Made by a program: the position numbers and the translations under genes | Notes under the pieces: model-generated | What the model saw: only the letters and a program-made list of their open reading frames with translations | Databases searched by the model: none | Told to the model about the DNA's origin: nothing | Part shown: positions 1 to 64,000 of the stretch, piece by piece | Position numbering within the stretch: the first letter of the stretch is position 1 | How the letters are laid out: the number at the start of each line of letters is the position of its first letter | Source: an uncultured Nitrososphaerota archaeon | GTDB taxonomy: Archaea > Korarchaeota > Korarchaeia > Korarchaeales > Korarchaeaceae | Length of the DNA: 64,000 nt | NCBI GenBank assembly: GCA_964594835.1 | Contig: CAZQNA010000002.1 | Coordinates: forward strand, 64,001 to 128,000 | Direction: 5' to 3'

Positions 1-780
1 GTGGAGAAGGTGGGCTCAGGCCCCAGGGACCCGGGGGCCAAGCTGGCCGTGCTCGAGGACGGCGTCTTCGGGACCCTCGGGGGAGGGGAGTTCGAGAGGC
101 TGGTCGTCGAGGCGGCAAGGGAGGCGCTCCAGGACGGCAGGCCCAGGCTCCTCAGGTTCAGCTTCACCGAGTCCGGCTCTCCCGGGGCCATAGACACCGG
201 CCACCTGTGCGGGGGTGAGTCAACCGTGTTCATCGACGTGCTGGTGCCAGACCCGAGGCTCTTCCTAGTGGGGTCCGGGCACGTGGCCCTCCAGGTCCAC
301 AGGGTGGCCCAGGTCCTGGGGTGGCGCTCCGTGGTGGTGGACGACCACCCGGAGACGGCCACGCCCGCGAGGTTTCCGGGGGCCGAGCTGAGGGTCGGTG
401 ACCCCGTCGAGGGACTCGCGAGGGATCCGCCGGGCCCGGAGGACCTCCTCTTCATAGCCCACGGCGAGCCGAACGTGGAGTACAGGGTGCTGCAGTTCCT
501 GTGCGGCCTCGAGAGGCTCCCGAGGTACGTCGGCCTCCTGGGGAGCAAGACGAAGGGAGGAAAGCTGCTGGCCAGGCTCAGGGACGAGGGGCTCGACTTC
601 TCCAGGCTCAAGGGGGTCCTGAGGGTGCCGTCCGGCCTCGACCTCGGGTCTGACACCCCCGGGGAGGTCGCCGTCAGCGTGGTGGCGGAGATGCTGGCCG
701 TGGTGAAGGGGGTCACGCCCCCCGGCTCGATGTCGATGGCAGACGGGATGATAGAGGCCCTAGAGAGGGGTTCGGATTGA
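1..780 (+). CDS. xdhC: XdhC/CoxI-family molybdoenzyme maturation factor (5' end probably outside window)
   Basis: GTLGGGEFE, CGG, GSGHVA, YVGLLGS and PSGLDLGSDTPGEVAVS motifs; adjacent to Moco and XDH genes. Confidence 0.85.
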   Translation: MEKVGSGPRDPGAKLAVLEDGVFGTLGGGEFERLVVEAAREALQDGRPRLLRFSFTESGSPGAIDTGHLCGGESTVFIDVLVPDPRLFLVGSGHVALQVHRVAQVLGWRSVVVDDHPETATPARFPGAELRVGDPVEGLARDPPGPEDLLFIAHGEPNVEYRVLQFLCGLERLPRYVGLLGSKTKGGKLLARLRDEGLDFSRLKGVLRVPSGLDLGSDTPGEVAVSVVAEMLAVVKGVTPPGSMSMADGMIEALERGSD

Positions 781-2036
781 GCCTCAGGGAGAAGCTGTTC
801 AGGTACTCCCCGCTCGACGAGGCCCTCGACGCCCTCCTGTCCAGGGCCCGGCCGACGGAGGTGGAGGAGGTCCCCCTACCGGAGGCCGTCGGGAGGGTCT
901 CTGCGGAGGACCTGAGGGCCCCCTGGGACGTCCCCAGGAGGCCCACGTCCCTCTTCGACGGGTACGCGGTCTCGTCGGCCGACACCTCGGAGGCGGGACC
1001 CTCGAGCCCCGTGAGGCTTCGGGTGACGGGGGAGGTTCGGATAGGCGAGGATCCGGGTCGCCTGGATCCGGGTTGCGCCGTCTACGTGGCGACCGACGCG
1101 TACCTGCCCGAGGGGGCCGACGCCGTCATTCCGGTGGAGTCGGTCCCGCTGGAGGGAGATCGAATAGTCGTGAGGACCCCGATCCGCCCGGGGAAGAACG
1201 TTCTCCCGGCCGGGGCCGACGTGAGGGCTGGGCAGGTGGTGCTCAGGTCCGGCGAGCGGGTGGAGCCCAGGCACCTTGACCTGCTGGCCGACCTGGGGTT
1301 CCACAGGATCAGGGTGGCGAGGAGGCCGAGGGTGGCCGTAGTGCCGGTCGGCAGCGAGCTGAGCTACTCCCCCGGCGAGTCCGGCGGGTTGGGAAGGAAG
1401 CTGGAGGTCAGGCACGCTGTGGTGGGGGAGGCCGTCAGGCGAAACGGGGGAGAGCCCCTGAGGATGCCGATCGCCCCAGACGACCCGGGCGAGATAGGGG
1501 AGATCCTTCGGCGAGCCCTGAGCGAGGCCGACGTCGTCGTCACGGTGGGCGGGACGTCGATCGGCCGGTGGGACTACGTGTGGACGACCCTCAAGTCGAT
1601 GGACGGATTCGAGCCCGCGTTTCGGGGGCTCAGGCTCAAGCCGGGGCGGGTGACGAGCGCGGCGTTCGTCGGGGGGAAGCCCGTGGTCTTGCTCGCCGGC
1701 CACTACCAGTCCATGATCGTGGGCCTGGTCTACGTTCTCCTCCCCCTGGTGAGGGCGATGGTCGGCCTCCCGCCGGAGGCGAGGGTCGAGGTCGGTTGGG
1801 GGAGGCTGAGGGACTCGGTGGGTGACGAGAGGTACGCCCCCTTCAGGAGGATCGCGTTCGCGAGGCTGGAGGGGGAGGAGGTGATCCCGCTGAAGACGCC
1901 GAGCTTCTGCCGCCGGCCCGTCGTGGAGTCCGACGGATTCATAGAGATCCCGGAGGGGGTCGAGAGGCTGGAGGCCGGCGAGGAGGTGGTGGTCTACGCC
2001 GGGAGAGGGCTCTGGGGAGAGGGGTTCCGAGCCTGA
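777..2036 (+). CDS. moeA: Molybdopterin molybdotransferase MoeA
   Basis: SLFDGYAV, LPEGADAVIPVE, GSEL, VVTVGGTSIG and KPG motifs; 419 aa. Confidence 0.88.
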   Translation: MSLREKLFRYSPLDEALDALLSRARPTEVEEVPLPEAVGRVSAEDLRAPWDVPRRPTSLFDGYAVSSADTSEAGPSSPVRLRVTGEVRIGEDPGRLDPGCAVYVATDAYLPEGADAVIPVESVPLEGDRIVVRTPIRPGKNVLPAGADVRAGQVVLRSGERVEPRHLDLLADLGFHRIRVARRPRVAVVPVGSELSYSPGESGGLGRKLEVRHAVVGEAVRRNGGEPLRMPIAPDDPGEIGEILRRALSEADVVVTVGGTSIGRWDYVWTTLKSMDGFEPAFRGLRLKPGRVTSAAFVGGKPVVLLAGHYQSMIVGLVYVLLPLVRAMVGLPPEARVEVGWGRLRDSVGDERYAPFRRIAFARLEGEEVIPLKTPSFCRRPVVESDGFIEIPEGVERLEAGEEVVVYAGRGLWGEGFRA

Positions 2037-2037
2037 G

Positions 2038-2661
2038 GTGCCCAGGGTCTCGCTGGTGGTGCTCGCCGCTGGCGAGTCCAGGAGGTTCGAGGCCGGGAAC
2101 AAGCTGCTCTTCAGGGTCGGGGGCAAGTCCCTCATAAGGAGGGTCGTGGAGACGGCCCTCGCGTCCCTCGCGTCGGAGGTCATCGTGGTCACCGGGTATC
2201 AGGCGGAGCTGGTGGAGGTCGAGATCTCCGACTTGCGGGACGAGAGGCTGCGGGTCGTCAGGAACCCGGAGTACCGGGGGGGCATGTCCAGCTCCGTGAG
2301 GGTGGGCGTGGCCTCCGCCTCCCCGAACTCGGAGGCCGTGGCCATACTCCCGGCCGACGTGGCGTTCATCTCACCCCGGGCGATCGACAAGGTCATACTG
2401 GCCTACGCCCGCGGCAGGCCGAGGATAGCCGTGGCGTCCCACGCCGGGAGGTCGGGTCACCCCATCCTGTTCGACCGCTCCCTCATCCCCGAGATCCTCG
2501 GGATCGAAGAGGCCACGATGGGGCTGAAGGCCGTGGTCCGAAGGCACCGAGGAGAGATTCTGAGGGTTCCCGTTGGAGAGGAGGAGGTCCTGGTGGACGT
2601 GGACCGGCTTGAGGACCTCGAGCGGGTCGGTAGACCGGCCGAGGGCGATCCCTCCAGCTGA
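2038..2661 (+). CDS. mocA: Molybdenum cofactor cytidylyltransferase (MocA-like NTP transferase)
   Basis: LAAGESRRF..NKLL, NPEY..GMSSS, GHPILF and DVD motifs; sits beside XDH-family enzymes, which use the MCD cofactor. Confidence 0.8.
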   Translation: MPRVSLVVLAAGESRRFEAGNKLLFRVGGKSLIRRVVETALASLASEVIVVTGYQAELVEVEISDLRDERLRVVRNPEYRGGMSSSVRVGVASASPNSEAVAILPADVAFISPRAIDKVILAYARGRPRIAVASHAGRSGHPILFDRSLIPEILGIEEATMGLKAVVRRHRGEILRVPVGEEEVLVDVDRLEDLERVGRPAEGDPSS

Positions 2662-2933
2662 GTCCGCAGAGACCCACCCGATATTGGCGGGAACACCACG
2701 AGCTCGTCTCCGTCCCTTAGCTCGTCCTCTAGAGAGACCTGAAGCCCGTCCCTGGCGACCCAGTAGGCGTATCCCATCAGGGCCCTCATCCTCCTCAGCG
2801 CCCCCGGGAACATCCTGACAAGCTCCTCCACGGCGTGCCCCACCCTGGCCCCGTCGAGCAGCTCCAGAGTGACCTCACTCACGCCGACGCGGTGCCCCAG
2901 TACGGCGTAGAAGCGCACCCTGACCCTCATCAC
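2457..2933 (-). CDS. MoaD/ThiS/SAMP ubiquitin-like protein; the di-glycine at residues 86-87 is followed by a 71-aa extension
   Basis: VRVRFYA...LRDGDELVVFPPISGG beta-grasp signature; no stop codon after GG (2673-2678). Confidence 0.75.
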   Translation of the reverse strand: MMRVRVRFYAVLGHRVGVSEVTLELLDGARVGHAVEELVRMFPGALRRMRALMGYAYWVARDGLQVSLEDELRDGDELVVFPPISGGSLRTQLEGSPSAGLPTRSRSSSRSTSTRTSSSPTGTLRISPRCLRTTAFSPIVASSIPRISGMRERSNRMG

Positions 2934-2940
2934 ACGGGGA

Positions 2941-5274
2941 TCACTCCCCGGGCATCACCCCAGCCCTCCTCAGGGCGAAGTAAACCTTCTCGGGGGTGGC
3001 CGGGATCTCCGCTATCCTCACGCCCGTCGCGTTCTTCACGGCGTTCATTATGGCCGCCGGCGTCGGGATAAGCGCCATCTCTCCCACGCCCTTGGCCCCG
3101 AACGGCCCGTACTCGTAGAGGTCCTCCACGTAGATCGGCTCCTCGACCTCCGGCATGTCGAGTGAGGTCGGGATCAGGTAGTCCGTGAAGTTCGGGTTCA
3201 GCATGCGCCCGTTCTCGAACTTCAGCTCCTCTGTGAGGGCGTACCCCATTCCCTGGGCGATGGCACCCTCGATCTGCCCCTCCACCAGGGTCGGGTTCAG
3301 GATCTTCCCCGCGGCCAGGGCGGGCCAGACCCTCACGACCCTCACCTTGCCGGTCTCCAGGTCCACCTCCACCTCAGCCACGTTGGCGATGTAGCTGAAC
3401 GCCGGGTACGCGTATCCCAGCCCCCTCTCCATGTCGAACGTGCCCTTCGGCAGGAAGAAGTAGCCGGTGGCGCTCATCTCGTAGCCCATGCTGTAGGCCG
3501 CCTGGACGAGATCCTCCCACTCCACGTAGTCGTCGGGGTTGTCCCTGCGGAAGGCCCTGCCCTCCCTTATCTCCACCTCCAAGGGGTCGCACTCCAGCAG
3601 CCTGGCGGCCACCTCCGCCAGCCTCTCCCTCAGCTTCTTCGCCGCGACGTACACCCCTATCCCCCCTATGCTGGACCCCCTAGATGCGTGCGTCGCGCCG
3701 GTGTCCGGGGCGTCGCTGGTCCCCCCGACCACCTTGACCCTCTCAACGGGCACGCCCAGCACCTCCGCCGCTATCTGGGCGTGGGCTGTCCAGCTGCCCT
3801 GCCCTATCTCGCATATGCCCGTCTCCACGGTGACGCTGCCGTCCCTCCCGAGGATGACGGTGGCGTTGGACCAGTCCGGCACTCCCCTACTGGTGCTTAT
3901 CCCGTGGTAGCCGCAGGCTATCCCTATCCCCCTCCTGACCCTACCGGCCCTCTCCCTCCCGTACTCGCGCCACTTCGCCCTGAACCCGGTCCTCTCTCCA
4001 AGAAGCTTGACCGCCTCGTATATTCCGACCGAGGACTCCAGGAGCTGGTCGGTTATAGTCCTGCTCCCGGGCCTCAGCAGGTTCTTGAGCCTTATCTCCA
4101 GCGGGTCCATGCCCAGCCTCTCGGCCAGCTCGTCTAGCTGGCTCTCGGCTGCGAACTGGACCTGTGGGTTCCCGAACCCCCTGAAGGACCCCTCGAACAC
4201 CTTGTTGGTGTACACCAGGAAGCCGTCTACCTTGGCGTTCGGGATCTCGTACGGCCCGCCCGCGTGCATCGTGGCCCTCCAGAGGACGTACGGCCCCCTG
4301 TTCGCGTAGGCGCCGGAGTCGAGTATGATCTCGACCTCGATTGCCTTCAGCTTTCCGTCCCTCGTCGCTCCGGTCTTGTACCTGACGATTGACGGGTCCC
4401 TCTTGCATGTGGAGGTGAAGCTGTCCCTCCGGCTGTAGACCAGCACGGCCGGCTTGCCGGTCTTCACGGCCACCAGGCCAGCCATGGCACTCACAATGGG
4501 ACCCATGTCGTCCTTCCCGCCGAACCCTCCGCCGACGTAGGGCTGGACGACCCTGACCATGCTGTGTGGCAGCCCCAGGACCCTCGCCGTGATCCTCTGG
4601 CAGAGGTGCGGGTACTGTATGGAGGCGATTACCGTCACCCCTCCCTGGGTGTCCGGTATGGCGACGGCCCCCTCTGTCTCCATGGGGGCGTGCTCCTGGT
4701 GGCCCGTCCGGTAGGTGTTCTCCACGACTACGTCTGACTCCTCGAATCCTCTCTCGACGTCTCCCTTCCTCACCTTGGTCATCTCGGCTATGTTCGTGCC
4801 CCTGTCCTCGTGCACAAGAACGTCGGACCTCTCCATCGCCTCGAGCGGGTCGAACACTGCGGGGAGCTCCTCGTACCTCACCTCCACAAGCTCGGCGGCC
4901 TTCTCGGTGAGGTCCTCGTCCGGGGCCGCCACGAGGGCGACCGGCTCTCCGACGTACCTCACCTTGTCCGCGGGCAGGAGGGGCTGATCCGGCAGGGCGT
5001 AGCCCACCTGGTTCTCCCCGGGAATGTCCGCGGCCGTGAAGACGCGGACGGGGCCCAGGCTCAGGGCCCTCTCGGCGTCTATCTCGATGATCCTCCCGTG
5101 GGGGATGGGGCTCTTCACCAGCCTGACGTGGAGGGCGTCCTTCAGGACGAAGTCGCCCGTGAACCTGGCCCTCCCGGTGACCTTGTCCACGGCGTCGATC
5201 CTCCTGACGCCCTTGCCCACGACCAGGAACTCCTCAGCCTTCCGAATCTCCTCCAGTACGGAGATCGAGCTCAT
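2941..5274 (-). CDS. Xanthine dehydrogenase family molybdopterin-binding (large) subunit, copy 1
   Basis: KVTGRARF, GGGFGGK, FRGFG, EIGQG and AKGVGE motifs; ATG at 5274 overlaps the upstream stop. Confidence 0.92.
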   Translation of the reverse strand: MSSISVLEEIRKAEEFLVVGKGVRRIDAVDKVTGRARFTGDFVLKDALHVRLVKSPIPHGRIIEIDAERALSLGPVRVFTAADIPGENQVGYALPDQPLLPADKVRYVGEPVALVAAPDEDLTEKAAELVEVRYEELPAVFDPLEAMERSDVLVHEDRGTNIAEMTKVRKGDVERGFEESDVVVENTYRTGHQEHAPMETEGAVAIPDTQGGVTVIASIQYPHLCQRITARVLGLPHSMVRVVQPYVGGGFGGKDDMGPIVSAMAGLVAVKTGKPAVLVYSRRDSFTSTCKRDPSIVRYKTGATRDGKLKAIEVEIILDSGAYANRGPYVLWRATMHAGGPYEIPNAKVDGFLVYTNKVFEGSFRGFGNPQVQFAAESQLDELAERLGMDPLEIRLKNLLRPGSRTITDQLLESSVGIYEAVKLLGERTGFRAKWREYGRERAGRVRRGIGIACGYHGISTSRGVPDWSNATVILGRDGSVTVETGICEIGQGSWTAHAQIAAEVLGVPVERVKVVGGTSDAPDTGATHASRGSSIGGIGVYVAAKKLRERLAEVAARLLECDPLEVEIREGRAFRRDNPDDYVEWEDLVQAAYSMGYEMSATGYFFLPKGTFDMERGLGYAYPAFSYIANVAEVEVDLETGKVRVVRVWPALAAGKILNPTLVEGQIEGAIAQGMGYALTEELKFENGRMLNPNFTDYLIPTSLDMPEVEEPIYVEDLYEYGPFGAKGVGEMALIPTPAAIMNAVKNATGVRIAEIPATPEKVYFALRRAGVMPGE

Positions 5275-5771
5275 CCCCTCACACCCCCCGCCACCCTCTC
5301 GGCCGCCAGCCTCACGGCCCTGACTATCTTGGCGTAGCCGGTGCACCTGCACAGCACGCCAAGGATCGCCTCCCTCACAGTCCGCTCGTCCGGGTTCGGG
5401 ACGCGGTCGAGCAGCGCCTTGGCCGTCAGGACCATGGCGGGCGTGCAGAACCCGCACTGCACGGCCCCGGCCTCCACGAACGCCTCCTGAACGGGGTGCA
5501 GCCTCTCCGGCTCTCCGATCCCCTCGACCGTGGTGACGCTCCTCCCGTCGACCTGCGGGGCCAGCATCAGGCACGACCTGACCGGGAGGCCGTCCACCAG
5601 CACGGTGCACATCCCGCACTCGCCGGTCTCGCAGCCCCGCTTCACGCTGAGGATCTTCAGCTCGTTCCTCAGGAGGTCCAGCAGCGTGGCGTTAGGCCTG
5701 GTGGTCACCTCCACCTTCCGGCCGTTGAGGGTGAACCTCACCAGGACGGTCCCGTCTCCCTCGACCCTCAC
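5271..5771 (-). CDS. XDH-family (2Fe-2S) small subunit, copy 1
   Basis: GCETGECGMCTV...SC, QCGFCTP and LCRCTGY motifs. Confidence 0.93.
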   Translation of the reverse strand: MRVEGDGTVLVRFTLNGRKVEVTTRPNATLLDLLRNELKILSVKRGCETGECGMCTVLVDGLPVRSCLMLAPQVDGRSVTTVEGIGEPERLHPVQEAFVEAGAVQCGFCTPAMVLTAKALLDRVPNPDERTVREAILGVLCRCTGYAKIVRAVRLAAERVAGGVRG

Positions 5772-6640
5772 GCCGACACACCCCCTGCCCTCTCCAAGGC
5801 CCTCTCAAGGGTCCTCCTCACCAGGGTGACGGACATCTCCTCCCTGTACTCCCTCGACCCCCTCACGTCCGTTATCGGCCTCACGTCAGCCCTCGCCTCC
5901 CTGCTTGCGCTCCTCACGGCCTCCCTGGTAGCCGGCTGACCCCTGAGAGCCTCCTCCACCCTGGAGGCCCTTATCGGCGTCGGGGCCACGGCCCCGAGCG
6001 CGACCCTCGCGTCGACGACCCGCCCCCCGGAGACCTCGACCAAGGCGGCAGCGGAGACTATGGAGAGGGCCCCCTCCCTCACCGTGAGCTTCTCGAAGGC
6101 CGCACTCTGTCCCGGTCGCAACTTCGGGACGACCACCTCCGCCAGGACCTCTCCGACCCCCAGGACCGTCTGCCCCGGCCCCGTGAAGAACCCCTCGACG
6201 GGAACCTCCCTCCTGCCTCCGGGACCGACGATCACCAGCGTGGCCCCGTGGACCATCAGGGGAGGGGCAGTATCCGCCGCCGGTGAGGCGTTGCACAGGT
6301 TGCCCCCTATGGTGGCCGTCGTCTTGATGTGCCAGCTCGCCATTAGCCCGACGGCCTCGCTGAGGACGGGAACCCCGCGGGCGATCTCCTCCGAGTTCTC
6401 TATCTCCCACAGGGTGGTGGCGGCCCCTATCCTGATCCGGTCCCCCTCGTCCCTGATGAACCGTATCTCCTGCAGCCTGCTCAGATCTACGACGTGCCTC
6501 GGGCTCACCAGGCCGGCCCTCATCTTCACGACCAGGTCCGTCCCTCCCGCTATCGCCCTGGCGTCTGGCCCCAGCTCCGAGAGGAGCCTGACGGCCTCCT
6601 CGAGAGAAGCTGGCCTGTGATACTCGAACTCGGGCAGCAT
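5768..6640 (-). CDS. XDH-family FAD-binding medium subunit, copy 1
   Basis: AGGTDL, ATIGGNLCNASPAAD and DVRGS motifs; start MLPEFEYHRP at 6640. Confidence 0.92.
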   Translation of the reverse strand: MLPEFEYHRPASLEEAVRLLSELGPDARAIAGGTDLVVKMRAGLVSPRHVVDLSRLQEIRFIRDEGDRIRIGAATTLWEIENSEEIARGVPVLSEAVGLMASWHIKTTATIGGNLCNASPAADTAPPLMVHGATLVIVGPGGRREVPVEGFFTGPGQTVLGVGEVLAEVVVPKLRPGQSAAFEKLTVREGALSIVSAAALVEVSGGRVVDARVALGAVAPTPIRASRVEEALRGQPATREAVRSASREARADVRPITDVRGSREYREEMSVTLVRRTLERALERAGGVSA

Positions 6641-6783
6641 CTCAACCTGCCCTCCTTGAGTCTGACGCCCAGAGCCCTTCCGGCGGGCCCGGGCGCTCAG
6701 ATCCGCTGGGGACGGCTCCGGCTTCAATAAATAGTTGGAGGAGGGGGAGTGGCCCCCCGGCCAGACGCCAGCCGACCGGGGGT

Positions 6784-7722
6784 TCAGACCCCCAGGATCT
6801 CCTTCACCAGGGCGGCCCTTACGTACATCCCGTTGACGGCCTGCTGGAAGTACTTGGCCTGCGGGAGGGAGTCGACGCTCTCGTCGAGCTCCCACACCCT
6901 GGGCAGCGGGTGCATTATGATGGGGATCTTTCTGAACCTCCTCAGGAAGTCGGCGTCCACCCTGTAGCTCCCCTTCAGCCTCTCGTACTCCTCCGGGTCG
7001 GGGAACCTCTCCTTCTGGAGCCTGGTGACGTAGAGCACGTCGAGTTCCTCGATCACGTCCTCCAGCGTCGAGGTCTTGGAGTACTCCACCCTGCCCTCTA
7101 TCCTCTCCACGACCTCCGGCCTGATCTGCAGGGGGTCGGGGGCTATGTACCGTATCCTGACGCCATCGAACAGGGAGAGCATGTAGGACAGTGAACTCGG
7201 GGTCCTCCCATGCTTCAGGTCGCCCATTATGCCCACAGTCACGCCGTCGACCCTGCCCAGCTCCCTCCAGATAGTGTACACGTCCAGCAGGGCCTGGGTC
7301 GGGTGCTCGTTCCACCCGTCGCCGGCGTTTATCACGGGGGCCTCGCATATCTCCGCCACCTTCGCGGCCATGCCGGGTGTGCCCTGCCTCAGAACGATCA
7401 CGTCGGGGCCGTAGCCGTCCACCATCCTGAGGGAGTCCTCCAGGCTCTCCCCCTTGGCCCTGCTGGTAGCGGCCTCCGGGCCGAAGTCCACCACTGCCCC
7501 GCCCAGCTTGACCATGGCGTAGGTGAAGCTGAGCCTGGTCCTGGTGCTCGGCTCCATGAAGACGGTGGCCATCAGCTTCCCTCTGGCGTAGTCCAGGACG
7601 CCCCTCTCGGCGATCTCCTCTCTCAGCCTCTCGGCCAGCCGGAAGAGCCCCTCCACCTCCTCCCTGGAGAAGTCCAGGGCGGAGATCACGTCCCTACCCT
7701 TCAGGCTACCCAACTCGCGCAC
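6784..7722 (-). CDS. pyrB: Aspartate carbamoyltransferase catalytic subunit (PyrB-like)
   Basis: FMEPSTRT, KGESL, INAGDG..EHPTQALLD, YVTRLQKER and MHPLPR motifs. Confidence 0.85.
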   Translation of the reverse strand: MRELGSLKGRDVISALDFSREEVEGLFRLAERLREEIAERGVLDYARGKLMATVFMEPSTRTRLSFTYAMVKLGGAVVDFGPEAATSRAKGESLEDSLRMVDGYGPDVIVLRQGTPGMAAKVAEICEAPVINAGDGWNEHPTQALLDVYTIWRELGRVDGVTVGIMGDLKHGRTPSSLSYMLSLFDGVRIRYIAPDPLQIRPEVVERIEGRVEYSKTSTLEDVIEELDVLYVTRLQKERFPDPEEYERLKGSYRVDADFLRRFRKIPIIMHPLPRVWELDESVDSLPQAKYFQQAVNGMYVRAALVKEILGV

Positions 7723-7764
7723 ACCTCCCTACCCTCTCAACCACACCTCCCCACGGGGTTCGCA

Positions 7765-8283
7765 TCACCCCGGCTCCCCTCCCGAGGCCGGCTCGGGGGC
7801 CCGAGACCCAGCGGCCTCTGAGGCGGCCCTCTTGATGGCCCTGATTATGTTGACGTAGCCCGTGCACCTGCAGAGGTTCCCCCTGACGTACTCCTTGATC
7901 TCCTCCTCCGTGGGGTTGGGGTTCTCCCTCAGGAGGGCCTGGGCCGTGAGTATGAAGCCGGGCGTGCAGAACCCGCACTGAATGGCCCCCTCCTCTATGA
8001 AAGCCCTCTGGAGGGGCGTGAGGTCTTCCTCCCCAGAGGCGAGGCCCTCTATGGTGGTGACCTCCCTCCCGTCGACGTCGACGGCCAGGGTCAGGCAGGA
8101 CAGGACGGGCTCGCCGTCCAGCAGGACCGTGCACCCACCGCACTCCCCTATGCCGCACCAGTACTTGGTTCCCGTGAGGTGGAGCCTGTCCCTGAGCACG
8201 TTTATCAGGAGCTCGTTCGGCATCACGCTGAGCTGGAGCCACTCACCGTTCAGCCTGAACCTGATGACCTTGGGCTCCATCAT
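7765..8283 (-). CDS. XDH-family (2Fe-2S) small subunit, copy 2
   Basis: CGIGECGGCTV, QCGFCTPG and NLCRCTGY motifs. Confidence 0.93.
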   Translation of the reverse strand: MMEPKVIRFRLNGEWLQLSVMPNELLINVLRDRLHLTGTKYWCGIGECGGCTVLLDGEPVLSCLTLAVDVDGREVTTIEGLASGEEDLTPLQRAFIEEGAIQCGFCTPGFILTAQALLRENPNPTEEEIKEYVRGNLCRCTGYVNIIRAIKRAASEAAGSRAPEPASGGEPG

Positions 8284-9188
8284 CGCACCTCACCCCCGTC
8301 CCCGACCCTGACCATGCCCAGGGCCTCGCGGAGGGCGTCAGCCACGATGACCTTGGTGACCTCGCGCCTGTACTCCGCCGTAGACCTGACGTCGGTTATG
8401 GGCCTGATCTCCTCCGAGGCTATCTCGCCGACCCTCCTCAGCAGGTCCTCGGTGGGCGGCCTCCCCTCGAGCGCGGCCTCGGCCTCCCTCGCCCTCATGG
8501 GCGTGGGGGCGACAGAGCCCAGGGCTATCCTGACGTCGGAGGCGGACCACCCCCTGAGGGTCAGCGCGACGGCCACGTTCACCTTGGCCAGGTCCATGGC
8601 TGTCCTCGCCACCTTGATGAACGCGGAGCCCGTCCCCTCAGGCTGCCTCGGGATCCAGATCTCGGTCAGCATCTCCCCTGGCCTCATGGCCGTCCTGCCG
8701 GGGCCCGTGAAGAAGTCCTCGATCGGGAGGGTCCTCTCCCCCGAGACGCTGGCGAGCTTCACCCTCGCCCCGTAGACCATCAGGGGAGGGGCGGTGTCCG
8801 CCGCGGGGGAGGCGTTGCACAGGTTGCCCCCTATGGTGGCCATGTTCCTGACCTGAACCGAGGCCATCCACCTTATGGCCCGGTACAGGGCCGGGAAGAG
8901 CCTCCTGATGGTCCCGCTCCTCTCGAGCCTCCTCAGCCTGGTGGCCGCCCCTATCCTCACGCCGGTGGGCCCTTCCCTGACGTAGTCCAGCTCGGGTATC
9001 CTCTTGATGTTAATGACGCACTTCGGCTCGACCCTCCGCATCTTCATCTGCACCAGGAGGTCGGTCCCCCCGGCCAGTATCCTGGCGGCCTCCCCCCACC
9101 TCGCCAGGAGCTCCAGGGCCTCCCTTATGGTCCTGGGCTCGTGGTACTCGAACTCCACCGGGATTATGTGGGTGTTGAATCGGTTCAC
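8280..9188 (-). CDS. XDH-family FAD-binding medium subunit, copy 2 (start uncertain: GTG 9188 or CTG 9239)
   Basis: AGGTDLL, ATIGGNLCNASPAAD and DVRSTAEYR motifs. Confidence 0.9.
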   Translation of the reverse strand: MNRFNTHIIPVEFEYHEPRTIREALELLARWGEAARILAGGTDLLVQMKMRRVEPKCVINIKRIPELDYVREGPTGVRIGAATRLRRLERSGTIRRLFPALYRAIRWMASVQVRNMATIGGNLCNASPAADTAPPLMVYGARVKLASVSGERTLPIEDFFTGPGRTAMRPGEMLTEIWIPRQPEGTGSAFIKVARTAMDLAKVNVAVALTLRGWSASDVRIALGSVAPTPMRAREAEAALEGRPPTEDLLRRVGEIASEEIRPITDVRSTAEYRREVTKVIVADALREALGMVRVGDGGEVR

Positions 9189-9235
9189 CGGGAACTCCCG
9201 GATCCCGCCACCGACCTCAGAACCGGCTCCCTCGG

Positions 9236-11632
9236 TCAGCTCAGGCCACCCCCCTTCTCCTGGGCGGATTCCCGCCCTCGGCGCTCCCTCTCCCTGAGGG
9301 CCCTCAGTATCCTCTCGGGAGTGATCGGGAGCTCGTAGAACCTGACCCCTATGGCGTCGTAGATCGCGTTGGCCACGGCGGCCGCGACCGGGTTGCTGGC
9401 GGCCTCCCCTATCCCCTTGGCCCCGAACGGGCCTGTGGGCTCGTAGGTGTTGGCGAATATCACCCTGAAGTCCTCGACTGAGGGTATGTCCCCCGCGGTG
9501 GGGACCTTGTAGTCCGTGATGAACCCCATGTTCTCCAGCGCCCCGGTCTCGGGGTTGTAGGGCGTGTCCTCCAGGACGGCCCAGCCCCAACCCATGACGA
9601 ACCCGCCCTGAACCTGCCCCTCCGCCAGCTCGGGGTTGATCACCGTGCCGATGTCCGCGCCCGCCACCACCCTGACGGGCCTGACCCTGCCCGTCTCGGT
9701 GTCCACCTCCACCTCCACGAAGTAGGCGGTGAAGCTCGGCGGGGCCGCGGTGGCCCTGTAGCTCACCGACGCCGAGATGGACCCCCAGTTCCTCTGCCAG
9801 GCGGTCCTGGCCACCTCCCCAAGGGTCGTCCAGGCGTCCGACCCCTCCACGTAGATTACGGCGTCCTTCAGCTCCTCGTCGTACCTCATCCTCAGGGCCT
9901 CGGGGCCCACGGCCACGTCCAGGATCCTGACCGCGTACTCCAGGATCTTCCTCTTCACCTCCCTGGCCGCCCTCCTGGCGGCCTCCCCTCCCACGTAGAC
10001 GCCCCTGGAGGCGTGGGTGCAAACGTCGTAGACGGTGGTGGAGCTGTCGGACCAGACTACGTTCACCTTCTCGAGGGGGATGCAGAGTTCCTCCGCTATG
10101 ATCTTGGCGTGGGCGTCCAGCGTGCCGCCGCCGTGGTCCTGGAGGGCCGTCACGTAGTCCACGCTCCCGTCCTCGTTCACCTTGAGGAACGCCCCCGAGT
10201 AGTCGATCACCGACCCGGACAGGGGTCCGCCGGCCCCCGAGGTGTGGAATCCCCTGGCCACTCCTATGCCCCTCCTGTACCTGCCGGTCTGCTCCCCGGG
10301 CCTCGGCCTGCTCCCCCAGCCGATCAGCTCCGCCCCCCTCCTCATGAGTTCAGGCACGCCGTCGCTCCTGATGATGCTCTTCACGGTGGGCCCCTGCCCC
10401 CAGAACAGGTCGCCCTTGCCCACGTAGTTCCTCAGCCTGAACTCCACCGGGTCCATGCCCACCTCCTCGGCCAGCTCGTCGACGACGGTCTCGACCGCCC
10501 AGGTGACCTGCGGGTTCCCATAGCCCCTGAGGGCGCAGCTGGGGACCTTGTTGGTGTAGATCGCCTTCCCCACGTACCTGATGGGTCCCCACTTGTAGAG
10601 GGAGACGAACCAGCCCAGCGCCGTGCCGAGCAGCGGGTACGGCTGTATCTGGTGGGCCCCTATGTCCATGACGTTCTCGAACTCGGCCCCCGAGAGCCTC
10701 CCGCTGCTCTTCGCCCCCGCCCTGATCCTCATGTGCATCTCGAAGGAGACGTGGTCGTGCATGATGTCCTCCTCCCTGGTGAGGGCTATCCTGACGGGCC
10801 TCCTCGCCTTCCTGCTGAGGGCGACCGCCACGAGGGTCACTAGGTTTGTGTGGATGCTCGACCCGAACCCCCCGCCCAGGAAGACCTTCTTGACCCTCAC
10901 CCTGCTCTGGGGTATGCCGAAGACCTGGGAGATGAGGATCTTGGTGTTGTGGACCGTCTGGGTCGTGGTCCAGACCGTGACGCCCCCGTCGGGGTCCGGC
11001 CTGCTCACGGCCACCTTGGGCTCGGGCTGGAGGTGGTACCTGCGGTTGGTGTGGAACCTCCTCTCTATCACCACGTCGGCCTCCGACAGGGCCCGGTCCA
11101 CGTCCCCCTCCGAGTACTCGAGCGTGCAGGCGACGTTGTCCTGCACGTCTACCCAGGCCCTTCCCCTCATTATCCTCTCGTGGATGGCCGGGGACCCGGG
11201 CCTCATGGCCTCGAAGGGGTCGAGGAGGGGCCTGTAGACCCTGACGGGCTCCAGCCTGATGGCCTCCAGCGCCCTCTGGGCCGCCTCCTCCGAGGTCGCT
11301 GCTACTGCGGCGACTGGCTCGCCCACGAACCTCGGGTGGTCCGTCAGGACCCTCCAGTCCTTGAAGGTGTCCTCCTCCACGCTCACCAGCCTCGGGTTGA
11401 AGAGCACGTCGGGCACGTCCCTCGGGGTCAGCACGACGGCCCCCATTCTCTCGGCCTCCGAGGCGTCGACCCTGACCTCCGCGTGGGCGTAGGGGCTCTT
11501 GAGGATCCGGCCGTGGAGCATGCCGGGGAGCCAGACGTCGTAGGCGTAGGTGGCCCTGCCGGTGGCCTTGAGGACCCCGTCCTTCCTGCCGACCCTGACC
11601 CCGACAAACCTGTACCGGCCCTCGGCGCTCAA
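9236..11632 (-). CDS. XDH-family molybdopterin-binding (large) subunit, copy 2
   Basis: KATGRATY, GGGFGS, LRGYG, THASRG and AKGIGE motifs. Confidence 0.92.
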   Translation of the reverse strand: MSAEGRYRFVGVRVGRKDGVLKATGRATYAYDVWLPGMLHGRILKSPYAHAEVRVDASEAERMGAVVLTPRDVPDVLFNPRLVSVEEDTFKDWRVLTDHPRFVGEPVAAVAATSEEAAQRALEAIRLEPVRVYRPLLDPFEAMRPGSPAIHERIMRGRAWVDVQDNVACTLEYSEGDVDRALSEADVVIERRFHTNRRYHLQPEPKVAVSRPDPDGGVTVWTTTQTVHNTKILISQVFGIPQSRVRVKKVFLGGGFGSSIHTNLVTLVAVALSRKARRPVRIALTREEDIMHDHVSFEMHMRIRAGAKSSGRLSGAEFENVMDIGAHQIQPYPLLGTALGWFVSLYKWGPIRYVGKAIYTNKVPSCALRGYGNPQVTWAVETVVDELAEEVGMDPVEFRLRNYVGKGDLFWGQGPTVKSIIRSDGVPELMRRGAELIGWGSRPRPGEQTGRYRRGIGVARGFHTSGAGGPLSGSVIDYSGAFLKVNEDGSVDYVTALQDHGGGTLDAHAKIIAEELCIPLEKVNVVWSDSSTTVYDVCTHASRGVYVGGEAARRAAREVKRKILEYAVRILDVAVGPEALRMRYDEELKDAVIYVEGSDAWTTLGEVARTAWQRNWGSISASVSYRATAAPPSFTAYFVEVEVDTETGRVRPVRVVAGADIGTVINPELAEGQVQGGFVMGWGWAVLEDTPYNPETGALENMGFITDYKVPTAGDIPSVEDFRVIFANTYEPTGPFGAKGIGEAASNPVAAAVANAIYDAIGVRFYELPITPERILRALRERERRGRESAQEKGGGLS

Positions 11633-11672
11633 GATCTCACGGGCCGCCCGGGCGAAGGCTCTAAATTAAGGC

Positions 11673-13070
11673 TTGACGGGAGGCCGCGACGCCGAGGGGA
11701 GGGGGAGGGAGTTGCCGGGAGGGGACCTGCTGGTCAGGGGCGGGACCCTCGTCACCCCCGAGGGGACCGTCAGGGCTGACATCCTGATCGAGGACGGCGT
11801 GATAGTCGGGGTGGGCCGGGACCTGAGGACCTCGGGGCACGAGGTCCTGGACGCCGGCGGGATGCTGGTGCTCCCCGGCGTTGTGGACGAGCACGTCCAC
11901 ATGAGGGAGCCGGGGCTGGAGCACAAGGACGACTTCACCCACGGGACCATGGCCGCCGCGGCGGGCGGGGTCACGACCGTCGTGGAGATGCCCAACACTC
12001 TCCCGCCGGTCGAGGACGCCGAGAGGCTGAGGAGCAAGGCCGAGCTCCTGTCCTCGAAGGCGCACGTTGACTTCGCCCTTCTGGGGGTCCTCCACGACGA
12101 GAACCTGGACGAGATCGAGGGGATGCTGGAGACCGGGGCGGTTGGCTTCAAGGCCTTCCTGGGGCCCACCACCGGCAACATACCTCCCCCCGGCGACGGG
12201 GCCATCTACGAGGCCCTGGAGAAGTCCTCCAGGCTGGGGTTCACCATAGCCTTCCACGGGGAGAACTGGGACCTGGTCAGGAGGTTCACCGAGAGGGTTA
12301 GGGAGGAGGTCTCCCGGCGAGGGGGGGAGGCGGACCCCCTGGCCCACCTCCGATCCAGGCCGCCGATCTGCGAGGAGGAGGCCGCCCAGAGGATCGCCCT
12401 CCTGGCCAGGAGGACCGGGGGGAGGGCCCTCATCGTCCACGTAGCCGCGGCCGAGGCCGTCGACGTGATAAGGAGGGCGAGGGCCGAGGGGGTCGAGATA
12501 TACGGGGAGACCTGTCCCCACTACCTCCTCCTCTCGGCCGAGGACTACGAGAGGTACGGGGCGCTGATGAAGGTCAACCCGCCCGTGAGGGAGAGGAGGC
12601 ACCAGGAGGAGCTCTGGAGGGCCGTGAACGACGGCTCCATCCAGACGCTGGGCTCAGACCACGCCCCCCACACACGGGAGGAGAAGTCGGGCGACATCAT
12701 GTCGGCGGCGTCTGGCGTTCCGGCCGTCCAGACATTCCTGCCCCTGATGCTCGACGCCGCGCTCAGGGGGGGGATCCCGATCACGAAGATCCCCGAGCTC
12801 ATGGCCAGAAACCCCGCGAGGCTCTTCGGGCTCTACCCCAGGAAGGGGTCCCTGTCGGTCGGGAGCGACGGCGACCTGGTGATAGTCGACCCGAAGGGCG
12901 AGTGGGTTGTGAGGGCCAGCGAGTTCTACGCCAAGCACCCGCTGACCCCGTTCGACGGGTGGAGGCTGAGGGGCAGGGTGGCCTACACGGTCCTGAGGGG
13001 CACGGTAGTCGCCGAGGGGGGGAGGGTGACCTCCCGCGCGCCGGCCGGCAGGTGGGTCAGGAGGGCCTAG
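11673..13070 (+). CDS. Cyclic amidohydrolase (dihydroorotase/allantoinase family)
   Basis: PGVVDEHVHMREPG, AAAAGGVTT..EMPNT, ETCPHYL, KVNPP and GSDHAPH motifs. Confidence 0.88.
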   Translation: MTGGRDAEGRGRELPGGDLLVRGGTLVTPEGTVRADILIEDGVIVGVGRDLRTSGHEVLDAGGMLVLPGVVDEHVHMREPGLEHKDDFTHGTMAAAAGGVTTVVEMPNTLPPVEDAERLRSKAELLSSKAHVDFALLGVLHDENLDEIEGMLETGAVGFKAFLGPTTGNIPPPGDGAIYEALEKSSRLGFTIAFHGENWDLVRRFTERVREEVSRRGGEADPLAHLRSRPPICEEEAAQRIALLARRTGGRALIVHVAAAEAVDVIRRARAEGVEIYGETCPHYLLLSAEDYERYGALMKVNPPVRERRHQEELWRAVNDGSIQTLGSDHAPHTREEKSGDIMSAASGVPAVQTFLPLMLDAALRGGIPITKIPELMARNPARLFGLYPRKGSLSVGSDGDLVIVDPKGEWVVRASEFYAKHPLTPFDGWRLRGRVAYTVLRGTVVAEGGRVTSRAPAGRWVRRA

Positions 13071-13276
13071 TCTGGGGCGGCGCCGCGTCCTGACAATGGC
13101 CTGTTTGCGGAAATCAAATCCCCGGTCCGGCCCGAATGGGAATCGTTTGACACCCATCCGTCGGCCCTGGGTCCTCCCCCCTGTTTTCCACAAGGCCTGG
13201 ATCGCGCTTCAAGAGGTTACGCGACCCACCCGTGGCACTCGCCATCGATATTCAACTTCGGCCATAGGACCAAACT

Positions 13277-13346
13277 CTAAACGCAAAAACCCGTTTAGCA
13301 AATGATAGGAAAACGATTGTGCGCTTGACCTCGAGAAAGTTTATTA
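13277..13346 (+). promoter_or_regulatory. Inverted repeat CTAAACG-N8-CGTTTAG upstream of a BRE/TATA-like element (GAAAGTTTATTA) of the Liv-type ABC operon
   Basis: AT-rich intergenic stretch; 7-bp perfect inverted repeat at 13277-13283 and 13292-13298; TATA-like element about 27 nt before ATG 13373. Confidence 0.45.
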
Positions 13347-13372
13347 GATTTCGACCTGTAAATGATTTTAAC

Positions 13373-14710
13373 ATGCGGCGGCGACCCGGGATTGGTAGGA
13401 CCGTTCTCGTGGGGGCCCTCATCGTACTGATACTTGTGGTTGCCGTTGCGGCCTTCTACGTCCGGAAGCCCGCTCCGACTCCCTCGCCCAGCCCAGCTCC
13501 GACCACCGCTGCTCCAACCACGGCGCCTCCAGCCCCCAAGATTGAGGAGATCGTGATAGGGATGGTTGAGCCCCTGAGCGGGACTCACTCCATCTTCGGG
13601 ATAGAGGCCAAGCAGGCGGCCGAGCTGATCATCGAGGACATAAACTCCAAGGGAGGCATAGAGTCGCTAGGCGGGGCCAAGCTGAGGCTGGTGGTGGAGG
13701 ACTCCAAGGACTCCATCGAGGGGGCTAAGCTCGCGGCGGAGAAGCTGATCTCCCAGTACCACCCGCCGATCATAATAGGGGCCTACATAAGCAGGCACAC
13801 CGCCGCCATGGCCGAGGTCACCGAGCGGGAGAGGGTCATCCTGGTGGCCGACGCCCTAGTGGACTTCCTCAGCGAGAAGGGGTGGCAGTACTTCTTCAGG
13901 GCCTGTCCCAAGACCTCCATCCACGGAAAGACCGCCATGGACTTCGTTTACGAGACCGCCCAGAGGAAGGGGGTCGACATTAGCACGGTCGTGATCATGA
14001 ACGAGGACTCCGTCTTCGGGAGGTACACGGCCCTGGGAGCATACCACGAAGCCCTTGGCCTTGGCCTGACGGTCCTGGACCAGATAGAGTACCCGTACGA
14101 CATCGCCGACGCCTCCCCGATAGTCAGCAGGCTCATGGAGCTGAACCCCGACGTGGTGATATCCGTCCCCTACTTCTCCGACGGCGTCCTCATCGCCACC
14201 ACCATGCAGGAGATGGGCTACAAGCCCATGATAGTCGCGGGAGCCGGAGGGTGCGGCTACTGCGACCCCGACTCCATCAGCGCCGCCGGGTCGGCGGTGG
14301 AGGGCTTCACCCAGACCTACAGCTACAACCCGTTCATGAACACGCCCTACAACCAGTACATCGTCCAGAAGTTCCAGGAGAGGTACGGGAAGCTCCCGAC
14401 GGAGGCCGGAGGCATAATCTTCTACTCACTCTGGACCATCAAGGAGGCCCTGGAGCTGGCGGGTCAGATGTTCCCCGAGGACCCGCTCAACCCCGACAAC
14501 CTCAGGCAGGCCTTCCTGGCCCTGGACATAACTAGCGGCCCGGCCGCGGAGACCTACCCGTCGGGTCACATCAAGTTCGGCCCGGACGGCGACAACATCT
14601 ACGCCATGGCCGTGGTCCTGCAGGTCCAGAACGGCGAGCCCGTCCTGGTCTACCCGTTCGAGTACGCCCAGGCCGAGCCGATCTTCCCGATACCGGGGCA
14701 CGGGTCTTAG
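13373..14710 (+). CDS. Liv-type ABC transporter substrate-binding protein with N-terminal membrane anchor and Pro/Thr linker
   Basis: TM segment, PAPTPSPSPAPTT linker, PLSG...G..INSKGGI..LGG periplasmic-binding-protein signature. Confidence 0.85.
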   Translation: MRRRPGIGRTVLVGALIVLILVVAVAAFYVRKPAPTPSPSPAPTTAAPTTAPPAPKIEEIVIGMVEPLSGTHSIFGIEAKQAAELIIEDINSKGGIESLGGAKLRLVVEDSKDSIEGAKLAAEKLISQYHPPIIIGAYISRHTAAMAEVTERERVILVADALVDFLSEKGWQYFFRACPKTSIHGKTAMDFVYETAQRKGVDISTVVIMNEDSVFGRYTALGAYHEALGLGLTVLDQIEYPYDIADASPIVSRLMELNPDVVISVPYFSDGVLIATTMQEMGYKPMIVAGAGGCGYCDPDSISAAGSAVEGFTQTYSYNPFMNTPYNQYIVQKFQERYGKLPTEAGGIIFYSLWTIKEALELAGQMFPEDPLNPDNLRQAFLALDITSGPAAETYPSGHIKFGPDGDNIYAMAVVLQVQNGEPVLVYPFEYAQAEPIFPIPGHGS

Positions 14711-14753
14711 GCCCCCATTCCCCCAATTTTTTGTCGCCCGTGGAGGTGGGAGC

Positions 14754-15617
14754 TTGCTCGAGCTGCTCCTGCAGAACCTAGTGAACGGCATCCTTATGGG
14801 GTGCGTCTACGCGCTAGTCGCGCTGGGCCTGGCCCTCCAGTTCGGCGTGATGGACATCATCAACTTCGCCCACGGGGAGTTCGTCATGATCGCCATGTAC
14901 CTGGTCTTCTGGATCAGCCTGTACCTGGCGATCCCTGGCTCCCTCACCTCGCTGATCGTCGCCCCGATATACTTCGTCTTCGGGCTCGTGATCTACAAGT
15001 TGGTAATCGACAGGATCGTGGGGACTTACCCCCTCGCCCAGATAGCCGCCACGATAGGGCTGATGGTCCTGCTCCGGAACCTCGCCCTGGCCGCCTGGAG
15101 GGCTCAGCCTAGGGGGCTCCAGTACGAGGTGCTCCGGGGGAACGTGCCCCTGGGGCCGGTGGTCGTGTCAATCTCGAGGCTCACGGCCGCGGTCGTCAGC
15201 ATCGCCACCATGCTTGTCCTCCACTGGTTCCTGACCCACACCAGGCTGGGCCTCGCCCTGAGGGCCACCAGCGACGACATGCAGGCGGCCTCGCTTCTAG
15301 GGATCAACGTGAGGAGGATGTTCGCGGTAGCCTTCGGCCTGGGGTGCGCGATCATAGGGATTGCCGCCGCCTTCATCATGACGTTCCAGCAGGTCAACCC
15401 CGAGTCCGGACTCACCTGGGGACTCATCAGCTGGATAATAGTCGTCATGGCGGGGCTTGGTGGGGTGAGCGGGGTCCTGCTCTCGGGTCTGATCCTCGGA
15501 CTGGTCGAGGCGCTTGAGATCACGTTCTGGGACCCGAGGGCCAGCCTGGCGGTCATGTACTCTCTGTTCATCCTGATACTCTGGGTCAAGCCCAGGGGGC
15601 TCTTCGGGAGGAGGTAG
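14754..15617 (+). CDS. livH: Liv-type ABC transporter permease (LivH-like)
   Basis: GLAL.FGVM.IINFAHGEF and TRLGLALRA motifs. Confidence 0.85.
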   Translation: MLELLLQNLVNGILMGCVYALVALGLALQFGVMDIINFAHGEFVMIAMYLVFWISLYLAIPGSLTSLIVAPIYFVFGLVIYKLVIDRIVGTYPLAQIAATIGLMVLLRNLALAAWRAQPRGLQYEVLRGNVPLGPVVVSISRLTAAVVSIATMLVLHWFLTHTRLGLALRATSDDMQAASLLGINVRRMFAVAFGLGCAIIGIAAAFIMTFQQVNPESGLTWGLISWIIVVMAGLGGVSGVLLSGLILGLVEALEITFWDPRASLAVMYSLFILILWVKPRGLFGRR

Positions 15618-15619
15618 GG

Positions 15620-16636
15620 ATGAGGGCCTCGGACGTGAAGCCCGTGGCCGCGCTGACGGTCATACTGGGGATCCTCCCCCTGGCCGTGAGGATGAACAAC
15701 TACTACGTCCTACTGCTGACTTGGATCCTCTACTACAGCACGCTGGTGACGGCCTGGAACGTGATAGGAGGCCTGGCTGGCCAGCTGGACCTGGCCGCCG
15801 CCTCGTACATAGGCCTCGGCGCCTACACCATGGGAACGCTGCTGATCAGGCTGGACGTCACGCCCTGGATCGGCATACCCCTGGGCGGCCTCGTGGCGGC
15901 GGGGTTCGCCGCCCTCGTGGGCTATCCGACCTTCAGGTTTGGGCTGAAGGAGGCCTGGTACGCCCTGGCCACGATCAGCAGCGTCGTCGTGCTGCAGAAG
16001 CTCTTCCTCGTGTGGGAGGAGATAGGCGGGCCCGAGGAGAGGTACCTTCCGGCCAGGTACGGGGAGCTCTACTACCTGAGGTTCCGGGGCTACGCCGCCT
16101 ACTACTACATCCTGCTGGCCGTCCTGGTGCTGGTCCTCCTCCTCAACGTGAAGATAAGGAGGAGCAAGATAGGCTACTACCTGCTGGCCATAAGGGAGAA
16201 CGAGGAGGCCGCCGAGATTCTGGGGATCGACGTTAGGAAGTACAAGCTCAGGGCCCTCCTCATATACGCCTTCGTCACCGGGTGCATAGGGGGCATATTC
16301 GCCTTGATAAGCGGGTACCTGCACCCCCACCACTTCGACACCTGGACGAGCCTGCAGGTCGCCATACTGGGGATAGTGGGCGGGGCCGGCGTGGGGTCCG
16401 TCTACAGCCTCCCGGCCACCACCTTCATAATCTACTCAATCTCCGAGCTCCTGAGGTCCACCCTAGGAGGGTGGATACCCGGGATACACCTGATATTCTA
16501 CGGCGTGATACTCACGGTCGTCGTGCTGCTGAAGCCCGAGGGGCTCTCAGAGACCTACGAGAGGCTATACGGCAGGCTGAAAGGGGCCCTGCTGGGAGGC
16601 ATACGGGGCCGGGAGGGAGGTGGTGTCCATGCCTGA
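15620..16636 (+). CDS. livM: Liv-type ABC transporter permease (LivM-like)
   Basis: WNVIGGLAGQ and AIRENEEAAEILGI motifs; hydrophobic. Confidence 0.85.
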   Translation: MRASDVKPVAALTVILGILPLAVRMNNYYVLLLTWILYYSTLVTAWNVIGGLAGQLDLAAASYIGLGAYTMGTLLIRLDVTPWIGIPLGGLVAAGFAALVGYPTFRFGLKEAWYALATISSVVVLQKLFLVWEEIGGPEERYLPARYGELYYLRFRGYAAYYYILLAVLVLVLLLNVKIRRSKIGYYLLAIRENEEAAEILGIDVRKYKLRALLIYAFVTGCIGGIFALISGYLHPHHFDTWTSLQVAILGIVGGAGVGSVYSLPATTFIIYSISELLRSTLGGWIPGIHLIFYGVILTVVVLLKPEGLSETYERLYGRLKGALLGGIRGREGGGVHA

Positions 16637-17363
16637 GGAGGTCCTCCTGCAGGTGCGCGGCGTGACGAAGAGGTTCGGCGGGATAGTGGCCCTGGACAGG
16701 GTGGACGTCGACGTGTACGACGGGGAGATACTCGGGATGATAGGGCCCAACGGTGCCGGCAAGACCACCCTGTTCAACGTCGTCACCGGCTACTACCCCC
16801 CGGACTCCGGGAGGGTCGTCTACCGGGGGGAGGACATCACGGGCAGGCCCCCGCACGAGATAGCCAAGCTGGGCATAAGCAGGACCTTCCAGGTGGTCAA
16901 GCCGTTCCTCGGGCTCACAGTTGAGGACGCCGTCAGGGTCGGGGCGTACAACCGCCTCACGGACGAGGCCGAGGTGGAGAGGAGGGTCAACGAGATCCTC
17001 GAGTTCATGGGCCTGGACAGGCTCAGGGACAGGATGTGCCGCGACCTCAACATCGTCCAGATCAAGCAGACCGCCATAGCCCGGGCCCTCGCGACGGGCC
17101 CGAGGCTCCTGCTGCTGGACGAGGCGGCAGCCGGCCTCAACCCTGGCGAGGTGGACGCCCTCATCGAGCTGCTCAGGAGGGTCAACGAGGAGATGGGGGT
17201 CACGCTATGGGTGGTCGAGCACGTCATGAGGTTCGTCATGGGCATATCCAACAGGGTTGTGGTGCTCCACTACGGCGAGAAGATAGCGGAGGGCACGCCG
17301 GAGGAGGTCGCCCACGACCCGAAGGTCGTGGAGGCCTACCTGGGTGCGGAGGTGGTGCTATGA
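16629..17363 (+). CDS. livG: Liv-type ABC ATPase (LivG-like)
   Basis: GPNGAGKTT, RTFQ, LLLDE, VEH and VVEAYLG motifs. Confidence 0.9.
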   Translation: MPEEVLLQVRGVTKRFGGIVALDRVDVDVYDGEILGMIGPNGAGKTTLFNVVTGYYPPDSGRVVYRGEDITGRPPHEIAKLGISRTFQVVKPFLGLTVEDAVRVGAYNRLTDEAEVERRVNEILEFMGLDRLRDRMCRDLNIVQIKQTAIARALATGPRLLLLDEAAAGLNPGEVDALIELLRRVNEEMGVTLWVVEHVMRFVMGISNRVVVLHYGEKIAEGTPEEVAHDPKVVEAYLGAEVVL

Positions 17364-18070
17364 GGGCCCTCGAAGTTCAAGACCTGAACGTGGCCTACGG
17401 CAGGGTTCAGGTCCTCTGGGACGTGTCCTTCCACGTCGAGGAGGGGGAGAGCGTCTGCATAATCGGGCCCAACGGTGCCGGCAAGACCACCACCCTCCAC
17501 ACGGTGTCGGGGATACTCAGGCCCCTCTCCGGATCCGTCAGGTTCTACGGCGAGGAGGTCACCGGGCTGCCGGCCTGGGAGCTGGCCGAGAGGGGGATGG
17601 CCCTCGTCCCCGAGGGCAGGAGGATATTCCCGAACCTGACCGTCATCGAGAACCTCATGGCGGCCTCCTACATGAGGAGGTGCAGGGACAGCTTCGAGGA
17701 GAACCTAGAGATGGTATTCGAACTCTTCCCGAGGCTGAAGGAGCGGAGGGACCAGGTCGCCAGGACGCTCAGTGGGGGGGAGGCCCAGATGCTGGCCATA
17801 GCGAGGGCCATGATCACCAACCCGAGGCTGCTGATGCTGGACGAGCCCTCCATGGGCCTCGCGCCCATCCTGGTGTCGAAGGTCTTCCAGTCGATACAGA
17901 GGCTCAGGGAGAGGGGGGTCACGATACTCCTGGTGGAGCAGCACGTGCCCGTCGCCCTCAAGGTCAGCGACAGGGCGTACGTTCTGGAGAACGGGAGGAT
18001 AGTGCTGAGCGGGACCTCTGAGGAGGTCGCGAGCAACGAGAAGGTGAGGGAGCACTACCTGGGCATCTGA
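17360..18070 (+). CDS. livF: Liv-type ABC ATPase (LivF-like)
   Basis: GPNGAGKTT, VPEGRRIF, LSGGE and LDEPSMGLAP motifs. Confidence 0.9.
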   Translation: MRALEVQDLNVAYGRVQVLWDVSFHVEEGESVCIIGPNGAGKTTTLHTVSGILRPLSGSVRFYGEEVTGLPAWELAERGMALVPEGRRIFPNLTVIENLMAASYMRRCRDSFEENLEMVFELFPRLKERRDQVARTLSGGEAQMLAIARAMITNPRLLMLDEPSMGLAPILVSKVFQSIQRLRERGVTILLVEQHVPVALKVSDRAYVLENGRIVLSGTSEEVASNEKVREHYLGI

Positions 18071-18204
18071 GGGACCTCCTCCCTCTCCCAAACCCGCCGC
18101 CCACAAGGAACCCCGCGCGCCGTCTTTGCTCCAGGAGGAGGGAGGGTTAGGTAGGCGGGAGCGTGCGCAGTTATAACGAATCCCCGAACGAGGGGGAAGA
18201 AGGA

Positions 18205-18519
18205 ATGCCCGAGTACGAGTTCCTGAGGAAGAATGCCGACAGCTTCTACAGGAATGCCAAGCAGCTGCTAGAGCAGGGCGAGTACAACCTGGCCGCCTTC
18301 AACTTGGAGCAGGCCATGCAGCTGATGCTGAAGTACCTGCTGGCCTCCAGGCTGGGGGAGTTCTACGAGGACAACGCCAGCGTGGTTGGGAACGTGGAGA
18401 GCGCCTACATAGCCTCCAGGTACTACCCCGTGGACTTTCAAGAGGTCGAGGTCCGGGAGATGTTGAGCGCCTACGAGGAGTTCCTGGAGGTGTTGAGAGG
18501 GTGCCTGGGAAATCCCTGA
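18205..18519 (+). CDS. HEPN-domain protein, apparently with an internal deletion
   Basis: YNLAAFNLEQA..L.LK and AYIASRY motifs; only 104 aa and lacks the central His segment. Confidence 0.7.
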   Translation: MPEYEFLRKNADSFYRNAKQLLEQGEYNLAAFNLEQAMQLMLKYLLASRLGEFYEDNASVVGNVESAYIASRYYPVDFQEVEVREMLSAYEEFLEVLRGCLGNP

Positions 18520-18866
18520 TGGACCTCCAGAGGGAGATCGTCCAGGAGGAGAGGAGGTACTTCCAACGACCCATGGAGTACGCGTCCCGCATAGCCAGAA
18601 TCGCGAAGGAGCTGCTGGGTGATCCTAACGTCAGGGTGTTCTTGTTCGGCTCTGCATCCGAGGGCAGGGCGATTCCTGGGGCGAGCGACATCGACATCCT
18701 GGTGGTCTCCGATAGGGCCCCGGAGAGGTCCCAAGAGCTGGCCGAACTCAGGGTGAAGATACTCTCGAGACTGGGAGACCTGGCCGCACCCTTCGAGATA
18801 CACGTGATCACCCCCGACAGGTTCGAGTGGTTTAGGCGCGCTGGCAGGTTGATCCCGGTCGGGTGA
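18501..18866 (+). CDS. Minimal nucleotidyltransferase (MNT), partner of the HEPN protein
   Basis: LFGS..EG...ASDIDILVV and PFEIHVI motifs. Confidence 0.8.
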   Translation: MPGKSLMDLQREIVQEERRYFQRPMEYASRIARIAKELLGDPNVRVFLFGSASEGRAIPGASDIDILVVSDRAPERSQELAELRVKILSRLGDLAAPFEIHVITPDRFEWFRRAGRLIPVG

Positions 18867-18885
18867 GGGGCCAAGGGCCGGGGCC

Positions 18886-19944
18886 TCAGGGCCGGTCTCC
18901 GGTCAGGGTCCTGATGTGCCTTATCGGCAGCTTCACGAAGAGCTCCTCCCCCTCCCTGACGGAGGAGAGTTCCTCCGACCCCGCCGGCGCCCTCGCCGTC
19001 AGGGTCACCCCGCCCACCCGGACGTCCACCTCCACGAGGGACCCCCTCGCCCTCACGGACCGCACCACCCCCCTGAAGGTGTTGAACCACCCGCGCCCGC
19101 CCACCCTCCTCGCGAGCACGACCCTCTCGGGGGGTATCGCGACCTTCAGGACCCGGCCCCCCTCGAAGGGGACCAGGATCTTGAGGCCGCCGCACCTGAC
19201 CTCCGCCAGGCCCTCGCTCACCTCCCTGAAGTCGTCGCACTCCAGCAGGTTCTGAAGGCCCAGGAACTCGGATACCTCCCGCGCGGCCGGGTTGAAGATC
19301 ACCTCCTCCGGCCCGCCAACCTGGAGGACTCTCCCCCCGATCAGCACGGCCACCCTCCCCCCGAGCTCCTCGGCCTCCACCCAGTCGTGGGTCACGAAAA
19401 GCGTCGTCACCCCGACCTCGCTGACGAGCCGCCTCACCTCCAGCCTCATGGCTCGGCGGGTGGAGGAGTCCAGGTCGTTGAAGGGCTCGTCCAGCAGGAG
19501 CACGCTGGGCTCCGGGGCGAGGGCCCTGGCTATGGCCACCCTCTGCCTCTCGCCCCCGCTCAGCCTGGCCGGGTGGCGATCCCTGAGGTGGGAGATCTCG
19601 AGGAGGCGCAGGACCTCCTCGACGCGCCCCTCGATCTCACATCGATCGAGGCCCCTCATCCTGAGGCCGAAGGCCACGTTGTCCCAGACCGTCATGTGCG
19701 TGAAAAGGGCGAGCCCCTGGGGAACGTAGCCGACCGACCTCTGACCCGGCGGCACGTCGTCGACCGGAGCCCCGTCGAAAAGCACGGCGCCCTCGTAGTC
19801 CACCAGCCCGGCCACCACGTTCATCAGGGTGGTCTTGCCGGCCCCGTTGGGTCCCATCACCGTCAGCAGCTCCCCGTCCCCGACGTCCAGGGTCACGCCC
19901 CTGAGCGCGAAGTTCCTGACGTCCCTCAGCCCTATCGACGGCAT
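18886..19944 (-). CDS. ABC ATPase of ModC/CysA/PotA type with C-terminal TOBE-like domain
   Basis: GPNGAGKTT, YVPQGLALF, LSGGERQRVA, LDEP and VTHD motifs; beta-rich C-terminus; start MPSIG at 19944. Confidence 0.85.
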   Translation of the reverse strand: MPSIGLRDVRNFALRGVTLDVGDGELLTVMGPNGAGKTTLMNVVAGLVDYEGAVLFDGAPVDDVPPGQRSVGYVPQGLALFTHMTVWDNVAFGLRMRGLDRCEIEGRVEEVLRLLEISHLRDRHPARLSGGERQRVAIARALAPEPSVLLLDEPFNDLDSSTRRAMRLEVRRLVSEVGVTTLFVTHDWVEAEELGGRVAVLIGGRVLQVGGPEEVIFNPAAREVSEFLGLQNLLECDDFREVSEGLAEVRCGGLKILVPFEGGRVLKVAIPPERVVLARRVGGRGWFNTFRGVVRSVRARGSLVEVDVRVGGVTLTARAPAGSEELSSVREGEELFVKLPIRHIRTLTGDRP

Positions 19945-20705
19945 CAGACCGCCCCCCGCCTCCTGAGGACTGAAACCTCGAGCCTCTCGAAGGCCCAGCT
20001 GAAGGCGTAGTTCGAAGCGGCGAGCACCAGGATCACGGCGAGTATCTGATCCACCCTGAGGACGCTCTGCGCCTCCATCGCCAGGAGGCCGAGGCCCGAG
20101 GACATGGCTACCATCTCCGTGACGAAGCAGGTCCTCCAGGCCATTCCGGCCTCCACCTTGAGGCCGGAGAGTATCTGGGGCAGGGCCTGCGGGAGGATCA
20201 CCTCCCTCAGCAGCGTGAGGCCCTCGGCCCCTAGCGTCCTGGCGACGCGGATCACCTCGGGGTCGACCGACCTCGCCCCGGTCAGGGTCGCGTAGGCCGT
20301 CGGGGGGAAGGAGCACATGAAGACGACGGTCACGGGGAGCGCCTCGCCCAGCCCCACCCAGAGCATGAAGAGCGGGATCCAGGCGACCGCGGGAACGGCG
20401 TAGAGGAGGCCGATCAGGGGGTAGGCCGCCCCGTAGGTCAGCCTGTGGTACGCCGACGCCGCCCCGACGGCGACTCCTAGCGTCGACCCCAGACCAAACC
20501 CGAGCACGACGCGCGTCAGCGTCCTGACGTAGTGGAACTCAAGTTCTCCGCTCGCAGCGAGCTCCACTAAGGCCCTGAGGACCTCCGAGAACGGTGGGAA
20601 GAGCTGGGTCGGTACGGGTGCGAGCCGAGCCGCGAGCTCCCAGGCCGCGAGGGCGGCCAGCACGGAGGCCAGGCCTAGGGAACTACGGCCCAGGCGCACT
20701 CCCAA
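19944..20705 (-). CDS. NitT/TauT-family ABC permease
   Basis: PPFSEV, VPAVAWIPL, ARTLGA..ILPQALP and VTEM...SSGLG motifs. Confidence 0.85.
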   Translation of the reverse strand: MGVRLGRSSLGLASVLAALAAWELAARLAPVPTQLFPPFSEVLRALVELAASGELEFHYVRTLTRVVLGFGLGSTLGVAVGAASAYHRLTYGAAYPLIGLLYAVPAVAWIPLFMLWVGLGEALPVTVVFMCSFPPTAYATLTGARSVDPEVIRVARTLGAEGLTLLREVILPQALPQILSGLKVEAGMAWRTCFVTEMVAMSSGLGLLAMEAQSVLRVDQILAVILVLAASNYAFSWAFERLEVSVLRRRGAV

Positions 20706-21666
20706 GCACCTCCCCCAGGATCGACGCGTCGACCAGCTCGTCCACGGGCACGGGATCCTCGATGCACCCGTACCGCACCATGAGGTTCACGTACTCCTCG
20801 ATCTCGGTGAGGTCGAGCCCGACCGAGTACTCCAGGTGACCCATCGACTCTGAAGCCTCCTCCTCGGAGATTCCGAGCCTGTTGGCCACGATCCTGGCGG
20901 CCTCCTCTGGGTCCTCGAGTATGAGCTCGGTGGCCTGGGCCGTGGCCCTCACCAGGGCCCTCACGAGTTCTGGATCGGACTCCAGCAGGTCCTCCCTTAC
21001 GACCAGGACGCTGCCCGGCATGTCGGGCCACACGTCCTGGCTCTGCACGAGGACCCTGCACCCTCCCCGCATGACTGCGAGGGTCGCGTAGTGCTCTGGG
21101 AGGGCCGCCGCATCCACCTGCCCGGTCATGACCGCATTAACGGCTATCTGGGGTACCATCTTCTTCACGGCCACGTTGAGGCCGTACTTCTCCATGACGA
21201 TGGCCAGCAGGAGGTAGGCGGGGCTCCCCTTACCCGAGGCGGCCACCACCCCTCCGGAGAGCTGGGATAGGTTCGAGATACCGGGGCGGGCGACTATGGC
21301 GTAGCCGTGCAGGTGGGCCCCGGCCACGACCTTGATCGGCACGCCCCTGGCCCTCGCCAGCACTGCAGGCCCGAGGCAGGCCCACGCGACGTCCACGTCG
21401 CCCCTCGCCAGGGCCGCGGCCAGCTCCAGCCCGGTCCTGAAGGTCTCTAGGTGGGTCACGTTGATCCCGTTGGCTTCGAAGAGCCCGGTGTCCAGGGCCA
21501 CCCACGCCGCGGCGGAGTGATCGTTGAACTCCACGGCCAGGGATATCGACTTCACCCCGGTCCCCCCGCGGTGGATCGCCCCGAGCAGGGCCAAAGCGAC
21601 GAGGGCCGCGGCTAGGGCGATCGGGACTTCACGGCGGCTCACATTGGCGGCAAACGCCGGTAACAC
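20683..21666 (-). CDS. NitT/TauT-family ABC substrate-binding protein (start approximate)
   Basis: N-terminal hydrophobic anchor; FRTGLELAAALARGDVDVA and GQVDAAALPEH motifs. Confidence 0.8.
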   Translation of the reverse strand: MLPAFAANVSRREVPIALAAALVALALLGAIHRGGTGVKSISLAVEFNDHSAAAWVALDTGLFEANGINVTHLETFRTGLELAAALARGDVDVAWACLGPAVLARARGVPIKVVAGAHLHGYAIVARPGISNLSQLSGGVVAASGKGSPAYLLLAIVMEKYGLNVAVKKMVPQIAVNAVMTGQVDAAALPEHYATLAVMRGGCRVLVQSQDVWPDMPGSVLVVREDLLESDPELVRALVRATAQATELILEDPEEAARIVANRLGISEEEASESMGHLEYSVGLDLTEIEEYVNLMVRYGCIEDPVPVDELVDASILGEVLGSAPGP

Positions 21667-21751
21667 GAATAAGGTTGCGCAGACGGCGCGACTCCGCGGG
21701 GCGCCGGCCTCACATTTTTCGGGTTACCCAGAGGGGCCGTCGAGAGCGGGC

Positions 21752-22444
21752 ATGCTCGAGGGGGCAAGGTTCTTCGTGGTCGCCCACAGGGGCGCGAGCG
21801 CATACGAGCCCGAGAACACCCTGAGATCGGTGAGGAGGGCCCTGGAGATCGGAGCTGACGCCGTGGAGGTCGACGTGAGGCTCTCGGCCGACGGCGTCCC
21901 GGTGGTCATTCACGACGAGACCGTAGACCGCACGACGGACGGCACCGGGAAGGTGGCGGAGATGACACTTGAGGAGCTGAGGAGGCTCGACGCCGGTCAG
22001 GGCGAGAGGATCCCGACTCTGGAGGAGGTCCTAGACGCGGTCCGGGGTAGGGCGATCCTGTTCGTGGAGCTGAAGGTGGACGAGGCGGCGCTGCCTTCCC
22101 TGGAGCTGGTCAGGGGCAGGGGGATGCTGGACGAGGTCTTGTTCATCTCCTTCAGTCAGAACTCCCTCTCCCAGGTGAAGGCGGAAGAGGAGGGAGCCCA
22201 CATCGGGCTCATCTACTTCAAGCCCACCGACGGGATTGTCGGGGCCAAGAAGCTCGGCTGCGAGTTCGTCCTGCCATACTACCCCCTCGCCACCGAGAAG
22301 GCCATAGCCTTCGCCCACAGGATGAGGCTCAGGGTCGTCCCGTGGACCGTGGACGACCTCGAGACGGCGAGGGAGCTCAAGGAGAGGGGGGCCGACGGGG
22401 TGGCCTCGAACATGCCGGATGTCATGATGCCCCTCAGGGAGTGA
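21752..22444 (+). CDS. Glycerophosphodiester phosphodiesterase
   Basis: VAHRGAS..PENT, EVDV, HD.TVDRTT, ELK and WTVD motifs. Confidence 0.9.
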   Translation: MLEGARFFVVAHRGASAYEPENTLRSVRRALEIGADAVEVDVRLSADGVPVVIHDETVDRTTDGTGKVAEMTLEELRRLDAGQGERIPTLEEVLDAVRGRAILFVELKVDEAALPSLELVRGRGMLDEVLFISFSQNSLSQVKAEEEGAHIGLIYFKPTDGIVGAKKLGCEFVLPYYPLATEKAIAFAHRMRLRVVPWTVDDLETARELKERGADGVASNMPDVMMPLRE

Positions 22445-22511
22445 GTCCGCCACGCTGGAGAGCAGGATGGCAGGAGCCCACTTATATTGACGATCTACCT
22501 CACATCTCACG

Positions 22512-22967
22512 GTGAGGGCCTGGTCGTGGCTGGTGAAGGGTTTGCTTGATGAGTTTGGTGACAGACTCGTCTCCATAGCGATCTACGGCTCCGCGGCCAG
22601 GGGGGAGGCTGGCGAGGGCAGCGACCTCGACGTGCTGGTCGTGGTGGAGGGCCTCCCCGAGGACCTGGGGGAGAGGCTTAGGTCCTCGGGGAGGCTGGCC
22701 CGGAAGGTTAGGCCTCCTCAGGGAGCGCCCAGGCCCGTGTCGGCCGTTTTACTCACCCCGGAGGAGGTAGAGAGGAGGCCGCCGATACTGCTTGACATGG
22801 TGGAGGACGCGATCATCCTCTACGACAGGGACGGCTTCCTGTCCAGGGTTCTTGAGAGGTTGAGGGAGAGGCTGAGGGAGTTGGGGGCCAGGAGAGTCAG
22901 AACCGAGCGCGGGTGGTACTGGATCCTGAAGCCAGACGCAGAGTTCGGGGAGGTGGTGAGGGTCTGA
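22512..22967 (+). CDS. Minimal nucleotidyltransferase (MNT)
   Basis: YGSAARGE...SDLDVLVV, ILYDRDG and WYWILKP motifs. Confidence 0.82.
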   Translation: MRAWSWLVKGLLDEFGDRLVSIAIYGSAARGEAGEGSDLDVLVVVEGLPEDLGERLRSSGRLARKVRPPQGAPRPVSAVLLTPEEVERRPPILLDMVEDAIILYDRDGFLSRVLERLRERLRELGARRVRTERGWYWILKPDAEFGEVVRV

Positions 22968-23410
22968 TCAACCTTGAGATGGCCGCCGACTACCTCAGGC
23001 GCGCCCTGACGTGTTTGAAGGAGGCGGAGTTGGCCCTCTCCTCAGGGGAACCCTCGCTCTGCGTGAGGAGATCGCAGGAGTCGATTGAACTAGCCGCGAA
23101 GGCCCTCCTGAGGGCCGCCTCCGTCGAGTATCCCAGGAGTCACGACGTCAGCGAGGTCCTGATTCAGTCCGGCGAGAGGATGCCCGATCCGGTCAGGTCG
23201 GAGATCCGCGAGATAGCCGACCTCGTCTCCGAGCTCGCCGCCGTCAGGGGGCCAGCCATGTACGGGTATGAGAGGGAGGGGATCCCGGCGTCCAAGGCCT
23301 TCTCGGGCGGCTACGCCAAGGAGGTGCTTGAGAGGGTGAGGCGCGCCGTCGGGCTGATTGAGGAGACCCTCGTCCCCAGGCTCAGAGAGGCAGGCTACTG
23401 GCCGGGCTGA
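22964..23410 (+). CDS. HEPN-domain protein (probable CTG start overlapping the MNT stop; ATG 22979 is an alternative)
   Basis: VRRSQESIELAAKA, YPRSHD and R.PAMYG motifs. Confidence 0.82.
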   Translation: MINLEMAADYLRRALTCLKEAELALSSGEPSLCVRRSQESIELAAKALLRAASVEYPRSHDVSEVLIQSGERMPDPVRSEIREIADLVSELAAVRGPAMYGYEREGIPASKAFSGGYAKEVLERVRRAVGLIEETLVPRLREAGYWPG

Positions 23411-24303
23411 CTTCCCCTCGACTCAATGGATCGGGCTCTGCCGTAAAGCTCAGGCCTCCGGGCCTCCAGCATGTTGACGCTCTCGCCGGCCTCCTCGGCG
23501 GCGAGGATGAGCCCGACTCCCCTCTCCCTGGCCGCCGACACGACCTCCGAGAGGTGGTCCCAGCAGCCCAGGTCCCTGGCGAAGTGGTGGTCCAGGACGA
23601 GCGTCCTGAGGTCGGTCTCGGAGATCAGCGTGAGCAGGTTCTCGACCGACGCCCTCAGATCCTCCTCCGAGTACCTGAAGCCGAGCATGTAGGTCATGGG
23701 TCCGTCGACGTACGCCACCGTGGGGTTCACCTCCAGGGCGAACCTCAGCTGCTCCCTGAGCGCGGGCCCCTCGACGTCGGACGTGAACAGGAAGGTCTCG
23801 CCCCCGTCCCTCACCGCCACCTGGACCACGTACCCCAGCCTGGGGTCGGCCCCGTGCGGGACGGCCTCGGAGAACAGGATCTCCGTTCTGCCGACGCGAA
23901 GGTAGTTCCCGTCGGCGTACTCAAGCCTATCTGGCCGACCCTCTATTGCCCTCAGGAACCTCGGAGCCCTGACGACCGCCTGGCTCCTGTTGATGTTCTC
24001 CTCCGGGTGCTTTACGAACACCAGCTTGCCGTCGTACACGTCCAGGGGGATCCTCCTCCCCAGGTCGTGGTGGTCGTAGTGGTAGTGCGTGACGACCAGG
24101 ACCCGGGCCCGCCTGGCGTGCTCCTCAACGACCCTTGCCAGGCTCCTGAGCCTCTCCCTCTCCACGTCGTGGGGAGGCAGGCCGAACCTCCTAGGCGCGA
24201 GGGCCACGCCCGGGTCGATCAGCAGGCTCACGTCCCTCGTCTCAACGTAGGTGGCCATGCTGCGGACGCCCATGGAGTCGAACGCAAGCGGCCTTACGAG
24301 CAC
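23395..24303 (-). CDS. MBL-fold metallohydrolase (UPF0282-like)
   Basis: DS.GVRSMAT, DPGVALAP, THYHYDH, SDVEGP and DHHFAR motifs. Confidence 0.8.
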   Translation of the reverse strand: MLVRPLAFDSMGVRSMATYVETRDVSLLIDPGVALAPRRFGLPPHDVERERLRSLARVVEEHARRARVLVVTHYHYDHHDLGRRIPLDVYDGKLVFVKHPEENINRSQAVVRAPRFLRAIEGRPDRLEYADGNYLRVGRTEILFSEAVPHGADPRLGYVVQVAVRDGGETFLFTSDVEGPALREQLRFALEVNPTVAYVDGPMTYMLGFRYSEEDLRASVENLLTLISETDLRTLVLDHHFARDLGCWDHLSEVVSAARERGVGLILAAEEAGESVNMLEARRPELYGRARSIESRGSQPGQ

Positions 24304-24439
24304 CTCACCTGGCGGCCGTACGAATCGAAAAAGGTTACCCGCCCTCCTTCGGCCCGGCGGGCCCCGGGGCCGAGGACGGGATGGGCCAAATTGGCCAAAC
24401 TTTTAACTGAAATGCCCAGCTCTCCGCCGGTGACCTGGG

Positions 24440-25678
24440 ACGGCCGAGTACACACGCTCCGAGAGGTACTGGACGCTTTTCGTCGTGGTGGCCGGCTGGG
24501 CCTTTGACGCGTTCGATTTCTCGGTTTTATCGTTTGCGCTCAATCAGATGATGGCTGAGTTCGGCGTCTCCAAGACGGTCATAGGCTCGGTGTTCGGGCT
24601 GCAGCTGGTGGCCACGGGGCTGGGCGGCGTGCTCTTCGGGGTCATAGCCGACGCGATAGGCAGGAAGAGGGGGCTCATGCTGGACATAGCCCTCTACAGC
24701 GTCGCCACCGGGCTCACGGCGCTCAGCAGGAGCCTCTGGGAGGTCGCCCTGTTCAGGTTCATAGCCGGTCTCGGCATAGGCGGGGAGTGGGGCCTCGGCA
24801 TGGCGATCCTGAACGAGGTCTGGCCTCCGGAGACCAGGGGGAGCATGGTGGGCCTCACGCAGGCTGGGTGGCCCATTGGCATGGCCATCGCCTCGGCGGA
24901 CGCCGCCTTGGTCATGTCGAGGTTCGGCTGGAGGGCGGGCTTCGCCGTGGCCATACTCCCGATAGTCCTGCTGGTGGTCGTCAGGGGGAAGATGCCCGAG
25001 TCCAGGCTCTGGCTGGAGTACAGGAGGGCCAAGGAGAGCGGTGAGCTTCCGCCCGAGTTCTCCGAGAAGGCGGGGTGGCTCACCCTCCGCCAGCTCTTCC
25101 ACAGGGACCTGATCGGGAGGACGCTCAAGGGGCTCGCCCTGGCGTCCCTGGGGATGTTCGCCTTCTACACCCTCTGGTCCTGGGCCCCGGCCTACCTCGA
25201 GACCGTCAAGGGCATGTCCATGGTGAGGTCCGCGACCTTCGTCGGGGCCTCCTGGCTCATAGGGTGGTTCGGACACGTGCTCTTCGGCGTCGTGGCGGAC
25301 AGGATCGGGAGGAGGCCCACCTTCACCATCTACGCCGCCATGTTCGCCGCCTCGGTCCTGGGGCTGACGGCCGCCGGGCCCGGGCTGACCGGGTTCGTGG
25401 CCCTGGCCGCGAACACTTTCGCCTGCGGGTTCTTCTCGGTCTACGGGGCGCTCTTCGGCGAGATCTTTCCCACGAGGGTCAGGGCGACCGGAGCCTCCCT
25501 GTGCTACAACGGGGCTAGGGCCGTCTCGTTCGCCGCCCCGGTCGTGCTGGGCTACGTCGCGGGCCTCGCCGGGTTCAACGCTGGCCTCATGGTGGCCGTC
25601 GGGGCCGTGCTCCTCGCCGCGGCCCTGATCTGGACCGTCCCGGAGACCAAGGGGGTGAGGCTCGAGGCCCTGGCCTGA
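24440..25678 (+). CDS. MFS transporter (probable ACG start at 24440; first canonical start GTG 24485)
   Basis: GW.FDAFD, ADAIGRK, GIGGEW, DRIGRR and EIFPTRVR motifs. Confidence 0.85.
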   Translation, partial: TAEYTRSERYWTLFVVVAGWAFDAFDFSVLSFALNQMMAEFGVSKTVIGSVFGLQLVATGLGGVLFGVIADAIGRKRGLMLDIALYSVATGLTALSRSLWEVALFRFIAGLGIGGEWGLGMAILNEVWPPETRGSMVGLTQAGWPIGMAIASADAALVMSRFGWRAGFAVAILPIVLLVVVRGKMPESRLWLEYRRAKESGELPPEFSEKAGWLTLRQLFHRDLIGRTLKGLALASLGMFAFYTLWSWAPAYLETVKGMSMVRSATFVGASWLIGWFGHVLFGVVADRIGRRPTFTIYAAMFAASVLGLTAAGPGLTGFVALAANTFACGFFSVYGALFGEIFPTRVRATGASLCYNGARAVSFAAPVVLGYVAGLAGFNAGLMVAVGAVLLAAALIWTVPETKGVRLEALA

Positions 25679-25682
25679 CCCC

Positions 25683-26297
25683 TCACCCCTCCCTCGCCCC
25701 CTCCTCGACGACCAGCCTTCTCCTCGCGTACTCCGACAGCAGGAGGGCCGAGGCGCTCCCCGCCAGGGATGACACCAGGGGGGAGAAGGCCGCCCAGGCC
25801 CCTCCGGCGTGGAGGCACGAGGCCGCCGTGGGCACGTAGGCCAGGAGGTAGGGAACGGCGACCCCCCTCACTCCCCTGAAGTACTCCCAAAGGAACACCA
25901 CCAGCGGCGGGAACAGCGTCCAGACCGACACGACGACGAGGGCCGCCTGGCTGGTCAGCCTGTTCGTCACTATCCTCTTCCCCCCGGGGGACAGCACCCA
26001 CTCCCCGGCGTCGGTGACCACCAGGATCCTCTCTCCGCTCGGCCCACCCAGGTCCACCCTCACCAATCCCCCGGGCCCCACGTCCCGGCCCACCTGGATC
26101 CTCCTGTCCCCCACGAAGACGAGCCTCACGACCGCGCTCCTCCCGGCCAGGTTCCTGACTACCAGAGTCGACTCGGAGCTCGCGTCCAGCTCCAACGTTA
26201 CCTGGCCGAAGTGTGTCATGCCCGCCCACGTGACGTGGATGACGGTCAGGGCGTAGGCCAGCGCGGCGATCAGGGCGCCCAGCCCCCTCCTGGTCAC
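25683..26297 (-). CDS. Hypothetical membrane protein, coupled to the AAA-Lon gene
   Basis: N-terminal TM, beta-rich soluble part, about 3 C-terminal TMs; GTGA overlap with the upstream stop. Confidence 0.6.
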   Translation of the reverse strand: MTRRGLGALIAALAYALTVIHVTWAGMTHFGQVTLELDASSESTLVVRNLAGRSAVVRLVFVGDRRIQVGRDVGPGGLVRVDLGGPSGERILVVTDAGEWVLSPGGKRIVTNRLTSQAALVVVSVWTLFPPLVVFLWEYFRGVRGVAVPYLLAYVPTAASCLHAGGAWAAFSPLVSSLAGSASALLLSEYARRRLVVEEGAREG

Positions 26298-28651
26298 CCC
26301 GACCCCCGCCCCCCGGAGGCCACCTCGATGGCCTCGTCGACGGTCCTCACGAACACCACCCTCTTGCCCCTCCTCTCCAGCTCCCTCACGGCCAGGTTCT
26401 CCCTGACCTCAACCCCGTACTCGAACCTGTTCGCCTCTGGGATGACCACGCAGCTGACCCAGTCCGCCGCGAGGACCGCCGAGATCTTGCCCGTGTTGGC
26501 GCTGTCCCACCCGCCGACGGGCCCGACCACCCCCGTCTTGGCGGAGACCTTGCCCGAGAGGGCGACGTCCTGCCTGATCGGGGTCCCCGTGAGCTCGCTC
26601 CACATCGCTACGGCGATGGCCAGGCCTGCGCTTGGCCCCGAGGGCCTCTGGGGGGATCCCTCCGCCGGCGTGATGAACTGGACGGTCCAGCCGCGCCTGT
26701 CGGCCTCCGGCAGCCTCTGGGCGAGCCAGGCCCTCGCAGCCTTCGCCGACTCCAGGACGGTCTCGTCGGCCCCGAGCACCTCCACGCCCCGCCTCTCCGT
26801 CGAGGAGACCGCCTCGACCGGGAACACCACCCCCTCGCCGCTGTCGCTCAGCGACGCGACGGCCATGGCCCTGCCCACGACCCTCTCTCCCCCCGGGCTG
26901 GCCGAGACGGAGATCGCGTTCAGGGCCTCGCTCAGGCCCGTGAACCTCCTAAGGGCCTCTGAAAGGTGCTCCAGCCTCAGGGGATATCCGTCTCCTCTGC
27001 CGTGCCTCTCCTCCATGGCCCTTCGCCTCCTCCTGTGCTCCTCGAAGATCCCTCCCAGGAGGGCGTCGTCCACGAGCTCCGAGACGAGCTCCGCCTGCCG
27101 GAGCCTCTCGGCCTCCTCGTAGAGCCGCGAAATCATCCTGGGAACCCTCACCCTCAGCCCGACCAGCCTGAGGGCCTCATCGGCCGTGAACGAGGCCCTG
27201 TATCTCCTCACGTAGACCTCGTGGATCTCCCTCAGCTCCTCGTAGGTCTCAGGGAGCCCGACGTAGATCACGTTGGGCTGGAACCTCGAGATTATGGCCG
27301 GGTCGACCCTCTCGACGAAGTTCGTGGCGGCTATCACGATGATCCTGTTCCTGCCCTGCAGGAGCCCCTCCATCTCCTGGAGGAGGTGGTTCACTATCCT
27401 GGCGGCAACGGGGTTGACCCTCCTGTCCGCGGCTATGGCGTCGAACTCGTCGAAGAACAGGATGCTGGGCTGCCTCTTCCTCGCCTCCCTGAAGACGTCG
27501 CTTAGCACCTTCAGGGGGTCCCTGTGGCCGTAGATGTCGGTCAGCTTGACGTAGAGGAATGTGGCGTTGAAGGTCCCGGCCAGGGCCCTGGCCAGCGTTG
27601 TCTTGCCGGTGCCCGGCGGGCCGTAGAGCAGGATCCCCCTGGGGGCCTCGACGCTGGGGCTCATCATCACCACGGCCACCGGGACGACGACGGTCCTCTT
27701 CACCCTCCACATCCCGCCCACGTCCCTGAGCGTGGTCTTCGGCTTGATCATGAGGGCCGCGTCCAGGACGGTGGACTCCGCGTAGTCCTTCGCGCTGAGC
27801 GCCTTCGCCCTGACGTCCTGGATGGTCGCCCTCCTCCCCTCCCTCCGCGCCTCCTCGGCCGCAGAGTAGAGGACGTTCTCCAGGTCCCCCGGGACCACGT
27901 ACCTGTACCCCAGGGTGAAGACAGCCTCCTCCACGGCCTCCAGCACCTCCTCGGGGTCCGCTTCGACCCCATACTTCTCCAGGAGGATCTTCGTGACCTG
28001 GACGAGCTCCTCCCTGCTGTAAGTCAGCCTGACGATCCTGGCCCTCTTCTTGTAGTCCGGGATCACCCGGTCGGAGTTGCTCGTGAACACCACCACTATG
28101 GGCTCGTCCCCCGAGGCGAGCTCGTCCAGCCTGTGGACCAGCTCGTCCCTCACCCTCAGGTCGGCGACCTGCCCAGGGCTGTCCAGGTCCATCGAGGAGA
28201 CGTCCACCGACACGAAGCTGTCGAAGTCGTCGAAGACGACGAGCCTGCTCCTCCCCCTGGGCACGGAGAAGAGGGAAGCCACCCTCCTCTCGCTCTCGCC
28301 GTACCACTTGCTGAACACGTCGCTGGGGCTCACGAACTTGACCTCCAGCGCCCTCGACCTGGCCGCGGCCTCCTGGGCTATCTTCTCGCACACCGCCGTC
28401 TTACCCGAGCCGAGGGGCCCCAGGAGGACGATGACCCTCGGCGGGGGGACCCCTTCGACCACCTCTCCGCACAGGTGGTGGAGGATCGCCTCCTCCAGGG
28501 GCCTGGCGGACTCCGGAACCAGCACGTCCACCCTCTTCTTGAGGAGCCTCTCCGTCTCCGGGGTGCGGACCATCTCGACCCCGGGCCGCTCCAGCAGGAG
28601 GAGCCTGGAGAGCCACCTCCCGGCCCTCCCCTCGGAGGGTGTGGTGGCCAT
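26294..28651 (-). CDS. Double AAA+ ATPase (CDC48-like) fused to a C-terminal Lon (S16) protease domain
   Basis: D1 GPLGSGKT/KWYGE/VFDDFD; D2 DVGG/GPPGTGKT/FFDEFD/AATN..DPAIISRF; Lon-type GPSAG...VGG...K...VIPEAN; ATG 28651 lies about 25 nt after a TATA-like element. Confidence 0.82.
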   Translation of the reverse strand: MATTPSEGRAGRWLSRLLLLERPGVEMVRTPETERLLKKRVDVLVPESARPLEEAILHHLCGEVVEGVPPPRVIVLLGPLGSGKTAVCEKIAQEAAARSRALEVKFVSPSDVFSKWYGESERRVASLFSVPRGRSRLVVFDDFDSFVSVDVSSMDLDSPGQVADLRVRDELVHRLDELASGDEPIVVVFTSNSDRVIPDYKKRARIVRLTYSREELVQVTKILLEKYGVEADPEEVLEAVEEAVFTLGYRYVVPGDLENVLYSAAEEARREGRRATIQDVRAKALSAKDYAESTVLDAALMIKPKTTLRDVGGMWRVKRTVVVPVAVVMMSPSVEAPRGILLYGPPGTGKTTLARALAGTFNATFLYVKLTDIYGHRDPLKVLSDVFREARKRQPSILFFDEFDAIAADRRVNPVAARIVNHLLQEMEGLLQGRNRIIVIAATNFVERVDPAIISRFQPNVIYVGLPETYEELREIHEVYVRRYRASFTADEALRLVGLRVRVPRMISRLYEEAERLRQAELVSELVDDALLGGIFEEHRRRRRAMEERHGRGDGYPLRLEHLSEALRRFTGLSEALNAISVSASPGGERVVGRAMAVASLSDSGEGVVFPVEAVSSTERRGVEVLGADETVLESAKAARAWLAQRLPEADRRGWTVQFITPAEGSPQRPSGPSAGLAIAVAMWSELTGTPIRQDVALSGKVSAKTGVVGPVGGWDSANTGKISAVLAADWVSCVVIPEANRFEYGVEVRENLAVRELERRGKRVVFVRTVDEAIEVASGGRGSG

Positions 28652-28749
28652 CCCTGAGTTCACGCCCGACCCCACTAATAACGGCCGCCCGCGCCGCCCT
28701 CGGCGCTCCCACCAAACACCTATTTTGAAGCCGAAGGGGCCCGTCCCGA

Positions 28750-29172
28750 ATGCTCGACGAGGAGGAGTTCGGGCGCTGGATGGGCAGCGCCAGGCACACG
28801 CTTCGGTCGGCCATGAGGGACCTGGAGGGCGGAGACTACAACTGGGCCTGCTTCAAGTCTCAGCAGGCCGCGGAGTACGCCCTCAAGGCGTATCTCTGGG
28901 GCGTGGGGCAGCCCGCCTTTGGACACAGCCTGCTGAGGCTCTCTGAGCTGATTGGAGAGGTTCCCGACGACGTGAGGGACGCCTGCGCGAGGCTGGACAA
29001 GTTCTACACGGCGCCGAGGTACGCGGACATGTGGTCAGAGGGGTCGCCCCACGAGTACTACACTCGGAGGGAGGCGGAAGAGGCCATTTTTTATGCCCGG
29101 AGGGTGATGGAGTTCGTCGAGGAAAAGTGGAGGTCATTGAGAGGAGGAGGAGAGAGAGGGAAGAGAGGCTGA
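28750..29172 (+). CDS. HEPN-domain protein
   Basis: YNWACFKSQQAAEYALKA, GHSL and LDKFY..PRY motifs. Confidence 0.85.
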   Translation: MLDEEEFGRWMGSARHTLRSAMRDLEGGDYNWACFKSQQAAEYALKAYLWGVGQPAFGHSLLRLSELIGEVPDDVRDACARLDKFYTAPRYADMWSEGSPHEYYTRREAEEAIFYARRVMEFVEEKWRSLRGGGERGKRG

Positions 29173-29519
29173 GGAGGGCAAAGAGGTTCGCCGAGTCCAT
29201 CCTGGGCCTGGTCCGCCCCGCCTCCGTGATAGTGATTGGATCGACCGCCAGGGGTGACTTCAACGCCTGGAGCGACATAGACGTCCTGATAGTCTCCCCG
29301 TCCCTGCCCAAGAACCCCCTCGAGAGGTACGATCTCCTCCGACCCCACCTCCTACCTGGAATTGAGCCTATACCGCTCAGGCCGGAGGACGTCGAGAGGC
29401 TGGTGGAGAAGGGGGCTCCGGTTATCGACGACGTGGCGAGGGGGGTGCCGCTGCTCGACGACCTGGGCCTGCTGAGGCGCCTCTCGGGGAGGTCCAGGCC
29501 GGGACCCCCCAATTATTAA
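29127..29519 (+). CDS. Minimal nucleotidyltransferase (MNT)
   Basis: IGSTARGDFNAWSDIDVLIV motif; overlaps the HEPN 3' end. Confidence 0.82.
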   Translation: MEVIERRRREREERLRRAKRFAESILGLVRPASVIVIGSTARGDFNAWSDIDVLIVSPSLPKNPLERYDLLRPHLLPGIEPIPLRPEDVERLVEKGAPVIDDVARGVPLLDDLGLLRRLSGRSRPGPPNY

Positions 29520-29538
29520 GCCGGAGCCCTTAACTCCC

Positions 29539-31122
29539 GTGATGCCCCCCGCCCGGGAGCCCGAGAGGGACGAGGGCTGCGTGGAGTACAAGCTCAGGCT
29601 GGACGCCGCCACGCCAGAGAGGGTCCAGAAGCTCGCCACTCAGCTGAACTACCGGCTCAACGAGGGCGGGGGCGAGGCGTTCTACGAGCTGGGCGTGACC
29701 GACGACGGAGAGCCGGTTGGGCTGACCGAGGAGGAGGCCCAGAGGTCCCTCCGCGTGATGGACCAGGTGTGCGAGATCGTCGGCGCCTCCTACATCGTCG
29801 TGAGGAAGGAGAGGGCCAAGAGGGGGCACGTCTACGAGCTCCTGGTGAGGAGGACCGTCGACACCCCGCCGATACAGGTCTCCGTGGTCCTGCTGGGAAA
29901 CGTGGACGCCGGGAAGTCCACCCTGAAGGGGGTCCTGGTTTACGGCCAGCTGGACGACGGGGACGGCCTGGCCATGAGCATGGTCGCCAGGTACCTGCAC
30001 GAGCTGAAGTTCCGCAGGTCCTCCAGCGTGACCTTCCACGTCCTGGGGTTCGACGAGAGGGGGAGGAGCGTGAACGACGAGCTCGGAGCGTACGACGAGG
30101 CCCAGGTCTACCTCAGGGCCTCCAAGGTCGTCACGCTCGTCGACCTGGCGGGCCACGAGAGGTACCTCAAGACCACCATGAGGGGCGTCCTCGGCTCCGC
30201 CCCGGACTACGCGTGCATGGTGGTGGCCGGCAACGCCGGCCCCATCGGGAGCTTCAGGGAGCACCTGGGCATGGCGGTCGCCCTCCGGATTCCGGTCTTC
30301 GTGGTGGTCACCAAGGTGGACATGGCCCCCCCAGAGGTGCTGGGCAGGACCCTGAGGGACGTGGAAGCCTACCTCAAGCTTCCGGGGGTCAACAAGATCC
30401 CGTTCGTCGTGAAGTCTCAGGGAGACGCGGCCGTGGCGGCCAGGAACATGCCCCACGGCAGGGTGGCGCCCATATTCCTGGTCTCCAACGTCACCGGTCA
30501 GGGGCTCGACCTCCTGAAGTCCTTCGTGAACATGCTGCCCCCGAGGCTGGACTGGTCCGAGAGGCAGGGAGGGAGGTTCCTGAGCTACGTGGACGAGAAG
30601 TTCGACGTCTCTGGAGTCGGGCTGGTGGTTTCCGGGCTGGTGGAGTCCGGATCAGTCTCGGCGGGCGAAAGGGTGCTCCTGGGACCCTTCGACGACGGCT
30701 CCTTCCGCACCGTCAGGGTCAGGTCGATCCACGTGAACAGGGTCCCGGTGGAGAGGGCCGTCGCGGGGCAGATGGCCGGCTTCGCCCTGGCCAACGTGGA
30801 GTACGACGAGGTCAGGAGGGGGATGGTCCTCCTGGACCTCAACGAGAGGCCCAGGGCCGTTAGGGAGTTTCAGGCCAGGATAAGGGTCCTCCACCACCCC
30901 ACCACGATAAGGCCCGGCTACGAGCCCGTGATCCAGCTCAAGACCATAAGGCAGAGCGCCAAGCTGGTCACGTGCACGAAGGGGGTCCTCAGGAGCGGGG
31001 ACGTCGACACGGCGGTGTTCAGGTTCAAGATGAGGCCCGAGTACATCAACGAGGGCGACGTGTTCTTCTTCCGGGAGGGCAGGACCAAGGGGATGGGCCG
31101 CGTGACGAGGCTCATAGCCTGA
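29539..31122 (+). CDS. GTPBP1-family translational GTPase
   Basis: VEYKL...EG.GEA.YELG N-domain; GNVDAGKST, DLAGHERY and TKVD motifs; C-terminal HPTTI and FREGRTKG. Confidence 0.9.
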   Translation: MMPPAREPERDEGCVEYKLRLDAATPERVQKLATQLNYRLNEGGGEAFYELGVTDDGEPVGLTEEEAQRSLRVMDQVCEIVGASYIVVRKERAKRGHVYELLVRRTVDTPPIQVSVVLLGNVDAGKSTLKGVLVYGQLDDGDGLAMSMVARYLHELKFRRSSSVTFHVLGFDERGRSVNDELGAYDEAQVYLRASKVVTLVDLAGHERYLKTTMRGVLGSAPDYACMVVAGNAGPIGSFREHLGMAVALRIPVFVVVTKVDMAPPEVLGRTLRDVEAYLKLPGVNKIPFVVKSQGDAAVAARNMPHGRVAPIFLVSNVTGQGLDLLKSFVNMLPPRLDWSERQGGRFLSYVDEKFDVSGVGLVVSGLVESGSVSAGERVLLGPFDDGSFRTVRVRSIHVNRVPVERAVAGQMAGFALANVEYDEVRRGMVLLDLNERPRAVREFQARIRVLHHPTTIRPGYEPVIQLKTIRQSAKLVTCTKGVLRSGDVDTAVFRFKMRPEYINEGDVFFFREGRTKGMGRVTRLIA

Positions 31123-31210
31123 GCCGGGGCCCGCCAAATTTGGTTCAAGTTTTGGGCTCATCTCTCAAGTAAAATTTATCACTTCCGGCCCCAGAGTATC
31201 TTGATTCTCC

Positions 31211-31606
31211 ATGTACGGGGAGGCCTCCCTCTCGGAGAGGCTCGAGAGGGTCCTGAGGTACCTGGCATACGACTGCCCCGGCGTCCAGGCCGCGGCGCTC
31301 GTCAGCTACGACGGGCTCATCATGGCTTCCTCCCTGAACGGAGACGCCGACGAGGACCGGGTGGCCGCCATGAGCGCGGCCCTCCTCTCGGTGTCCGAGA
31401 AGATAGGGGCCGAGCTGGACAGGGGGGAGTTCGAGGCGGCCCTGGTCAGCGGCTCGAAGGGCTTCGTGATAGTGAGCCCCGTGAACGGCGACGCCCTCCT
31501 CGTAGTCCTGGCCGGGAGGGACTCCAAGCTCGGGCTCGTCAAGTACGAGATGAGGCGGGTAGGGAAGATGCTGGCGGAGGAGCTGTCCAGGGCGGGCTAC
31601 CCCTGA
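31211..31606 (+). CDS. Roadblock/LC7 (MglB-like) domain protein
   Basis: ALVSYDGL.MAS, DRVAAMSAALL and KLGLV motifs. Confidence 0.85.
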   Translation: MYGEASLSERLERVLRYLAYDCPGVQAAALVSYDGLIMASSLNGDADEDRVAAMSAALLSVSEKIGAELDRGEFEAALVSGSKGFVIVSPVNGDALLVVLAGRDSKLGLVKYEMRRVGKMLAEELSRAGYP

Positions 31607-31629
31607 CCTCCCGGCCCAGTCGTAGTGGG

Positions 31630-32487
31630 TCACGTCAGCCCAAGCGCCACCAGGGCCAGCCCCAGGCTTATCAGGGCCCCGCCCGCCAGCACCCTCCGAC
31701 TGAGGGGCTCTCTCATCACGATCCTCCCTGCCACCTGGGACACGAGCGGGGTGATCGAGCTGGCCAGTGAGGACGGCCCGACCCCGAGCGCCTCCATGGC
31801 CGAGTAGTAGAGGACGAGCCCCAGCCCGAGGCCGAAGACCCCGCTGGCGGCCGACACCCCGGCGGCCTCGGCGTCCCTCGCCAGCGAGGGTCCCCTGAAG
31901 GCGATCCACCCCGAGAAGGCGAGGGCCAGAGAGGCGGCCCTCCAGGCGGCCACGGTGAGCGGGTGAGAGTAGAAGAGAGCCTCCCTGGAGAGCACGGCGC
32001 CCAGGGCCCAGCACGCGGAGGTGAGGGCCGCAAGGCCCAGGGCCGAGAACCTGCTGGACGGGGCGCCCTCCGAGGAGAGGACCCATATCCCGATAACCGA
32101 TGAGGCCGCCCCAGCGAGCGTGAGGGGGCCCACGGGCTCCCCAAACAGGAGCCCCCCGAGGAGCTGAGCCCACACGACGTAGGTGAAGGCTATCGGGACC
32201 ACCCTGGAGGGACCCTCCCTGTCGAGCGCCTCGGTGTATGCCAGGAGGCCTATCCCCGGTCCGACGGCGGCGCTGGCCAGCGTGAAGGCCGCGGCCCGGG
32301 GCCCCATGCCCAGGACGCCCCTCGAGGCGCAGATCGGGATCAGCGCCGCCGCCGCGCCGATGTTCCTCCAGGCGTTCACGTAGACCGAGTCCGTCCGCCG
32401 CACCGCGAACTCTATCATCAGGGGGACCAGGCCCCAGATGGCCGCAGCGGCCAGGGCCTCCAGCATGTGCTGGATCAGCTCACTCAC
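31630..32487 (-). CDS. DMT/EamA-family transporter
   Basis: Duplicated 5-TM unit (A..WG...; FGE.VG / MRE.LS); GTGA overlap with the HAD gene. Confidence 0.8.
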   Translation of the reverse strand: MSELIQHMLEALAAAAIWGLVPLMIEFAVRRTDSVYVNAWRNIGAAAALIPICASRGVLGMGPRAAAFTLASAAVGPGIGLLAYTEALDREGPSRVVPIAFTYVVWAQLLGGLLFGEPVGPLTLAGAASSVIGIWVLSSEGAPSSRFSALGLAALTSACWALGAVLSREALFYSHPLTVAAWRAASLALAFSGWIAFRGPSLARDAEAAGVSAASGVFGLGLGLVLYYSAMEALGVGPSSLASSITPLVSQVAGRIVMREPLSRRVLAGGALISLGLALVALGLT

Positions 32488-33104
32488 CCCCCTCGGCCCA
32501 GCAGCTGGGGCACCTCCCTGAGGTCGCCCACGACCGCCCCCCTGAACCCCAGCCGGCGGGCCCTCTCTAGGCACTCCGCCCTGCCCAGCCTGCAGACCCA
32601 GACCTCCCTGAGGCCCATGCCCACGGACTGGACCTCGACGAGCTGGTCCAGGTGGTCGTCCACCAGGGCCAGTCGGCTCCCGCCCCCGAGCCGCCTCGCA
32701 AGGACCCTGACCTGGGAAGCCCTGTCCGGCCCGTCCTCCCTGGTGACGAGGTCCCTGAACAGCCTCCTGATGCCGTGGAACTCCAGGGCCGCCTCAGCGG
32801 CCCTCCTGGACTGCAGGGTCGTCAGGTACAGGTCGAAGGAGGTCGAGAGCCTCTCCAGCACGGGCCTGACCTCGGGGAAGAGCCTTGAATCCGGCACCGC
32901 GGCCAGCTCACCCCTCTCAACGATGGAGCTCACCACCCAGTACTCCTCCGTCCCCCACAGCTCCCTGAGGAGGTCCCTGAACCTCACCACGGGCCTGGAG
33001 ATGGCCTCAGAGACCTCCGCCTTGAGTCGATCCCACTCGACCGGAAGCGTCAGCAGCGTCCCGTCCATGTCGAAGGCGACGGCCCCGCCCATCTCCGAGC
33101 TCAC
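32484..33104 (-). CDS. HAD-superfamily hydrolase
   Basis: AFDMDGTL motif I; VDD...Q motif IV variant. Confidence 0.75.
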   Translation of the reverse strand: MSSEMGGAVAFDMDGTLLTLPVEWDRLKAEVSEAISRPVVRFRDLLRELWGTEEYWVVSSIVERGELAAVPDSRLFPEVRPVLERLSTSFDLYLTTLQSRRAAEAALEFHGIRRLFRDLVTREDGPDRASQVRVLARRLGGGSRLALVDDHLDQLVEVQSVGMGLREVWVCRLGRAECLERARRLGFRGAVVGDLREVPQLLGRGG

Positions 33105-33347
33105 CGGGGAGCCTGGCTATAACCTCGCCGCGCCGGAGACCGGCCGACGATGTTGGCGGCGCGTGGCGGACCCCCTGGACCCTCGCCCGATGGTCAATCG
33201 CCCCGCCGATCGACTGGCCCTCCACGCCGGGTCGGCCAGGGCCTAGTAGTCCCCACAGACGGTCGGAACTCCTCCTCGGACCGCTCGCGCGACCTCTCGC
33301 CCCGGGGGAAACCCATTAAACCTGCCCGCGACCCTCACCCGGAGCGA

Positions 33348-34700
33348 ATGTCCACCCGCGCCGAGAGGGCGGCGGCCGCCTCGATAGCGGTCTCTGTGGC
33401 CACGGTGGCCGTTAAGGTGTTCGTCCAGCTGATCACGGGCAGCGTGGTGGTGGCAGCCGAGGTGGTCGACTCCCTGGGGGACGTGGTGACGTCCTCGGTG
33501 AGCCTCCTGGCGGTGAGGCTCTCCAGGCGGCCCCCAGACGCCGATCACCCCTACGGGCACGCCAAGTACGACAGCCTCCTGGGGCTGATGGCGTCTGCCC
33601 TCCTCTTTGAGGCGGAGGCCTACGTCCTACTCAGGAGCGCAAGCTCCCTCCTATCGGGTTACTCGCCGCCCAGGGCCCCGCCCCTCGCGCTGTGGGCGCT
33701 TCTCGGGACCAGCGTGGTCAACGTCTTCAGGTCGGCGGCCCTGTGGGCCGTCGGTAGGGGGAGCAGGAGCAGGGTCCTCCAGTCGGAGGCCCTGAACTAC
33801 GGGTGGGACGCTGGCAGGACGGTGGTGGTGGCAGGGGTCCTGCTGCTGTCGAGCAGATCCCTCCCCTGGCTCGACCCGGCCTCGGCCATCGCGGTATCGC
33901 TTGCCGTGATGCCCTCCACGCTGAGGGTAGCCTACTGGTCCGCGGCCGACCTGCTGGACAGGGTCGACCCGAGCCTCGTCGAGGCCATCCGCCGGGCGCT
34001 GTCCTCGACTGAGGGGGTGAGGTGGGTGGAGAGGGTCAGGGCCAGGAGGGCGGGTCGGGTGGTGATGGTCGACGCCGTGTTCGGAGTGGACCCGGAGCTG
34101 ACAACTGAGCAGGCGTCTCTCGTGGCGGCCGAGGCCCAGAGGTCCGTTGAGGGAGTCGTCGGGGGTCCGTGCGACGTGACCCTCGCCGTCAGGCCGGCCG
34201 GGGAGGGCCTCGCGGCTAGGGCGGCCAGGATCGCGGAGGCGGAGGAGGGCGTCGTGGGGGTCCACTCCGTCGAGCTCTACGGCCCCGGGAGGGACAGGCT
34301 CACCCTCCACCTGGTGATAGACGGGAGCCTGAGGCTGGGGGATGCAGACAGGATAGCCAGGAGGGTGGAGAGGAGGATCGCGAGCGAGCTCTCCCTGAGG
34401 CAGGTCGTGGCGCACATAGACCACTCCGTCCGGAGGTCGAGGCCCCACCTGGACCTGGAGGCTATCAGGCGGGCCGCCGAGTCCGTTCCATCGGTCAGGT
34501 GGGCGGAGGTGGGGGAGGTGAGGTGCTCCGACGGCAGGTTCAGGCTGGAGGTCACGGTCGGCGCCGACCCCTCCATGAGCTTGGCCGAGGCGAACAGGCT
34601 GGCCCACGAGGTGCAGGCCGCCCTGGCCGAGGTGGCCCCGGACGCCGTGGCGGTGGTCAGGGTGACCGCGGCCGGCCGGAGGGCCGGGCGAACCGCCTGA
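33348..34700 (+). CDS. Cation diffusion facilitator with three tandem C-terminal dimerisation domains
   Basis: PPDADHPYGHAK and WLDP motifs; three repeats of the ZT_dimer-like pattern. Confidence 0.82.
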   Translation: MSTRAERAAAASIAVSVATVAVKVFVQLITGSVVVAAEVVDSLGDVVTSSVSLLAVRLSRRPPDADHPYGHAKYDSLLGLMASALLFEAEAYVLLRSASSLLSGYSPPRAPPLALWALLGTSVVNVFRSAALWAVGRGSRSRVLQSEALNYGWDAGRTVVVAGVLLLSSRSLPWLDPASAIAVSLAVMPSTLRVAYWSAADLLDRVDPSLVEAIRRALSSTEGVRWVERVRARRAGRVVMVDAVFGVDPELTTEQASLVAAEAQRSVEGVVGGPCDVTLAVRPAGEGLAARAARIAEAEEGVVGVHSVELYGPGRDRLTLHLVIDGSLRLGDADRIARRVERRIASELSLRQVVAHIDHSVRRSRPHLDLEAIRRAAESVPSVRWAEVGEVRCSDGRFRLEVTVGADPSMSLAEANRLAHEVQAALAEVAPDAVAVVRVTAAGRRAGRTA

Positions 34701-34729
34701 GTATTTAGCAACCCTCCGGCGGCCGACCC

Positions 34730-36685
34730 GTGCGGTCTGGGTCCAGGCTTGAGGGCCGCGTCATCGGTTCCGAGATCCCGCGCTTCAGGAGCCGTTGGTT
34801 CGGGGTCCTGGACGTTGAGGTCGGAGGCCGGAGGGTCTCTCTCCTGATGTCCGGGACGGTCGCTCAGTGGTTCGAGACTGGGGAGACGATCCTCCTGGAG
34901 ACGCCCAGGGGCGGGCTTAGGGACGGCGAGAGGCTCGGTTTCGACGAGTACGCCCTCAGGAGGGTCACCGGGGAGGGACCTGTGCAGGTGTGGCCGGTCT
35001 TCTCCAGGGACTACGAGTCCCAGAGGCTGAGCCCGGTCACGGGTGAGCCGATCTACACCTACAGGATAAGGGCGAGGGAGGCCACGTACGAGAGGGACTT
35101 TGAGGCCGTCGCCGAGCTGGAGCAGTACCACTACGCCTCCGAGAAGGAGCTCGTCGCGCTGTGGAGGTGCGACGCCTGCGGCGAGATACTGGAGGCCAAC
35201 ACGAGGCCGACGTGCCCGAGGTGCGGGACGGACGAGAGGGTCCACATCCTAGAGATAAAGGGATCGACGCCCGCCTCCAGGTTCCTAGTCCTCGAGCTCG
35301 TTGAGAGGGAGGAGTACGAGCCCCGCTACGTGGCCTACGTGAGGATCGACCCTCCCGTCCCTAGGATGCACCGCAGGCTGCCGGACGGCTCGATCGTGAG
35401 GGACGTGAGGGAGAGGGTGTTCCCTGAGGGCTGGTTCCGCCCGGTGTACAACCCGGAGGAGCTCCTGAGGGAGAGGCTGGCCGAGCTGAGGGGGAGGTAC
35501 GGCAGGGAGGTGGGGCTGAGGAGGCTGTGGGAGGAGGTCAAGTGGGAGGCGCTCAGGCGGACGGATGCCGCAGCGTCGAGGGTGGCGAGGGTCGTCGTGC
35601 ACCCGGACTACAGGTCCGACGGTCTCGGCCAGCTCTCGGTGAGGGCGGCCCTGGAGTGGGTTCGCGAGCGCAGGATCCCCGAGATGAGGAGGGAGAAGCA
35701 CCTGGTCGAGACCATCGCCCAGATGGCCAGGTACAATCCCTTCTTCGAGAAGGTGGGATTCAGGTACGTCTGGGACACCGCCTCCGGCAGGCCGGTCCTC
35801 TACTACCCGCTGACCGACGAGGGGAGGGAGGCGCTGGAGAGGTTCCTGCGGACTGACCCAGTGGCGAGGGAGCACGGAGGCAGGCTCTGCGTCCCGACGT
35901 ACGGGAGGGTCGAGGCGCTTGAGGGCCCGATATGGCTGGAAAACGTGTCCATGGTGTTCGAGAGCGAGCTGAACGTAGAGGGCCTCCCCGAGAGGATCAG
36001 GGAGCTGCTGGAGGCCTTCGGCGTGAAGAGCCGAGTCATACAGAGGCAGGTCCTGAGGGGGGTGAACCTGCAGATATCCCCGGGGGAGGTAATAGCGATA
36101 GTGGGCGCCTCGGGGGCCGGAAAGACCACGCTTCTCAGGCTGGTATGGGGTGCGTGCGAGGGGCTGCGTGGCAGGAAGTTCGAGCCCACCTCTGGGAGGG
36201 TCGTGGCCCCGGCGAACGCCAGGGTTTCCGTCCTGATCCCCGGGGAGAGGGAGCCGGAGTTCGGAGACGAGTCTATACTGGAGCACGTGTACGCGAAGCT
36301 TGGAGACGAGAGGACGGCGGTGGAGGTGCTGAACAGGTGCGGCCTCTCAGACGCGGTCCTATACAGGGCCAGGTACCGCGAGCTCTCCACGGGCCAGAGG
36401 GAGAGGGCGAGGCTGGCGAGCGTGCTGGCCGAGAGACCCAACGTGCTGCTGGTGGACGAGTTCGCCGCCCACCTGGACGCCCTGACGGCGATGAGGATCG
36501 CGAGAGCCCTCAGCAAGCTGGCCAGGGAGGCGGGGATGACGGCCCTCGTGGTCACCCATAGGTGGGAGGTGATAAGGGCCATGGATCCAGACAGGGTCCT
36601 GTTCGTCGGGTACGGGACGGCTTCTGAGTCTAGGGAGTGGGCCGGTCGGCGAGCCGCCTTCGATCGATTCGGGCGAAGGGCCTAG
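34730..36685 (+). CDS. GNAT acetyltransferase/Zn-ribbon fused to an ABC ATPase (COG2401-like)
   Basis: ELEQYHY, CxxC..CxxC, RVVVHPDYRSDGLG, GASGAGKTT, LSTGQ and VDEF.AHLD motifs. Confidence 0.82.
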   Translation: MRSGSRLEGRVIGSEIPRFRSRWFGVLDVEVGGRRVSLLMSGTVAQWFETGETILLETPRGGLRDGERLGFDEYALRRVTGEGPVQVWPVFSRDYESQRLSPVTGEPIYTYRIRAREATYERDFEAVAELEQYHYASEKELVALWRCDACGEILEANTRPTCPRCGTDERVHILEIKGSTPASRFLVLELVEREEYEPRYVAYVRIDPPVPRMHRRLPDGSIVRDVRERVFPEGWFRPVYNPEELLRERLAELRGRYGREVGLRRLWEEVKWEALRRTDAAASRVARVVVHPDYRSDGLGQLSVRAALEWVRERRIPEMRREKHLVETIAQMARYNPFFEKVGFRYVWDTASGRPVLYYPLTDEGREALERFLRTDPVAREHGGRLCVPTYGRVEALEGPIWLENVSMVFESELNVEGLPERIRELLEAFGVKSRVIQRQVLRGVNLQISPGEVIAIVGASGAGKTTLLRLVWGACEGLRGRKFEPTSGRVVAPANARVSVLIPGEREPEFGDESILEHVYAKLGDERTAVEVLNRCGLSDAVLYRARYRELSTGQRERARLASVLAERPNVLLVDEFAAHLDALTAMRIARALSKLAREAGMTALVVTHRWEVIRAMDPDRVLFVGYGTASESREWAGRRAAFDRFGRRA

Positions 36686-36776
36686 TTGAGTATAACTCTC
36701 TCTACAAGATTCCCGAGATTCGCTCGCATCATTAAGGTTAAATTCGCGTAGATTTCAAAGATAGATCGGTGTTGAT

Positions 36777-39161
36777 TTGAGGAAGGCTGCAGGACTCATC
36801 CTCCTTGGCCAGATCCTCTCCGTGGGATTGCTGATGCTCTCAGGCCCAGCCCCGGCCTCGGCGGCGCCTGTCGAGATATACGACAGGACCTGCACGGCCG
36901 TGGGAGGTTGGGACTACATCATAAACCACATGCCGATAGGAGAGGCCTTCGTGCCCAGGCTCGGGACACTCACAACGGTCGAGGTCTACGTGGAGAACAA
37001 GTACGGGAGCCCGTCCCCACTCACCCTGAAGATCAGGGAGGGGTCCATCACGGGACCCGTCCTGGCCTCTAAGGGCGTCGTGATAGGGCCCGGCGCGAAG
37101 GGCTGGGTGGCCTTCCACTTCAGCCCCGCCCTCGAGGTCGACCCCGGAAGCACCTACGTGATCGAGCTGGTGACCAGCCGCCCGATCGTCTGGTACACTA
37201 CCCCAGCGAGCTGCCCAGACGGTCAGCAGAGGATCACGGACGGCCACCCGTGGGTGAACGCATACATGTTCAAGACCAAGGGCTACAAGCCAGACTTCCA
37301 GGTGGGTCTGAACGCGACCGAGATCACCCTGAGGCAGGGGGAGGCGGTCCACGTTGAGGTGACCCTTACCCCCCTCTACAGGGCGGAGGGGGATGTCCCC
37401 CTCGCGGTGTCCCCGGACCTCTCGGAGCACGGGTTGACCATGGAGTTCAGCGACGATGAGCCGTTCATGGACCCCGAGGATGGGGCTAGTGTGGTGCTCA
37501 CCATCACGGCCTCCGAGGACGCCGACGTGGACGACTACGACGTGAGCGTCGCGGGCACCCTCTCGGGCTTCTGGGGCTTCGTGTCCGAGCAGGCGGACCT
37601 CACCGTCCACGTGGAGGAGGCTCCGAGGGACTTCGAGGTCCAGATCTCTCCCTCGGGCAGGACAGTCGAGGCCGGCTCGTCCACCACCTTCACCGTAGAG
37701 GTCACGCCCATCGGCAACTTCGACCAGACGGTCCACCTGAGCGTGACGGGCCTGCCGGAGGGGGCGACATACGAGTTCAGCAGGACGAGCGGCGTGCCCC
37801 CGTTCTCCTCGACCCTCACCGTGAGCACGCAGACCTCCACCCCAGAGGGGACCTACCTCCTGACGGTAACCGGGTCGGGAGGGGGCAAGGCCCACACAGC
37901 GACGACTCACCTGACGGTCGAGGTGACGGTGGAGCCGGACTTCTCCATCTCGGTCTCCCCCTCCTCTAGGACCGTGACGGCCGGTGAGGTGGCGGAGTAC
38001 TCTATCCAGATAACGCCCACGGCAGGGTTCTCGGCTCCGATCACCGTCTCCCTGGAGGGCCTCCCGCCGGACGCCACGTTCGAGGTGACTCAGACCGGGG
38101 CCTACGCGGCGACCCTCAGGGTTCAGACCGGCGAGACCTCGGGGAGCTTCGTGCTGACCATCACGGCCTCGGGAGGCGGGAAGACCCACTCTGCCACGGT
38201 GAACCTCGTGGTGAACCCGGGGGCTCCGACGACCACTCCCCCGCCGACCACCACGGCCCCGCCGACGACCCCGCCCGCCGGGCGGTTCGACTTCTCCATC
38301 TCGATATCCCCGGCCAGGGTCACGGTCTCACCTGGGGACACCGTCACGTTCTCAGTGACCGTTCAGGCGATCTCTGGGACGCCACAACCCGTCACCCTGA
38401 CCGTGACCGGCCTGCCGTCCGACGCCTCCTACCACATCTCGCCAGACGCGGTCACCCCCACCGGCGGAGCCACCCTGGAGGTCATGACGGGCTCCACCAC
38501 CGGGAGCTTCACGCTGGTGGTGACCGGGTCGGCCGCGGGGGTGACGAGGTCGGCCACGGCCACGCTCTTGATTCAGGAGCAGCCCGTCCCCAGCAGGTGC
38601 GTGATCGCCACGGCGGCCTACGGGTCAGAGATGGCCCCCCAGGTGCAGATGCTGAGGGAGTTCAGGGATCGGGTGATTCTCGAGACCTTCTCGGGGGCAT
38701 CTTTCATGAGGGCCTTCAACGCCTTCTACTACTCCTGGAGCCCGCCCGTGGCGGAGTTCATCAGGGACAGGCCGAACGCGAGGCTGGCCGTCAGGGCCTC
38801 CCTGGCCCCGATGCTGTGGTCGCTGTCCATCTCCAAGGGAGTCGTCGAGGTCATGGGAGGACCCTCCGAGCTCAGCGTCGCCCTGGCGGGGATCCTGGCC
38901 TCCGCCCTGATAGGCGCGCTCTACCTCACCCTCCCGGTCTACGCGGCGCTCAGGGCGGCCGGCGTGAGGGTCAGGAGGGGCTGGGTTGAGTTCCTGGGGA
39001 CCGCGTGGGGAGCCAGCGCCGCGGCCCTGGCCGTTGGGACCGCACTGAGGGTGTCGGCAGTCACGATACCCGCCTCTGCGTCGCTGGTCCTGCTCACGAT
39101 CTCCGCCTCCCCGACGCTGATCGCCGCGGCCCTGCAGAGGCTCTCCTCTCCTCGGGGTTAG
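36777..39161 (+). CDS. Secreted/surface protein with about 4 Ig-like repeats, Pro/Thr linker and CFI-box-CTERM domain
   Basis: Signal peptide; repeated DFxIxxSP...GLP...LTVTG units; CVIATAAYGSEMAP.V..LR.FRD...YYSWSPPVA; C-terminal TMs. Confidence 0.8.
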   Translation: MRKAAGLILLGQILSVGLLMLSGPAPASAAPVEIYDRTCTAVGGWDYIINHMPIGEAFVPRLGTLTTVEVYVENKYGSPSPLTLKIREGSITGPVLASKGVVIGPGAKGWVAFHFSPALEVDPGSTYVIELVTSRPIVWYTTPASCPDGQQRITDGHPWVNAYMFKTKGYKPDFQVGLNATEITLRQGEAVHVEVTLTPLYRAEGDVPLAVSPDLSEHGLTMEFSDDEPFMDPEDGASVVLTITASEDADVDDYDVSVAGTLSGFWGFVSEQADLTVHVEEAPRDFEVQISPSGRTVEAGSSTTFTVEVTPIGNFDQTVHLSVTGLPEGATYEFSRTSGVPPFSSTLTVSTQTSTPEGTYLLTVTGSGGGKAHTATTHLTVEVTVEPDFSISVSPSSRTVTAGEVAEYSIQITPTAGFSAPITVSLEGLPPDATFEVTQTGAYAATLRVQTGETSGSFVLTITASGGGKTHSATVNLVVNPGAPTTTPPPTTTAPPTTPPAGRFDFSISISPARVTVSPGDTVTFSVTVQAISGTPQPVTLTVTGLPSDASYHISPDAVTPTGGATLEVMTGSTTGSFTLVVTGSAAGVTRSATATLLIQEQPVPSRCVIATAAYGSEMAPQVQMLREFRDRVILETFSGASFMRAFNAFYYSWSPPVAEFIRDRPNARLAVRASLAPMLWSLSISKGVVEVMGGPSELSVALAGILASALIGALYLTLPVYAALRAAGVRVRRGWVEFLGTAWGASAAALAVGTALRVSAVTIPASASLVLLTISASPTLIAAALQRLSSPRG

Positions 39162-39522
39162 TCGGGGCGGGCCGCCGCCCCGCGCCCCCGGGAAGGGAGG
39201 GGCCGACTTGGCCGGCGCGCCCACAAAGGGCCCTCTGTCCGACCGGCGGGGTTGAGCCTCGCCGGCGGAAAGCGCTCACTCCTGACCCGCAACCCTATGC
39301 CGGTGGTCAGCGGTCGCCTACGTGGGGATGCGCGTGAGACCCTGGGATCACGGGCGCGGGGTCAGGTGGATGTGGGACGGCTTTGCCCAGGCCGGGCACC
39401 AGGTGGACCTGGAGACAGCCCACCAGCTGGCCGACCACGCCACGAGGCACCCGCTCAGGCACGACGTTCTGCTCAGGTAGCTCCCCGACCCACTCTCTTT
39501 CTACGCTAGCCAGCCCCCGGCG

Positions 39523-39870
39523 TCACTCCTGCGGGACCCTCTTCCGGGCCTCCCTCAGGGCCTCCTCGACGGTGACGCCGGAGAGTTCGAGGGTGCCTAT
39601 CCCCAGCTCCTCGAGGGCCGTCAGGGCGTTCGGCCCGAAGGCTCCTGCCACCGCGAGCTTGACGCCCTCCTCCAGCAGCCCCTGGACCGCCTTGATCCCG
39701 GCGCCGCTCCTGGCCGAGGCGCCGGGGTTCTCCACGACCCTGACCTCAGCCACCTCCCCGTCGTCCAGCTCGACTATGGCCAGATAGGGCGCCCTCCCGA
39801 ACCTCGAGCTCACCCTCGAACCGAGGCCGGAGTCGTCCTCCACGGCAAGACCGATCTTAACTCTCGTCAC
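39523..39870 (-). CDS. NifB/NifX-family (FeMo-co-binding-like) protein
   Basis: VSSRFGRAPY, ENP..GAGI and GPNA motifs. Confidence 0.85.
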   Translation of the reverse strand: MTRVKIGLAVEDDSGLGSRVSSRFGRAPYLAIVELDDGEVAEVRVVENPGASARSGAGIKAVQGLLEEGVKLAVAGAFGPNALTALEELGIGTLELSGVTVEEALREARKRVPQE

Positions 39871-39892
39871 CCTCCTTCACCTCCCGCCCAGC

Positions 39893-40876
39893 CTAGTTGG
39901 CACCCTCGAGCCCCTCAGGCCTTATTATGATTGGCCGGTAGGGCTCGGGCTCCCTGGGCCTGAACCTGGTGAACCAGGACCTCCAGTCCTCGACTATCTC
40001 CAGGACCCTCTCGGCCACGGTCGTGAGGGCCCTGGAGGCGGGGCTGTCCGGGAACGCCTCGACGACAGGCTTCATGAGGGCCATGCTCCTCGGGATGGCG
40101 TCGTCGTACGGTATCCTCCCCAGGAGGTCGATGTTCCTCTCCCTGGCGAACGCCTCCATCTCCTCCGTCATCTCGGGGTTCACGTCGTGCTTGTTGATCA
40201 CCAGCGCCGCGGGCTGCATGAAGTGCCTCGTGAGCTTGAAGACCCTCCTCAGGGCGGCGAAGCTCGCCGGGGTCGGCTCGGCCACCAGTATCGCCGCGTT
40301 GGCCCCCGCCAGGCTGGAGACCACCTGGCACCCTATCCCCGCCGCGGAGTCCACCACTATCAGGGAGTCCTGGGACGCGATCTCCTTGGCCACGGACTTC
40401 TCCTCGGTGACGAGCTTGCCAGAGTTCGGTCTCCCGGGGTTGAGCCTCGCTGAGATGAGCGGGAAGCCGTACCCCGTTGTCGTCCTCCTGAGCCTCCCCG
40501 ACTCGGCGGAGAGCAGCCTTATAGCCCCCCTCTCCGGGCACACGAGGGAGCAGGTCATGCAGCCCTCGCATATGACCTGGTTGACCACGAACCTCCCCGC
40601 CTCGTCCACGTGGATGGCCCCGTAGGGGCAGACCTCCTCGCACCTGCCGCACCTCGTGCAGATCGACTGCACTATCTCTGCCACCTTGCTCTCCACGTAG
40701 GGCCTCTCCCACTCCCACTCCCTGACCCCCAGTATCAGGTGGAGGTTCGGCGCGTCCGCGTCGGCGTCGACGGCCACCACCCCCTTGCCGGCCCTCGCCG
40801 CGGTCAGGGCTATGGTGGCTGACACCGTGGACTTCCCCACGCCCCCCTTTCCGCTGGCTATCGCTATCTCTATCAC
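39893..40876 (-). CDS. MinD-superfamily P-loop ATPase with inserted ferredoxin domain (COG1149-like)
   Basis: ASGKGGVGKS, DAD.DAPNL, 2x CxxCxxCxxxCP, SGKLV and EPTP motifs. Confidence 0.85.
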   Translation of the reverse strand: MIEIAIASGKGGVGKSTVSATIALTAARAGKGVVAVDADADAPNLHLILGVREWEWERPYVESKVAEIVQSICTRCGRCEEVCPYGAIHVDEAGRFVVNQVICEGCMTCSLVCPERGAIRLLSAESGRLRRTTTGYGFPLISARLNPGRPNSGKLVTEEKSVAKEIASQDSLIVVDSAAGIGCQVVSSLAGANAAILVAEPTPASFAALRRVFKLTRHFMQPAALVINKHDVNPEMTEEMEAFARERNIDLLGRIPYDDAIPRSMALMKPVVEAFPDSPASRALTTVAERVLEIVEDWRSWFTRFRPREPEPYRPIIIRPEGLEGAN

Positions 40877-41745
40877 CGGATCACCCCCATCACCATCTCG
40901 GCCAGCCGACGGAACTCCTCTGCCTCCGGGGAGTTCGGGCTGTGGAGGACTATCGGGACTCCCCTGATGTATGACTCAAGCACCCTCCTGGAGTAGGGCA
41001 CCCTGGCGACTATCTCGGCCCCCCTCTCCCTGACCAGCCTGACGTGCTCCTCCTCGGGGCCTATGCCGGCCCTGTTGATGACCACCCAGGCCTCTATCCC
41101 CAGCGTCTGGGCCAGCTCCAGGATGAGGTCCAGGTCGTGCAGCCCCAGCGGGGTGGGCTCGGTCACGGCTATCAGGAGCCTCGACCCGTCGACGGCCGTC
41201 GCCACCGAGTTGCTCGTCCCCGCGGAGGTGTCGACCAGGTGGAGGTCGGCCTCGATGGACAGGGCCCTCCTCCTGGCCGCCAGCACCACCGGGGGCGTGT
41301 GCTCCTCCCCCTCCCTCAGGGACCCCGACACCAGCGTGGCCTCAGCCCCGTCGAGCTCGAGGTCCGTCCTGTAGGTGTATCCTATGGTCCTCCTCCCCTC
41401 GAGGATGGCCTTGACGGGGCAGGCGAAGTAGCAGGACCTGCACCCGCTGCAGAGCCTGGGTATGACGTAGGGGAGACCCTCGGGGGAGATCAGCATGGCC
41501 CCGGTGTCGCAGACCCTCCCGCAGACCCCGCACTTGATGCACCTCCCGTAGTCCACGAACGGCAGCATCACGTTCACGGGCTCCTCCTCCCTGAGCTCCG
41601 CGCCCAGGAGGACGTGGTCGTTGGGATTCTCGACGTCCAAGTCGGCCAGGACCAGCCTCAGCTCCCTCGCGAGGATGGCCGCCAGGTTGACGGCCACCGT
41701 GGACTTCCCGGTCCCCCCCTTGCCCCCAGAGACCGACACGATCAA
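40873..41745 (-). CDS. Second MinD-superfamily ATPase with ferredoxin insert (COG1149-like)
   Basis: SGGKGGTGKS, DLDVENPND, two ferredoxin motifs and VTEPTP.GLHDL; TTG start overlaps the upstream stop. Confidence 0.85.
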   Translation of the reverse strand: MIVSVSGGKGGTGKSTVAVNLAAILARELRLVLADLDVENPNDHVLLGAELREEEPVNVMLPFVDYGRCIKCGVCGRVCDTGAMLISPEGLPYVIPRLCSGCRSCYFACPVKAILEGRRTIGYTYRTDLELDGAEATLVSGSLREGEEHTPPVVLAARRRALSIEADLHLVDTSAGTSNSVATAVDGSRLLIAVTEPTPLGLHDLDLILELAQTLGIEAWVVINRAGIGPEEEHVRLVRERGAEIVARVPYSRRVLESYIRGVPIVLHSPNSPEAEEFRRLAEMVMGVIR

Positions 41746-42161
41746 CCCGAGACCCTCCCCTCCAAGAGGCGTCGGTACCTCGGATCCCGCGTGACCAGCC
41801 TGTTCAGCTCCCGGTCGTCGAGGCCGGAGGTCTCCGAGACGACCTCGTCTATCACCGCGCCGACCCTCGGATTCACCTCGGGCTCCCCGCACGTGAGCTC
41901 CAGACACCTCTCGTCCTCCCTCCTCCTCAGGCACCCCTCGCCCTCCAGCCGCTCCAGGACGTCCTGCAGCCCCTCGACGTAGAAGCCGTAGGGCTCGGCC
42001 ACGAACCTGAGCCCTTCTATCAGCCGCCCAAGCCCCAGCTCCTCGGCCCTCCACTCCGCCAGCAGGAGCACCCGGGAAACCCTGAAGGGGTGGGCGCAGC
42101 CGAGCCTGGACAGCGCGTAGGCCACTATGCCCTCGTCCCCACCGAGCTCTACCACAGGCAT
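41742..42161 (-). CDS. Hypothetical protein, possibly Panacea/SocA (DUF4065)-like fold
   Basis: Coupled within the operon; SRVLLLAE...L..LRF.AEPYG pattern. Confidence 0.5.
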   Translation of the reverse strand: MPVVELGGDEGIVAYALSRLGCAHPFRVSRVLLLAEWRAEELGLGRLIEGLRFVAEPYGFYVEGLQDVLERLEGEGCLRRREDERCLELTCGEPEVNPRVGAVIDEVVSETSGLDDRELNRLVTRDPRYRRLLEGRVSG

Positions 42162-42550
42162 CAACCTCCCCTCGCCCTCTTGATCCACTCCCCCACCACG
42201 TCGTAGCCGTAGATCTCCCTCAGCCTCTCCCTGCCCTCGGGGGTCACCCTCTCCGGCGTCCACGGGGGGTCCCACACGAGGTTCACCCTCACGCTCCTGT
42301 CGGGCCCCACCGCCTCCCTTATGGCCGCCTCGACCATGGCCACCACCATCCCGGCCACCGGGCACCCCGGGGCCGTCATGGTCATGTCCACCTCGACCCT
42401 CCCCTCCTCGTCCACATCCACCCTGTACACGAGGCCCAGATCGTAGACGTTCACAGGTATCTCCGGGTCATACGTGCTCTTCAGGGCCTCTATCACCTTT
42501 CGCCTGATCTCCTCCGTGGGATCCCCCTCTACGCCCGCCATGAGGCTCAC
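42161..42550 (-). CDS. DUF59/SufT/PaaD-like metal-sulfur cluster assembly factor
   Basis: DPEIPVNVYDLGLVY, MT.TAPGCP and VWDPPW motifs. Confidence 0.9.
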   Translation of the reverse strand: MSLMAGVEGDPTEEIRRKVIEALKSTYDPEIPVNVYDLGLVYRVDVDEEGRVEVDMTMTAPGCPVAGMVVAMVEAAIREAVGPDRSVRVNLVWDPPWTPERVTPEGRERLREIYGYDVVGEWIKRARGG

Positions 42551-42743
42551 CGCAACCTATTTTAGGCTCGCCTAACCGGCGGGATGACACCGTTATATCC
42601 TTTTCTGAGAGACCCCCTGCGGACTGGCGCCGGCCCGGGCACTAGCAGGATCGGGAGGGCCGGTGAGGCGGCCAATCGAGTCCCCCAGAGGCGGGGGACC
42701 TCTGCGGGGAACCGTTATATGCGATATTCCCGGAGGGAATAAT

Positions 42744-43820
42744 GTGGAGGAGATACTGAGCGAGCTGAGGCCGCGCGTCACGCTGGTCCTCGAGTACCGG
42801 GGCGAGGCGGTGATAGACGACAGGATGGCAAAGATCCTCGAGGAGATAGAGAGGAGGGGGTCGCTCCTCTCGGCGTGCAAGTCGGTCGGCGCCTCCTACT
42901 CCCGGGTCTGGGAGAGGATATCCGACCTCGAGGGGGTCCTCGGGAAGAGGATAATCGAGGTCCGGAGGGGCGGGCCCGGCGGAGGGGGAGCGAGGCTCAC
43001 GAGGTTCGGGAAGGCTCTGCTCAGGCTCTACGCCGAGGAGGCGGCCAGGGTCAGGGGAGGGTCGAGGGTGGGCCCCCTCGGGAGGAGCGTGATGACCCCC
43101 CCGGACTTCCTCCTGATGGGGAGCCACGACCCGGCCCTCGACATCCTCCTGTCCCGGGTCAGGGAGTCCTCCCCCGACGTCGAGTTCAGGAGGGAGTGGC
43201 TCGGATCCGCCGGCGGCCTGGCGGCGCTGATGCTGGACTACGCGGACGCGGCCGGGACGCACCTCCTGGACCCGGAGACGGGCAGGTACAACGTGCCCTA
43301 CGTCTCCAGGTACTGGCTGGAGGACAGGGTGACCCTCATAAGGGGGTACCAGAGGGAGATCGGCCTCGTCTTCCGTCGGGGCGAGGAGCTGGGCCTGGAG
43401 GACCTCCTGGAGGGGAGGGCCAAGCTCGTCAACAGGAACCCGGGGTCGGGGAGCAGGGTCCTGCTGGACTACCTCCTGAGGAGGGCCGCCCTGGACGCCG
43501 GGGTGGACCCCTCCGAGATACCGAGGAGGGTTAGGGGGTACAGGATGGAGGTGAGGACCCACATAGGGGTGGCCAGGAAGGTGGCCTCCGGCGACGCGGA
43601 CGTGGGCGTGGCCATAAGGTACGTGGCGGAGAAGTTCGGCCTGGGCTTCAGGAGGCTGGCCTGGGAGTGGTACGACCTGGCCGTGAGGAGGGACTCCATG
43701 AAGAAGCCCGCCGCGCGTGAGATCGTAAGGATGCTCAGGTCCGGCGAGGTGGGGGAGATCGTGGGAGGGCTGCCCGGGTACCGCGTCACGCCCGACACGG
43801 GCCGGCAGATCTACCCCTGA
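42744..43820 (+). CDS. ModE-type HTH regulator fused to a periplasmic-binding-protein-like (molybdate-type) domain
   Basis: GSLLSAC..VGASY..W, RGG.GGGGA.LT, GSHD, GSAGGL and VNRNPGSGSR motifs. Confidence 0.82.
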   Translation: MEEILSELRPRVTLVLEYRGEAVIDDRMAKILEEIERRGSLLSACKSVGASYSRVWERISDLEGVLGKRIIEVRRGGPGGGGARLTRFGKALLRLYAEEAARVRGGSRVGPLGRSVMTPPDFLLMGSHDPALDILLSRVRESSPDVEFRREWLGSAGGLAALMLDYADAAGTHLLDPETGRYNVPYVSRYWLEDRVTLIRGYQREIGLVFRRGEELGLEDLLEGRAKLVNRNPGSGSRVLLDYLLRRAALDAGVDPSEIPRRVRGYRMEVRTHIGVARKVASGDADVGVAIRYVAEKFGLGFRRLAWEWYDLAVRRDSMKKPAAREIVRMLRSGEVGEIVGGLPGYRVTPDTGRQIYP

Positions 43821-43843
43821 GTGACTCAAGCATTTCCCTGCTA

Positions 43844-43872
43844 TAACAAATGAAATGTTGTTAGTTTAAATA
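43844..43872 (+). promoter_or_regulatory. Inverted repeat TAACAA-N8-TTGTTA adjacent to TATA box TTTAAATA
   Basis: AT-rich island between genes; SD-like GGAGAGGT before TTG 43910. Confidence 0.55.
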
Positions 43873-43909
43873 GAGAACTTGATAGAGATAAGGGAGAGGT
43901 TAGGACAGC

Positions 43910-44434
43910 TTGAGCGTAGTCTGGGGAGGGTCACTGTCGGCCCTGTTTCTCAGCGGTGCCACCGCTGCCGGGGCCGCCGTCGGATCGGTTGGCTCCAGGG
44001 TGGTAGTGGAGCCGGAGATGCTCCGGCTCTTCAGCGAGCTGGGATATCCGTGGCTGATGGGGGAGACCTACGACGACATGCTGATGGACCGCGAGCTCTG
44101 CGCCGCCAGCGCGGACGAGGTGCCGTGGGGGCTCTACGTGACAGAGGAGCTTCTGAAGACGGCCCCCTCTCCCGAGGCGGCCTTGAGGCTCGCGGGAGAG
44201 CTTCTGGGGCTGGGCCTCTCCGTGGGGGAGGCCTCGACGATAGCCTCAGCCATAGCCACAGCCCACGACATGGTGTTCCTCGTGAACGAGCGCGCCAGGG
44301 CCGTGGCGAGGGAGTTCGGACTCACCCCGGCGTCTCCGATGCAGGTGGTGGTGGACGCCTTCAAGAGGGATCTGATCACCCCCGAGGAGTTCGTCGAGCT
44401 GTCCAACAGCCTGCTTACATGGGAGAAGGGTTGA
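43910..44434 (+). CDS. Degenerate PIN-like (DUF3368-like) protein
   Basis: LSVGEASTIA...VNERARAVAREFGL pattern; the N-terminal catalytic Asp is not evident. Confidence 0.5.
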   Translation: MSVVWGGSLSALFLSGATAAGAAVGSVGSRVVVEPEMLRLFSELGYPWLMGETYDDMLMDRELCAASADEVPWGLYVTEELLKTAPSPEAALRLAGELLGLGLSVGEASTIASAIATAHDMVFLVNERARAVAREFGLTPASPMQVVVDAFKRDLITPEEFVELSNSLLTWEKG

Positions 44435-44439
44435 GTGAG

Positions 44440-44751
44440 ATGACTGAATCGGTCGGTCTGGAGTACGGAACCGCCCCTCCGGAGGGAGCCGTCAGGTCCC
44501 CGGAGGAGCTGAAGTCGGCCCTAGAGAGGGCTTGGGATGAGGTTGAGAGGGTCAGGAGGGCCCGAATGCGTAGGTACGCCATAGCTGCGGGCTTCACCGC
44601 GACGGGGATATTCCTCCTATTCCTATCCCTCATGATGCTGCTGGAGAGGCTGGCCATATGGCCCCTGGGGGTCGTGACCACCTACGTGGCCCTGACGTCC
44701 CTGGGCGCCCTCTCGTTCGGGTACGGCTTCTACCGGATGGGGGCCCACTGA
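44440..44751 (+). CDS. Small two-TM membrane protein
   Basis: Charged helix followed by two hydrophobic segments; same operon as the GT2 gene. Confidence 0.6.
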   Translation: MTESVGLEYGTAPPEGAVRSPEELKSALERAWDEVERVRRARMRRYAIAAGFTATGIFLLFLSLMMLLERLAIWPLGVVTTYVALTSLGALSFGYGFYRMGAH

Positions 44752-44752
44752 G

Positions 44753-45847
44753 GTGAGCGGGGGCGGAAACCCCCTCCCCCTCTCCGTCACGGTCGTGATC
44801 CCTGCCTACAACGAGGAGGAGGGGATCGGAGCCTGCCTGGAGAGCGTCCTGTCCCAGTCCATACCCCCTGATCAGGTCATAGTGGTCGACGACGGGTCGA
44901 CCGACTCGACGCCAGAGATCCTGAAGGGGTTCAGGGGCCGGATCGAGGTGGTCACCCTTCCCGAGAACTCGGGGAACAAGGCGCTGGCCCTGAGGGCGGC
45001 ACTCCCCTACATCAAGGGGGACGTGGTGGTCTACACGGACGCCGACTCGGAGCTGGACCCCCGCGCGGTGGAGCTACTGCTCGTCCACTTCCTGGACCCG
45101 AGGGTCGGCGCCGCCTCCGGCGTGGTCGTTTCGAGGAGGCACAACGCCCTGACGTCCGTGAGGGAGCTCCAGTACATCATGGGGCAGGAGGTGTACAAGC
45201 GGGGCATGGGCGCCCTTGGCACCGTCATGGTGATCCCGGGGTGCGTCGGGGCCGTGAGGAGGGAGCTCTTCGACCCGAGCCCGGACACGGCCACCGAGGA
45301 CATGGACCTGACTCTGTCGGTCATGGAGGCCGGGTACAGGGTGGTCTACGAGCCGAGGGCCGTCGCCCACACCAGCGACCCCCCCAACCTGAGGTCCTAC
45401 CTCAGGCAGAGCTGGAGGTGGTTCTCGGGCTACTTCCAGAACGTCAGGAAGCACTTCGCCACCCTCCCGAGGAGGATGAAGTTCCAGATGGCGTACCTGT
45501 CGGTGGAGAACGTCATGGGTACGCTGGTCCCCGTCCTGGCGGTTTACGCGGCCGCGGCCCCCAGGAGGGGCCTCTTCGCCCTCGCCCTCCTGCTGGGCGA
45601 GGTGATCACCTGGGCCGCTGTTGGCGTGTACGGGGCGATCAGGCTGGGGAGGCCCGACCTCGTGCCTGCGGCCCTCATCTCTCCGGCGATCCGGGTCGTC
45701 GACGGGCTGATCTGGACCGGGACCATGGTGAGCGAGCTGATCCTCAACAGGAGGGACCTCAAGTGGAGGAGGGCAGACCGGTTCAGCCTGAGCCGATCGG
45801 CCTCCCAAGATCCCACGGGCGTGAGAGAAAGAGGAAGGGGGGCGTGA
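44753..45847 (+). CDS. Membrane-bound family-2 glycosyltransferase (processive type)
   Basis: IPAYNEE, DDGS, DAD, TED and QSWRW (QxxRW) motifs; C-terminal TMs. Confidence 0.88.
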   Translation: MSGGGNPLPLSVTVVIPAYNEEEGIGACLESVLSQSIPPDQVIVVDDGSTDSTPEILKGFRGRIEVVTLPENSGNKALALRAALPYIKGDVVVYTDADSELDPRAVELLLVHFLDPRVGAASGVVVSRRHNALTSVRELQYIMGQEVYKRGMGALGTVMVIPGCVGAVRRELFDPSPDTATEDMDLTLSVMEAGYRVVYEPRAVAHTSDPPNLRSYLRQSWRWFSGYFQNVRKHFATLPRRMKFQMAYLSVENVMGTLVPVLAVYAAAAPRRGLFALALLLGEVITWAAVGVYGAIRLGRPDLVPAALISPAIRVVDGLIWTGTMVSELILNRRDLKWRRADRFSLSRSASQDPTGVRERGRGA

Positions 45848-45892
45848 GTGAGGGAGAGGGTGATGGAGGGGCCGCCTCGCGGAGGCCCGCGG

Positions 45893-46537
45893 TCACGCCG
45901 TGGACCTCACGCGACCCCCTCGAACCGCCACCAACCCCCTCTCAGAGAGCCTCCTCACTGCGGCCACCACCCAGTAGCGGTCCACGTTGAGGCGCTCCGC
46001 CAGCTCACCGACGTCCGCCTCGCCGTCCCCCAGGACCGAGAGCAGGGATCCCTCCAGGAGATCCATGACCTCGTCGGAGGACGTCCTCACGTAGCCCAGC
46101 ACGATGGCAGCGAGCTTGACCCCTATGCCGAGCGTCTCCGCTATGTCTAGGGCCGAGGGGGAGGCCGGAAGCCCGGGCCCCTCCATCTTCCTCCTCACGT
46201 ACTCCAGGGCCATGCTGATTATCCTGTCCTCCGACCCAGCCTCGGCGTAGAGCGGGAGGTCGACCTCTATCACCACCCTCTCCGTGGAGAGGACGTAGAG
46301 CTTCGCGGGCCTCCCCCTGCCGACGCGGGCGTAGCCGGCGGTCCTCACAAGACCCGCGGCCTCCAGGTCCCTCAGGTGCTCCGTGACGACGCTGAGCGCC
46401 ATGTTCAGCTCCCGCGCCATCGAGGCGGGTGAGGTGGGCCCCCTGGCCAGGACTCGGATAAGCCTCAGCTTGGCGTCGCTCGCCAGGGCCTGCATCACCC
46501 TCCTGGCCAGGACGGGCCTGTTGGAAGGTATCCTCAA
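45893..46537 (-). CDS. ArsR-family wHTH regulator with additional C-terminal HTH-like segments
   Basis: ALAS..KL.LI..L, HLRDLEAAGLV and GRPAKLY motifs. Confidence 0.75.
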   Translation of the reverse strand: MRIPSNRPVLARRVMQALASDAKLRLIRVLARGPTSPASMARELNMALSVVTEHLRDLEAAGLVRTAGYARVGRGRPAKLYVLSTERVVIEVDLPLYAEAGSEDRIISMALEYVRRKMEGPGLPASPSALDIAETLGIGVKLAAIVLGYVRTSSDEVMDLLEGSLLSVLGDGEADVGELAERLNVDRYWVVAAVRRLSERGLVAVRGGRVRSTA

Positions 46538-47232
46538 GGACCGGCCACCCTGACCTCTGCGTCACCTGTGCCCAGCCTCACCTCCAGGGTGAAGCCCTGC
46601 CCCGTCCCTAGGATCGCCTCCGTGCGGCCGCGGACCTTGGAGACCGAGCTGAACCCCTCAGCCCTGGCCGACCCGGCGCCGGAGATCCTGATCGAGACCG
46701 TGCCGTCGGGGCCGCCCGGCCTGAGTTCCACGCGCACCTGTCCCACTCCGACCCTGACGCTGGAGTGACCGCTCGCCGCCAGCGGAATCGTGCCGGAGAC
46801 GTCCCCCATCCCGACGTCCACCTCCAGCCGCTCGAACGAGAACCCGGGCGGGAGGTAGACCACGACCTCCCCGGTCCCGACGCTGATCCCGTCGACGTCC
46901 CTCCTCAGCCCGGTCCCGCTGACCTCTATCACGACATCTTCAGAGCCCTCTCCGCCCTGGCTGAAGGTCACCTCGCCCAGGCCCACCTCCAGGGTGAGCT
47001 CCGCCGCTTCTCCCGGGTCCAGCTCGATCCTCCACTCCCCGGCGGCAGCGGGGAGGTAGGTCTCGTTGGGGGCGAATGTGACGTTCCCGACTATCCAGCG
47101 GACCAGCCGGGCCAGCTCCCTTACCTCCCGCTGGGTCGGCTGCGGCGCCAGCGCCGGGGCCGCCAGGCTGGCCCCTATGCTGAACACCACCAGGACGACT
47201 ATGAGCGCCCCGACGGTCTCCTCAGCCCTCAT
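46534..47232 (-). CDS. Membrane-anchored beta-strand-repeat protein (DUF4097/LiaG-like)
   Basis: N-terminal TM; repeated xVGxGxV units (VGLGEV, VGTGEV, VGMGDV, VGVGQV, LGTGDA). Confidence 0.55.
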   Translation of the reverse strand: MRAEETVGALIVVLVVFSIGASLAAPALAPQPTQREVRELARLVRWIVGNVTFAPNETYLPAAAGEWRIELDPGEAAELTLEVGLGEVTFSQGGEGSEDVVIEVSGTGLRRDVDGISVGTGEVVVYLPPGFSFERLEVDVGMGDVSGTIPLAASGHSSVRVGVGQVRVELRPGGPDGTVSIRISGAGSARAEGFSSVSKVRGRTEAILGTGQGFTLEVRLGTGDAEVRVAGP

Positions 47233-47953
47233 TCTCCTCACCCTCCGCGGTCTCCCCGGGCGCCCCGGGCGCCTCCACCCAGGCCCCCACGGCGGCCGGC
47301 CGAGCCCTGGGCTGCCTGCTGAAGTAGTAGGCGAGCGCGTAGGCAGCCAGCAGCAGGACCAGCCCGTACTTCCCCAGGAACAGGACGACGAGCAGGTCTA
47401 CCAGCGGGATCAGCACCGCGGCGAGGAAGGCCGACCCCCCGTCTATGTTGTAGGAGACCGAGACCCCTATCACCAGGAGGGCCACCCCCCAGACCGCGGC
47501 GACCAGCCAGAGCACGCCCCCGAGCGCCAGCCACCCTATGGCCCCCAGCCCGCCCACCAGCGCGGCGAGCGAGAAGGCGAACAGCGGGAGGGCCGAGGGC
47601 AGCACGGAGTAGGCCACGACGCTCAGGGCCCTCGTCACGTCGCCAGATCCGCCCATGAGCTGGGCGTCAAGGTGGATCAGGAGGGCCGCGATAACCATGA
47701 GGACCACGTTCCCCACGGCGGCCACGATCCCCACGACGGGGCTGGCGACGGAGATCACGGGGGCCAGGGGGAGCGGTATGATTCGGAGCACGGCGGCGAC
47801 CAGCAGGGCGCCCTCGGCGAAGAATATCCCGGCGGCCAGCAGCAGGGGCACGCCTATGGACACGTCCTCGTGCGCCATCACCTCAAAGGCCTGTCTCGGG
47901 TGGAGGAGGACTCCCCCGACCCGGTACAGGCCGCTCCTGAGAGGTCCCACCAT
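47222..47953 (-). CDS. Yip1-family membrane protein
   Basis: VLLHPRQAF, MGGSG...ALSVVAYS.LP; 5-6 TMs. Confidence 0.75.
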   Translation of the reverse strand: MVGPLRSGLYRVGGVLLHPRQAFEVMAHEDVSIGVPLLLAAGIFFAEGALLVAAVLRIIPLPLAPVISVASPVVGIVAAVGNVVLMVIAALLIHLDAQLMGGSGDVTRALSVVAYSVLPSALPLFAFSLAALVGGLGAIGWLALGGVLWLVAAVWGVALLVIGVSVSYNIDGGSAFLAAVLIPLVDLLVVLFLGKYGLVLLLAAYALAYYFSRQPRARPAAVGAWVEAPGAPGETAEGEENEG

Positions 47954-47966
47954 CTCGTGTTCACCC

Positions 47967-48009
47967 AATAACTTCGGTTTCTTAGATTAAATCCGAAGTT
48001 ATTCGAATA
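47967..48009. promoter_or_regulatory. Operator: perfect 11-bp inverted repeat AATAACTTCGG-N15-CCGAAGTTATT flanking a TATA-like element
   Basis: Arms at 47967-47977 and 47993-48003; overlapping palindrome TATTCGAATA at 48000-48009; lies in a divergent intergenic region. Confidence 0.7.
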
Positions 48010-48061
48010 TAAATCTTTCCTTGGGGCAACGCATATAACGGGGAGGGGGGAGGCGGGGCAA

Positions 48062-48790
48062 ATGCCCTCCGTCACGCTGGAGCTCGCGCTGCTCTCCGTC
48101 GAGTTCGTCCTCCTGATAGCCACGGTGATACTGCTCTACCTCAGCCGGAGAGAGCACGCTGGGAGGCACGAGCTCCTCAGACTCCTGAGCCAGGCGATCA
48201 CCGCCCTCACCAGGAGGGAGTACTTCTCGGCGGTCCAGGAGGCCATCAGGGACGCCAGAGAGGGCATAATAGCCGTGATAACGGGCACCCCGCCTCGGGA
48301 CGAGGAGGAAGAGGAGGTCCTCAACTCCATCGCTCGGCGGGTGAGGGAGGCTTCCGCGAGGGGGGTGAGGCTGAGGTACCTCATACCCAGGTCCGCTGCC
48401 CACCTCTACGTCGGTCACCTCCTCTGCGGGGCCGGGGCAGAGGTGAGGTACAGGGCCGGCCTGGCCGTCTACGACCTGAGGTACATGGTCGTCGACGGGA
48501 GGAGGGTGATCCTGGGGCAGCCCAGGGGGCAGGGGGAGGAGGAGCCCACCAAGAAGGGGTACGTGATAGAGTCGCCGACCCTGGCCTCGATGCTCGCGGA
48601 GAGGTTCGAGACCCACTGGGGGGCGGAGGAGACCATCACGTACGAGGAGTACGTCAGGCAGGAGGTGAGGTCGCTGTACGAGACGAACCCCGGCCTGACT
48701 CCCGAGACGGCGGCGGGCCAGCTCAACCTCCCGGTCGAGGAGGTGAAGAGGCTGGCAGGGGACCTGTGGCGATCCCTCCCGCCCGGCTAG
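48062..48790 (+). CDS. Membrane-anchored protein with a TrmB-effector/PLD-like domain and putative C-terminal HTH
   Basis: N-terminal TM; RGVRLRYL, RYMVVDGRRVILG and FETHW motifs; TPETAAGQLNLPVEEV. Confidence 0.55.
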   Translation: MPSVTLELALLSVEFVLLIATVILLYLSRREHAGRHELLRLLSQAITALTRREYFSAVQEAIRDAREGIIAVITGTPPRDEEEEEVLNSIARRVREASARGVRLRYLIPRSAAHLYVGHLLCGAGAEVRYRAGLAVYDLRYMVVDGRRVILGQPRGQGEEEPTKKGYVIESPTLASMLAERFETHWGAEETITYEEYVRQEVRSLYETNPGLTPETAAGQLNLPVEEVKRLAGDLWRSLPPG

Positions 48791-49482
48791 GCCCCCTCCA
48801 CGACCTCTGAGGGATCTCCCTCCGCCTTCACGCGCCCGTCCTCGATCAGGATGGCCCTGTCGGAGATCTCAAGGGCCAGCAGGCGGTCGTGGGTCGCCAG
48901 GGCGACACACACGCCCTCTCGCGCCAGGTCCCTCAGGACGCCCGAGACCCTCCTCCTGTTCTCTCCGTCCAGGTTCGCCGTCGGCTCGTCCAGGAGGAGG
49001 AACCTGGGGGACACGGCGAGGGCTCTGGCGAGGGCCACCAGCTGCCTCTGACCGGCCGACAGGGACCTGGCCCCCTTGCCGGCGAGCCCGCCAAGCCCCA
49101 TCGCCTCCAGCGCCTCCCGCACCCTGCCCTCCAGCTCCTCCCCGGATATCCCCCTGAGCCTCAGGCCGAAGGCGACGTTCTCCTCGACGGTCCCCCTCAG
49201 CACCACGGGGGTCTCGTGGACGTAGACGACCGACCTCCTGAGCCTCAGCCTCTCCCGCGGGTCGGCCCCCCACAGGTCTACGCCGGCGATCAGGATTCTG
49301 CCCGACTCGGGCCTGAGGAGCCCCGAGGAGATCTTCAGGGCGGTGGTCTTGCCAGAGCCGTTGGGCCCGACCAGCGCCGTCACCCCTCCGCCGAGCGAGA
49401 TCGTCACACCCCTGAGGGCCTCCCCGCCCCCCGGATACCGGAACCTCACGTCGACGAGGCGTATCTCCGCCCTGGGGTCCAA
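48787..49482 (-). CDS. tupC: Tungstate ABC transporter ATPase
   Basis: GPNGSGKTT, LSAGQRQ and LDEPTANLD motifs; operon context. Confidence 0.78.
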   Translation of the reverse strand: MDPRAEIRLVDVRFRYPGGGEALRGVTISLGGGVTALVGPNGSGKTTALKISSGLLRPESGRILIAGVDLWGADPRERLRLRRSVVYVHETPVVLRGTVEENVAFGLRLRGISGEELEGRVREALEAMGLGGLAGKGARSLSAGQRQLVALARALAVSPRFLLLDEPTANLDGENRRRVSGVLRDLAREGVCVALATHDRLLALEISDRAILIEDGRVKAEGDPSEVVEGA

Positions 49483-49483
49483 C

Positions 49484-50137
49484 TCAGGTCCCCCTCCCTC
49501 CGAGCCTCCCCACCGCGAGGTTGACCGCAATGGCCGTGCTCAGGAGGACCCCGCTGAGGGTGAGTGCGAGCTTGAACTCGCCGCGGGACACCTCTAGGGC
49601 TATGGCCGTGGTCATCACCCTCGTCACGCCCCTTATGTTCCCCCCCATCATGAGGGCGATCCCGAGTTCCCCGAGGGCCCGGTTGAAGCCCAGCAGGATG
49701 ACCGTCAGGATTGATGGAAGGGCCTCGTTCAGCATCGCCTCGGCGGCCTGCCTCTCCGTCGCGCCGAGGGACATGGCCATCTCCCAGACCTCCCCGTGTA
49801 CCCCTGAGAGGGAGGCCGCGGCCGCCGACGCTATCAGGGGGGTGACCAGCACGGCCTGACCGATCGCTATGGCGGCCGGCGTGTACAGGAGCTCCAGGAA
49901 GCCCAGCGGCCCCGAGCGAGAGAGCAGGAGGTACATCAACAGTCCGATCACGACGGTGGGGACGCTGGTGAGGGCGTTTAGCAGGTCAAGGGTGAGCCTT
50001 CCCCACCTCGAGCCCCGGGCCATGACCAGCCTGAGGGCGAGGGGTACGCTCCAGAGGGAGGCCAGCAGCGTGGCCGAGCCGGACACGATGAGCGACCTCG
50101 TCACTATCCTGAGAACCTCCGCCGCGAGTTCCGACAG
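49484..50137 (-). CDS. tupB: Tungstate ABC transporter permease (probable CTG start)
   Basis: PTVVIGL..YLLLSRSGPLG and GGNIRG.TRVMTTAIALE..RG motifs. Confidence 0.85.
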   Translation of the reverse strand: MSELAAEVLRIVTRSLIVSGSATLLASLWSVPLALRLVMARGSRWGRLTLDLLNALTSVPTVVIGLLMYLLLSRSGPLGFLELLYTPAAIAIGQAVLVTPLIASAAAASLSGVHGEVWEMAMSLGATERQAAEAMLNEALPSILTVILLGFNRALGELGIALMMGGNIRGVTRVMTTAIALEVSRGEFKLALTLSGVLLSTAIAVNLAVGRLGGRGT

Positions 50138-50215
50138 CCCTTCTCACCCCCGAATCCCTCCGGCGCCCGACCGGCGCCGGGCGCTCGATCGAGGGGGAAA
50201 ATAAAGGTGGGGGGA

Positions 50216-51118
50216 TCACCCCCGGGAGGCAAGCCTCTCCCAGGCGGCCCTGAGTTCCCCGGTCGGATCTCCCCTGGCCGGGTGGAAGAGGGGCCTACCA
50301 AACTCCTCGACGCCGTAGCTCCCTATGAGGTCCTGGGCCTCTTCGGAGACGAGGAAGTCCGCGAACTCCCGGGCAAGCCTGTGGTTCACCCCCGGGACCC
50401 TGTCGGGGTTCACGAGGTAGACGCTGTAGATGTTTGTGAGCTCCTCGCCCCTGTCCAGCAGGACGGTCAGCTCTCCCAGCTTGTCGGAGAGCTTGAGGTA
50501 CGTTCCGATGTCCGACAGGGTGTAGGCCCTCTTCTCGTTTGCGAGCATCAGGGTCTGGGACATCCCGGACCCGCTCTCCACGTACCAGGGCTTCCCCCTT
50601 GGGTCGAGGCCGGCGGCGGCCCAGAGGGACAACTCCTTGACGTGGGTCCCCGAGTTGTCTCCCCTCGACACGAACTCGGCCTCCCCCCTCTCACCCGCCT
50701 CGTATATCCTCCTCATGGCCTCCACAGGGTCGGCCCCGGCCACGCCGGCCGGGTCGTCCGGCGGGCCCACGATGACGAAGTGGTTGTACGCGAATATTCT
50801 CCCATCGATCAGGTACCCCTCCTCTGCGTACCTGGCCTCCAGGGATGGGGCGTGAACCGTGACCGCATCGGCGTCCCCCAAGGAGGCCTTCCTCAGCGCC
50901 TCGCCGCTCCCCACCGGTATGAACTGCACGCTGACCCCGGGGTGCCTCTTCTGGAACTCGTCCGCCAGGAGGTCAAGGAGACCCGTGGCGTAGAGGCTCG
51001 TCGTGGTGGTCACCCTCAGGGTCCCCGTGTACCGCCCCTGAAGCCAGGTCAGTCCCGCGAGAGAAGCCACGAGGAGAACCGCTATCGCGACCGCGATCGC
51101 CCTCCATCCCCACCTCAA
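50216..51118 (-). CDS. tupA: Tungstate-binding protein
   Basis: TTTS signature; VGSG.AL, FVSRGDNSGTH.KE and YTLSD motifs. Confidence 0.88.
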   Translation of the reverse strand: MRWGWRAIAVAIAVLLVASLAGLTWLQGRYTGTLRVTTTTSLYATGLLDLLADEFQKRHPGVSVQFIPVGSGEALRKASLGDADAVTVHAPSLEARYAEEGYLIDGRIFAYNHFVIVGPPDDPAGVAGADPVEAMRRIYEAGERGEAEFVSRGDNSGTHVKELSLWAAAGLDPRGKPWYVESGSGMSQTLMLANEKRAYTLSDIGTYLKLSDKLGELTVLLDRGEELTNIYSVYLVNPDRVPGVNHRLAREFADFLVSEEAQDLIGSYGVEEFGRPLFHPARGDPTGELRAAWERLASRG

Positions 51119-51282
51119 CTCGAGAGCCTCCCGGATCGTTATCTCAAGTTGCTATTTCGCTTCGATTTAATCGTTATTCCCCAATGAGATAACAGTGGTG
51201 CTTCAAGCCTCCCGCTCGCGCGGTGCCCCGCCGGACGCGGAAAAGAATTTCATGGTGACCGCTGGCGGCTCCATGACCGACG

Positions 51283-52476
51283 ATGGGCAAGAGGGATCTC
51301 CTGGCGCTGGGAGTCGGCTGGGCCTTCGTGGCGTCCAACTCTGGCCTGATATCCTTCGCCCTACCCCTGATCGCCTCTGAGTGGAGCCTCAAGGGCACGC
51401 AGATAGGGCTCCTGCTGAACCTGTACCTGCTCGGCATGCTGATCGGCGCCTTCGCCCTCGGGAGGGTCGCGGACGCGCTGGGCAGGAAGCCCGCCGCCGT
51501 GATCTCCCTCCTGCTCCTGGCCGCGGGGACCGCGGCCTGCGCCCTGGCGGGCGACTGGGTGACGATGGGCCTGATGAGGCTCCTGGCGGGCGTCGGCGCC
51601 ACCGGATACATGGTGGTGGCCAGCACCCTCCTGTCCGAGCTGTCGCCCACCGAGGTCAGGGGGAGGAACGTCGCGATACTCGAGTCGTTCTGGGCCTACG
51701 GCTGGCTCCTAGCGTCGCTCCTCGGGCTCGTGATCGCCCCCTCGAGGGGGTGGAGGCCGGTGTTCCTGGCGGGCGTGGCCCCAATCCTCGCCGTGCCGCT
51801 CCTCGGCCTCGTGCCGGAGTCTTCCCGCTTCCTGGAGGAGGCGGCAAAGCCGGAGAGGCCGCCCATATCGACGCTATTCAGGGGCGAGTACCTGAGGAGG
51901 ACCGTGATGCTCTGGATCCACTGGTTCGTCATCGTGATGGCCTACTGGGGGGTCTTTCTGTGGTTCCCCAAGATCCTGGTGGCTCAGAGGGGGCTGACGC
52001 TGGTCAAGTCCCTCCAGTGGTCCTTCCTGATAACGCTGGCTCAGATCCCGGGGTACTGGAGCGGAGCCTGGGTGATCGAGAGACTGGGGAGGAGGCTGAG
52101 CCTCTCCCTTTACATGGGGCTCGCCGGCCTCGGCGCCCTGCTCTACTGGTTCGCGTCGACGCCCACGCAGGCCCTCGTGGGGGCGCTGGCCCTGTCGTTC
52201 TTCAACCTGGGCGCCTGGGGCATAACTTACGCGTACACGCCGGAGCTCTACCCGACGAGCCTCAGGGGCCTGGGCTCGGGCGCGGCCAACTCCTTTGGGA
52301 GGCTGGGGGGCATCCTCGGTCCCTACCTGGTGGGGGCCATCCTGGACGCCACCGGCAGCTACTCGCTCGCCTTCCTGACGTTTGCCGCGGCCCAGCTGCT
52401 CGCGGCCGGGGTAGTGGCGGCTCTGGGCGTCGAGACGGCTGGCAAGACCCTGGAGGAGGTGTCTCCGGGGCCCTGA
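51283..52476 (+). CDS. MFS transporter
   Basis: ADALGRK, SE.SP...RGR, ERLGRR and YTPELYPT.LR motifs. Confidence 0.87.
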   Translation: MGKRDLLALGVGWAFVASNSGLISFALPLIASEWSLKGTQIGLLLNLYLLGMLIGAFALGRVADALGRKPAAVISLLLLAAGTAACALAGDWVTMGLMRLLAGVGATGYMVVASTLLSELSPTEVRGRNVAILESFWAYGWLLASLLGLVIAPSRGWRPVFLAGVAPILAVPLLGLVPESSRFLEEAAKPERPPISTLFRGEYLRRTVMLWIHWFVIVMAYWGVFLWFPKILVAQRGLTLVKSLQWSFLITLAQIPGYWSGAWVIERLGRRLSLSLYMGLAGLGALLYWFASTPTQALVGALALSFFNLGAWGITYAYTPELYPTSLRGLGSGAANSFGRLGGILGPYLVGAILDATGSYSLAFLTFAAAQLLAAGVVAALGVETAGKTLEEVSPGP

Positions 52477-52584
52477 GGGAAGGAAGAATCGGGGACTGGG
52501 GCGGAGAAGTCGACTCCGGGCCCGGCGGGTCGTACCGCCGGGCCTCACCACCTGAGGCGGTCGATCGGGAGTCCCGCGGCGCCC

Positions 52585-53751
52585 TCACGGGGGCAGGAGC
52601 CTCCCCTGGCTCGTGACCCTCTCGTGGATCACAATCCCCCGCCTGGAGAGCCAGCTCGCAACCTCCAGCATGAGGCCCTCGTCCATGCCCAGCGCCTCAG
52701 GGGGGATGACTCCGGGCCCTGGCACCTTCCCCTCCGACACTAGCCCCGCTACGGCCGTCGCCGTGAAGGAGGTGGTCCTCGCCGTGGCGGTGAGGCCGGT
52801 CGACTCGTCGTACCTGTCGACGACCCGATACTCCACCTCCACGGTCCCCTCGGGGGTCGAGCCCCTGGCCCTGACCAGGAGGACCACCAGGTCGCGGGCA
52901 TCCCCGGCGAGGCGGAGTCGGAACAGCTCGGCAGTCAGGGCCGCGGGCCTCACCTCCGAGTTCCCCACCCTCACGGGTCGCGAGTCGAACAGCCCAAGCT
53001 CCCTCATCAGGGCGACCTTCTCGGCGTGTCCCGGCCACCTCAGGGTCTTCTCCTCCATCCTGTGAACCCCCTTGAGCGTCCTGAGCATGGTCCTGAGTCC
53101 GTCGGTGAGGAAGGCCTCCAGCTCGCCCACGCCCTCCACCTCCACCCTCTCCACCTCCGAGAGGGCGGGGAGCGCGGCCACGCGCCCGTCCCTGACGACC
53201 CTGGCGGGCCTGGTGTACTCCTCGATCAGGTCCTCCGGGCTCCAGGTCACCGTGTATCCCAGCGGGGTTGTCGGCCGCTCGGGGATGGCCCCGACGTACA
53301 CGGTGAGGTCGTGGACCCTCCCCTCGAGCCTGGCGTAGGCCCTCCCTGCCAGCATGTTGCTGAGGCCCGGCGCCAGGCCGGCGTCGGGGACTATGGTGAC
53401 CCCGGACTCCCTCGCCTGGATGTTGAAGGCGAGGGGATCGTCGGGCGAGTAGGACACGTCCACCAGGTCCACCCCGGCCCTGATCGCGGCGAGCCAGGCG
53501 CTCCTCCCGAGCCTCCCGGGGAGGGCCCCGATCGCGACGTCGACGTCTCCCAGCGCCCTGGCCAACGCGTCAACGTCTGAGGCGTCTACCTTCACCGTCT
53601 GGCAGCCCCTCAGGCTGGCCGAGGCCTCCCTCAGGGCACTCTCGTCCCTGTCGATGAGGATCAGGTCGCGGCCCGTGGCCCTCTCGTAGAGGTCCCAGGC
53701 TATCACGCGCCCGATGAGGCCGAGCCCCACGACAGCCGCCCTTATGGGCAC
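52585..53751 (-). CDS. Saccharopine dehydrogenase / lysine 6-dehydrogenase family oxidoreductase
   Basis: GLGLIG, DAGLAPGLSN, TWSP.DLIEEY, TDGLRT and KTLRWPGH motifs. Confidence 0.82.
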   Translation of the reverse strand: MPIRAAVVGLGLIGRVIAWDLYERATGRDLILIDRDESALREASASLRGCQTVKVDASDVDALARALGDVDVAIGALPGRLGRSAWLAAIRAGVDLVDVSYSPDDPLAFNIQARESGVTIVPDAGLAPGLSNMLAGRAYARLEGRVHDLTVYVGAIPERPTTPLGYTVTWSPEDLIEEYTRPARVVRDGRVAALPALSEVERVEVEGVGELEAFLTDGLRTMLRTLKGVHRMEEKTLRWPGHAEKVALMRELGLFDSRPVRVGNSEVRPAALTAELFRLRLAGDARDLVVLLVRARGSTPEGTVEVEYRVVDRYDESTGLTATARTTSFTATAVAGLVSEGKVPGPGVIPPEALGMDEGLMLEVASWLSRRGIVIHERVTSQGRLLPP

Positions 53752-53777
53752 CACCCCTCCACCCGGCCCGGACAGCA

Positions 53778-55382
53778 CTAAAGGTTGAGGTCGCCGCCCC
53801 GCTCATCCCGCGGGCCGTAGACGATCTCCGCGTCGTCCTCGTCCAGAGACCTCCACCTGACCTCCAGCCCGACGGCCTCGATCACCGGGGCCGCGAGGTC
53901 GCCCGGTATCCCGACCCCCTCCAGCAGGGCCCTGGCCCGCCCGACGGTTTCCGGCCTCTGGCTGAGGAGGGCCTCGCCGGCCCTCGCGAGCAGCTCCTCG
54001 GAGATCAGGTGTCCGGACACGAGCCTGAAGCCCCTCAGATCGGCCACCTCCAGCGCCTGCTCGGGCGTCAGGCCGTGCTCCTCCGCGAACTCCCTCAGGC
54101 TCACCACGCCTCCCCTCGGCCTGAGCCTGCCCCCCAGCCCACCTGAGGAGACGATCCCCCTCCACTCCCTCTCCTCGATCTCCCGGAGCCTCTCCAGGAG
54201 GGGCTTCACGTCGCGCCTCCCCTCGAAGTACAGGACGTCCTCCACCACCTCCTCGACGGGGGCGCAGGCCAGGTCCCTCCTGGCGACCACCAGGGCTGGC
54301 TCCTCGACCTTCTTGAGCTTCTCGAGCTTCCTCCTGATGTACTCTGTCGTCCAGAAGCCCATAACCTCCACGTACACCCTGACCGGCCCCTTCTGTATGA
54401 GGAAGTCGGGTATGAGGACGGACCTGCCTGCGAGTAGGGGCTCCGGCTCCCTCGTGACCCTCCAGCCGTCGAGGGAGCATGCAGTAGCGAAGTCCCTCTC
54501 CAGCGAGCTGTCGTACTCCCCCTCTCCCTCGCCCGCCCCAGGCTCCGGGGCGGCCGGGAAGAGGTCCCGCCTGGAGGAGTCCACCTCGAGCCTCAGGGCC
54601 ACCCTCCCCTCCCCGGAGCCGGACCTCCTCACAACCCACGCGGAAAGCGACCAGTCGTCCATGGTGACTATCCTCGGGACGAGCCTGGCCAGCGAGGTGC
54701 CGTACCTTGTCGTCATCTTGAGGACAGTGGCCGGGCCGTCCACGTCGAGCCTCAGGGCCCCACCCTCCCTGGAGGCAGAGTACATGAGGCCCAGGGCCTT
54801 GACCGCCCTGAGCAGGCGCTTCACCTGCCCGCCGGGGGACCTCGTCCTCACAACGAGCCTCACGCACCTGAAGAGGGCTGTCTGCAGGAGGGACAGGTTG
54901 TAGATCCTGAGGAGCTCCTCGGGGCCCGGCAGGTCCGCCTCCTTGAGCCTGAGCGCGTCGTCCGAGTCGGCCCAGAGGGCCTCCTCAAGCTCGTCGACGG
55001 TTAGGCCCAGCTCCTCCGCCGCGAGCCTCAGGGCCTCCCCCCTCTGGGGCCCGGAGGCGAACCCGTGGAACCTCCTGTTGACGACCCTGTAGACCGCGAG
55101 CCTGGCCCTCTCTGGGCTCACCCTCGTCTCGGGCCTCTCGAAGGAGCACCTCCTCTCGAGGAGTATGGCGAGACCCCTCACCAGCTTGAAGTCTATCCCG
55201 GCGGCCTCGTAGGCCTCCTCGATCTCCTCCACGGCCGAGTGGATCTCGGCCAGGCTTCGCCCGGGCCTGAACTGGGATGTCAGCTCCCCGGCGAGGGCCA
55301 GCTCCTCCTCCCTGCCGGTGGCCCACCGCAGCAGGAGCCTGTCCCGGAACCTCCTGGCCCGCAGGAGCTGAGACGGGAGCAG
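53778..55382 (-). CDS. bax1: DUF790/Bax1 endonuclease, partner of XPB (probable CTG start)
   Basis: LPSQLL N-terminus; YNLSLLQT.LF, DGP, YDSSLE, IPDF and EVMGFWT.EY..KL motifs. Confidence 0.85.
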   Translation of the reverse strand: MLPSQLLRARRFRDRLLLRWATGREEELALAGELTSQFRPGRSLAEIHSAVEEIEEAYEAAGIDFKLVRGLAILLERRCSFERPETRVSPERARLAVYRVVNRRFHGFASGPQRGEALRLAAEELGLTVDELEEALWADSDDALRLKEADLPGPEELLRIYNLSLLQTALFRCVRLVVRTRSPGGQVKRLLRAVKALGLMYSASREGGALRLDVDGPATVLKMTTRYGTSLARLVPRIVTMDDWSLSAWVVRRSGSGEGRVALRLEVDSSRRDLFPAAPEPGAGEGEGEYDSSLERDFATACSLDGWRVTREPEPLLAGRSVLIPDFLIQKGPVRVYVEVMGFWTTEYIRRKLEKLKKVEEPALVVARRDLACAPVEEVVEDVLYFEGRRDVKPLLERLREIEEREWRGIVSSGGLGGRLRPRGGVVSLREFAEEHGLTPEQALEVADLRGFRLVSGHLISEELLARAGEALLSQRPETVGRARALLEGVGIPGDLAAPVIEAVGLEVRWRSLDEDDAEIVYGPRDERGGDLNL

Positions 55383-55394
55383 GGCACCACCCCC

Positions 55395-56759
55395 CTACCG
55401 GCCGCCCCCCGAGTCCTCCGACCTCAGGGCCCTCCTCCTCCTGCTGGAGGTCCTGACCTCCGCGGTCCCCGCGGTGACCACCTCGTAGAGGACCGCCCTC
55501 TTCCCCTCCCTCTTCCTCAGTATCCTCCCGAGCCTCTGTATGAACTCCCTCCTGCTGCCCGTCCCGCCGAGTATGATGCCCACCCTGGCGTCGGGGACGT
55601 CCACGCCCTCGTCCAGCACCTTGGACGTCACCACCTTCGTCACCCCTCCGGTCCTGAACGCCGAGAGTATCTCCTGCCTCTCCCTCTGACTGGTCCTGTG
55701 AGTTATCAGGGGGATCAGGAACCTCCTGCTGACCTCCTCGGCCATCTCGTTGTACTCGGTGAATATGATCACCTTGTCATCCCTGTGGCTCTCGAGGAGC
55801 TCCTCCAGGACCTCTAGCTTCCTCCTCGCATTTATCGCCAGCCTCCTGGCTCTGTTCCAGCTGATAAGGGCCCGCCTGGCCGCCCTGCTTGACCCGCTCC
55901 TCATAACCAGCCTCCTGAAGTCTTCGAGCGAGCTCATGCTCAGGCCCGTCCTCCTCAGCCCGTCCCTGTACTCAGAGATCAGCCTCTCGTACTCCCTCCT
56001 CTCCTCCTCGGTGAGCCTCACCCTTATCCCGACGGTGTCGAACTCAGCCAGGTGCTCTCCGGCCAGCTCCCTGGGACCGAGCCTGTAGACCACCCCTCCC
56101 ACGCGGGTCAGGAGGTGGACGTGCCTCCCGTCCTCCCTCTCCAGGGTGGCCGTGAGGCCAAGCCTGTAGGGGGAGGCCAGGCTCTCGGCTATCTCGATGT
56201 ACCCCTCGGCCGCCAGGTGGTGGACCTCGTCGAACACCGCCAGGAGGAACCTGTTCCCTATCTCGGGGGCCCTGAGGTAGGCAGAGTCGTAAGTTATGAC
56301 CGTGATCCCCCTGAGCTCCGACCTCCCACCGCCGACCACGCCCACATCCACGCCGAAGGCCTCCGAGATCCTCTCGGCCCACTGTGTGAGGAGCGGGAGC
56401 GTGGGGACCACCACCAGCGTTGAGACGCTGAGCTCCTCCATGGCCTTCAGCGCCACGAACGTCTTCCCCGCGCCGGTGGGCAGGACCACGATTCCCCTCC
56501 GCCTCTCCATCCAGGCGTCGAGCGCCTCCCTCTGGAAGGGCTTCAGCCTGATGTCCGACCTGAGGGGCGGGACTGGGAGTGGGTCCATCACCTGGTCGAC
56601 GGCGTGGGGGAGGGCCTCCCTGATCTCCCCGTACCTGTAGGCCATGGCCCGCAGGGCCCCCACCCTCGAGTCCCAGGAGCAGTGGGGGGCCGACCTGGCT
56701 CCCCAAACCAGCATGGTTCCCCTGTCGTACGTGATCCTCACAGGGCCCCCCAAACTCAC
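55395..56759 (-). CDS. xpb: XPB/Rad25-type SF2 helicase
   Basis: LPTGAGKT, DEVH, GLTAT.ERED, DEGVDVP and IQRLGRILR motifs. Confidence 0.88.
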   Translation of the reverse strand: MSLGGPVRITYDRGTMLVWGARSAPHCSWDSRVGALRAMAYRYGEIREALPHAVDQVMDPLPVPPLRSDIRLKPFQREALDAWMERRRGIVVLPTGAGKTFVALKAMEELSVSTLVVVPTLPLLTQWAERISEAFGVDVGVVGGGRSELRGITVITYDSAYLRAPEIGNRFLLAVFDEVHHLAAEGYIEIAESLASPYRLGLTATLEREDGRHVHLLTRVGGVVYRLGPRELAGEHLAEFDTVGIRVRLTEEERREYERLISEYRDGLRRTGLSMSSLEDFRRLVMRSGSSRAARRALISWNRARRLAINARRKLEVLEELLESHRDDKVIIFTEYNEMAEEVSRRFLIPLITHRTSQRERQEILSAFRTGGVTKVVTSKVLDEGVDVPDARVGIILGGTGSRREFIQRLGRILRKREGKRAVLYEVVTAGTAEVRTSSRRRRALRSEDSGGGR

Positions 56760-56934
56760 TCGGGCGTTGGAGAACGGGTCAAATAAAGGTTCTCCGAGTG
56801 GGCGACTCTTCGGGGACCGCGGGGGGAGGGTGCCTGTAGACCCTCCCCCGGGACCCGAAGTTGCACTCCGCCTGCCATCGCCTCGGGGCCTGACGCGGGG
56901 ACCGGTGGGCTCTCGGGGCGTGCTCCCCCGGTCC

Positions 56935-58710
56935 CTACCCCTCGTACTTCCTCTTCAGCTCTTGGTACAGCTCCTCAGAGATCTCCCCCCTCCTGTACCT
57001 CTCCTCGAGCTTTTTCAGGACCTCAGACCGATGGTCAGCCTTCTCCAGGCCTTGACCGCCCCTCCTCCTCAGCAGCGCGAGCGCCGCAAGCGCAGAAGCC
57101 AGGGCGGCCGCGCCGAGGATCGCCCACGTCCGACCTCCGAGACCCCCGGCGGACGCGCGTCCCGGCTCGGTGGTCGGAGAGCTGGTGGCAGCCCCCGTTG
57201 GCTCGGTGGTGGGGGGCGCGGTCGAGCCGGGGACGCCTCCGGGGCCGGGCTGCGCGGGGGACATCGGAGGCCTCGGCGTCCCGCGGGGGCGTCCGCCGAA
57301 CTCGTAGGGCCCGATGTCGGGCCCGTCTCCCACGGGTCTCCGTGCAGAGTCAAGGTCGAAGGGCGTGTACCTCTCCGGGTAGCCTGCGTCGATCGCCGGG
57401 GAGCCTGGGGAGAGGTGGTAGTCGTCCGACTCGGGGTCGACGAACTCGGGGTCAGCGGTCAGGCTGTGGGCCCCGTTTCCGGTCGCGCGGGTCCAGGCGC
57501 CCGAGGCGATGTCCTCCCGGGTCACGTCCCTCTGCTCGCCCTCCAGCCATATCTCGGAGTCGGCCCTGCTGTACCATATGTTGTGGTCCTCCACGAACTC
57601 CACGCCCGCGCCGATGTAGATCCCGACGGGCTCGTCCGGAGGACCGTTGAACGCGAAGATCGAGCTGTACACCATGACCCTCAGGTCGTCCTGGGGGGCG
57701 AGGGGCTCGGGCTCCGGGTATCCCGCAACAAGGGAGTAGGCCCTGTTCTCGATGGAGTTGAAGGCAACGAGGGAGTTCAGGACCATGTAATTTCCGTTGT
57801 AAACCAGGTCTATCCCCGTGAGGCCGTTCCTGTAGATCGCCGTGTTCTGAACGAACCCCGTGGTCCAGAGTTTCACCCCCTCCATGCCGTTGTGGTGGAC
57901 CTTGCAGCGGTCCACGAGCCCAGCGTAGAAGATGCCGTAGAGGGGGTTTCTGGACCCCAGGTCGACGCCGTCCCCGCCGTTGTGGTGGATGTCGCACCCA
58001 ATCACTATCCACTGCTCCCCCGACTCAGCGCCTATCCCGTCGGCCCCGAAGCCGCCCTCGGCCCCGTTCCCGTAGATGGACGACCAGGCCACGGTCACGT
58101 CCGAGCAGGGGCCGGGGGTGCAGTCTATGCCCGAGTACAGGTTGTCGTGGATCAGCGAACGGGCCACGGTGACGTTGTCCACGGGCCCGTTCGCCGGCTG
58201 CTGTCCGCTGTAGCCCGTGGTCATGTGTATCCCCACCTCGCAGCCCGCCGCCTCGACCTCCTCCAAGTGGACGTGACTGTTGCCGCCGTGGAGGGAGATG
58301 CACCAGACGTCCGCCCCGAGCACCCTCAGGTTGAGGAGCCTCACGTGAGACACCCCGGGGGCGAGCGTGATCCCGTTAGAGCCCAGACCGGAGGCGTCCA
58401 CGATCACGACCTCGCCCTCCGCCCCCCTGATCTCTATCGGGGCGTCCGGGGTACCCGAGACGTTGATCACAACCGCCTCGTGGTAGGTCCCTCCCCTGAT
58501 CACGAGGGTGTCCCCGGGCTCGAGCTCGGAGACCCCCCTTGATATGGTGGCCCAGGGCCTCGACTCGGTCCCCGGGTTGGAGTCGCTCCCGTCGGGCGAC
58601 ACGTAGAACGTCCTCCCGCCCCCCTCCGCCCAGCCCCGGGCGACCGCCAGCGCGAGCAGGGTCAGGGAGAGGAGGGCCGCGGAGAGCACGAGAAGGTGCC
58701 TCTTGTCCAT
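56935..58710 (-). CDS. Secreted right-handed beta-helix protein (DUF1565-like N-terminus) with C-terminal TM and SHOCT-like tail
   Basis: YVSPDGSDSNPGT...PW.TI, GDT..IRGGTY, repeated IHDN/IYGN/IHHN strands, SPAIDAG...PDIGPYE; LEERYRRGEISEELY. Confidence 0.8.
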   Translation of the reverse strand: MDKRHLLVLSAALLSLTLLALAVARGWAEGGGRTFYVSPDGSDSNPGTESRPWATISRGVSELEPGDTLVIRGGTYHEAVVINVSGTPDAPIEIRGAEGEVVIVDASGLGSNGITLAPGVSHVRLLNLRVLGADVWCISLHGGNSHVHLEEVEAAGCEVGIHMTTGYSGQQPANGPVDNVTVARSLIHDNLYSGIDCTPGPCSDVTVAWSSIYGNGAEGGFGADGIGAESGEQWIVIGCDIHHNGGDGVDLGSRNPLYGIFYAGLVDRCKVHHNGMEGVKLWTTGFVQNTAIYRNGLTGIDLVYNGNYMVLNSLVAFNSIENRAYSLVAGYPEPEPLAPQDDLRVMVYSSIFAFNGPPDEPVGIYIGAGVEFVEDHNIWYSRADSEIWLEGEQRDVTREDIASGAWTRATGNGAHSLTADPEFVDPESDDYHLSPGSPAIDAGYPERYTPFDLDSARRPVGDGPDIGPYEFGGRPRGTPRPPMSPAQPGPGGVPGSTAPPTTEPTGAATSSPTTEPGRASAGGLGGRTWAILGAAALASALAALALLRRRGGQGLEKADHRSEVLKKLEERYRRGEISEELYQELKRKYEG

Positions 58711-58927
58711 TAAAGGGGTCAAGTTTTGTATGTCTTAAGGTTTTTCGAACTAGTCTGTTTCAGCGTGAAGACTCCCCGCGGGGAAGAGGGGGACTGATCC
58801 CGCTCCAACCGCCTCCGCGCTCTGCCCCTAGTGAAACCGCCTCAGGACCGCCCCTTCCGCCCGCCCGCGCCCCTGCACACCTGTAATCATTTATTACAGG
58901 AGGCAAATACAGTACGCACGTCGAGAA

Positions 58928-59179
58928 TTGAGCGCCGTGATCAGCTTCAGAGTTGACAGGAAGCTCAAGGAGAGGATGGACAGGTTGAGGCACGTCAACT
59001 GGAGCGCCGTGGTGAGGAGGGCCATCGAGGAGGTCGTCAGGCGGGAGGAGGCGATGATGCGTCGTAAGGGCAGGTCCGCCATGCGGGCGGCCGCCATCAG
59101 GACGGATACGCTCCGCAGGGAGGTGCCCGGTTGGAGCGGGGTGGAGGAGGTAAGGCGCTGGAGAGAGGCGAGGCGGTGA
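58928..59179 (+). CDS. VapB-type RHH antitoxin
   Basis: VISFRV...LK..M...VNWS.VVR.AIEE pattern; overlaps the PIN gene. Confidence 0.8.
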   Translation: MSAVISFRVDRKLKERMDRLRHVNWSAVVRRAIEEVVRREEAMMRRKGRSAMRAAAIRTDTLRREVPGWSGVEEVRRWREARR

Positions 59180-59586
59180 TCGACGCCTCCGTGGTGGTGA
59201 AGTGGTTTGTGAGGGAGGAGTACACGGAGGAGTCCCTCAGGCTCAGGGACGCCTACGTCGACGGCCTGGTGGACCTCCTCGCCCTGTGTCTCCTGCCCAT
59301 GGAGGTTCTCAGCGCCCTGAAGCACTCCGGGGGATTCGGGGAGGATGAACTGAAGGAGGTCTCCTCGGTCCTCGAGGGCTACCAGTTCACCCTGTACGAC
59401 CTATCGGGAAGCTACGCGGAGAGGACCGTCGAGGTCGCCATGAGAAAGGGTCTGACAATATACGACGCCTCTTACGTGGCGCTCGCCCTGATTAACAAGA
59501 CCCTCCTGTACACGGCCGAAGAGAGGCTCATCAGAAAGGCGTCGAGCCTAGGAGTGGTGAGGCACGTGGCCGAGTTCACACCCTGA
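59176..59586 (+). CDS. VapC-type PIN toxin
   Basis: VIDASVVVKWF, E, and TIYDASYVALA motifs. Confidence 0.85.
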   Translation: MIDASVVVKWFVREEYTEESLRLRDAYVDGLVDLLALCLLPMEVLSALKHSGGFGEDELKEVSSVLEGYQFTLYDLSGSYAERTVEVAMRKGLTIYDASYVALALINKTLLYTAEERLIRKASSLGVVRHVAEFTP

Positions 59587-59654
59587 TGGAGGCTGGCGGC
59601 TGGGCGGCCACCGGCTGGTTGACACCTTCTCCCTCCGCCGCGGTCGCCCGGGGC

Positions 59655-60992
59655 TCAGGTCACCTCCGGGGGGGACTCGGGGTAGGCCCTCAGCCTGGCC
59701 TCCAGGGGGCAGCCTCCCCCGCACGCGCTGAAGAACGGGCAGGCCCGGCAGGCGTCTCCGGCGAACCCCCTTGACCTTATGGCCTCGCAGAGCGGGTGGT
59801 CCCATATGGGGCCCCAGTCGTCCCTCAGGATGTTGCCGAGGGGCTCGTAGTAGCTCTGGCAGGGTATCACGGTCCCGTCGGGCTCGACGGCCATGGTTAT
59901 CGAGCAGGCCGAGCAGAACTTCACCCCGAACTGGTGCTCCAGCGGGTTGAGCTCGCAGTACCTGGTGACGCCGTACCACCTGAACTCCATGTCCCTCTCC
60001 GCCGCGGCGTCCGCCATCTCCTCCAGAGCCTCGAGCGTCTCCTCCGGCGTGGGCTCGAACCACTCCCTCACCTCCAGGCCCCTGCCGCTGTATATGAGCC
60101 GGTTGGCCGACACTGCGTCCGCCCCCAGCTCGTCGGCCAGCTCGACCAGCCCGACGACGTCGCCCAAGTTCAGCCTGCTGAGGGTGGCGTTGACGTCAAC
60201 GTATATCCCGAGGTCCGCCACGTTCCTGATCCCCTCGACGGTCTCCCTCCAGCTCCCGGGGACCTGGGTTATCCTCTCGTGGACCTCAGGCCTGTGGGAC
60301 TCCAGCGTGACCTGAACGTAGTCCAGCCCCGCCCGCACGAGGGCCTCGGCGAAGGACCTGTCCGCCAGCCTCCTGCCGTTCGTCACCAGCCCCGCCACCA
60401 GCCCGAGCCGCTGGGCCTCCCACACGAGGTCCACCAAGTCGTCCCTCAGGGTCGGCTCTCCTCCCGTGAATACGACGTTCGGTACTCCGAGGTCTGCGAC
60501 CCTCCTCAGGACCTTTCTCCACTCCTCCGTGCCCAGTTCGGGCTTCTGGGACTCGGGGGATCCGCTGTAGCAGTGGACGCACCTGTTGTTGCACCTATAG
60601 GTGAGGGCTAGGTCCATCCTGAATGGCGCCGAGGTCCTGACGGAGAGGGGGTCGACCCTCGCGAACCCGAGGTCGGTGATGGGGCAGACCTCCTCCGCGT
60701 CTAGGAAGGCCTTGAGCCTCCTGACGAAGTCCCAGTAGTCCCTCTCCGCCCTCTCCCTCGTGAGCCCGCGAAACGCCCTCACGGCCCTCTTTACCGCGAC
60801 CTCCGGTGGGTCCCCGCTGAGAAACGACTCAGCGAAGAGGGTGCCCGATCTGTTGAGGTACGCGGACCTCCTGGCGGCCACCACCAGCACCCCGACGCCC
60901 GACGGGTCCACCCTCAGGTGGACCTTCTGGCCCCTGTAGACGAAGCTTCGCATCCGCGCCTTCCCCCTGCCGCTCCTCCCTCCGACTCCCAT
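59655..60992 (-). CDS. Radical SAM/SPASM protein with N-terminal PqqD-like RiPP recognition element
   Basis: CNNRCVHC, FTGGEP and TNG motifs; SPASM CSAC...DG.VIPC...CRACPF...CGGGCP; N-terminal YLNRSG beta3-alpha3 pattern. Confidence 0.9.
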   Translation of the reverse strand: MGVGGRSGRGKARMRSFVYRGQKVHLRVDPSGVGVLVVAARRSAYLNRSGTLFAESFLSGDPPEVAVKRAVRAFRGLTRERAERDYWDFVRRLKAFLDAEEVCPITDLGFARVDPLSVRTSAPFRMDLALTYRCNNRCVHCYSGSPESQKPELGTEEWRKVLRRVADLGVPNVVFTGGEPTLRDDLVDLVWEAQRLGLVAGLVTNGRRLADRSFAEALVRAGLDYVQVTLESHRPEVHERITQVPGSWRETVEGIRNVADLGIYVDVNATLSRLNLGDVVGLVELADELGADAVSANRLIYSGRGLEVREWFEPTPEETLEALEEMADAAAERDMEFRWYGVTRYCELNPLEHQFGVKFCSACSITMAVEPDGTVIPCQSYYEPLGNILRDDWGPIWDHPLCEAIRSRGFAGDACRACPFFSACGGGCPLEARLRAYPESPPEVT

Positions 60993-62692
60993 CAGCCAGC
61001 ACCCCCTCCGGCGCAGGCGCAGGCGCACGACACGCAGGCGCACGCGCACGCGCAGGACACGCAGGCGCAGACGCAGGAGCTCACGGCCGCCCTCGTCCGG
61101 CTCCTCGGCCTGGTCCTCTCGGGCGCTATGAGCCGGGCCACCCTGTCGGCCAGCCCCTCGGCGCTGTCCGCGACGGAGACGAAGACCGACTCGACCCCCC
61201 TGGCCACCTCGTCGGCTGCCTTCTCCAGGGACACGACCGGCCCCTCCGCCCTGCGCTCGATCTCCGTGACGGTCCTGGGCTCCCTCGCGGGCTCAGCCCC
61301 GGGGGCGCCGGGGGCGGGCCTGGTGGTTATGACCACGCCCCTGTCCCAGTCAGGCCACGTCCACCTCCAGATCCTGTACATCCACCAGTCGCTCGGCAGC
61401 ACGACTTGGGCAGGCTCCGGAGTTCTCATTGTCTCCCTGAGCCTCTCGAAGAAGTTCTCGTCTATCATGAGCCACTCGATCCACTCGTCCAGGACCTCCC
61501 TCTTCCTCTCGGGAGGCGCGGACTGGAGCTCCCTCCAACCCTCCGCGATCTTCTTGCGGTAGAAGTCGACCGTCTCCCTCCTGGAGAAGCCGGACAGCTT
61601 GCGGTAGGTGGCCCTGTGCACGGCCTTAATCAGCCTCGCGAGGCAGTCCTCGTCCAGGGAACCGTCGTCCTGGACGCAGCGGACGAGCCTCCTCAGGTAG
61701 TACCTCAGCGGGCCCCTGTCGTCCTTCACCCTGACCCTCAGGGGCCTCAGGCCCTCGAGCTCCAGGACGCCCGACTTGAGGCCCTCGACCAGGGCCACCG
61801 TAACGACCCTGGAGAACTCCCTCTTTCCGGATTCCAGCAGCATCAGGTATGCCGCCTCGGGCGGGTTCAACCTCTTCTGAGGACCCAGGGCCTCTATCCC
61901 TATCCAGGGGGGCTCGTACTCTTCCAGGTACCTCCTCGTCCGGGAGTAGAGGACGTAGGCCGCTATGAGCGCGAACGGGGCCAGAATAACCAGGACGCCG
62001 AGCAGCTGCCCGATCCTGTACAGCAGGCCCTTGGAGCCGGGCGCCTCGACGTAGTGCTCCACGTAGCGCGACGGGAAGCTCACCCCGACCTCGAACCTCT
62101 CCCCGGGGTAGAGGCCGCGCCTCTCCCAGTACAGGGCGACCCTCCCGTCGGCGCTCACGAGGTTATCGTAGTCCGGGTAGTTCCTGACTTCAGAGGGCTC
62201 CACGCCCTCCGGGAGGATCACCATGAGCCTGAGGTCCTCGACGGGCGCGTCCTCAAACCAGGAGGGGGCGAACTGGATCCCCACGTTGCCGGGGTTGGTC
62301 TCGTCGGCGTAGACGAAGTCCTCTACCAGCGCCGTGAACGTGAAGGTCCTAGACTCCCCCGCCTCTATGGGGCTGCTCGGGTGGAGCTCCACCGCGTAGT
62401 AGTCCCCCTCCCTGACCTCGTCGTAGTCCACGGGGAGCCCGGTGTCCAGCTCGCTCGCGTCCAACACCTCGAAGCTCCCGACAGGCATTCCGACCCTCAC
62501 GAACCTCCTGATGGACCCGGAGTCCACCGTCACGGTCAGATTGTAGCTCAGGAGGACCGTCCCGTCGCTGTCCACCTGCAGGACCACCCACTCGCGCGCG
62601 ATCCTGTAGGAGAGACCCTGCGCGGCCGCCGGCTGCGCCGTGGCGACGGCGGCTGCGGCAAGCAGAATCAGAGCCGCGGCCCTTCTGGACAT
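60992..62692 (-). CDS. Single-pass membrane protein (DUF2207-like ectodomain) with Cys-rich C-terminal tail
   Basis: Signal peptide, beta-rich ectodomain (VLQVDSDGTV), one TM, cytoplasmic domain ending SSCVCACVSCACACACVSCACACAGGGAG. Confidence 0.8.
   Translation of the reverse strand: MSRRAAALILLAAAAVATAQPAAAQGLSYRIAREWVVLQVDSDGTVLLSYNLTVTVDSGSIRRFVRVGMPVGSFEVLDASELDTGLPVDYDEVREGDYYAVELHPSSPIEAGESRTFTFTALVEDFVYADETNPGNVGIQFAPSWFEDAPVEDLRLMVILPEGVEPSEVRNYPDYDNLVSADGRVALYWERRGLYPGERFEVGVSFPSRYVEHYVEAPGSKGLLYRIGQLLGVLVILAPFALIAAYVLYSRTRRYLEEYEPPWIGIEALGPQKRLNPPEAAYLMLLESGKREFSRVVTVALVEGLKSGVLELEGLRPLRVRVKDDRGPLRYYLRRLVRCVQDDGSLDEDCLARLIKAVHRATYRKLSGFSRRETVDFYRKKIAEGWRELQSAPPERKREVLDEWIEWLMIDENFFERLRETMRTPEPAQVVLPSDWWMYRIWRWTWPDWDRGVVITTRPAPGAPGAEPAREPRTVTEIERRAEGPVVSLEKAADEVARGVESVFVSVADSAEGLADRVARLIAPERTRPRSRTRAAVSSCVCACVSCACACACVSCACACAGGGAG
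60995..61075 (-). repeat. Coding (Cys-X)n repeat: 10 Cys in 21 codons followed by AGGGAG
   Basis: TGC-GCC/GCG/GTG repeats with synonymous variation. Confidence 0.9.
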
Positions 62693-62736
62693 TGGTCGAG
62701 TGTGTGGGTGGGAACCTGGCCTAAAAACGGTTTGGA

Positions 62737-64000
62737 TCAGGTCGGCTTCACGGGCGGCGGCTCCTCCCTCCTGGCCGGCGCCTCGTGCACAAGCCTCCTC
62801 ACGACCCTCCTACTGGCCTTGTTGATCAGGTACGCGACGGCGAACATCCCGAGGATCGAGATGGGAGAGGAGAGCGATATCCGGGGACCTCCCATCCTCG
62901 AGACCGTGAAGAGAAGCCCCTCCAGGACGCTCATCACCGGGGCGAGGGCGAGGTAGGTGAAGAGCAGCCTGAGGGCCAGTATGAGCGAGGCGGCGCCCCC
63001 GGTTATCACCGTGATTATCCTCCTCTCAAAGTAGGTGTAGGTGTGCTGGAGGGTGGAGATGAACACCCCCATCGAGAGGACGGTCAGCAGGAACTGGAGG
63101 AGGGCCGTCTGGGTCACTAGGAGCTTTGATGCGCTGAGTATGAGGTAGATTATCACCAGCCTGATGAGGGAGCCGTACATCCACCTCCTGAACTCCACGT
63201 CCTCGACCACCCTGTTGGCGCCCTCGCTGAGTTCCTGGAGGAAGGACCTGACCACCTGGGGCAGCGTCCCGATCGCGGTTCCGGCCAGCCTGTGGACCCT
63301 CTTCGTCACCTCGGAGACCAGAGTGAGGTTAAACCCGTAGGCGAACATCGCCGCCAGGGCGACCACGAGCGGGAGCTGATTGAGGAGGCCGGCGATTGCT
63401 ATGAGCCCGAACTCCCCGGTGTTGGCCAGGACCATGGCCATCTCGGCCGCGTCCTGAGGCTCGAAGCCCGCCAGTATGGCCGAGGAGAAGATGACGAACC
63501 CCCTCAGCGCGTAGGCCACGATGGCCCAGATCAGGCCGTAGCCCGCGGCCAGCATGAAGGTACCCAGGTCGACGCTGGCCCGCAGGCCGAACGGGAACGA
63601 GGACACGAAGCCCAGGAGCGCGAGCATGAGGTACCCCTCGACGACGTGGAATGTCTCCCTGTCGAAGCCCCCCAGAGAGAGCATTATCGACCCTATGAAG
63701 ACGGGTATCGCCTCTGGCACGTGGAGGCTGTGCCCCACCGAGATGAGGAGGAACAAGTAGAGGAGGGTGGTCAGGACCCTCGCGTCCACCCGGTCGGTGG
63801 CCTTGAGGAACCTGTCGAAGGGCTTCGCCGCCAGGTACAGGACGGGTACCAGGAGGGCCGTGATCGCCAGGAGGTCTATCACCTCGGGCCTCAGGGCCGA
63901 GATGTCCCCCTCGCCAGCGAGCACGCCGAAGCTCACCAGGGCCACGGCCAGCGAGTCCTCCATGACGGAGAGGGCTATGCCGACGTTCGCGATCCTCTCC
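62737..64000 (-). CDS. Cation:proton antiporter (CPA2-like), 5' end outside window
   Basis: IAL.VMED and GEFGLI motifs; many TMs; frame open to the window edge. Confidence 0.72.
   Translation of the reverse strand, partial: ERIANVGIALSVMEDSLAVALVSFGVLAGEGDISALRPEVIDLLAITALLVPVLYLAAKPFDRFLKATDRVDARVLTTLLYLFLLISVGHSLHVPEAIPVFIGSIMLSLGGFDRETFHVVEGYLMLALLGFVSSFPFGLRASVDLGTFMLAAGYGLIWAIVAYALRGFVIFSSAILAGFEPQDAAEMAMVLANTGEFGLIAIAGLLNQLPLVVALAAMFAYGFNLTLVSEVTKRVHRLAGTAIGTLPQVVRSFLQELSEGANRVVEDVEFRRWMYGSLIRLVIIYLILSASKLLVTQTALLQFLLTVLSMGVFISTLQHTYTYFERRIITVITGGAASLILALRLLFTYLALAPVMSVLEGLLFTVSRMGGPRISLSSPISILGMFAVAYLINKASRRVVRRLVHEAPARREEPPPVKPT

What the first reader, a model, noticed from the sequence alone, without database searches (positions are those of the whole stretch)
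59655..62692. Radical SAM/SPASM maturase coupled to a membrane protein with a poly-Cys C-terminal 'core peptide'
Seen: a 566-aa gene with signal peptide, ~200-aa ectodomain, one TM and a ~310-aa inner domain, ending CVCACVSCACACACVSCACAC-AGGGAG. Its stop overlaps (TGATG) the start of a radical SAM gene carrying CxxxCxxC, a SPASM Cys set and an N-terminal PqqD/RRE-like region. Ala and Ser codons in the repeat vary synonymously, which suggests selection on the protein rather than DNA slippage. Established: RRE+SPASM enzymes such as PqqE, AlbA and CteB modify peptides, often forming Cys thioether cross-links. Inference: no small precursor gene is nearby, so the substrate may be the cytoplasmic tail of this large membrane protein. 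That would be a RiPP-like modification on a receptor-like protein, giving a cross-linked, releasable or metal-binding tail. I know of no characterised system like it, but cannot exclude an existing unnamed family.
Basis: partly seen in the sequence, partly recalled or inferred. Interest (0 to 1): 0.9.

Follow-up and report, generated by a model that had tools for sequence, protein, structure and literature searches.

The report
Radical SAM enzyme paired with Cys-tailed membrane protein
A membrane protein whose inner end is an almost unchanging run of alternating cysteine and alanine is always encoded with its own peptide-modifying radical SAM enzyme, which probably rewires that tail chemically, in a widespread but undescribed two-gene system of anaerobic archaea and some bacteria.

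Summary
Window 60995-62692(-) encodes a 566-aa type-I membrane protein ending in a 10-Cys (Cys-Ala)n tail. Its stop overlaps the ATG of a 445-aa RRE + radical SAM + SPASM enzyme (59655-60992, -).

The tail is under strong protein-level selection. All 80 related loci carry it, encoded by 80 different DNA sequences that use every synonymous codon.

The enzyme gene lies in 77 of 80 loci, 74 of them downstream on the same strand. In the other 3 it sits elsewhere in the genome.

Presence and absence match:
- In the window's own phylum, 36 genomes have both genes, 6 have neither, 1 has the target only and 0 have the enzyme only.
- In a 121-genome class where the system is patchy, all 18 enzyme holders have it on the target's contig and strand (17 directly downstream). 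Four more have a target match only, all partial or weak. None has the enzyme only.

No standalone small precursor exists. The enzyme's N-terminus is a PqqD-like RRE. A divergent enzyme clade goes with a different Cys-His repeat tail.

Most likely the enzyme modifies the tail of its neighbour, probably with thioether cross-links. The chemistry is untested.

Neither protein reaches any curated family cut-off, and my literature searches found nothing on it. The closest characterised analogue is CrpA/CrpC (2026), a different enzyme family. I call it a new variant of a known kind. Interest 0.7.

The parts
60995..62692 (-). 566-aa single-pass membrane protein, a distant relative of DUF2207, and the proposed substrate. 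Its stop codon is at 60992-60994.
   Evidence: ORF. There were 17 homologs and 80 loci. The AF2 model has pLDDT 83.6. Pfam and NCBIfam gave no family at E <= 0.01. DUF2207 N- and C-domain hits were weak and present in 3 of 18 relatives each. The ESM Atlas neighbour is a 'DUF2207 ... (Fragment)' cluster at 0.94.
62621..62692 (-). N-terminal signal peptide, residues about 1-24. The Ala-x-Ala cleavage-type end is my reading.
   Evidence: Hydrophobic helix at residues 3-18, followed by ...AQPAAAQG. No signal-peptide predictor was run.
62048..62620 (-). Extracytoplasmic all-beta domain, residues about 25-215. It holds the conserved Y-N-L-T sequon.
   Evidence: Strands 28-207 with pLDDT mostly above 94. 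Foldseek matches ribophorin I / OST1 subunit chains (8b6l_O, E 8.5e-10) and the N-domains of M1 peptidases. Y50 and N51 are invariant and T53 is nearly invariant in A1.
61925..62029 (-). Single transmembrane helix, within residues 222-256.
   Evidence: Helix 222-256. It is followed by YSRTRRY, so positive charge sits on the inner side. The topology is inferred.
61238..61924 (-). Cytoplasmic alpha/beta and helical domain, residues 257-485, resembling the DUF2207 C-terminal domain.
   Evidence: High-confidence elements 277-450. Atlas neighbours are DUF2207 clusters. Y259, P262, E267, G270, E279, Y378, W386 and W407 are invariant across 74 sequences.
61121..61237 (-). Conserved amphipathic 'leader-like' segment, residues 486-524. 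Family consensus: F-A-N-N-I-A-..-E-...-N-I-V-.-N-.-E-K-F-A-N-.-I-.-P. It is the candidate RRE docking site (inferred).
   Evidence: Column counts: A493 72 of 74, E501 62, V508 58, E512 55, F514 57, A515 59. Helices 489-510 and 514-522.
60995..61075 (-). Cys-Ala tail, residues 540-566: 10 Cys followed by GGGAG. It is the proposed core of the modification.
   Evidence: Columns 547-561 are invariant or nearly so across 74 sequences. 80 of 80 loci carry it. The 80 DNA versions are all distinct.
59655..60992 (-). 445-aa RRE + radical SAM + SPASM enzyme, stop codon included. Its ATG overlaps the upstream stop (TGATG).
   Evidence: AF2 pLDDT 90.3. Best PDB folds are SkfB (1.4e-18) and SuiB (2.0e-17).
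60702..60956 (-). RRE (PqqD-like) domain, residues about 13-97.
   Evidence: Strands 13-19, 22-28, 34-38 and 42-46, then helices 48-59, 63-73 and 79-97. PF05402 hits 37 of 42 orthologs; the window's copy scores E 0.1, 13.4 bits, over residues 37-95. The family profile hits TfuB1 at 3.7e-6.
60141..60605 (-). Radical SAM core, residues 130-284, with C134, C138 and C141.
   Evidence: PF04055 E 5.7e-28. The three Cys are present in 69 of 69 sequences.
59709..59957 (-). SPASM region, residues 346-428, with seven conserved Cys: 346, 360, 378, 415, 418, 424 and 428.
   Evidence: PF13186 E 2.1e-8. Six Cys are in 69 of 69 sequences and C346 is in 68 of 69. An eighth, C-terminal Cys occurs in 51 of 69 sequences but not in the window.

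Best explanation
This is a two-gene maturation cassette. The first gene makes a type-I membrane protein with its N-terminal beta domain outside, one TM helix, and a DUF2207-like domain inside.

Its cytoplasmic end has three parts: a conserved amphipathic segment (residues 486-524), a short variable basic/Pro linker, and an almost invariant Cys-Ala core (CACACAC-VS-CACACA-GGG, extended to 10 Cys here).

The second gene is translationally coupled. It makes a RiPP-type maturase built of an RRE, a radical SAM domain and a SPASM domain.

Proposed mechanism:
- The RRE docks on the leader-like segment of the neighbouring protein.
- The radical SAM site abstracts hydrogen from residues in the tail.
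- Cys sulfurs are joined to neighbouring carbons as several intrachain thioether bridges (sactionine or ranthionine type). These would lock the two Cys-Ala half-sites, which mirror each other about the V-S pair, into a rigid hairpin or ladder.
- The product stays attached to the membrane protein.

Shown:
- gene anatomy;
- domain identities;
- invariance of the tail at protein level;
- adjacency and strict co-occurrence of the two genes;
- co-variation of enzyme clade with tail type;
- absence of any free precursor.

Inferred:
- that the tail is the substrate;
- where the RRE binds;
- the thioether chemistry;
- the topology;
- the role of the finished tail (a stable metal- or partner-binding module is my guess).
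For: Coupling:
- The rSAM ortholog is in 77 of 80 loci and lies downstream on the same strand in 74.
- In the 75 loci where I could measure it, the median distance from the target's stop to the first aligned enzyme residue is 63 nt, and 64 loci are within 150 nt.
- The 3 loci without it have full-length orthologs elsewhere in the genome, at 43-50% identity.

Phyletic pattern:
- Own phylum, 43 genomes: both genes 36, neither 6, target only 1, enzyme only 0.
- Class of G048, 121 genomes: all 18 genomes with the enzyme have it on the target's contig and strand. 17 are directly downstream; in G056 both matches are partial. Enzyme only: 0.

Domain architecture fits a peptide maturase:
- CxxxCxxC plus SPASM;
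- seven conserved SPASM Cys;
- RRE;
- best folds SkfB (a thioether maturase) and SuiB bound to its peptide.

Substrate candidates:
- No free precursor exists: the short tail-bearing proteins are fragments of this family.
- No other Cys-rich ORF lies nearby.
- Only the two genes are conserved across the genera of the own phylum.

Co-variation: in genus g5 a divergent enzyme (about 390-400 bits, against 480-636 in the other genomes) goes with a target whose tail is instead built of Ala-Cys-His-Ser repeats.

Selection acts on the peptide: 80 of 80 DNA versions are distinct.

Precedent: CrpC, also RRE + rSAM + SPASM, installs thioethers on the C-terminal Cys repeats of a 29-kDa protein encoded beside it (PMC13692751).
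Against: - No biochemical or proteomic datum exists for this family.
- The main tail holds only Cys, Ala, Val, Ser and Gly. It lacks the Asp, Asn, Gln or Thr acceptors seen in CrpA motifs and, from recall, in ranthipeptides.
- The enzyme's best curated matches are PqqE, NirJ2, GeoRSP, MoaA and MftC. SkfB is only 103 bits, SCIFF maturase 12 bits and CrpC family 26.5 bits. Sequence kinship therefore does not point to thioether chemistry.
- C-x-C repeats, and the Cys-His variant, look like plain metal ligands. An unmodified metal-binding tail remains possible.
- The window's own RRE scores below the Pfam cut-off (13.4 against 23.4 bits).
- The whole-genome scan with PF05402 did not flag it.
Confidence: 0.6

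Rival explanations
1. The tail is a metallothionein-like metal or iron-sulfur binding module that is never covalently modified. The radical SAM enzyme is its obligate partner for another reason. For example, the tail could tether the enzyme to the membrane or hand it clusters or electrons, while the enzyme acts on something else such as a membrane lipid or a small molecule.
For: - Repeated C-x-C is the classic metallothionein ligand pattern (recalled).
- The g5 variant tail is made of Cys and His, both metal ligands.
- The main tail lacks the usual thioether acceptors.
- Lipid-modifying rSAM/SPASM enzymes exist in anaerobic archaea: GDGT-MAS appears in the fold list at 3.3e-11, and Gms is described in PMC11186832 (passages read).
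- The best curated sequence matches include enzymes of small-molecule cofactor pathways: NirJ, AhbC, AhbD and MoaA.
Against: - The enzyme has an RRE, a peptide-recognition domain. Gms instead has a six-helix N-domain.
- Strict one-to-one co-occurrence and translational coupling with the tail protein are the signature of enzyme-substrate pairs in this superfamily.
- Enzyme clade and tail type change together.
Confidence: 0.17
2. The enzyme does modify the tail, but not by thioether formation. Candidates are conversion of Cys to another sulfur heterocycle or to formylglycine, C-alpha epimerisation, or carbon-carbon cross-links. The result would be a protein-tethered cofactor-like or metal-chelating structure.
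For: - The closest curated families do C-C coupling or decarboxylation (PqqE 147 bits, MftC 126 bits).
- A thio(seleno)oxazole maturase family also scores (SbtM, 72.8 bits).
- anSME, which oxidises Cys or Ser, is in the fold list at 1.9e-11.
- Cys-derived copper chelators made by other enzyme classes exist: the bufferins (abstract listing only, PMC12452194).
Against: - All these scores are far below the family cut-offs.
- The tail has no aromatic or acidic residues for PqqE- or MftC-type chemistry.
- The C-terminal residues vary: AG, VG, AR, GH, GF or R.
- The tail is internal in P0159 and P0167, which argues against C-terminal decarboxylation.
Confidence: 0.2
3. The Cys-Ala run is a by-product of a (TGCGCN)n DNA repeat or of low-complexity drift. 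On this view its position next to a radical SAM gene is a coincidence of this genome.
For: In the window the DNA is a GC-rich hexamer-like repeat in a genome of 64.9% G+C.
Against: - The peptide is invariant across archaea and bacteria.
- The DNA differs in all 80 copies, and Ser uses both AGY and TCN codons.
- Adjacency and co-occurrence were confirmed in two independent genome sets.
Confidence: 0.01

Closest known systems
CrpA/CrpC of Methanococcus voltae (enzyme family TIGR04463, 'rSAM_vs_C_rich'); PMC13692751
   Same: - An archaeal RRE + radical SAM + SPASM enzyme is encoded beside a large protein, not a short peptide.
- That protein's C-terminal region carries repeated Cys motifs.
- The product stays a protein.
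- A metal-related role is suspected.

   Different: - The window's enzyme scores 26.5 bits against TIGR04463, whose cut-off is 525.
- CrpA is described without any membrane segment. It has an N-terminal leader-like region and 17-residue repeats with C-x-x-Q/D.
- Here the substrate is the cytoplasmic end of a 566-aa membrane protein. The leader-like segment sits just before a (Cys-Ala)n core, and the protein is only about 2% Cys.
- It therefore falls below that paper's stated filter of 5% Cys for proteins over 250 aa.
Sactipeptide and ranthipeptide maturases (SkfB, AlbA, CteB/SCIFF family TIGR03974)
   Same: - The three-domain architecture is the same.
- SkfB is the best fold match (E 1.4e-18).
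- The core is Cys-rich and lies near the C-terminus.
- A hairpin-like mirrored core resembles the nested bridges of sactipeptides (recalled).
   Different: - Those substrates are free peptides of about 40-60 aa that are cleaved and exported.
- SkfB family scores 103 bits against a cut-off of 300.
- SCIFF maturase family scores 12.1 bits against a cut-off of 425.
- No peptidase or exporter is conserved here.
PqqE/PqqD (PQQ biosynthesis)
   Same: PqqE is the best curated sequence match (147 bits). The N-terminal domain is PqqD-like. PqqE also appears in the fold list at 3.5e-12.
   Different: - The score is far below the cut-off of 381 bits.
- The tail has no Glu or Tyr to cross-link.
- No other pqq gene appeared among the conserved neighbours. 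I did not search for pqq genes specifically.
DUF2207 membrane proteins (Pfam PF09972 and PF20990)
   Same: - Same layout: outer beta domain, TM helix, inner domain, low-complexity C-terminal end.
- Bacterial members of this family have a Gly/Ser-rich linker just before the Cys-Ala motif.
- Atlas neighbours carry DUF2207 names.
   Different: - The window's protein gives no DUF2207 hit even at E <= 10.
- Only 3 of 18 relatives hit each domain, with best E about 0.002.
- I found no report of a Cys-Ala tail or a radical SAM partner for DUF2207. The DUF2207 search returned 9 papers, which I saw only as listings with abstracts.
Quinohemoprotein amine dehydrogenase gamma subunit with QhpD
   Same: A radical SAM/SPASM enzyme installs intrachain Cys thioethers in a polypeptide that remains part of a protein. 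This is recalled. The CrpC paper names QHNDH as such a case.
   Different: The acceptors there are Asp and Glu, and the substrate is a small soluble subunit (recalled). I made no sequence comparison.

Membership tests
RiPP-type radical SAM/SPASM maturase (architecture class) | CxxxCxxC radical SAM cluster motif within a Radical_SAM domain | tested here: met
   PF04055 E 5.7e-28. C134, C138 and C141 are present in 69 of 69 orthologs.
RiPP-type radical SAM/SPASM maturase (architecture class) | C-terminal SPASM domain with seven or eight Cys for two auxiliary clusters | tested here: met
   PF13186 scores 34.7 bits against a cut-off of 21.5. There are seven conserved Cys, including the C-x2-C-x5-C-x3-C block. 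An eighth Cys occurs in 51 of 69 orthologs but not in the window. Cluster content was not measured.
RiPP-type radical SAM/SPASM maturase (architecture class) | N-terminal RRE (PqqD-like winged helix) for precursor recognition | tested here: met
   37 of 42 orthologs hit PF05402 at E <= 10 (best 1.6e-7; the window's copy 0.1, below the cut-off). The profile hits TfuB1 at 3.7e-6 and TbiB1 at 0.049. The model shows strands followed by three helices. The whole-genome PF05402 scan missed it.
RiPP-type radical SAM/SPASM maturase (architecture class) | Co-encoded substrate that is covalently modified | not testable with these tools
   Co-encoding is shown. The modification needs MS.
TIGR04463 (CrpC family, rSAM_vs_C_rich) | Score at or above the curated cut-off of 525 bits | tested here: not met
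   26.5 bits at G000:C2:124120-124620, which lies within the window's enzyme gene.
TIGR02109 PqqE | Score at or above the curated cut-off of 381.35 bits | tested here: not met
   147 bits.
TIGR03974 SCIFF (six-Cys) maturase / CteB | Score at or above the curated cut-off of 425 bits | tested here: not met
   12.1 bits, over the SPASM part only.
TIGR04403 SkfB sactipeptide maturase | Score at or above the curated cut-off of 300 bits | tested here: not met
   102.9 bits, although SkfB is the best fold match.
DUF2207 (PF09972 N-domain, PF20990 C-domain) | Match to the Pfam models at the gathering score | tested here: inconclusive
   The window's protein gives no hit at E <= 10. Three of 18 relatives hit each model, with best E 0.0019 and 0.0024. 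Atlas neighbours are named DUF2207, at 0.94 and 0.88.
GMGT/GDGT lipid-modifying radical SAM enzymes (Gms, Tes) | Helical N-terminal or alpha domain over the active site, not an RRE | tested here: not met
   Gms is described with a six-helix N-domain (PMC11186832, passages). This enzyme has a beta-strand plus three-helix PqqD-like domain. No direct sequence comparison was possible.

The most novel reading that the evidence does not exclude
The matured tail is not just a cross-linked peptide. It would be a new protein-tethered sulfur-rich prosthetic structure, such as a thioether ladder or a modified-Cys metal cage. It would be built on the cytoplasmic end of a DUF2207-type membrane protein and serve a housekeeping role in anaerobes, for example metal or iron-sulfur handling or redox sensing at the membrane.

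If true, this would give the first function and the first post-translational chemistry for the large DUF2207 superfamily. It would also show RiPP machinery recruited for core cell biology in Bathyarchaeia and related archaea.
Probability: 0.25. Interest if true: 0.85.

Novelty: new variant of a known kind. Interest (0 to 1): 0.7.

Why it matters
RiPP-type radical SAM enzymes are studied almost only as makers of small secreted peptides. Their action on whole proteins has few characterised cases.

This cassette differs in four ways:
- **It is large.** 354 clusters at 50% identity score E <= 1e-30.
- **It is old and widespread.** It occurs in Bathyarchaeia, Thermoproteota-type archaea, Methanocella, Thermococci-type, Theionarchaea, an Asgard MAG, and several bacterial groups by record title (Chloroflexota, Bacillota, Nitrospirales).
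- **It is nearly universal in one phylum.** 37 of 43 genomes there carry it.
- **Its substrate motif is fused to a membrane protein.**

This points to cell physiology rather than antibiotic warfare. It also offers a concrete, easily testable substrate of about 100 residues for an uncharacterised enzyme clade, and a first handle on DUF2207-like proteins.

A Cys-content screen of the published kind would miss it, because the protein is only about 2% Cys (filter as stated).

Tried and rejected
**Complex prediction.** I co-folded the full enzyme alignment with residues 470-566 of the target. The result was no verdict: score 0.01 against a mark of 0.32. It counts neither for nor against binding.

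**Sequencing runs.** No RNA holder is listed for this stretch. I did not lay reads.

**PqqD HMM over the whole genome.** It did not flag the enzyme's N-terminus. I therefore tested the domain on 42 orthologs and as a profile.

**Free precursors.** I searched for small proteins carrying the tail (184 hits at E <= 1, 120 listed). I read 26 of them. All are C-terminal pieces of the same family, so I rejected the idea of a separate short precursor.

**A third conserved gene.**
- A protein of about 120 aa with two TM segments and a zinc ribbon sits directly upstream of the target in 56 of 81 loci.
- It is absent from the window and from the 12 own-phylum regions I fetched.
- It is therefore not part of the minimal system.

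**The window's upstream 408-aa membrane protein (62737-63963).** It has no Pfam family and is not conserved with the pair.

**Apparent loss of the enzyme.** In L054 the gene is cut by a run of N. L081 shows the same partial match, but I did not inspect it.

**Lipid-modifying enzyme idea.** I rejected it on domain architecture.

**Literature.**
- Seven searches found no description of this family.
- The motif strings returned only unrelated or DNA matches.
Supplemental Data set 1 and Figure S3 of PMC13692751 list other radical-SAM-associated Cys-rich proteins, and I could not check whether they include this family.

**A count I dropped rows from.** In one search, 5 of 80 loci were left out because the target match was weaker than my 1e-20 cut. 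Searches show that all 5 have the tail and an rSAM match. That match is directly downstream in L078, L079 and L082, about 720 nt downstream in L075, and only partial in L081.

Full report
**What is in the window.**

Two overlapping genes lie on the minus strand.

- The first, 60995-62692, encodes 566 aa ending in SSCVCACVSCACACACVSCACACAGGGAG.
- Its TGA shares one base with the ATG of a 445-aa frame, 59655-60992.
- Pfam finds Radical_SAM (5.7e-28) and SPASM (2.1e-8) in the second protein and nothing in the first.
- NCBIfam finds nothing for the first protein.
- For the second, the best NCBIfam match is PqqE at 147 bits, far below its cut-off of 381. None of the 25 families shown reaches its cut-off.
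- The genome holds 1.82 Mb at 64.9% G+C. It belongs to a small phylum of 43 species genomes in the held collection.

**Structure of the two proteins.**

The enzyme model is confident, with pLDDT 90.3.

- Four short strands (13-46) and three helices (48-97) precede the radical SAM barrel and the SPASM region.
- Foldseek ranks the peptide maturases first: SkfB at 1.4e-18 and SuiB at 2.0e-17, the latter over about 470 columns. PqqE, MoaA, anSME and viperin follow.

The membrane protein model has pLDDT 83.6.

- It has a signal-like helix, a well-defined beta domain (28-207), one long helix (222-256), a cytoplasmic alpha/beta and helical region, two helices at 489-522 and a disordered tail.
- The beta domain resembles the lumenal domain of ribophorin I / OST1 and the N-domains of M1 peptidases.
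- The inner part resembles DUF2207 clusters in the ESM Atlas at 0.94.
- A few relatives give weak DUF2207 hits.

**Is the N-terminus an RRE?**

- The PqqD HMM run over the whole genome missed it.
- I then aligned the first 111 residues of 42 orthologs. Of these, 37 hit PqqD at E <= 10. The best is 1.6e-7; the window's own copy scores 0.1, or 13.4 bits, over profile positions 4-63 of 67.
- The family profile finds the lasso-peptide leader-binding proteins TfuB1 (3.7e-6) and TbiB1 (0.049) among PDB sequences.
- Together with the predicted fold, this meets the test.

**The tail is a conserved peptide, not a DNA repeat.**

- All 17 homologs from the protein search, at 33-89% identity, end in the same motif.
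By record title these are 50 Bathyarchaeia, 9 Thermoproteota or Crenarchaeota, 5 'uncultured archaeon', 9 other archaea and 7 bacteria.
  - The other archaea are Methanocella, Methanomicrobia, three Thermococci, Theionarchaea, Halobacteria, Nanoarchaeia and Promethearchaeota.
  - The bacteria include Chloroflexota, Bacillota and Nitrospirales.
- All 80 loci have a tail: 63 by my first pattern and the other 17 on inspection.
- The shared core is CACACAC-[V/A/D]-[S/G]-CACACA-[G/S/H]-G-G.
- The 80 core DNA sequences are all different. They use TGT 322 times and TGC 238 times, all four Ala codons, all four Val codons and all six Ser codons.
- In the 74-sequence alignment, positions 547-561 are invariant or nearly so.

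Against 1.84 billion cluster representatives, the family profile finds 1830 proteins at E <= 1e-3, 863 at <= 1e-10 and 354 at <= 1e-30. Of the best 150:

- 100 have the full core in their last 45 residues.
- 28 have a shorter (Cys-Ala)n-GGG end. These are mostly a form ending in AGGGR after a Gly/Ser-rich linker, the form seen in the bacterial loci. One has only three Cys.
- 22 have none:
  - 18 are 486 aa or shorter and stop inside the domain;
  - 2 match only the outer domain;
  - 2 (P0159, P0167) have the tail followed by a conserved extension of about 90 aa.

A free C-terminus is therefore not essential.

**Coupling to the enzyme.**

- A tblastn match to the window's enzyme is present in 77 of 80 loci.
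- In 74 it is downstream on the same strand. L025 has it upstream; L051 and L076 have it on the other strand.
- In the 75 loci that passed my 1e-20 target cut, 69 are downstream. The median distance from the stop to the first aligned residue is 63 nt, and 64 loci are within 150 nt.
- Two partial matches exist, in L054 and L081. In L054 the gene is cut by a run of N.
- The three loci without the enzyme (L009, L073, L074) belong to genomes that hold a full-length ortholog elsewhere, at 493, 378 and 400 bits.

**Presence and absence.**

In the 43 genomes of the window's phylum, the target profile matches 37 and the enzyme profile 36.

- 36 have both and 6 have neither.
- One (G009) has the target only. 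In its sister genome the enzyme lies upstream of the target, and I suspect G009's contig ends before reaching it.
- None has the enzyme alone.

In a second, independent set the system is patchy: 121 genomes drawn from the class around a Bathyarchaeia-type genome.

- 18 have the enzyme at E <= 1e-80. All 18 have it on the same contig and strand as the target. In 17 it lies directly downstream; in G056 both matches are partial.
- Two more have only partial target matches, and two have weak distant matches around 1e-11.
- None has the enzyme alone.

Kin are not independent, so I give no statistic.

**What else belongs to the system?**

- Clustering all ORFs of the 81 loci shows one further frequent neighbour. 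It is a protein of about 120 aa with two TM segments and a zinc ribbon, directly upstream of the target in 56 loci.
- It is absent from the window and from the 12 own-phylum regions I fetched. There, only target followed by enzyme is shared across genera.
- No peptidase or exporter is conserved.
- No other Cys-rich ORF lies within 56.5-64 kb.
- All 26 short tail-bearing proteins that I read are fragments of this family.
- The tail is therefore the only plausible peptide substrate.

**Co-variation.**

In genus g5 of the same phylum:

- The enzyme is divergent, at about 390-400 bits against 480-636 elsewhere.
- A 401-aa coiled-coil gene separates it from the target.
- The target keeps the leader-like segment, but its tail is built from Ala-Cys-His-Ser repeats.

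Enzyme and tail thus change together.

**Mechanism.**

Just before the core lies a conserved amphipathic segment, residues 486-524. A variable linker of 15-20 residues follows it. This matches the usual leader-then-core order of RiPP precursors.

I propose that the RRE binds this segment and that the SPASM enzyme cross-links the tail. The enzyme has seven conserved auxiliary-cluster Cys, with an eighth in 51 of 69 orthologs but not here.

The core reads as two mirrored Cys-Ala half-sites around V-S. That would suit a hairpin with nested Cys-to-backbone or side-chain bridges, as in sactipeptides (recalled).

The chemistry is inferred from four things:
- the architecture;
- the best fold matches;
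- the Cys-rich substrate;
- the one characterised protein-substrate precedent. CrpC makes -2 Da thioether links in motifs such as CAGM, CAVD and CPLV of CrpA (PMC13692751; Results and Discussion read).

**Evidence against my reading.**

- The tail lacks the usual polar acceptors.
- The nearest curated families do other chemistry.
- C-x-C and Cys-His repeats are good metal ligands as they stand.
- The complex prediction gave no verdict.

**Comparison and novelty.**

The enzyme is not a member of any of these families:
- CrpC family: 26.5 against a cut-off of 525 bits;
- SCIFF maturase: 12 against 425;
- SkfB: 103 against 300;
- PqqE: 147 against 381.

The membrane protein is at most a remote DUF2207 relative.

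Literature searches found no description of a Cys-Ala-tailed membrane protein paired with a radical SAM enzyme.

The principle that a SPASM enzyme modifies a neighbouring Cys-rich protein is already known. The following are new as far as I could see:
- this enzyme clade;
- this substrate type, the cytoplasmic end of a membrane protein;
- the invariant (Cys-Ala)n motif;
- the housekeeping-like distribution.

Hence my rating: a new variant of a known kind, interest 0.7.

Noticed in passing
L100 (G047:C1:75500-84500), ORFs 5771-7213(-), 4582-5787(-), 2814-4604(-): A variant cassette in genus g5 of the same phylum. The order is a divergent RRE-rSAM-SPASM enzyme (480 aa), a 401-aa coiled-coil protein, then a 596-aa target homolog. 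The target's tail is made of Ala-Cys-His-Ser repeats instead of Cys-Ala.
   Followed up: partly
L054:5648-5995(+); the same position in 56 of 81 loci: A small protein of about 115-120 aa, with two TM segments and a C-terminal zinc ribbon ending in EEPKW. It sits directly upstream of the target, often overlapping its start, in most Bathyarchaeia loci. It is absent from the window. Pfam gives only weak Zn_ribbon_3 and DUF7575 hits.
   Followed up: partly
L075:7407-7943(+) and 9747-10949(+); also L070: In two Chloroflexota loci a second, RRE-bearing paralog of the enzyme follows the first, at about 31% identity to the window's enzyme. In L075 it lacks the CxxxCxxC motif. Also in L075, a 178-aa ORF that looks like an IS200-type transposase (my reading of its translation; no family search was run) sits between the target and the first enzyme.
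   Followed up: no
P0159 and P0167: In two relatives the Cys tail is internal. A conserved extension of about 90 aa, of unknown nature, follows it.
   Followed up: no
window 60995-62692(-), residues 28-207: The outer domain gives Foldseek matches to ribophorin I / OST1 subunits of eukaryotic oligosaccharyltransferase (E 8.5e-10, overall TM about 0.25). It also carries an invariant Asn-Leu-Thr sequon.
   Followed up: no
window 58928-59179(+) and 59131-59586(+): A likely VapBC-type pair: an 83-aa ORF with no Pfam hit, overlapping a 151-aa PIN-domain protein (E 6.3e-7). The pair converges on the 3' end of the radical SAM gene.
   Followed up: partly
window 56935-58722(-): A 595-aa secreted right-handed beta-helix protein (PF13229, 9.8e-13). 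It has a Pro/Thr-rich stalk, a C-terminal TM segment and a short charged helical end.
   Followed up: partly
window 55395-56759(-): An archaeal XPB/Rad25-type helicase, with ResIII, ERCC3_RAD25_C and XPB_DRD domains.
   Followed up: partly
G000:C1:163604-163804(+) and G000:C1:227932-228948(-): Elsewhere in the genome there is a standalone 89-aa PqqD-family ORF (46.9 bits) and a second radical SAM/SPASM gene (496-aa frame). They lie about 64 kb apart.
   Followed up: no
P0158, P0164, P0170, P0176, P0179: Relatives of 766-838 aa whose profile match starts only near residue 233-246, reported in two or three stretches. In P0158, the only one I read, the outer beta domain is duplicated in tandem and the protein ends in the Cys-Ala tail. 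I did not read the other four.
   Followed up: no
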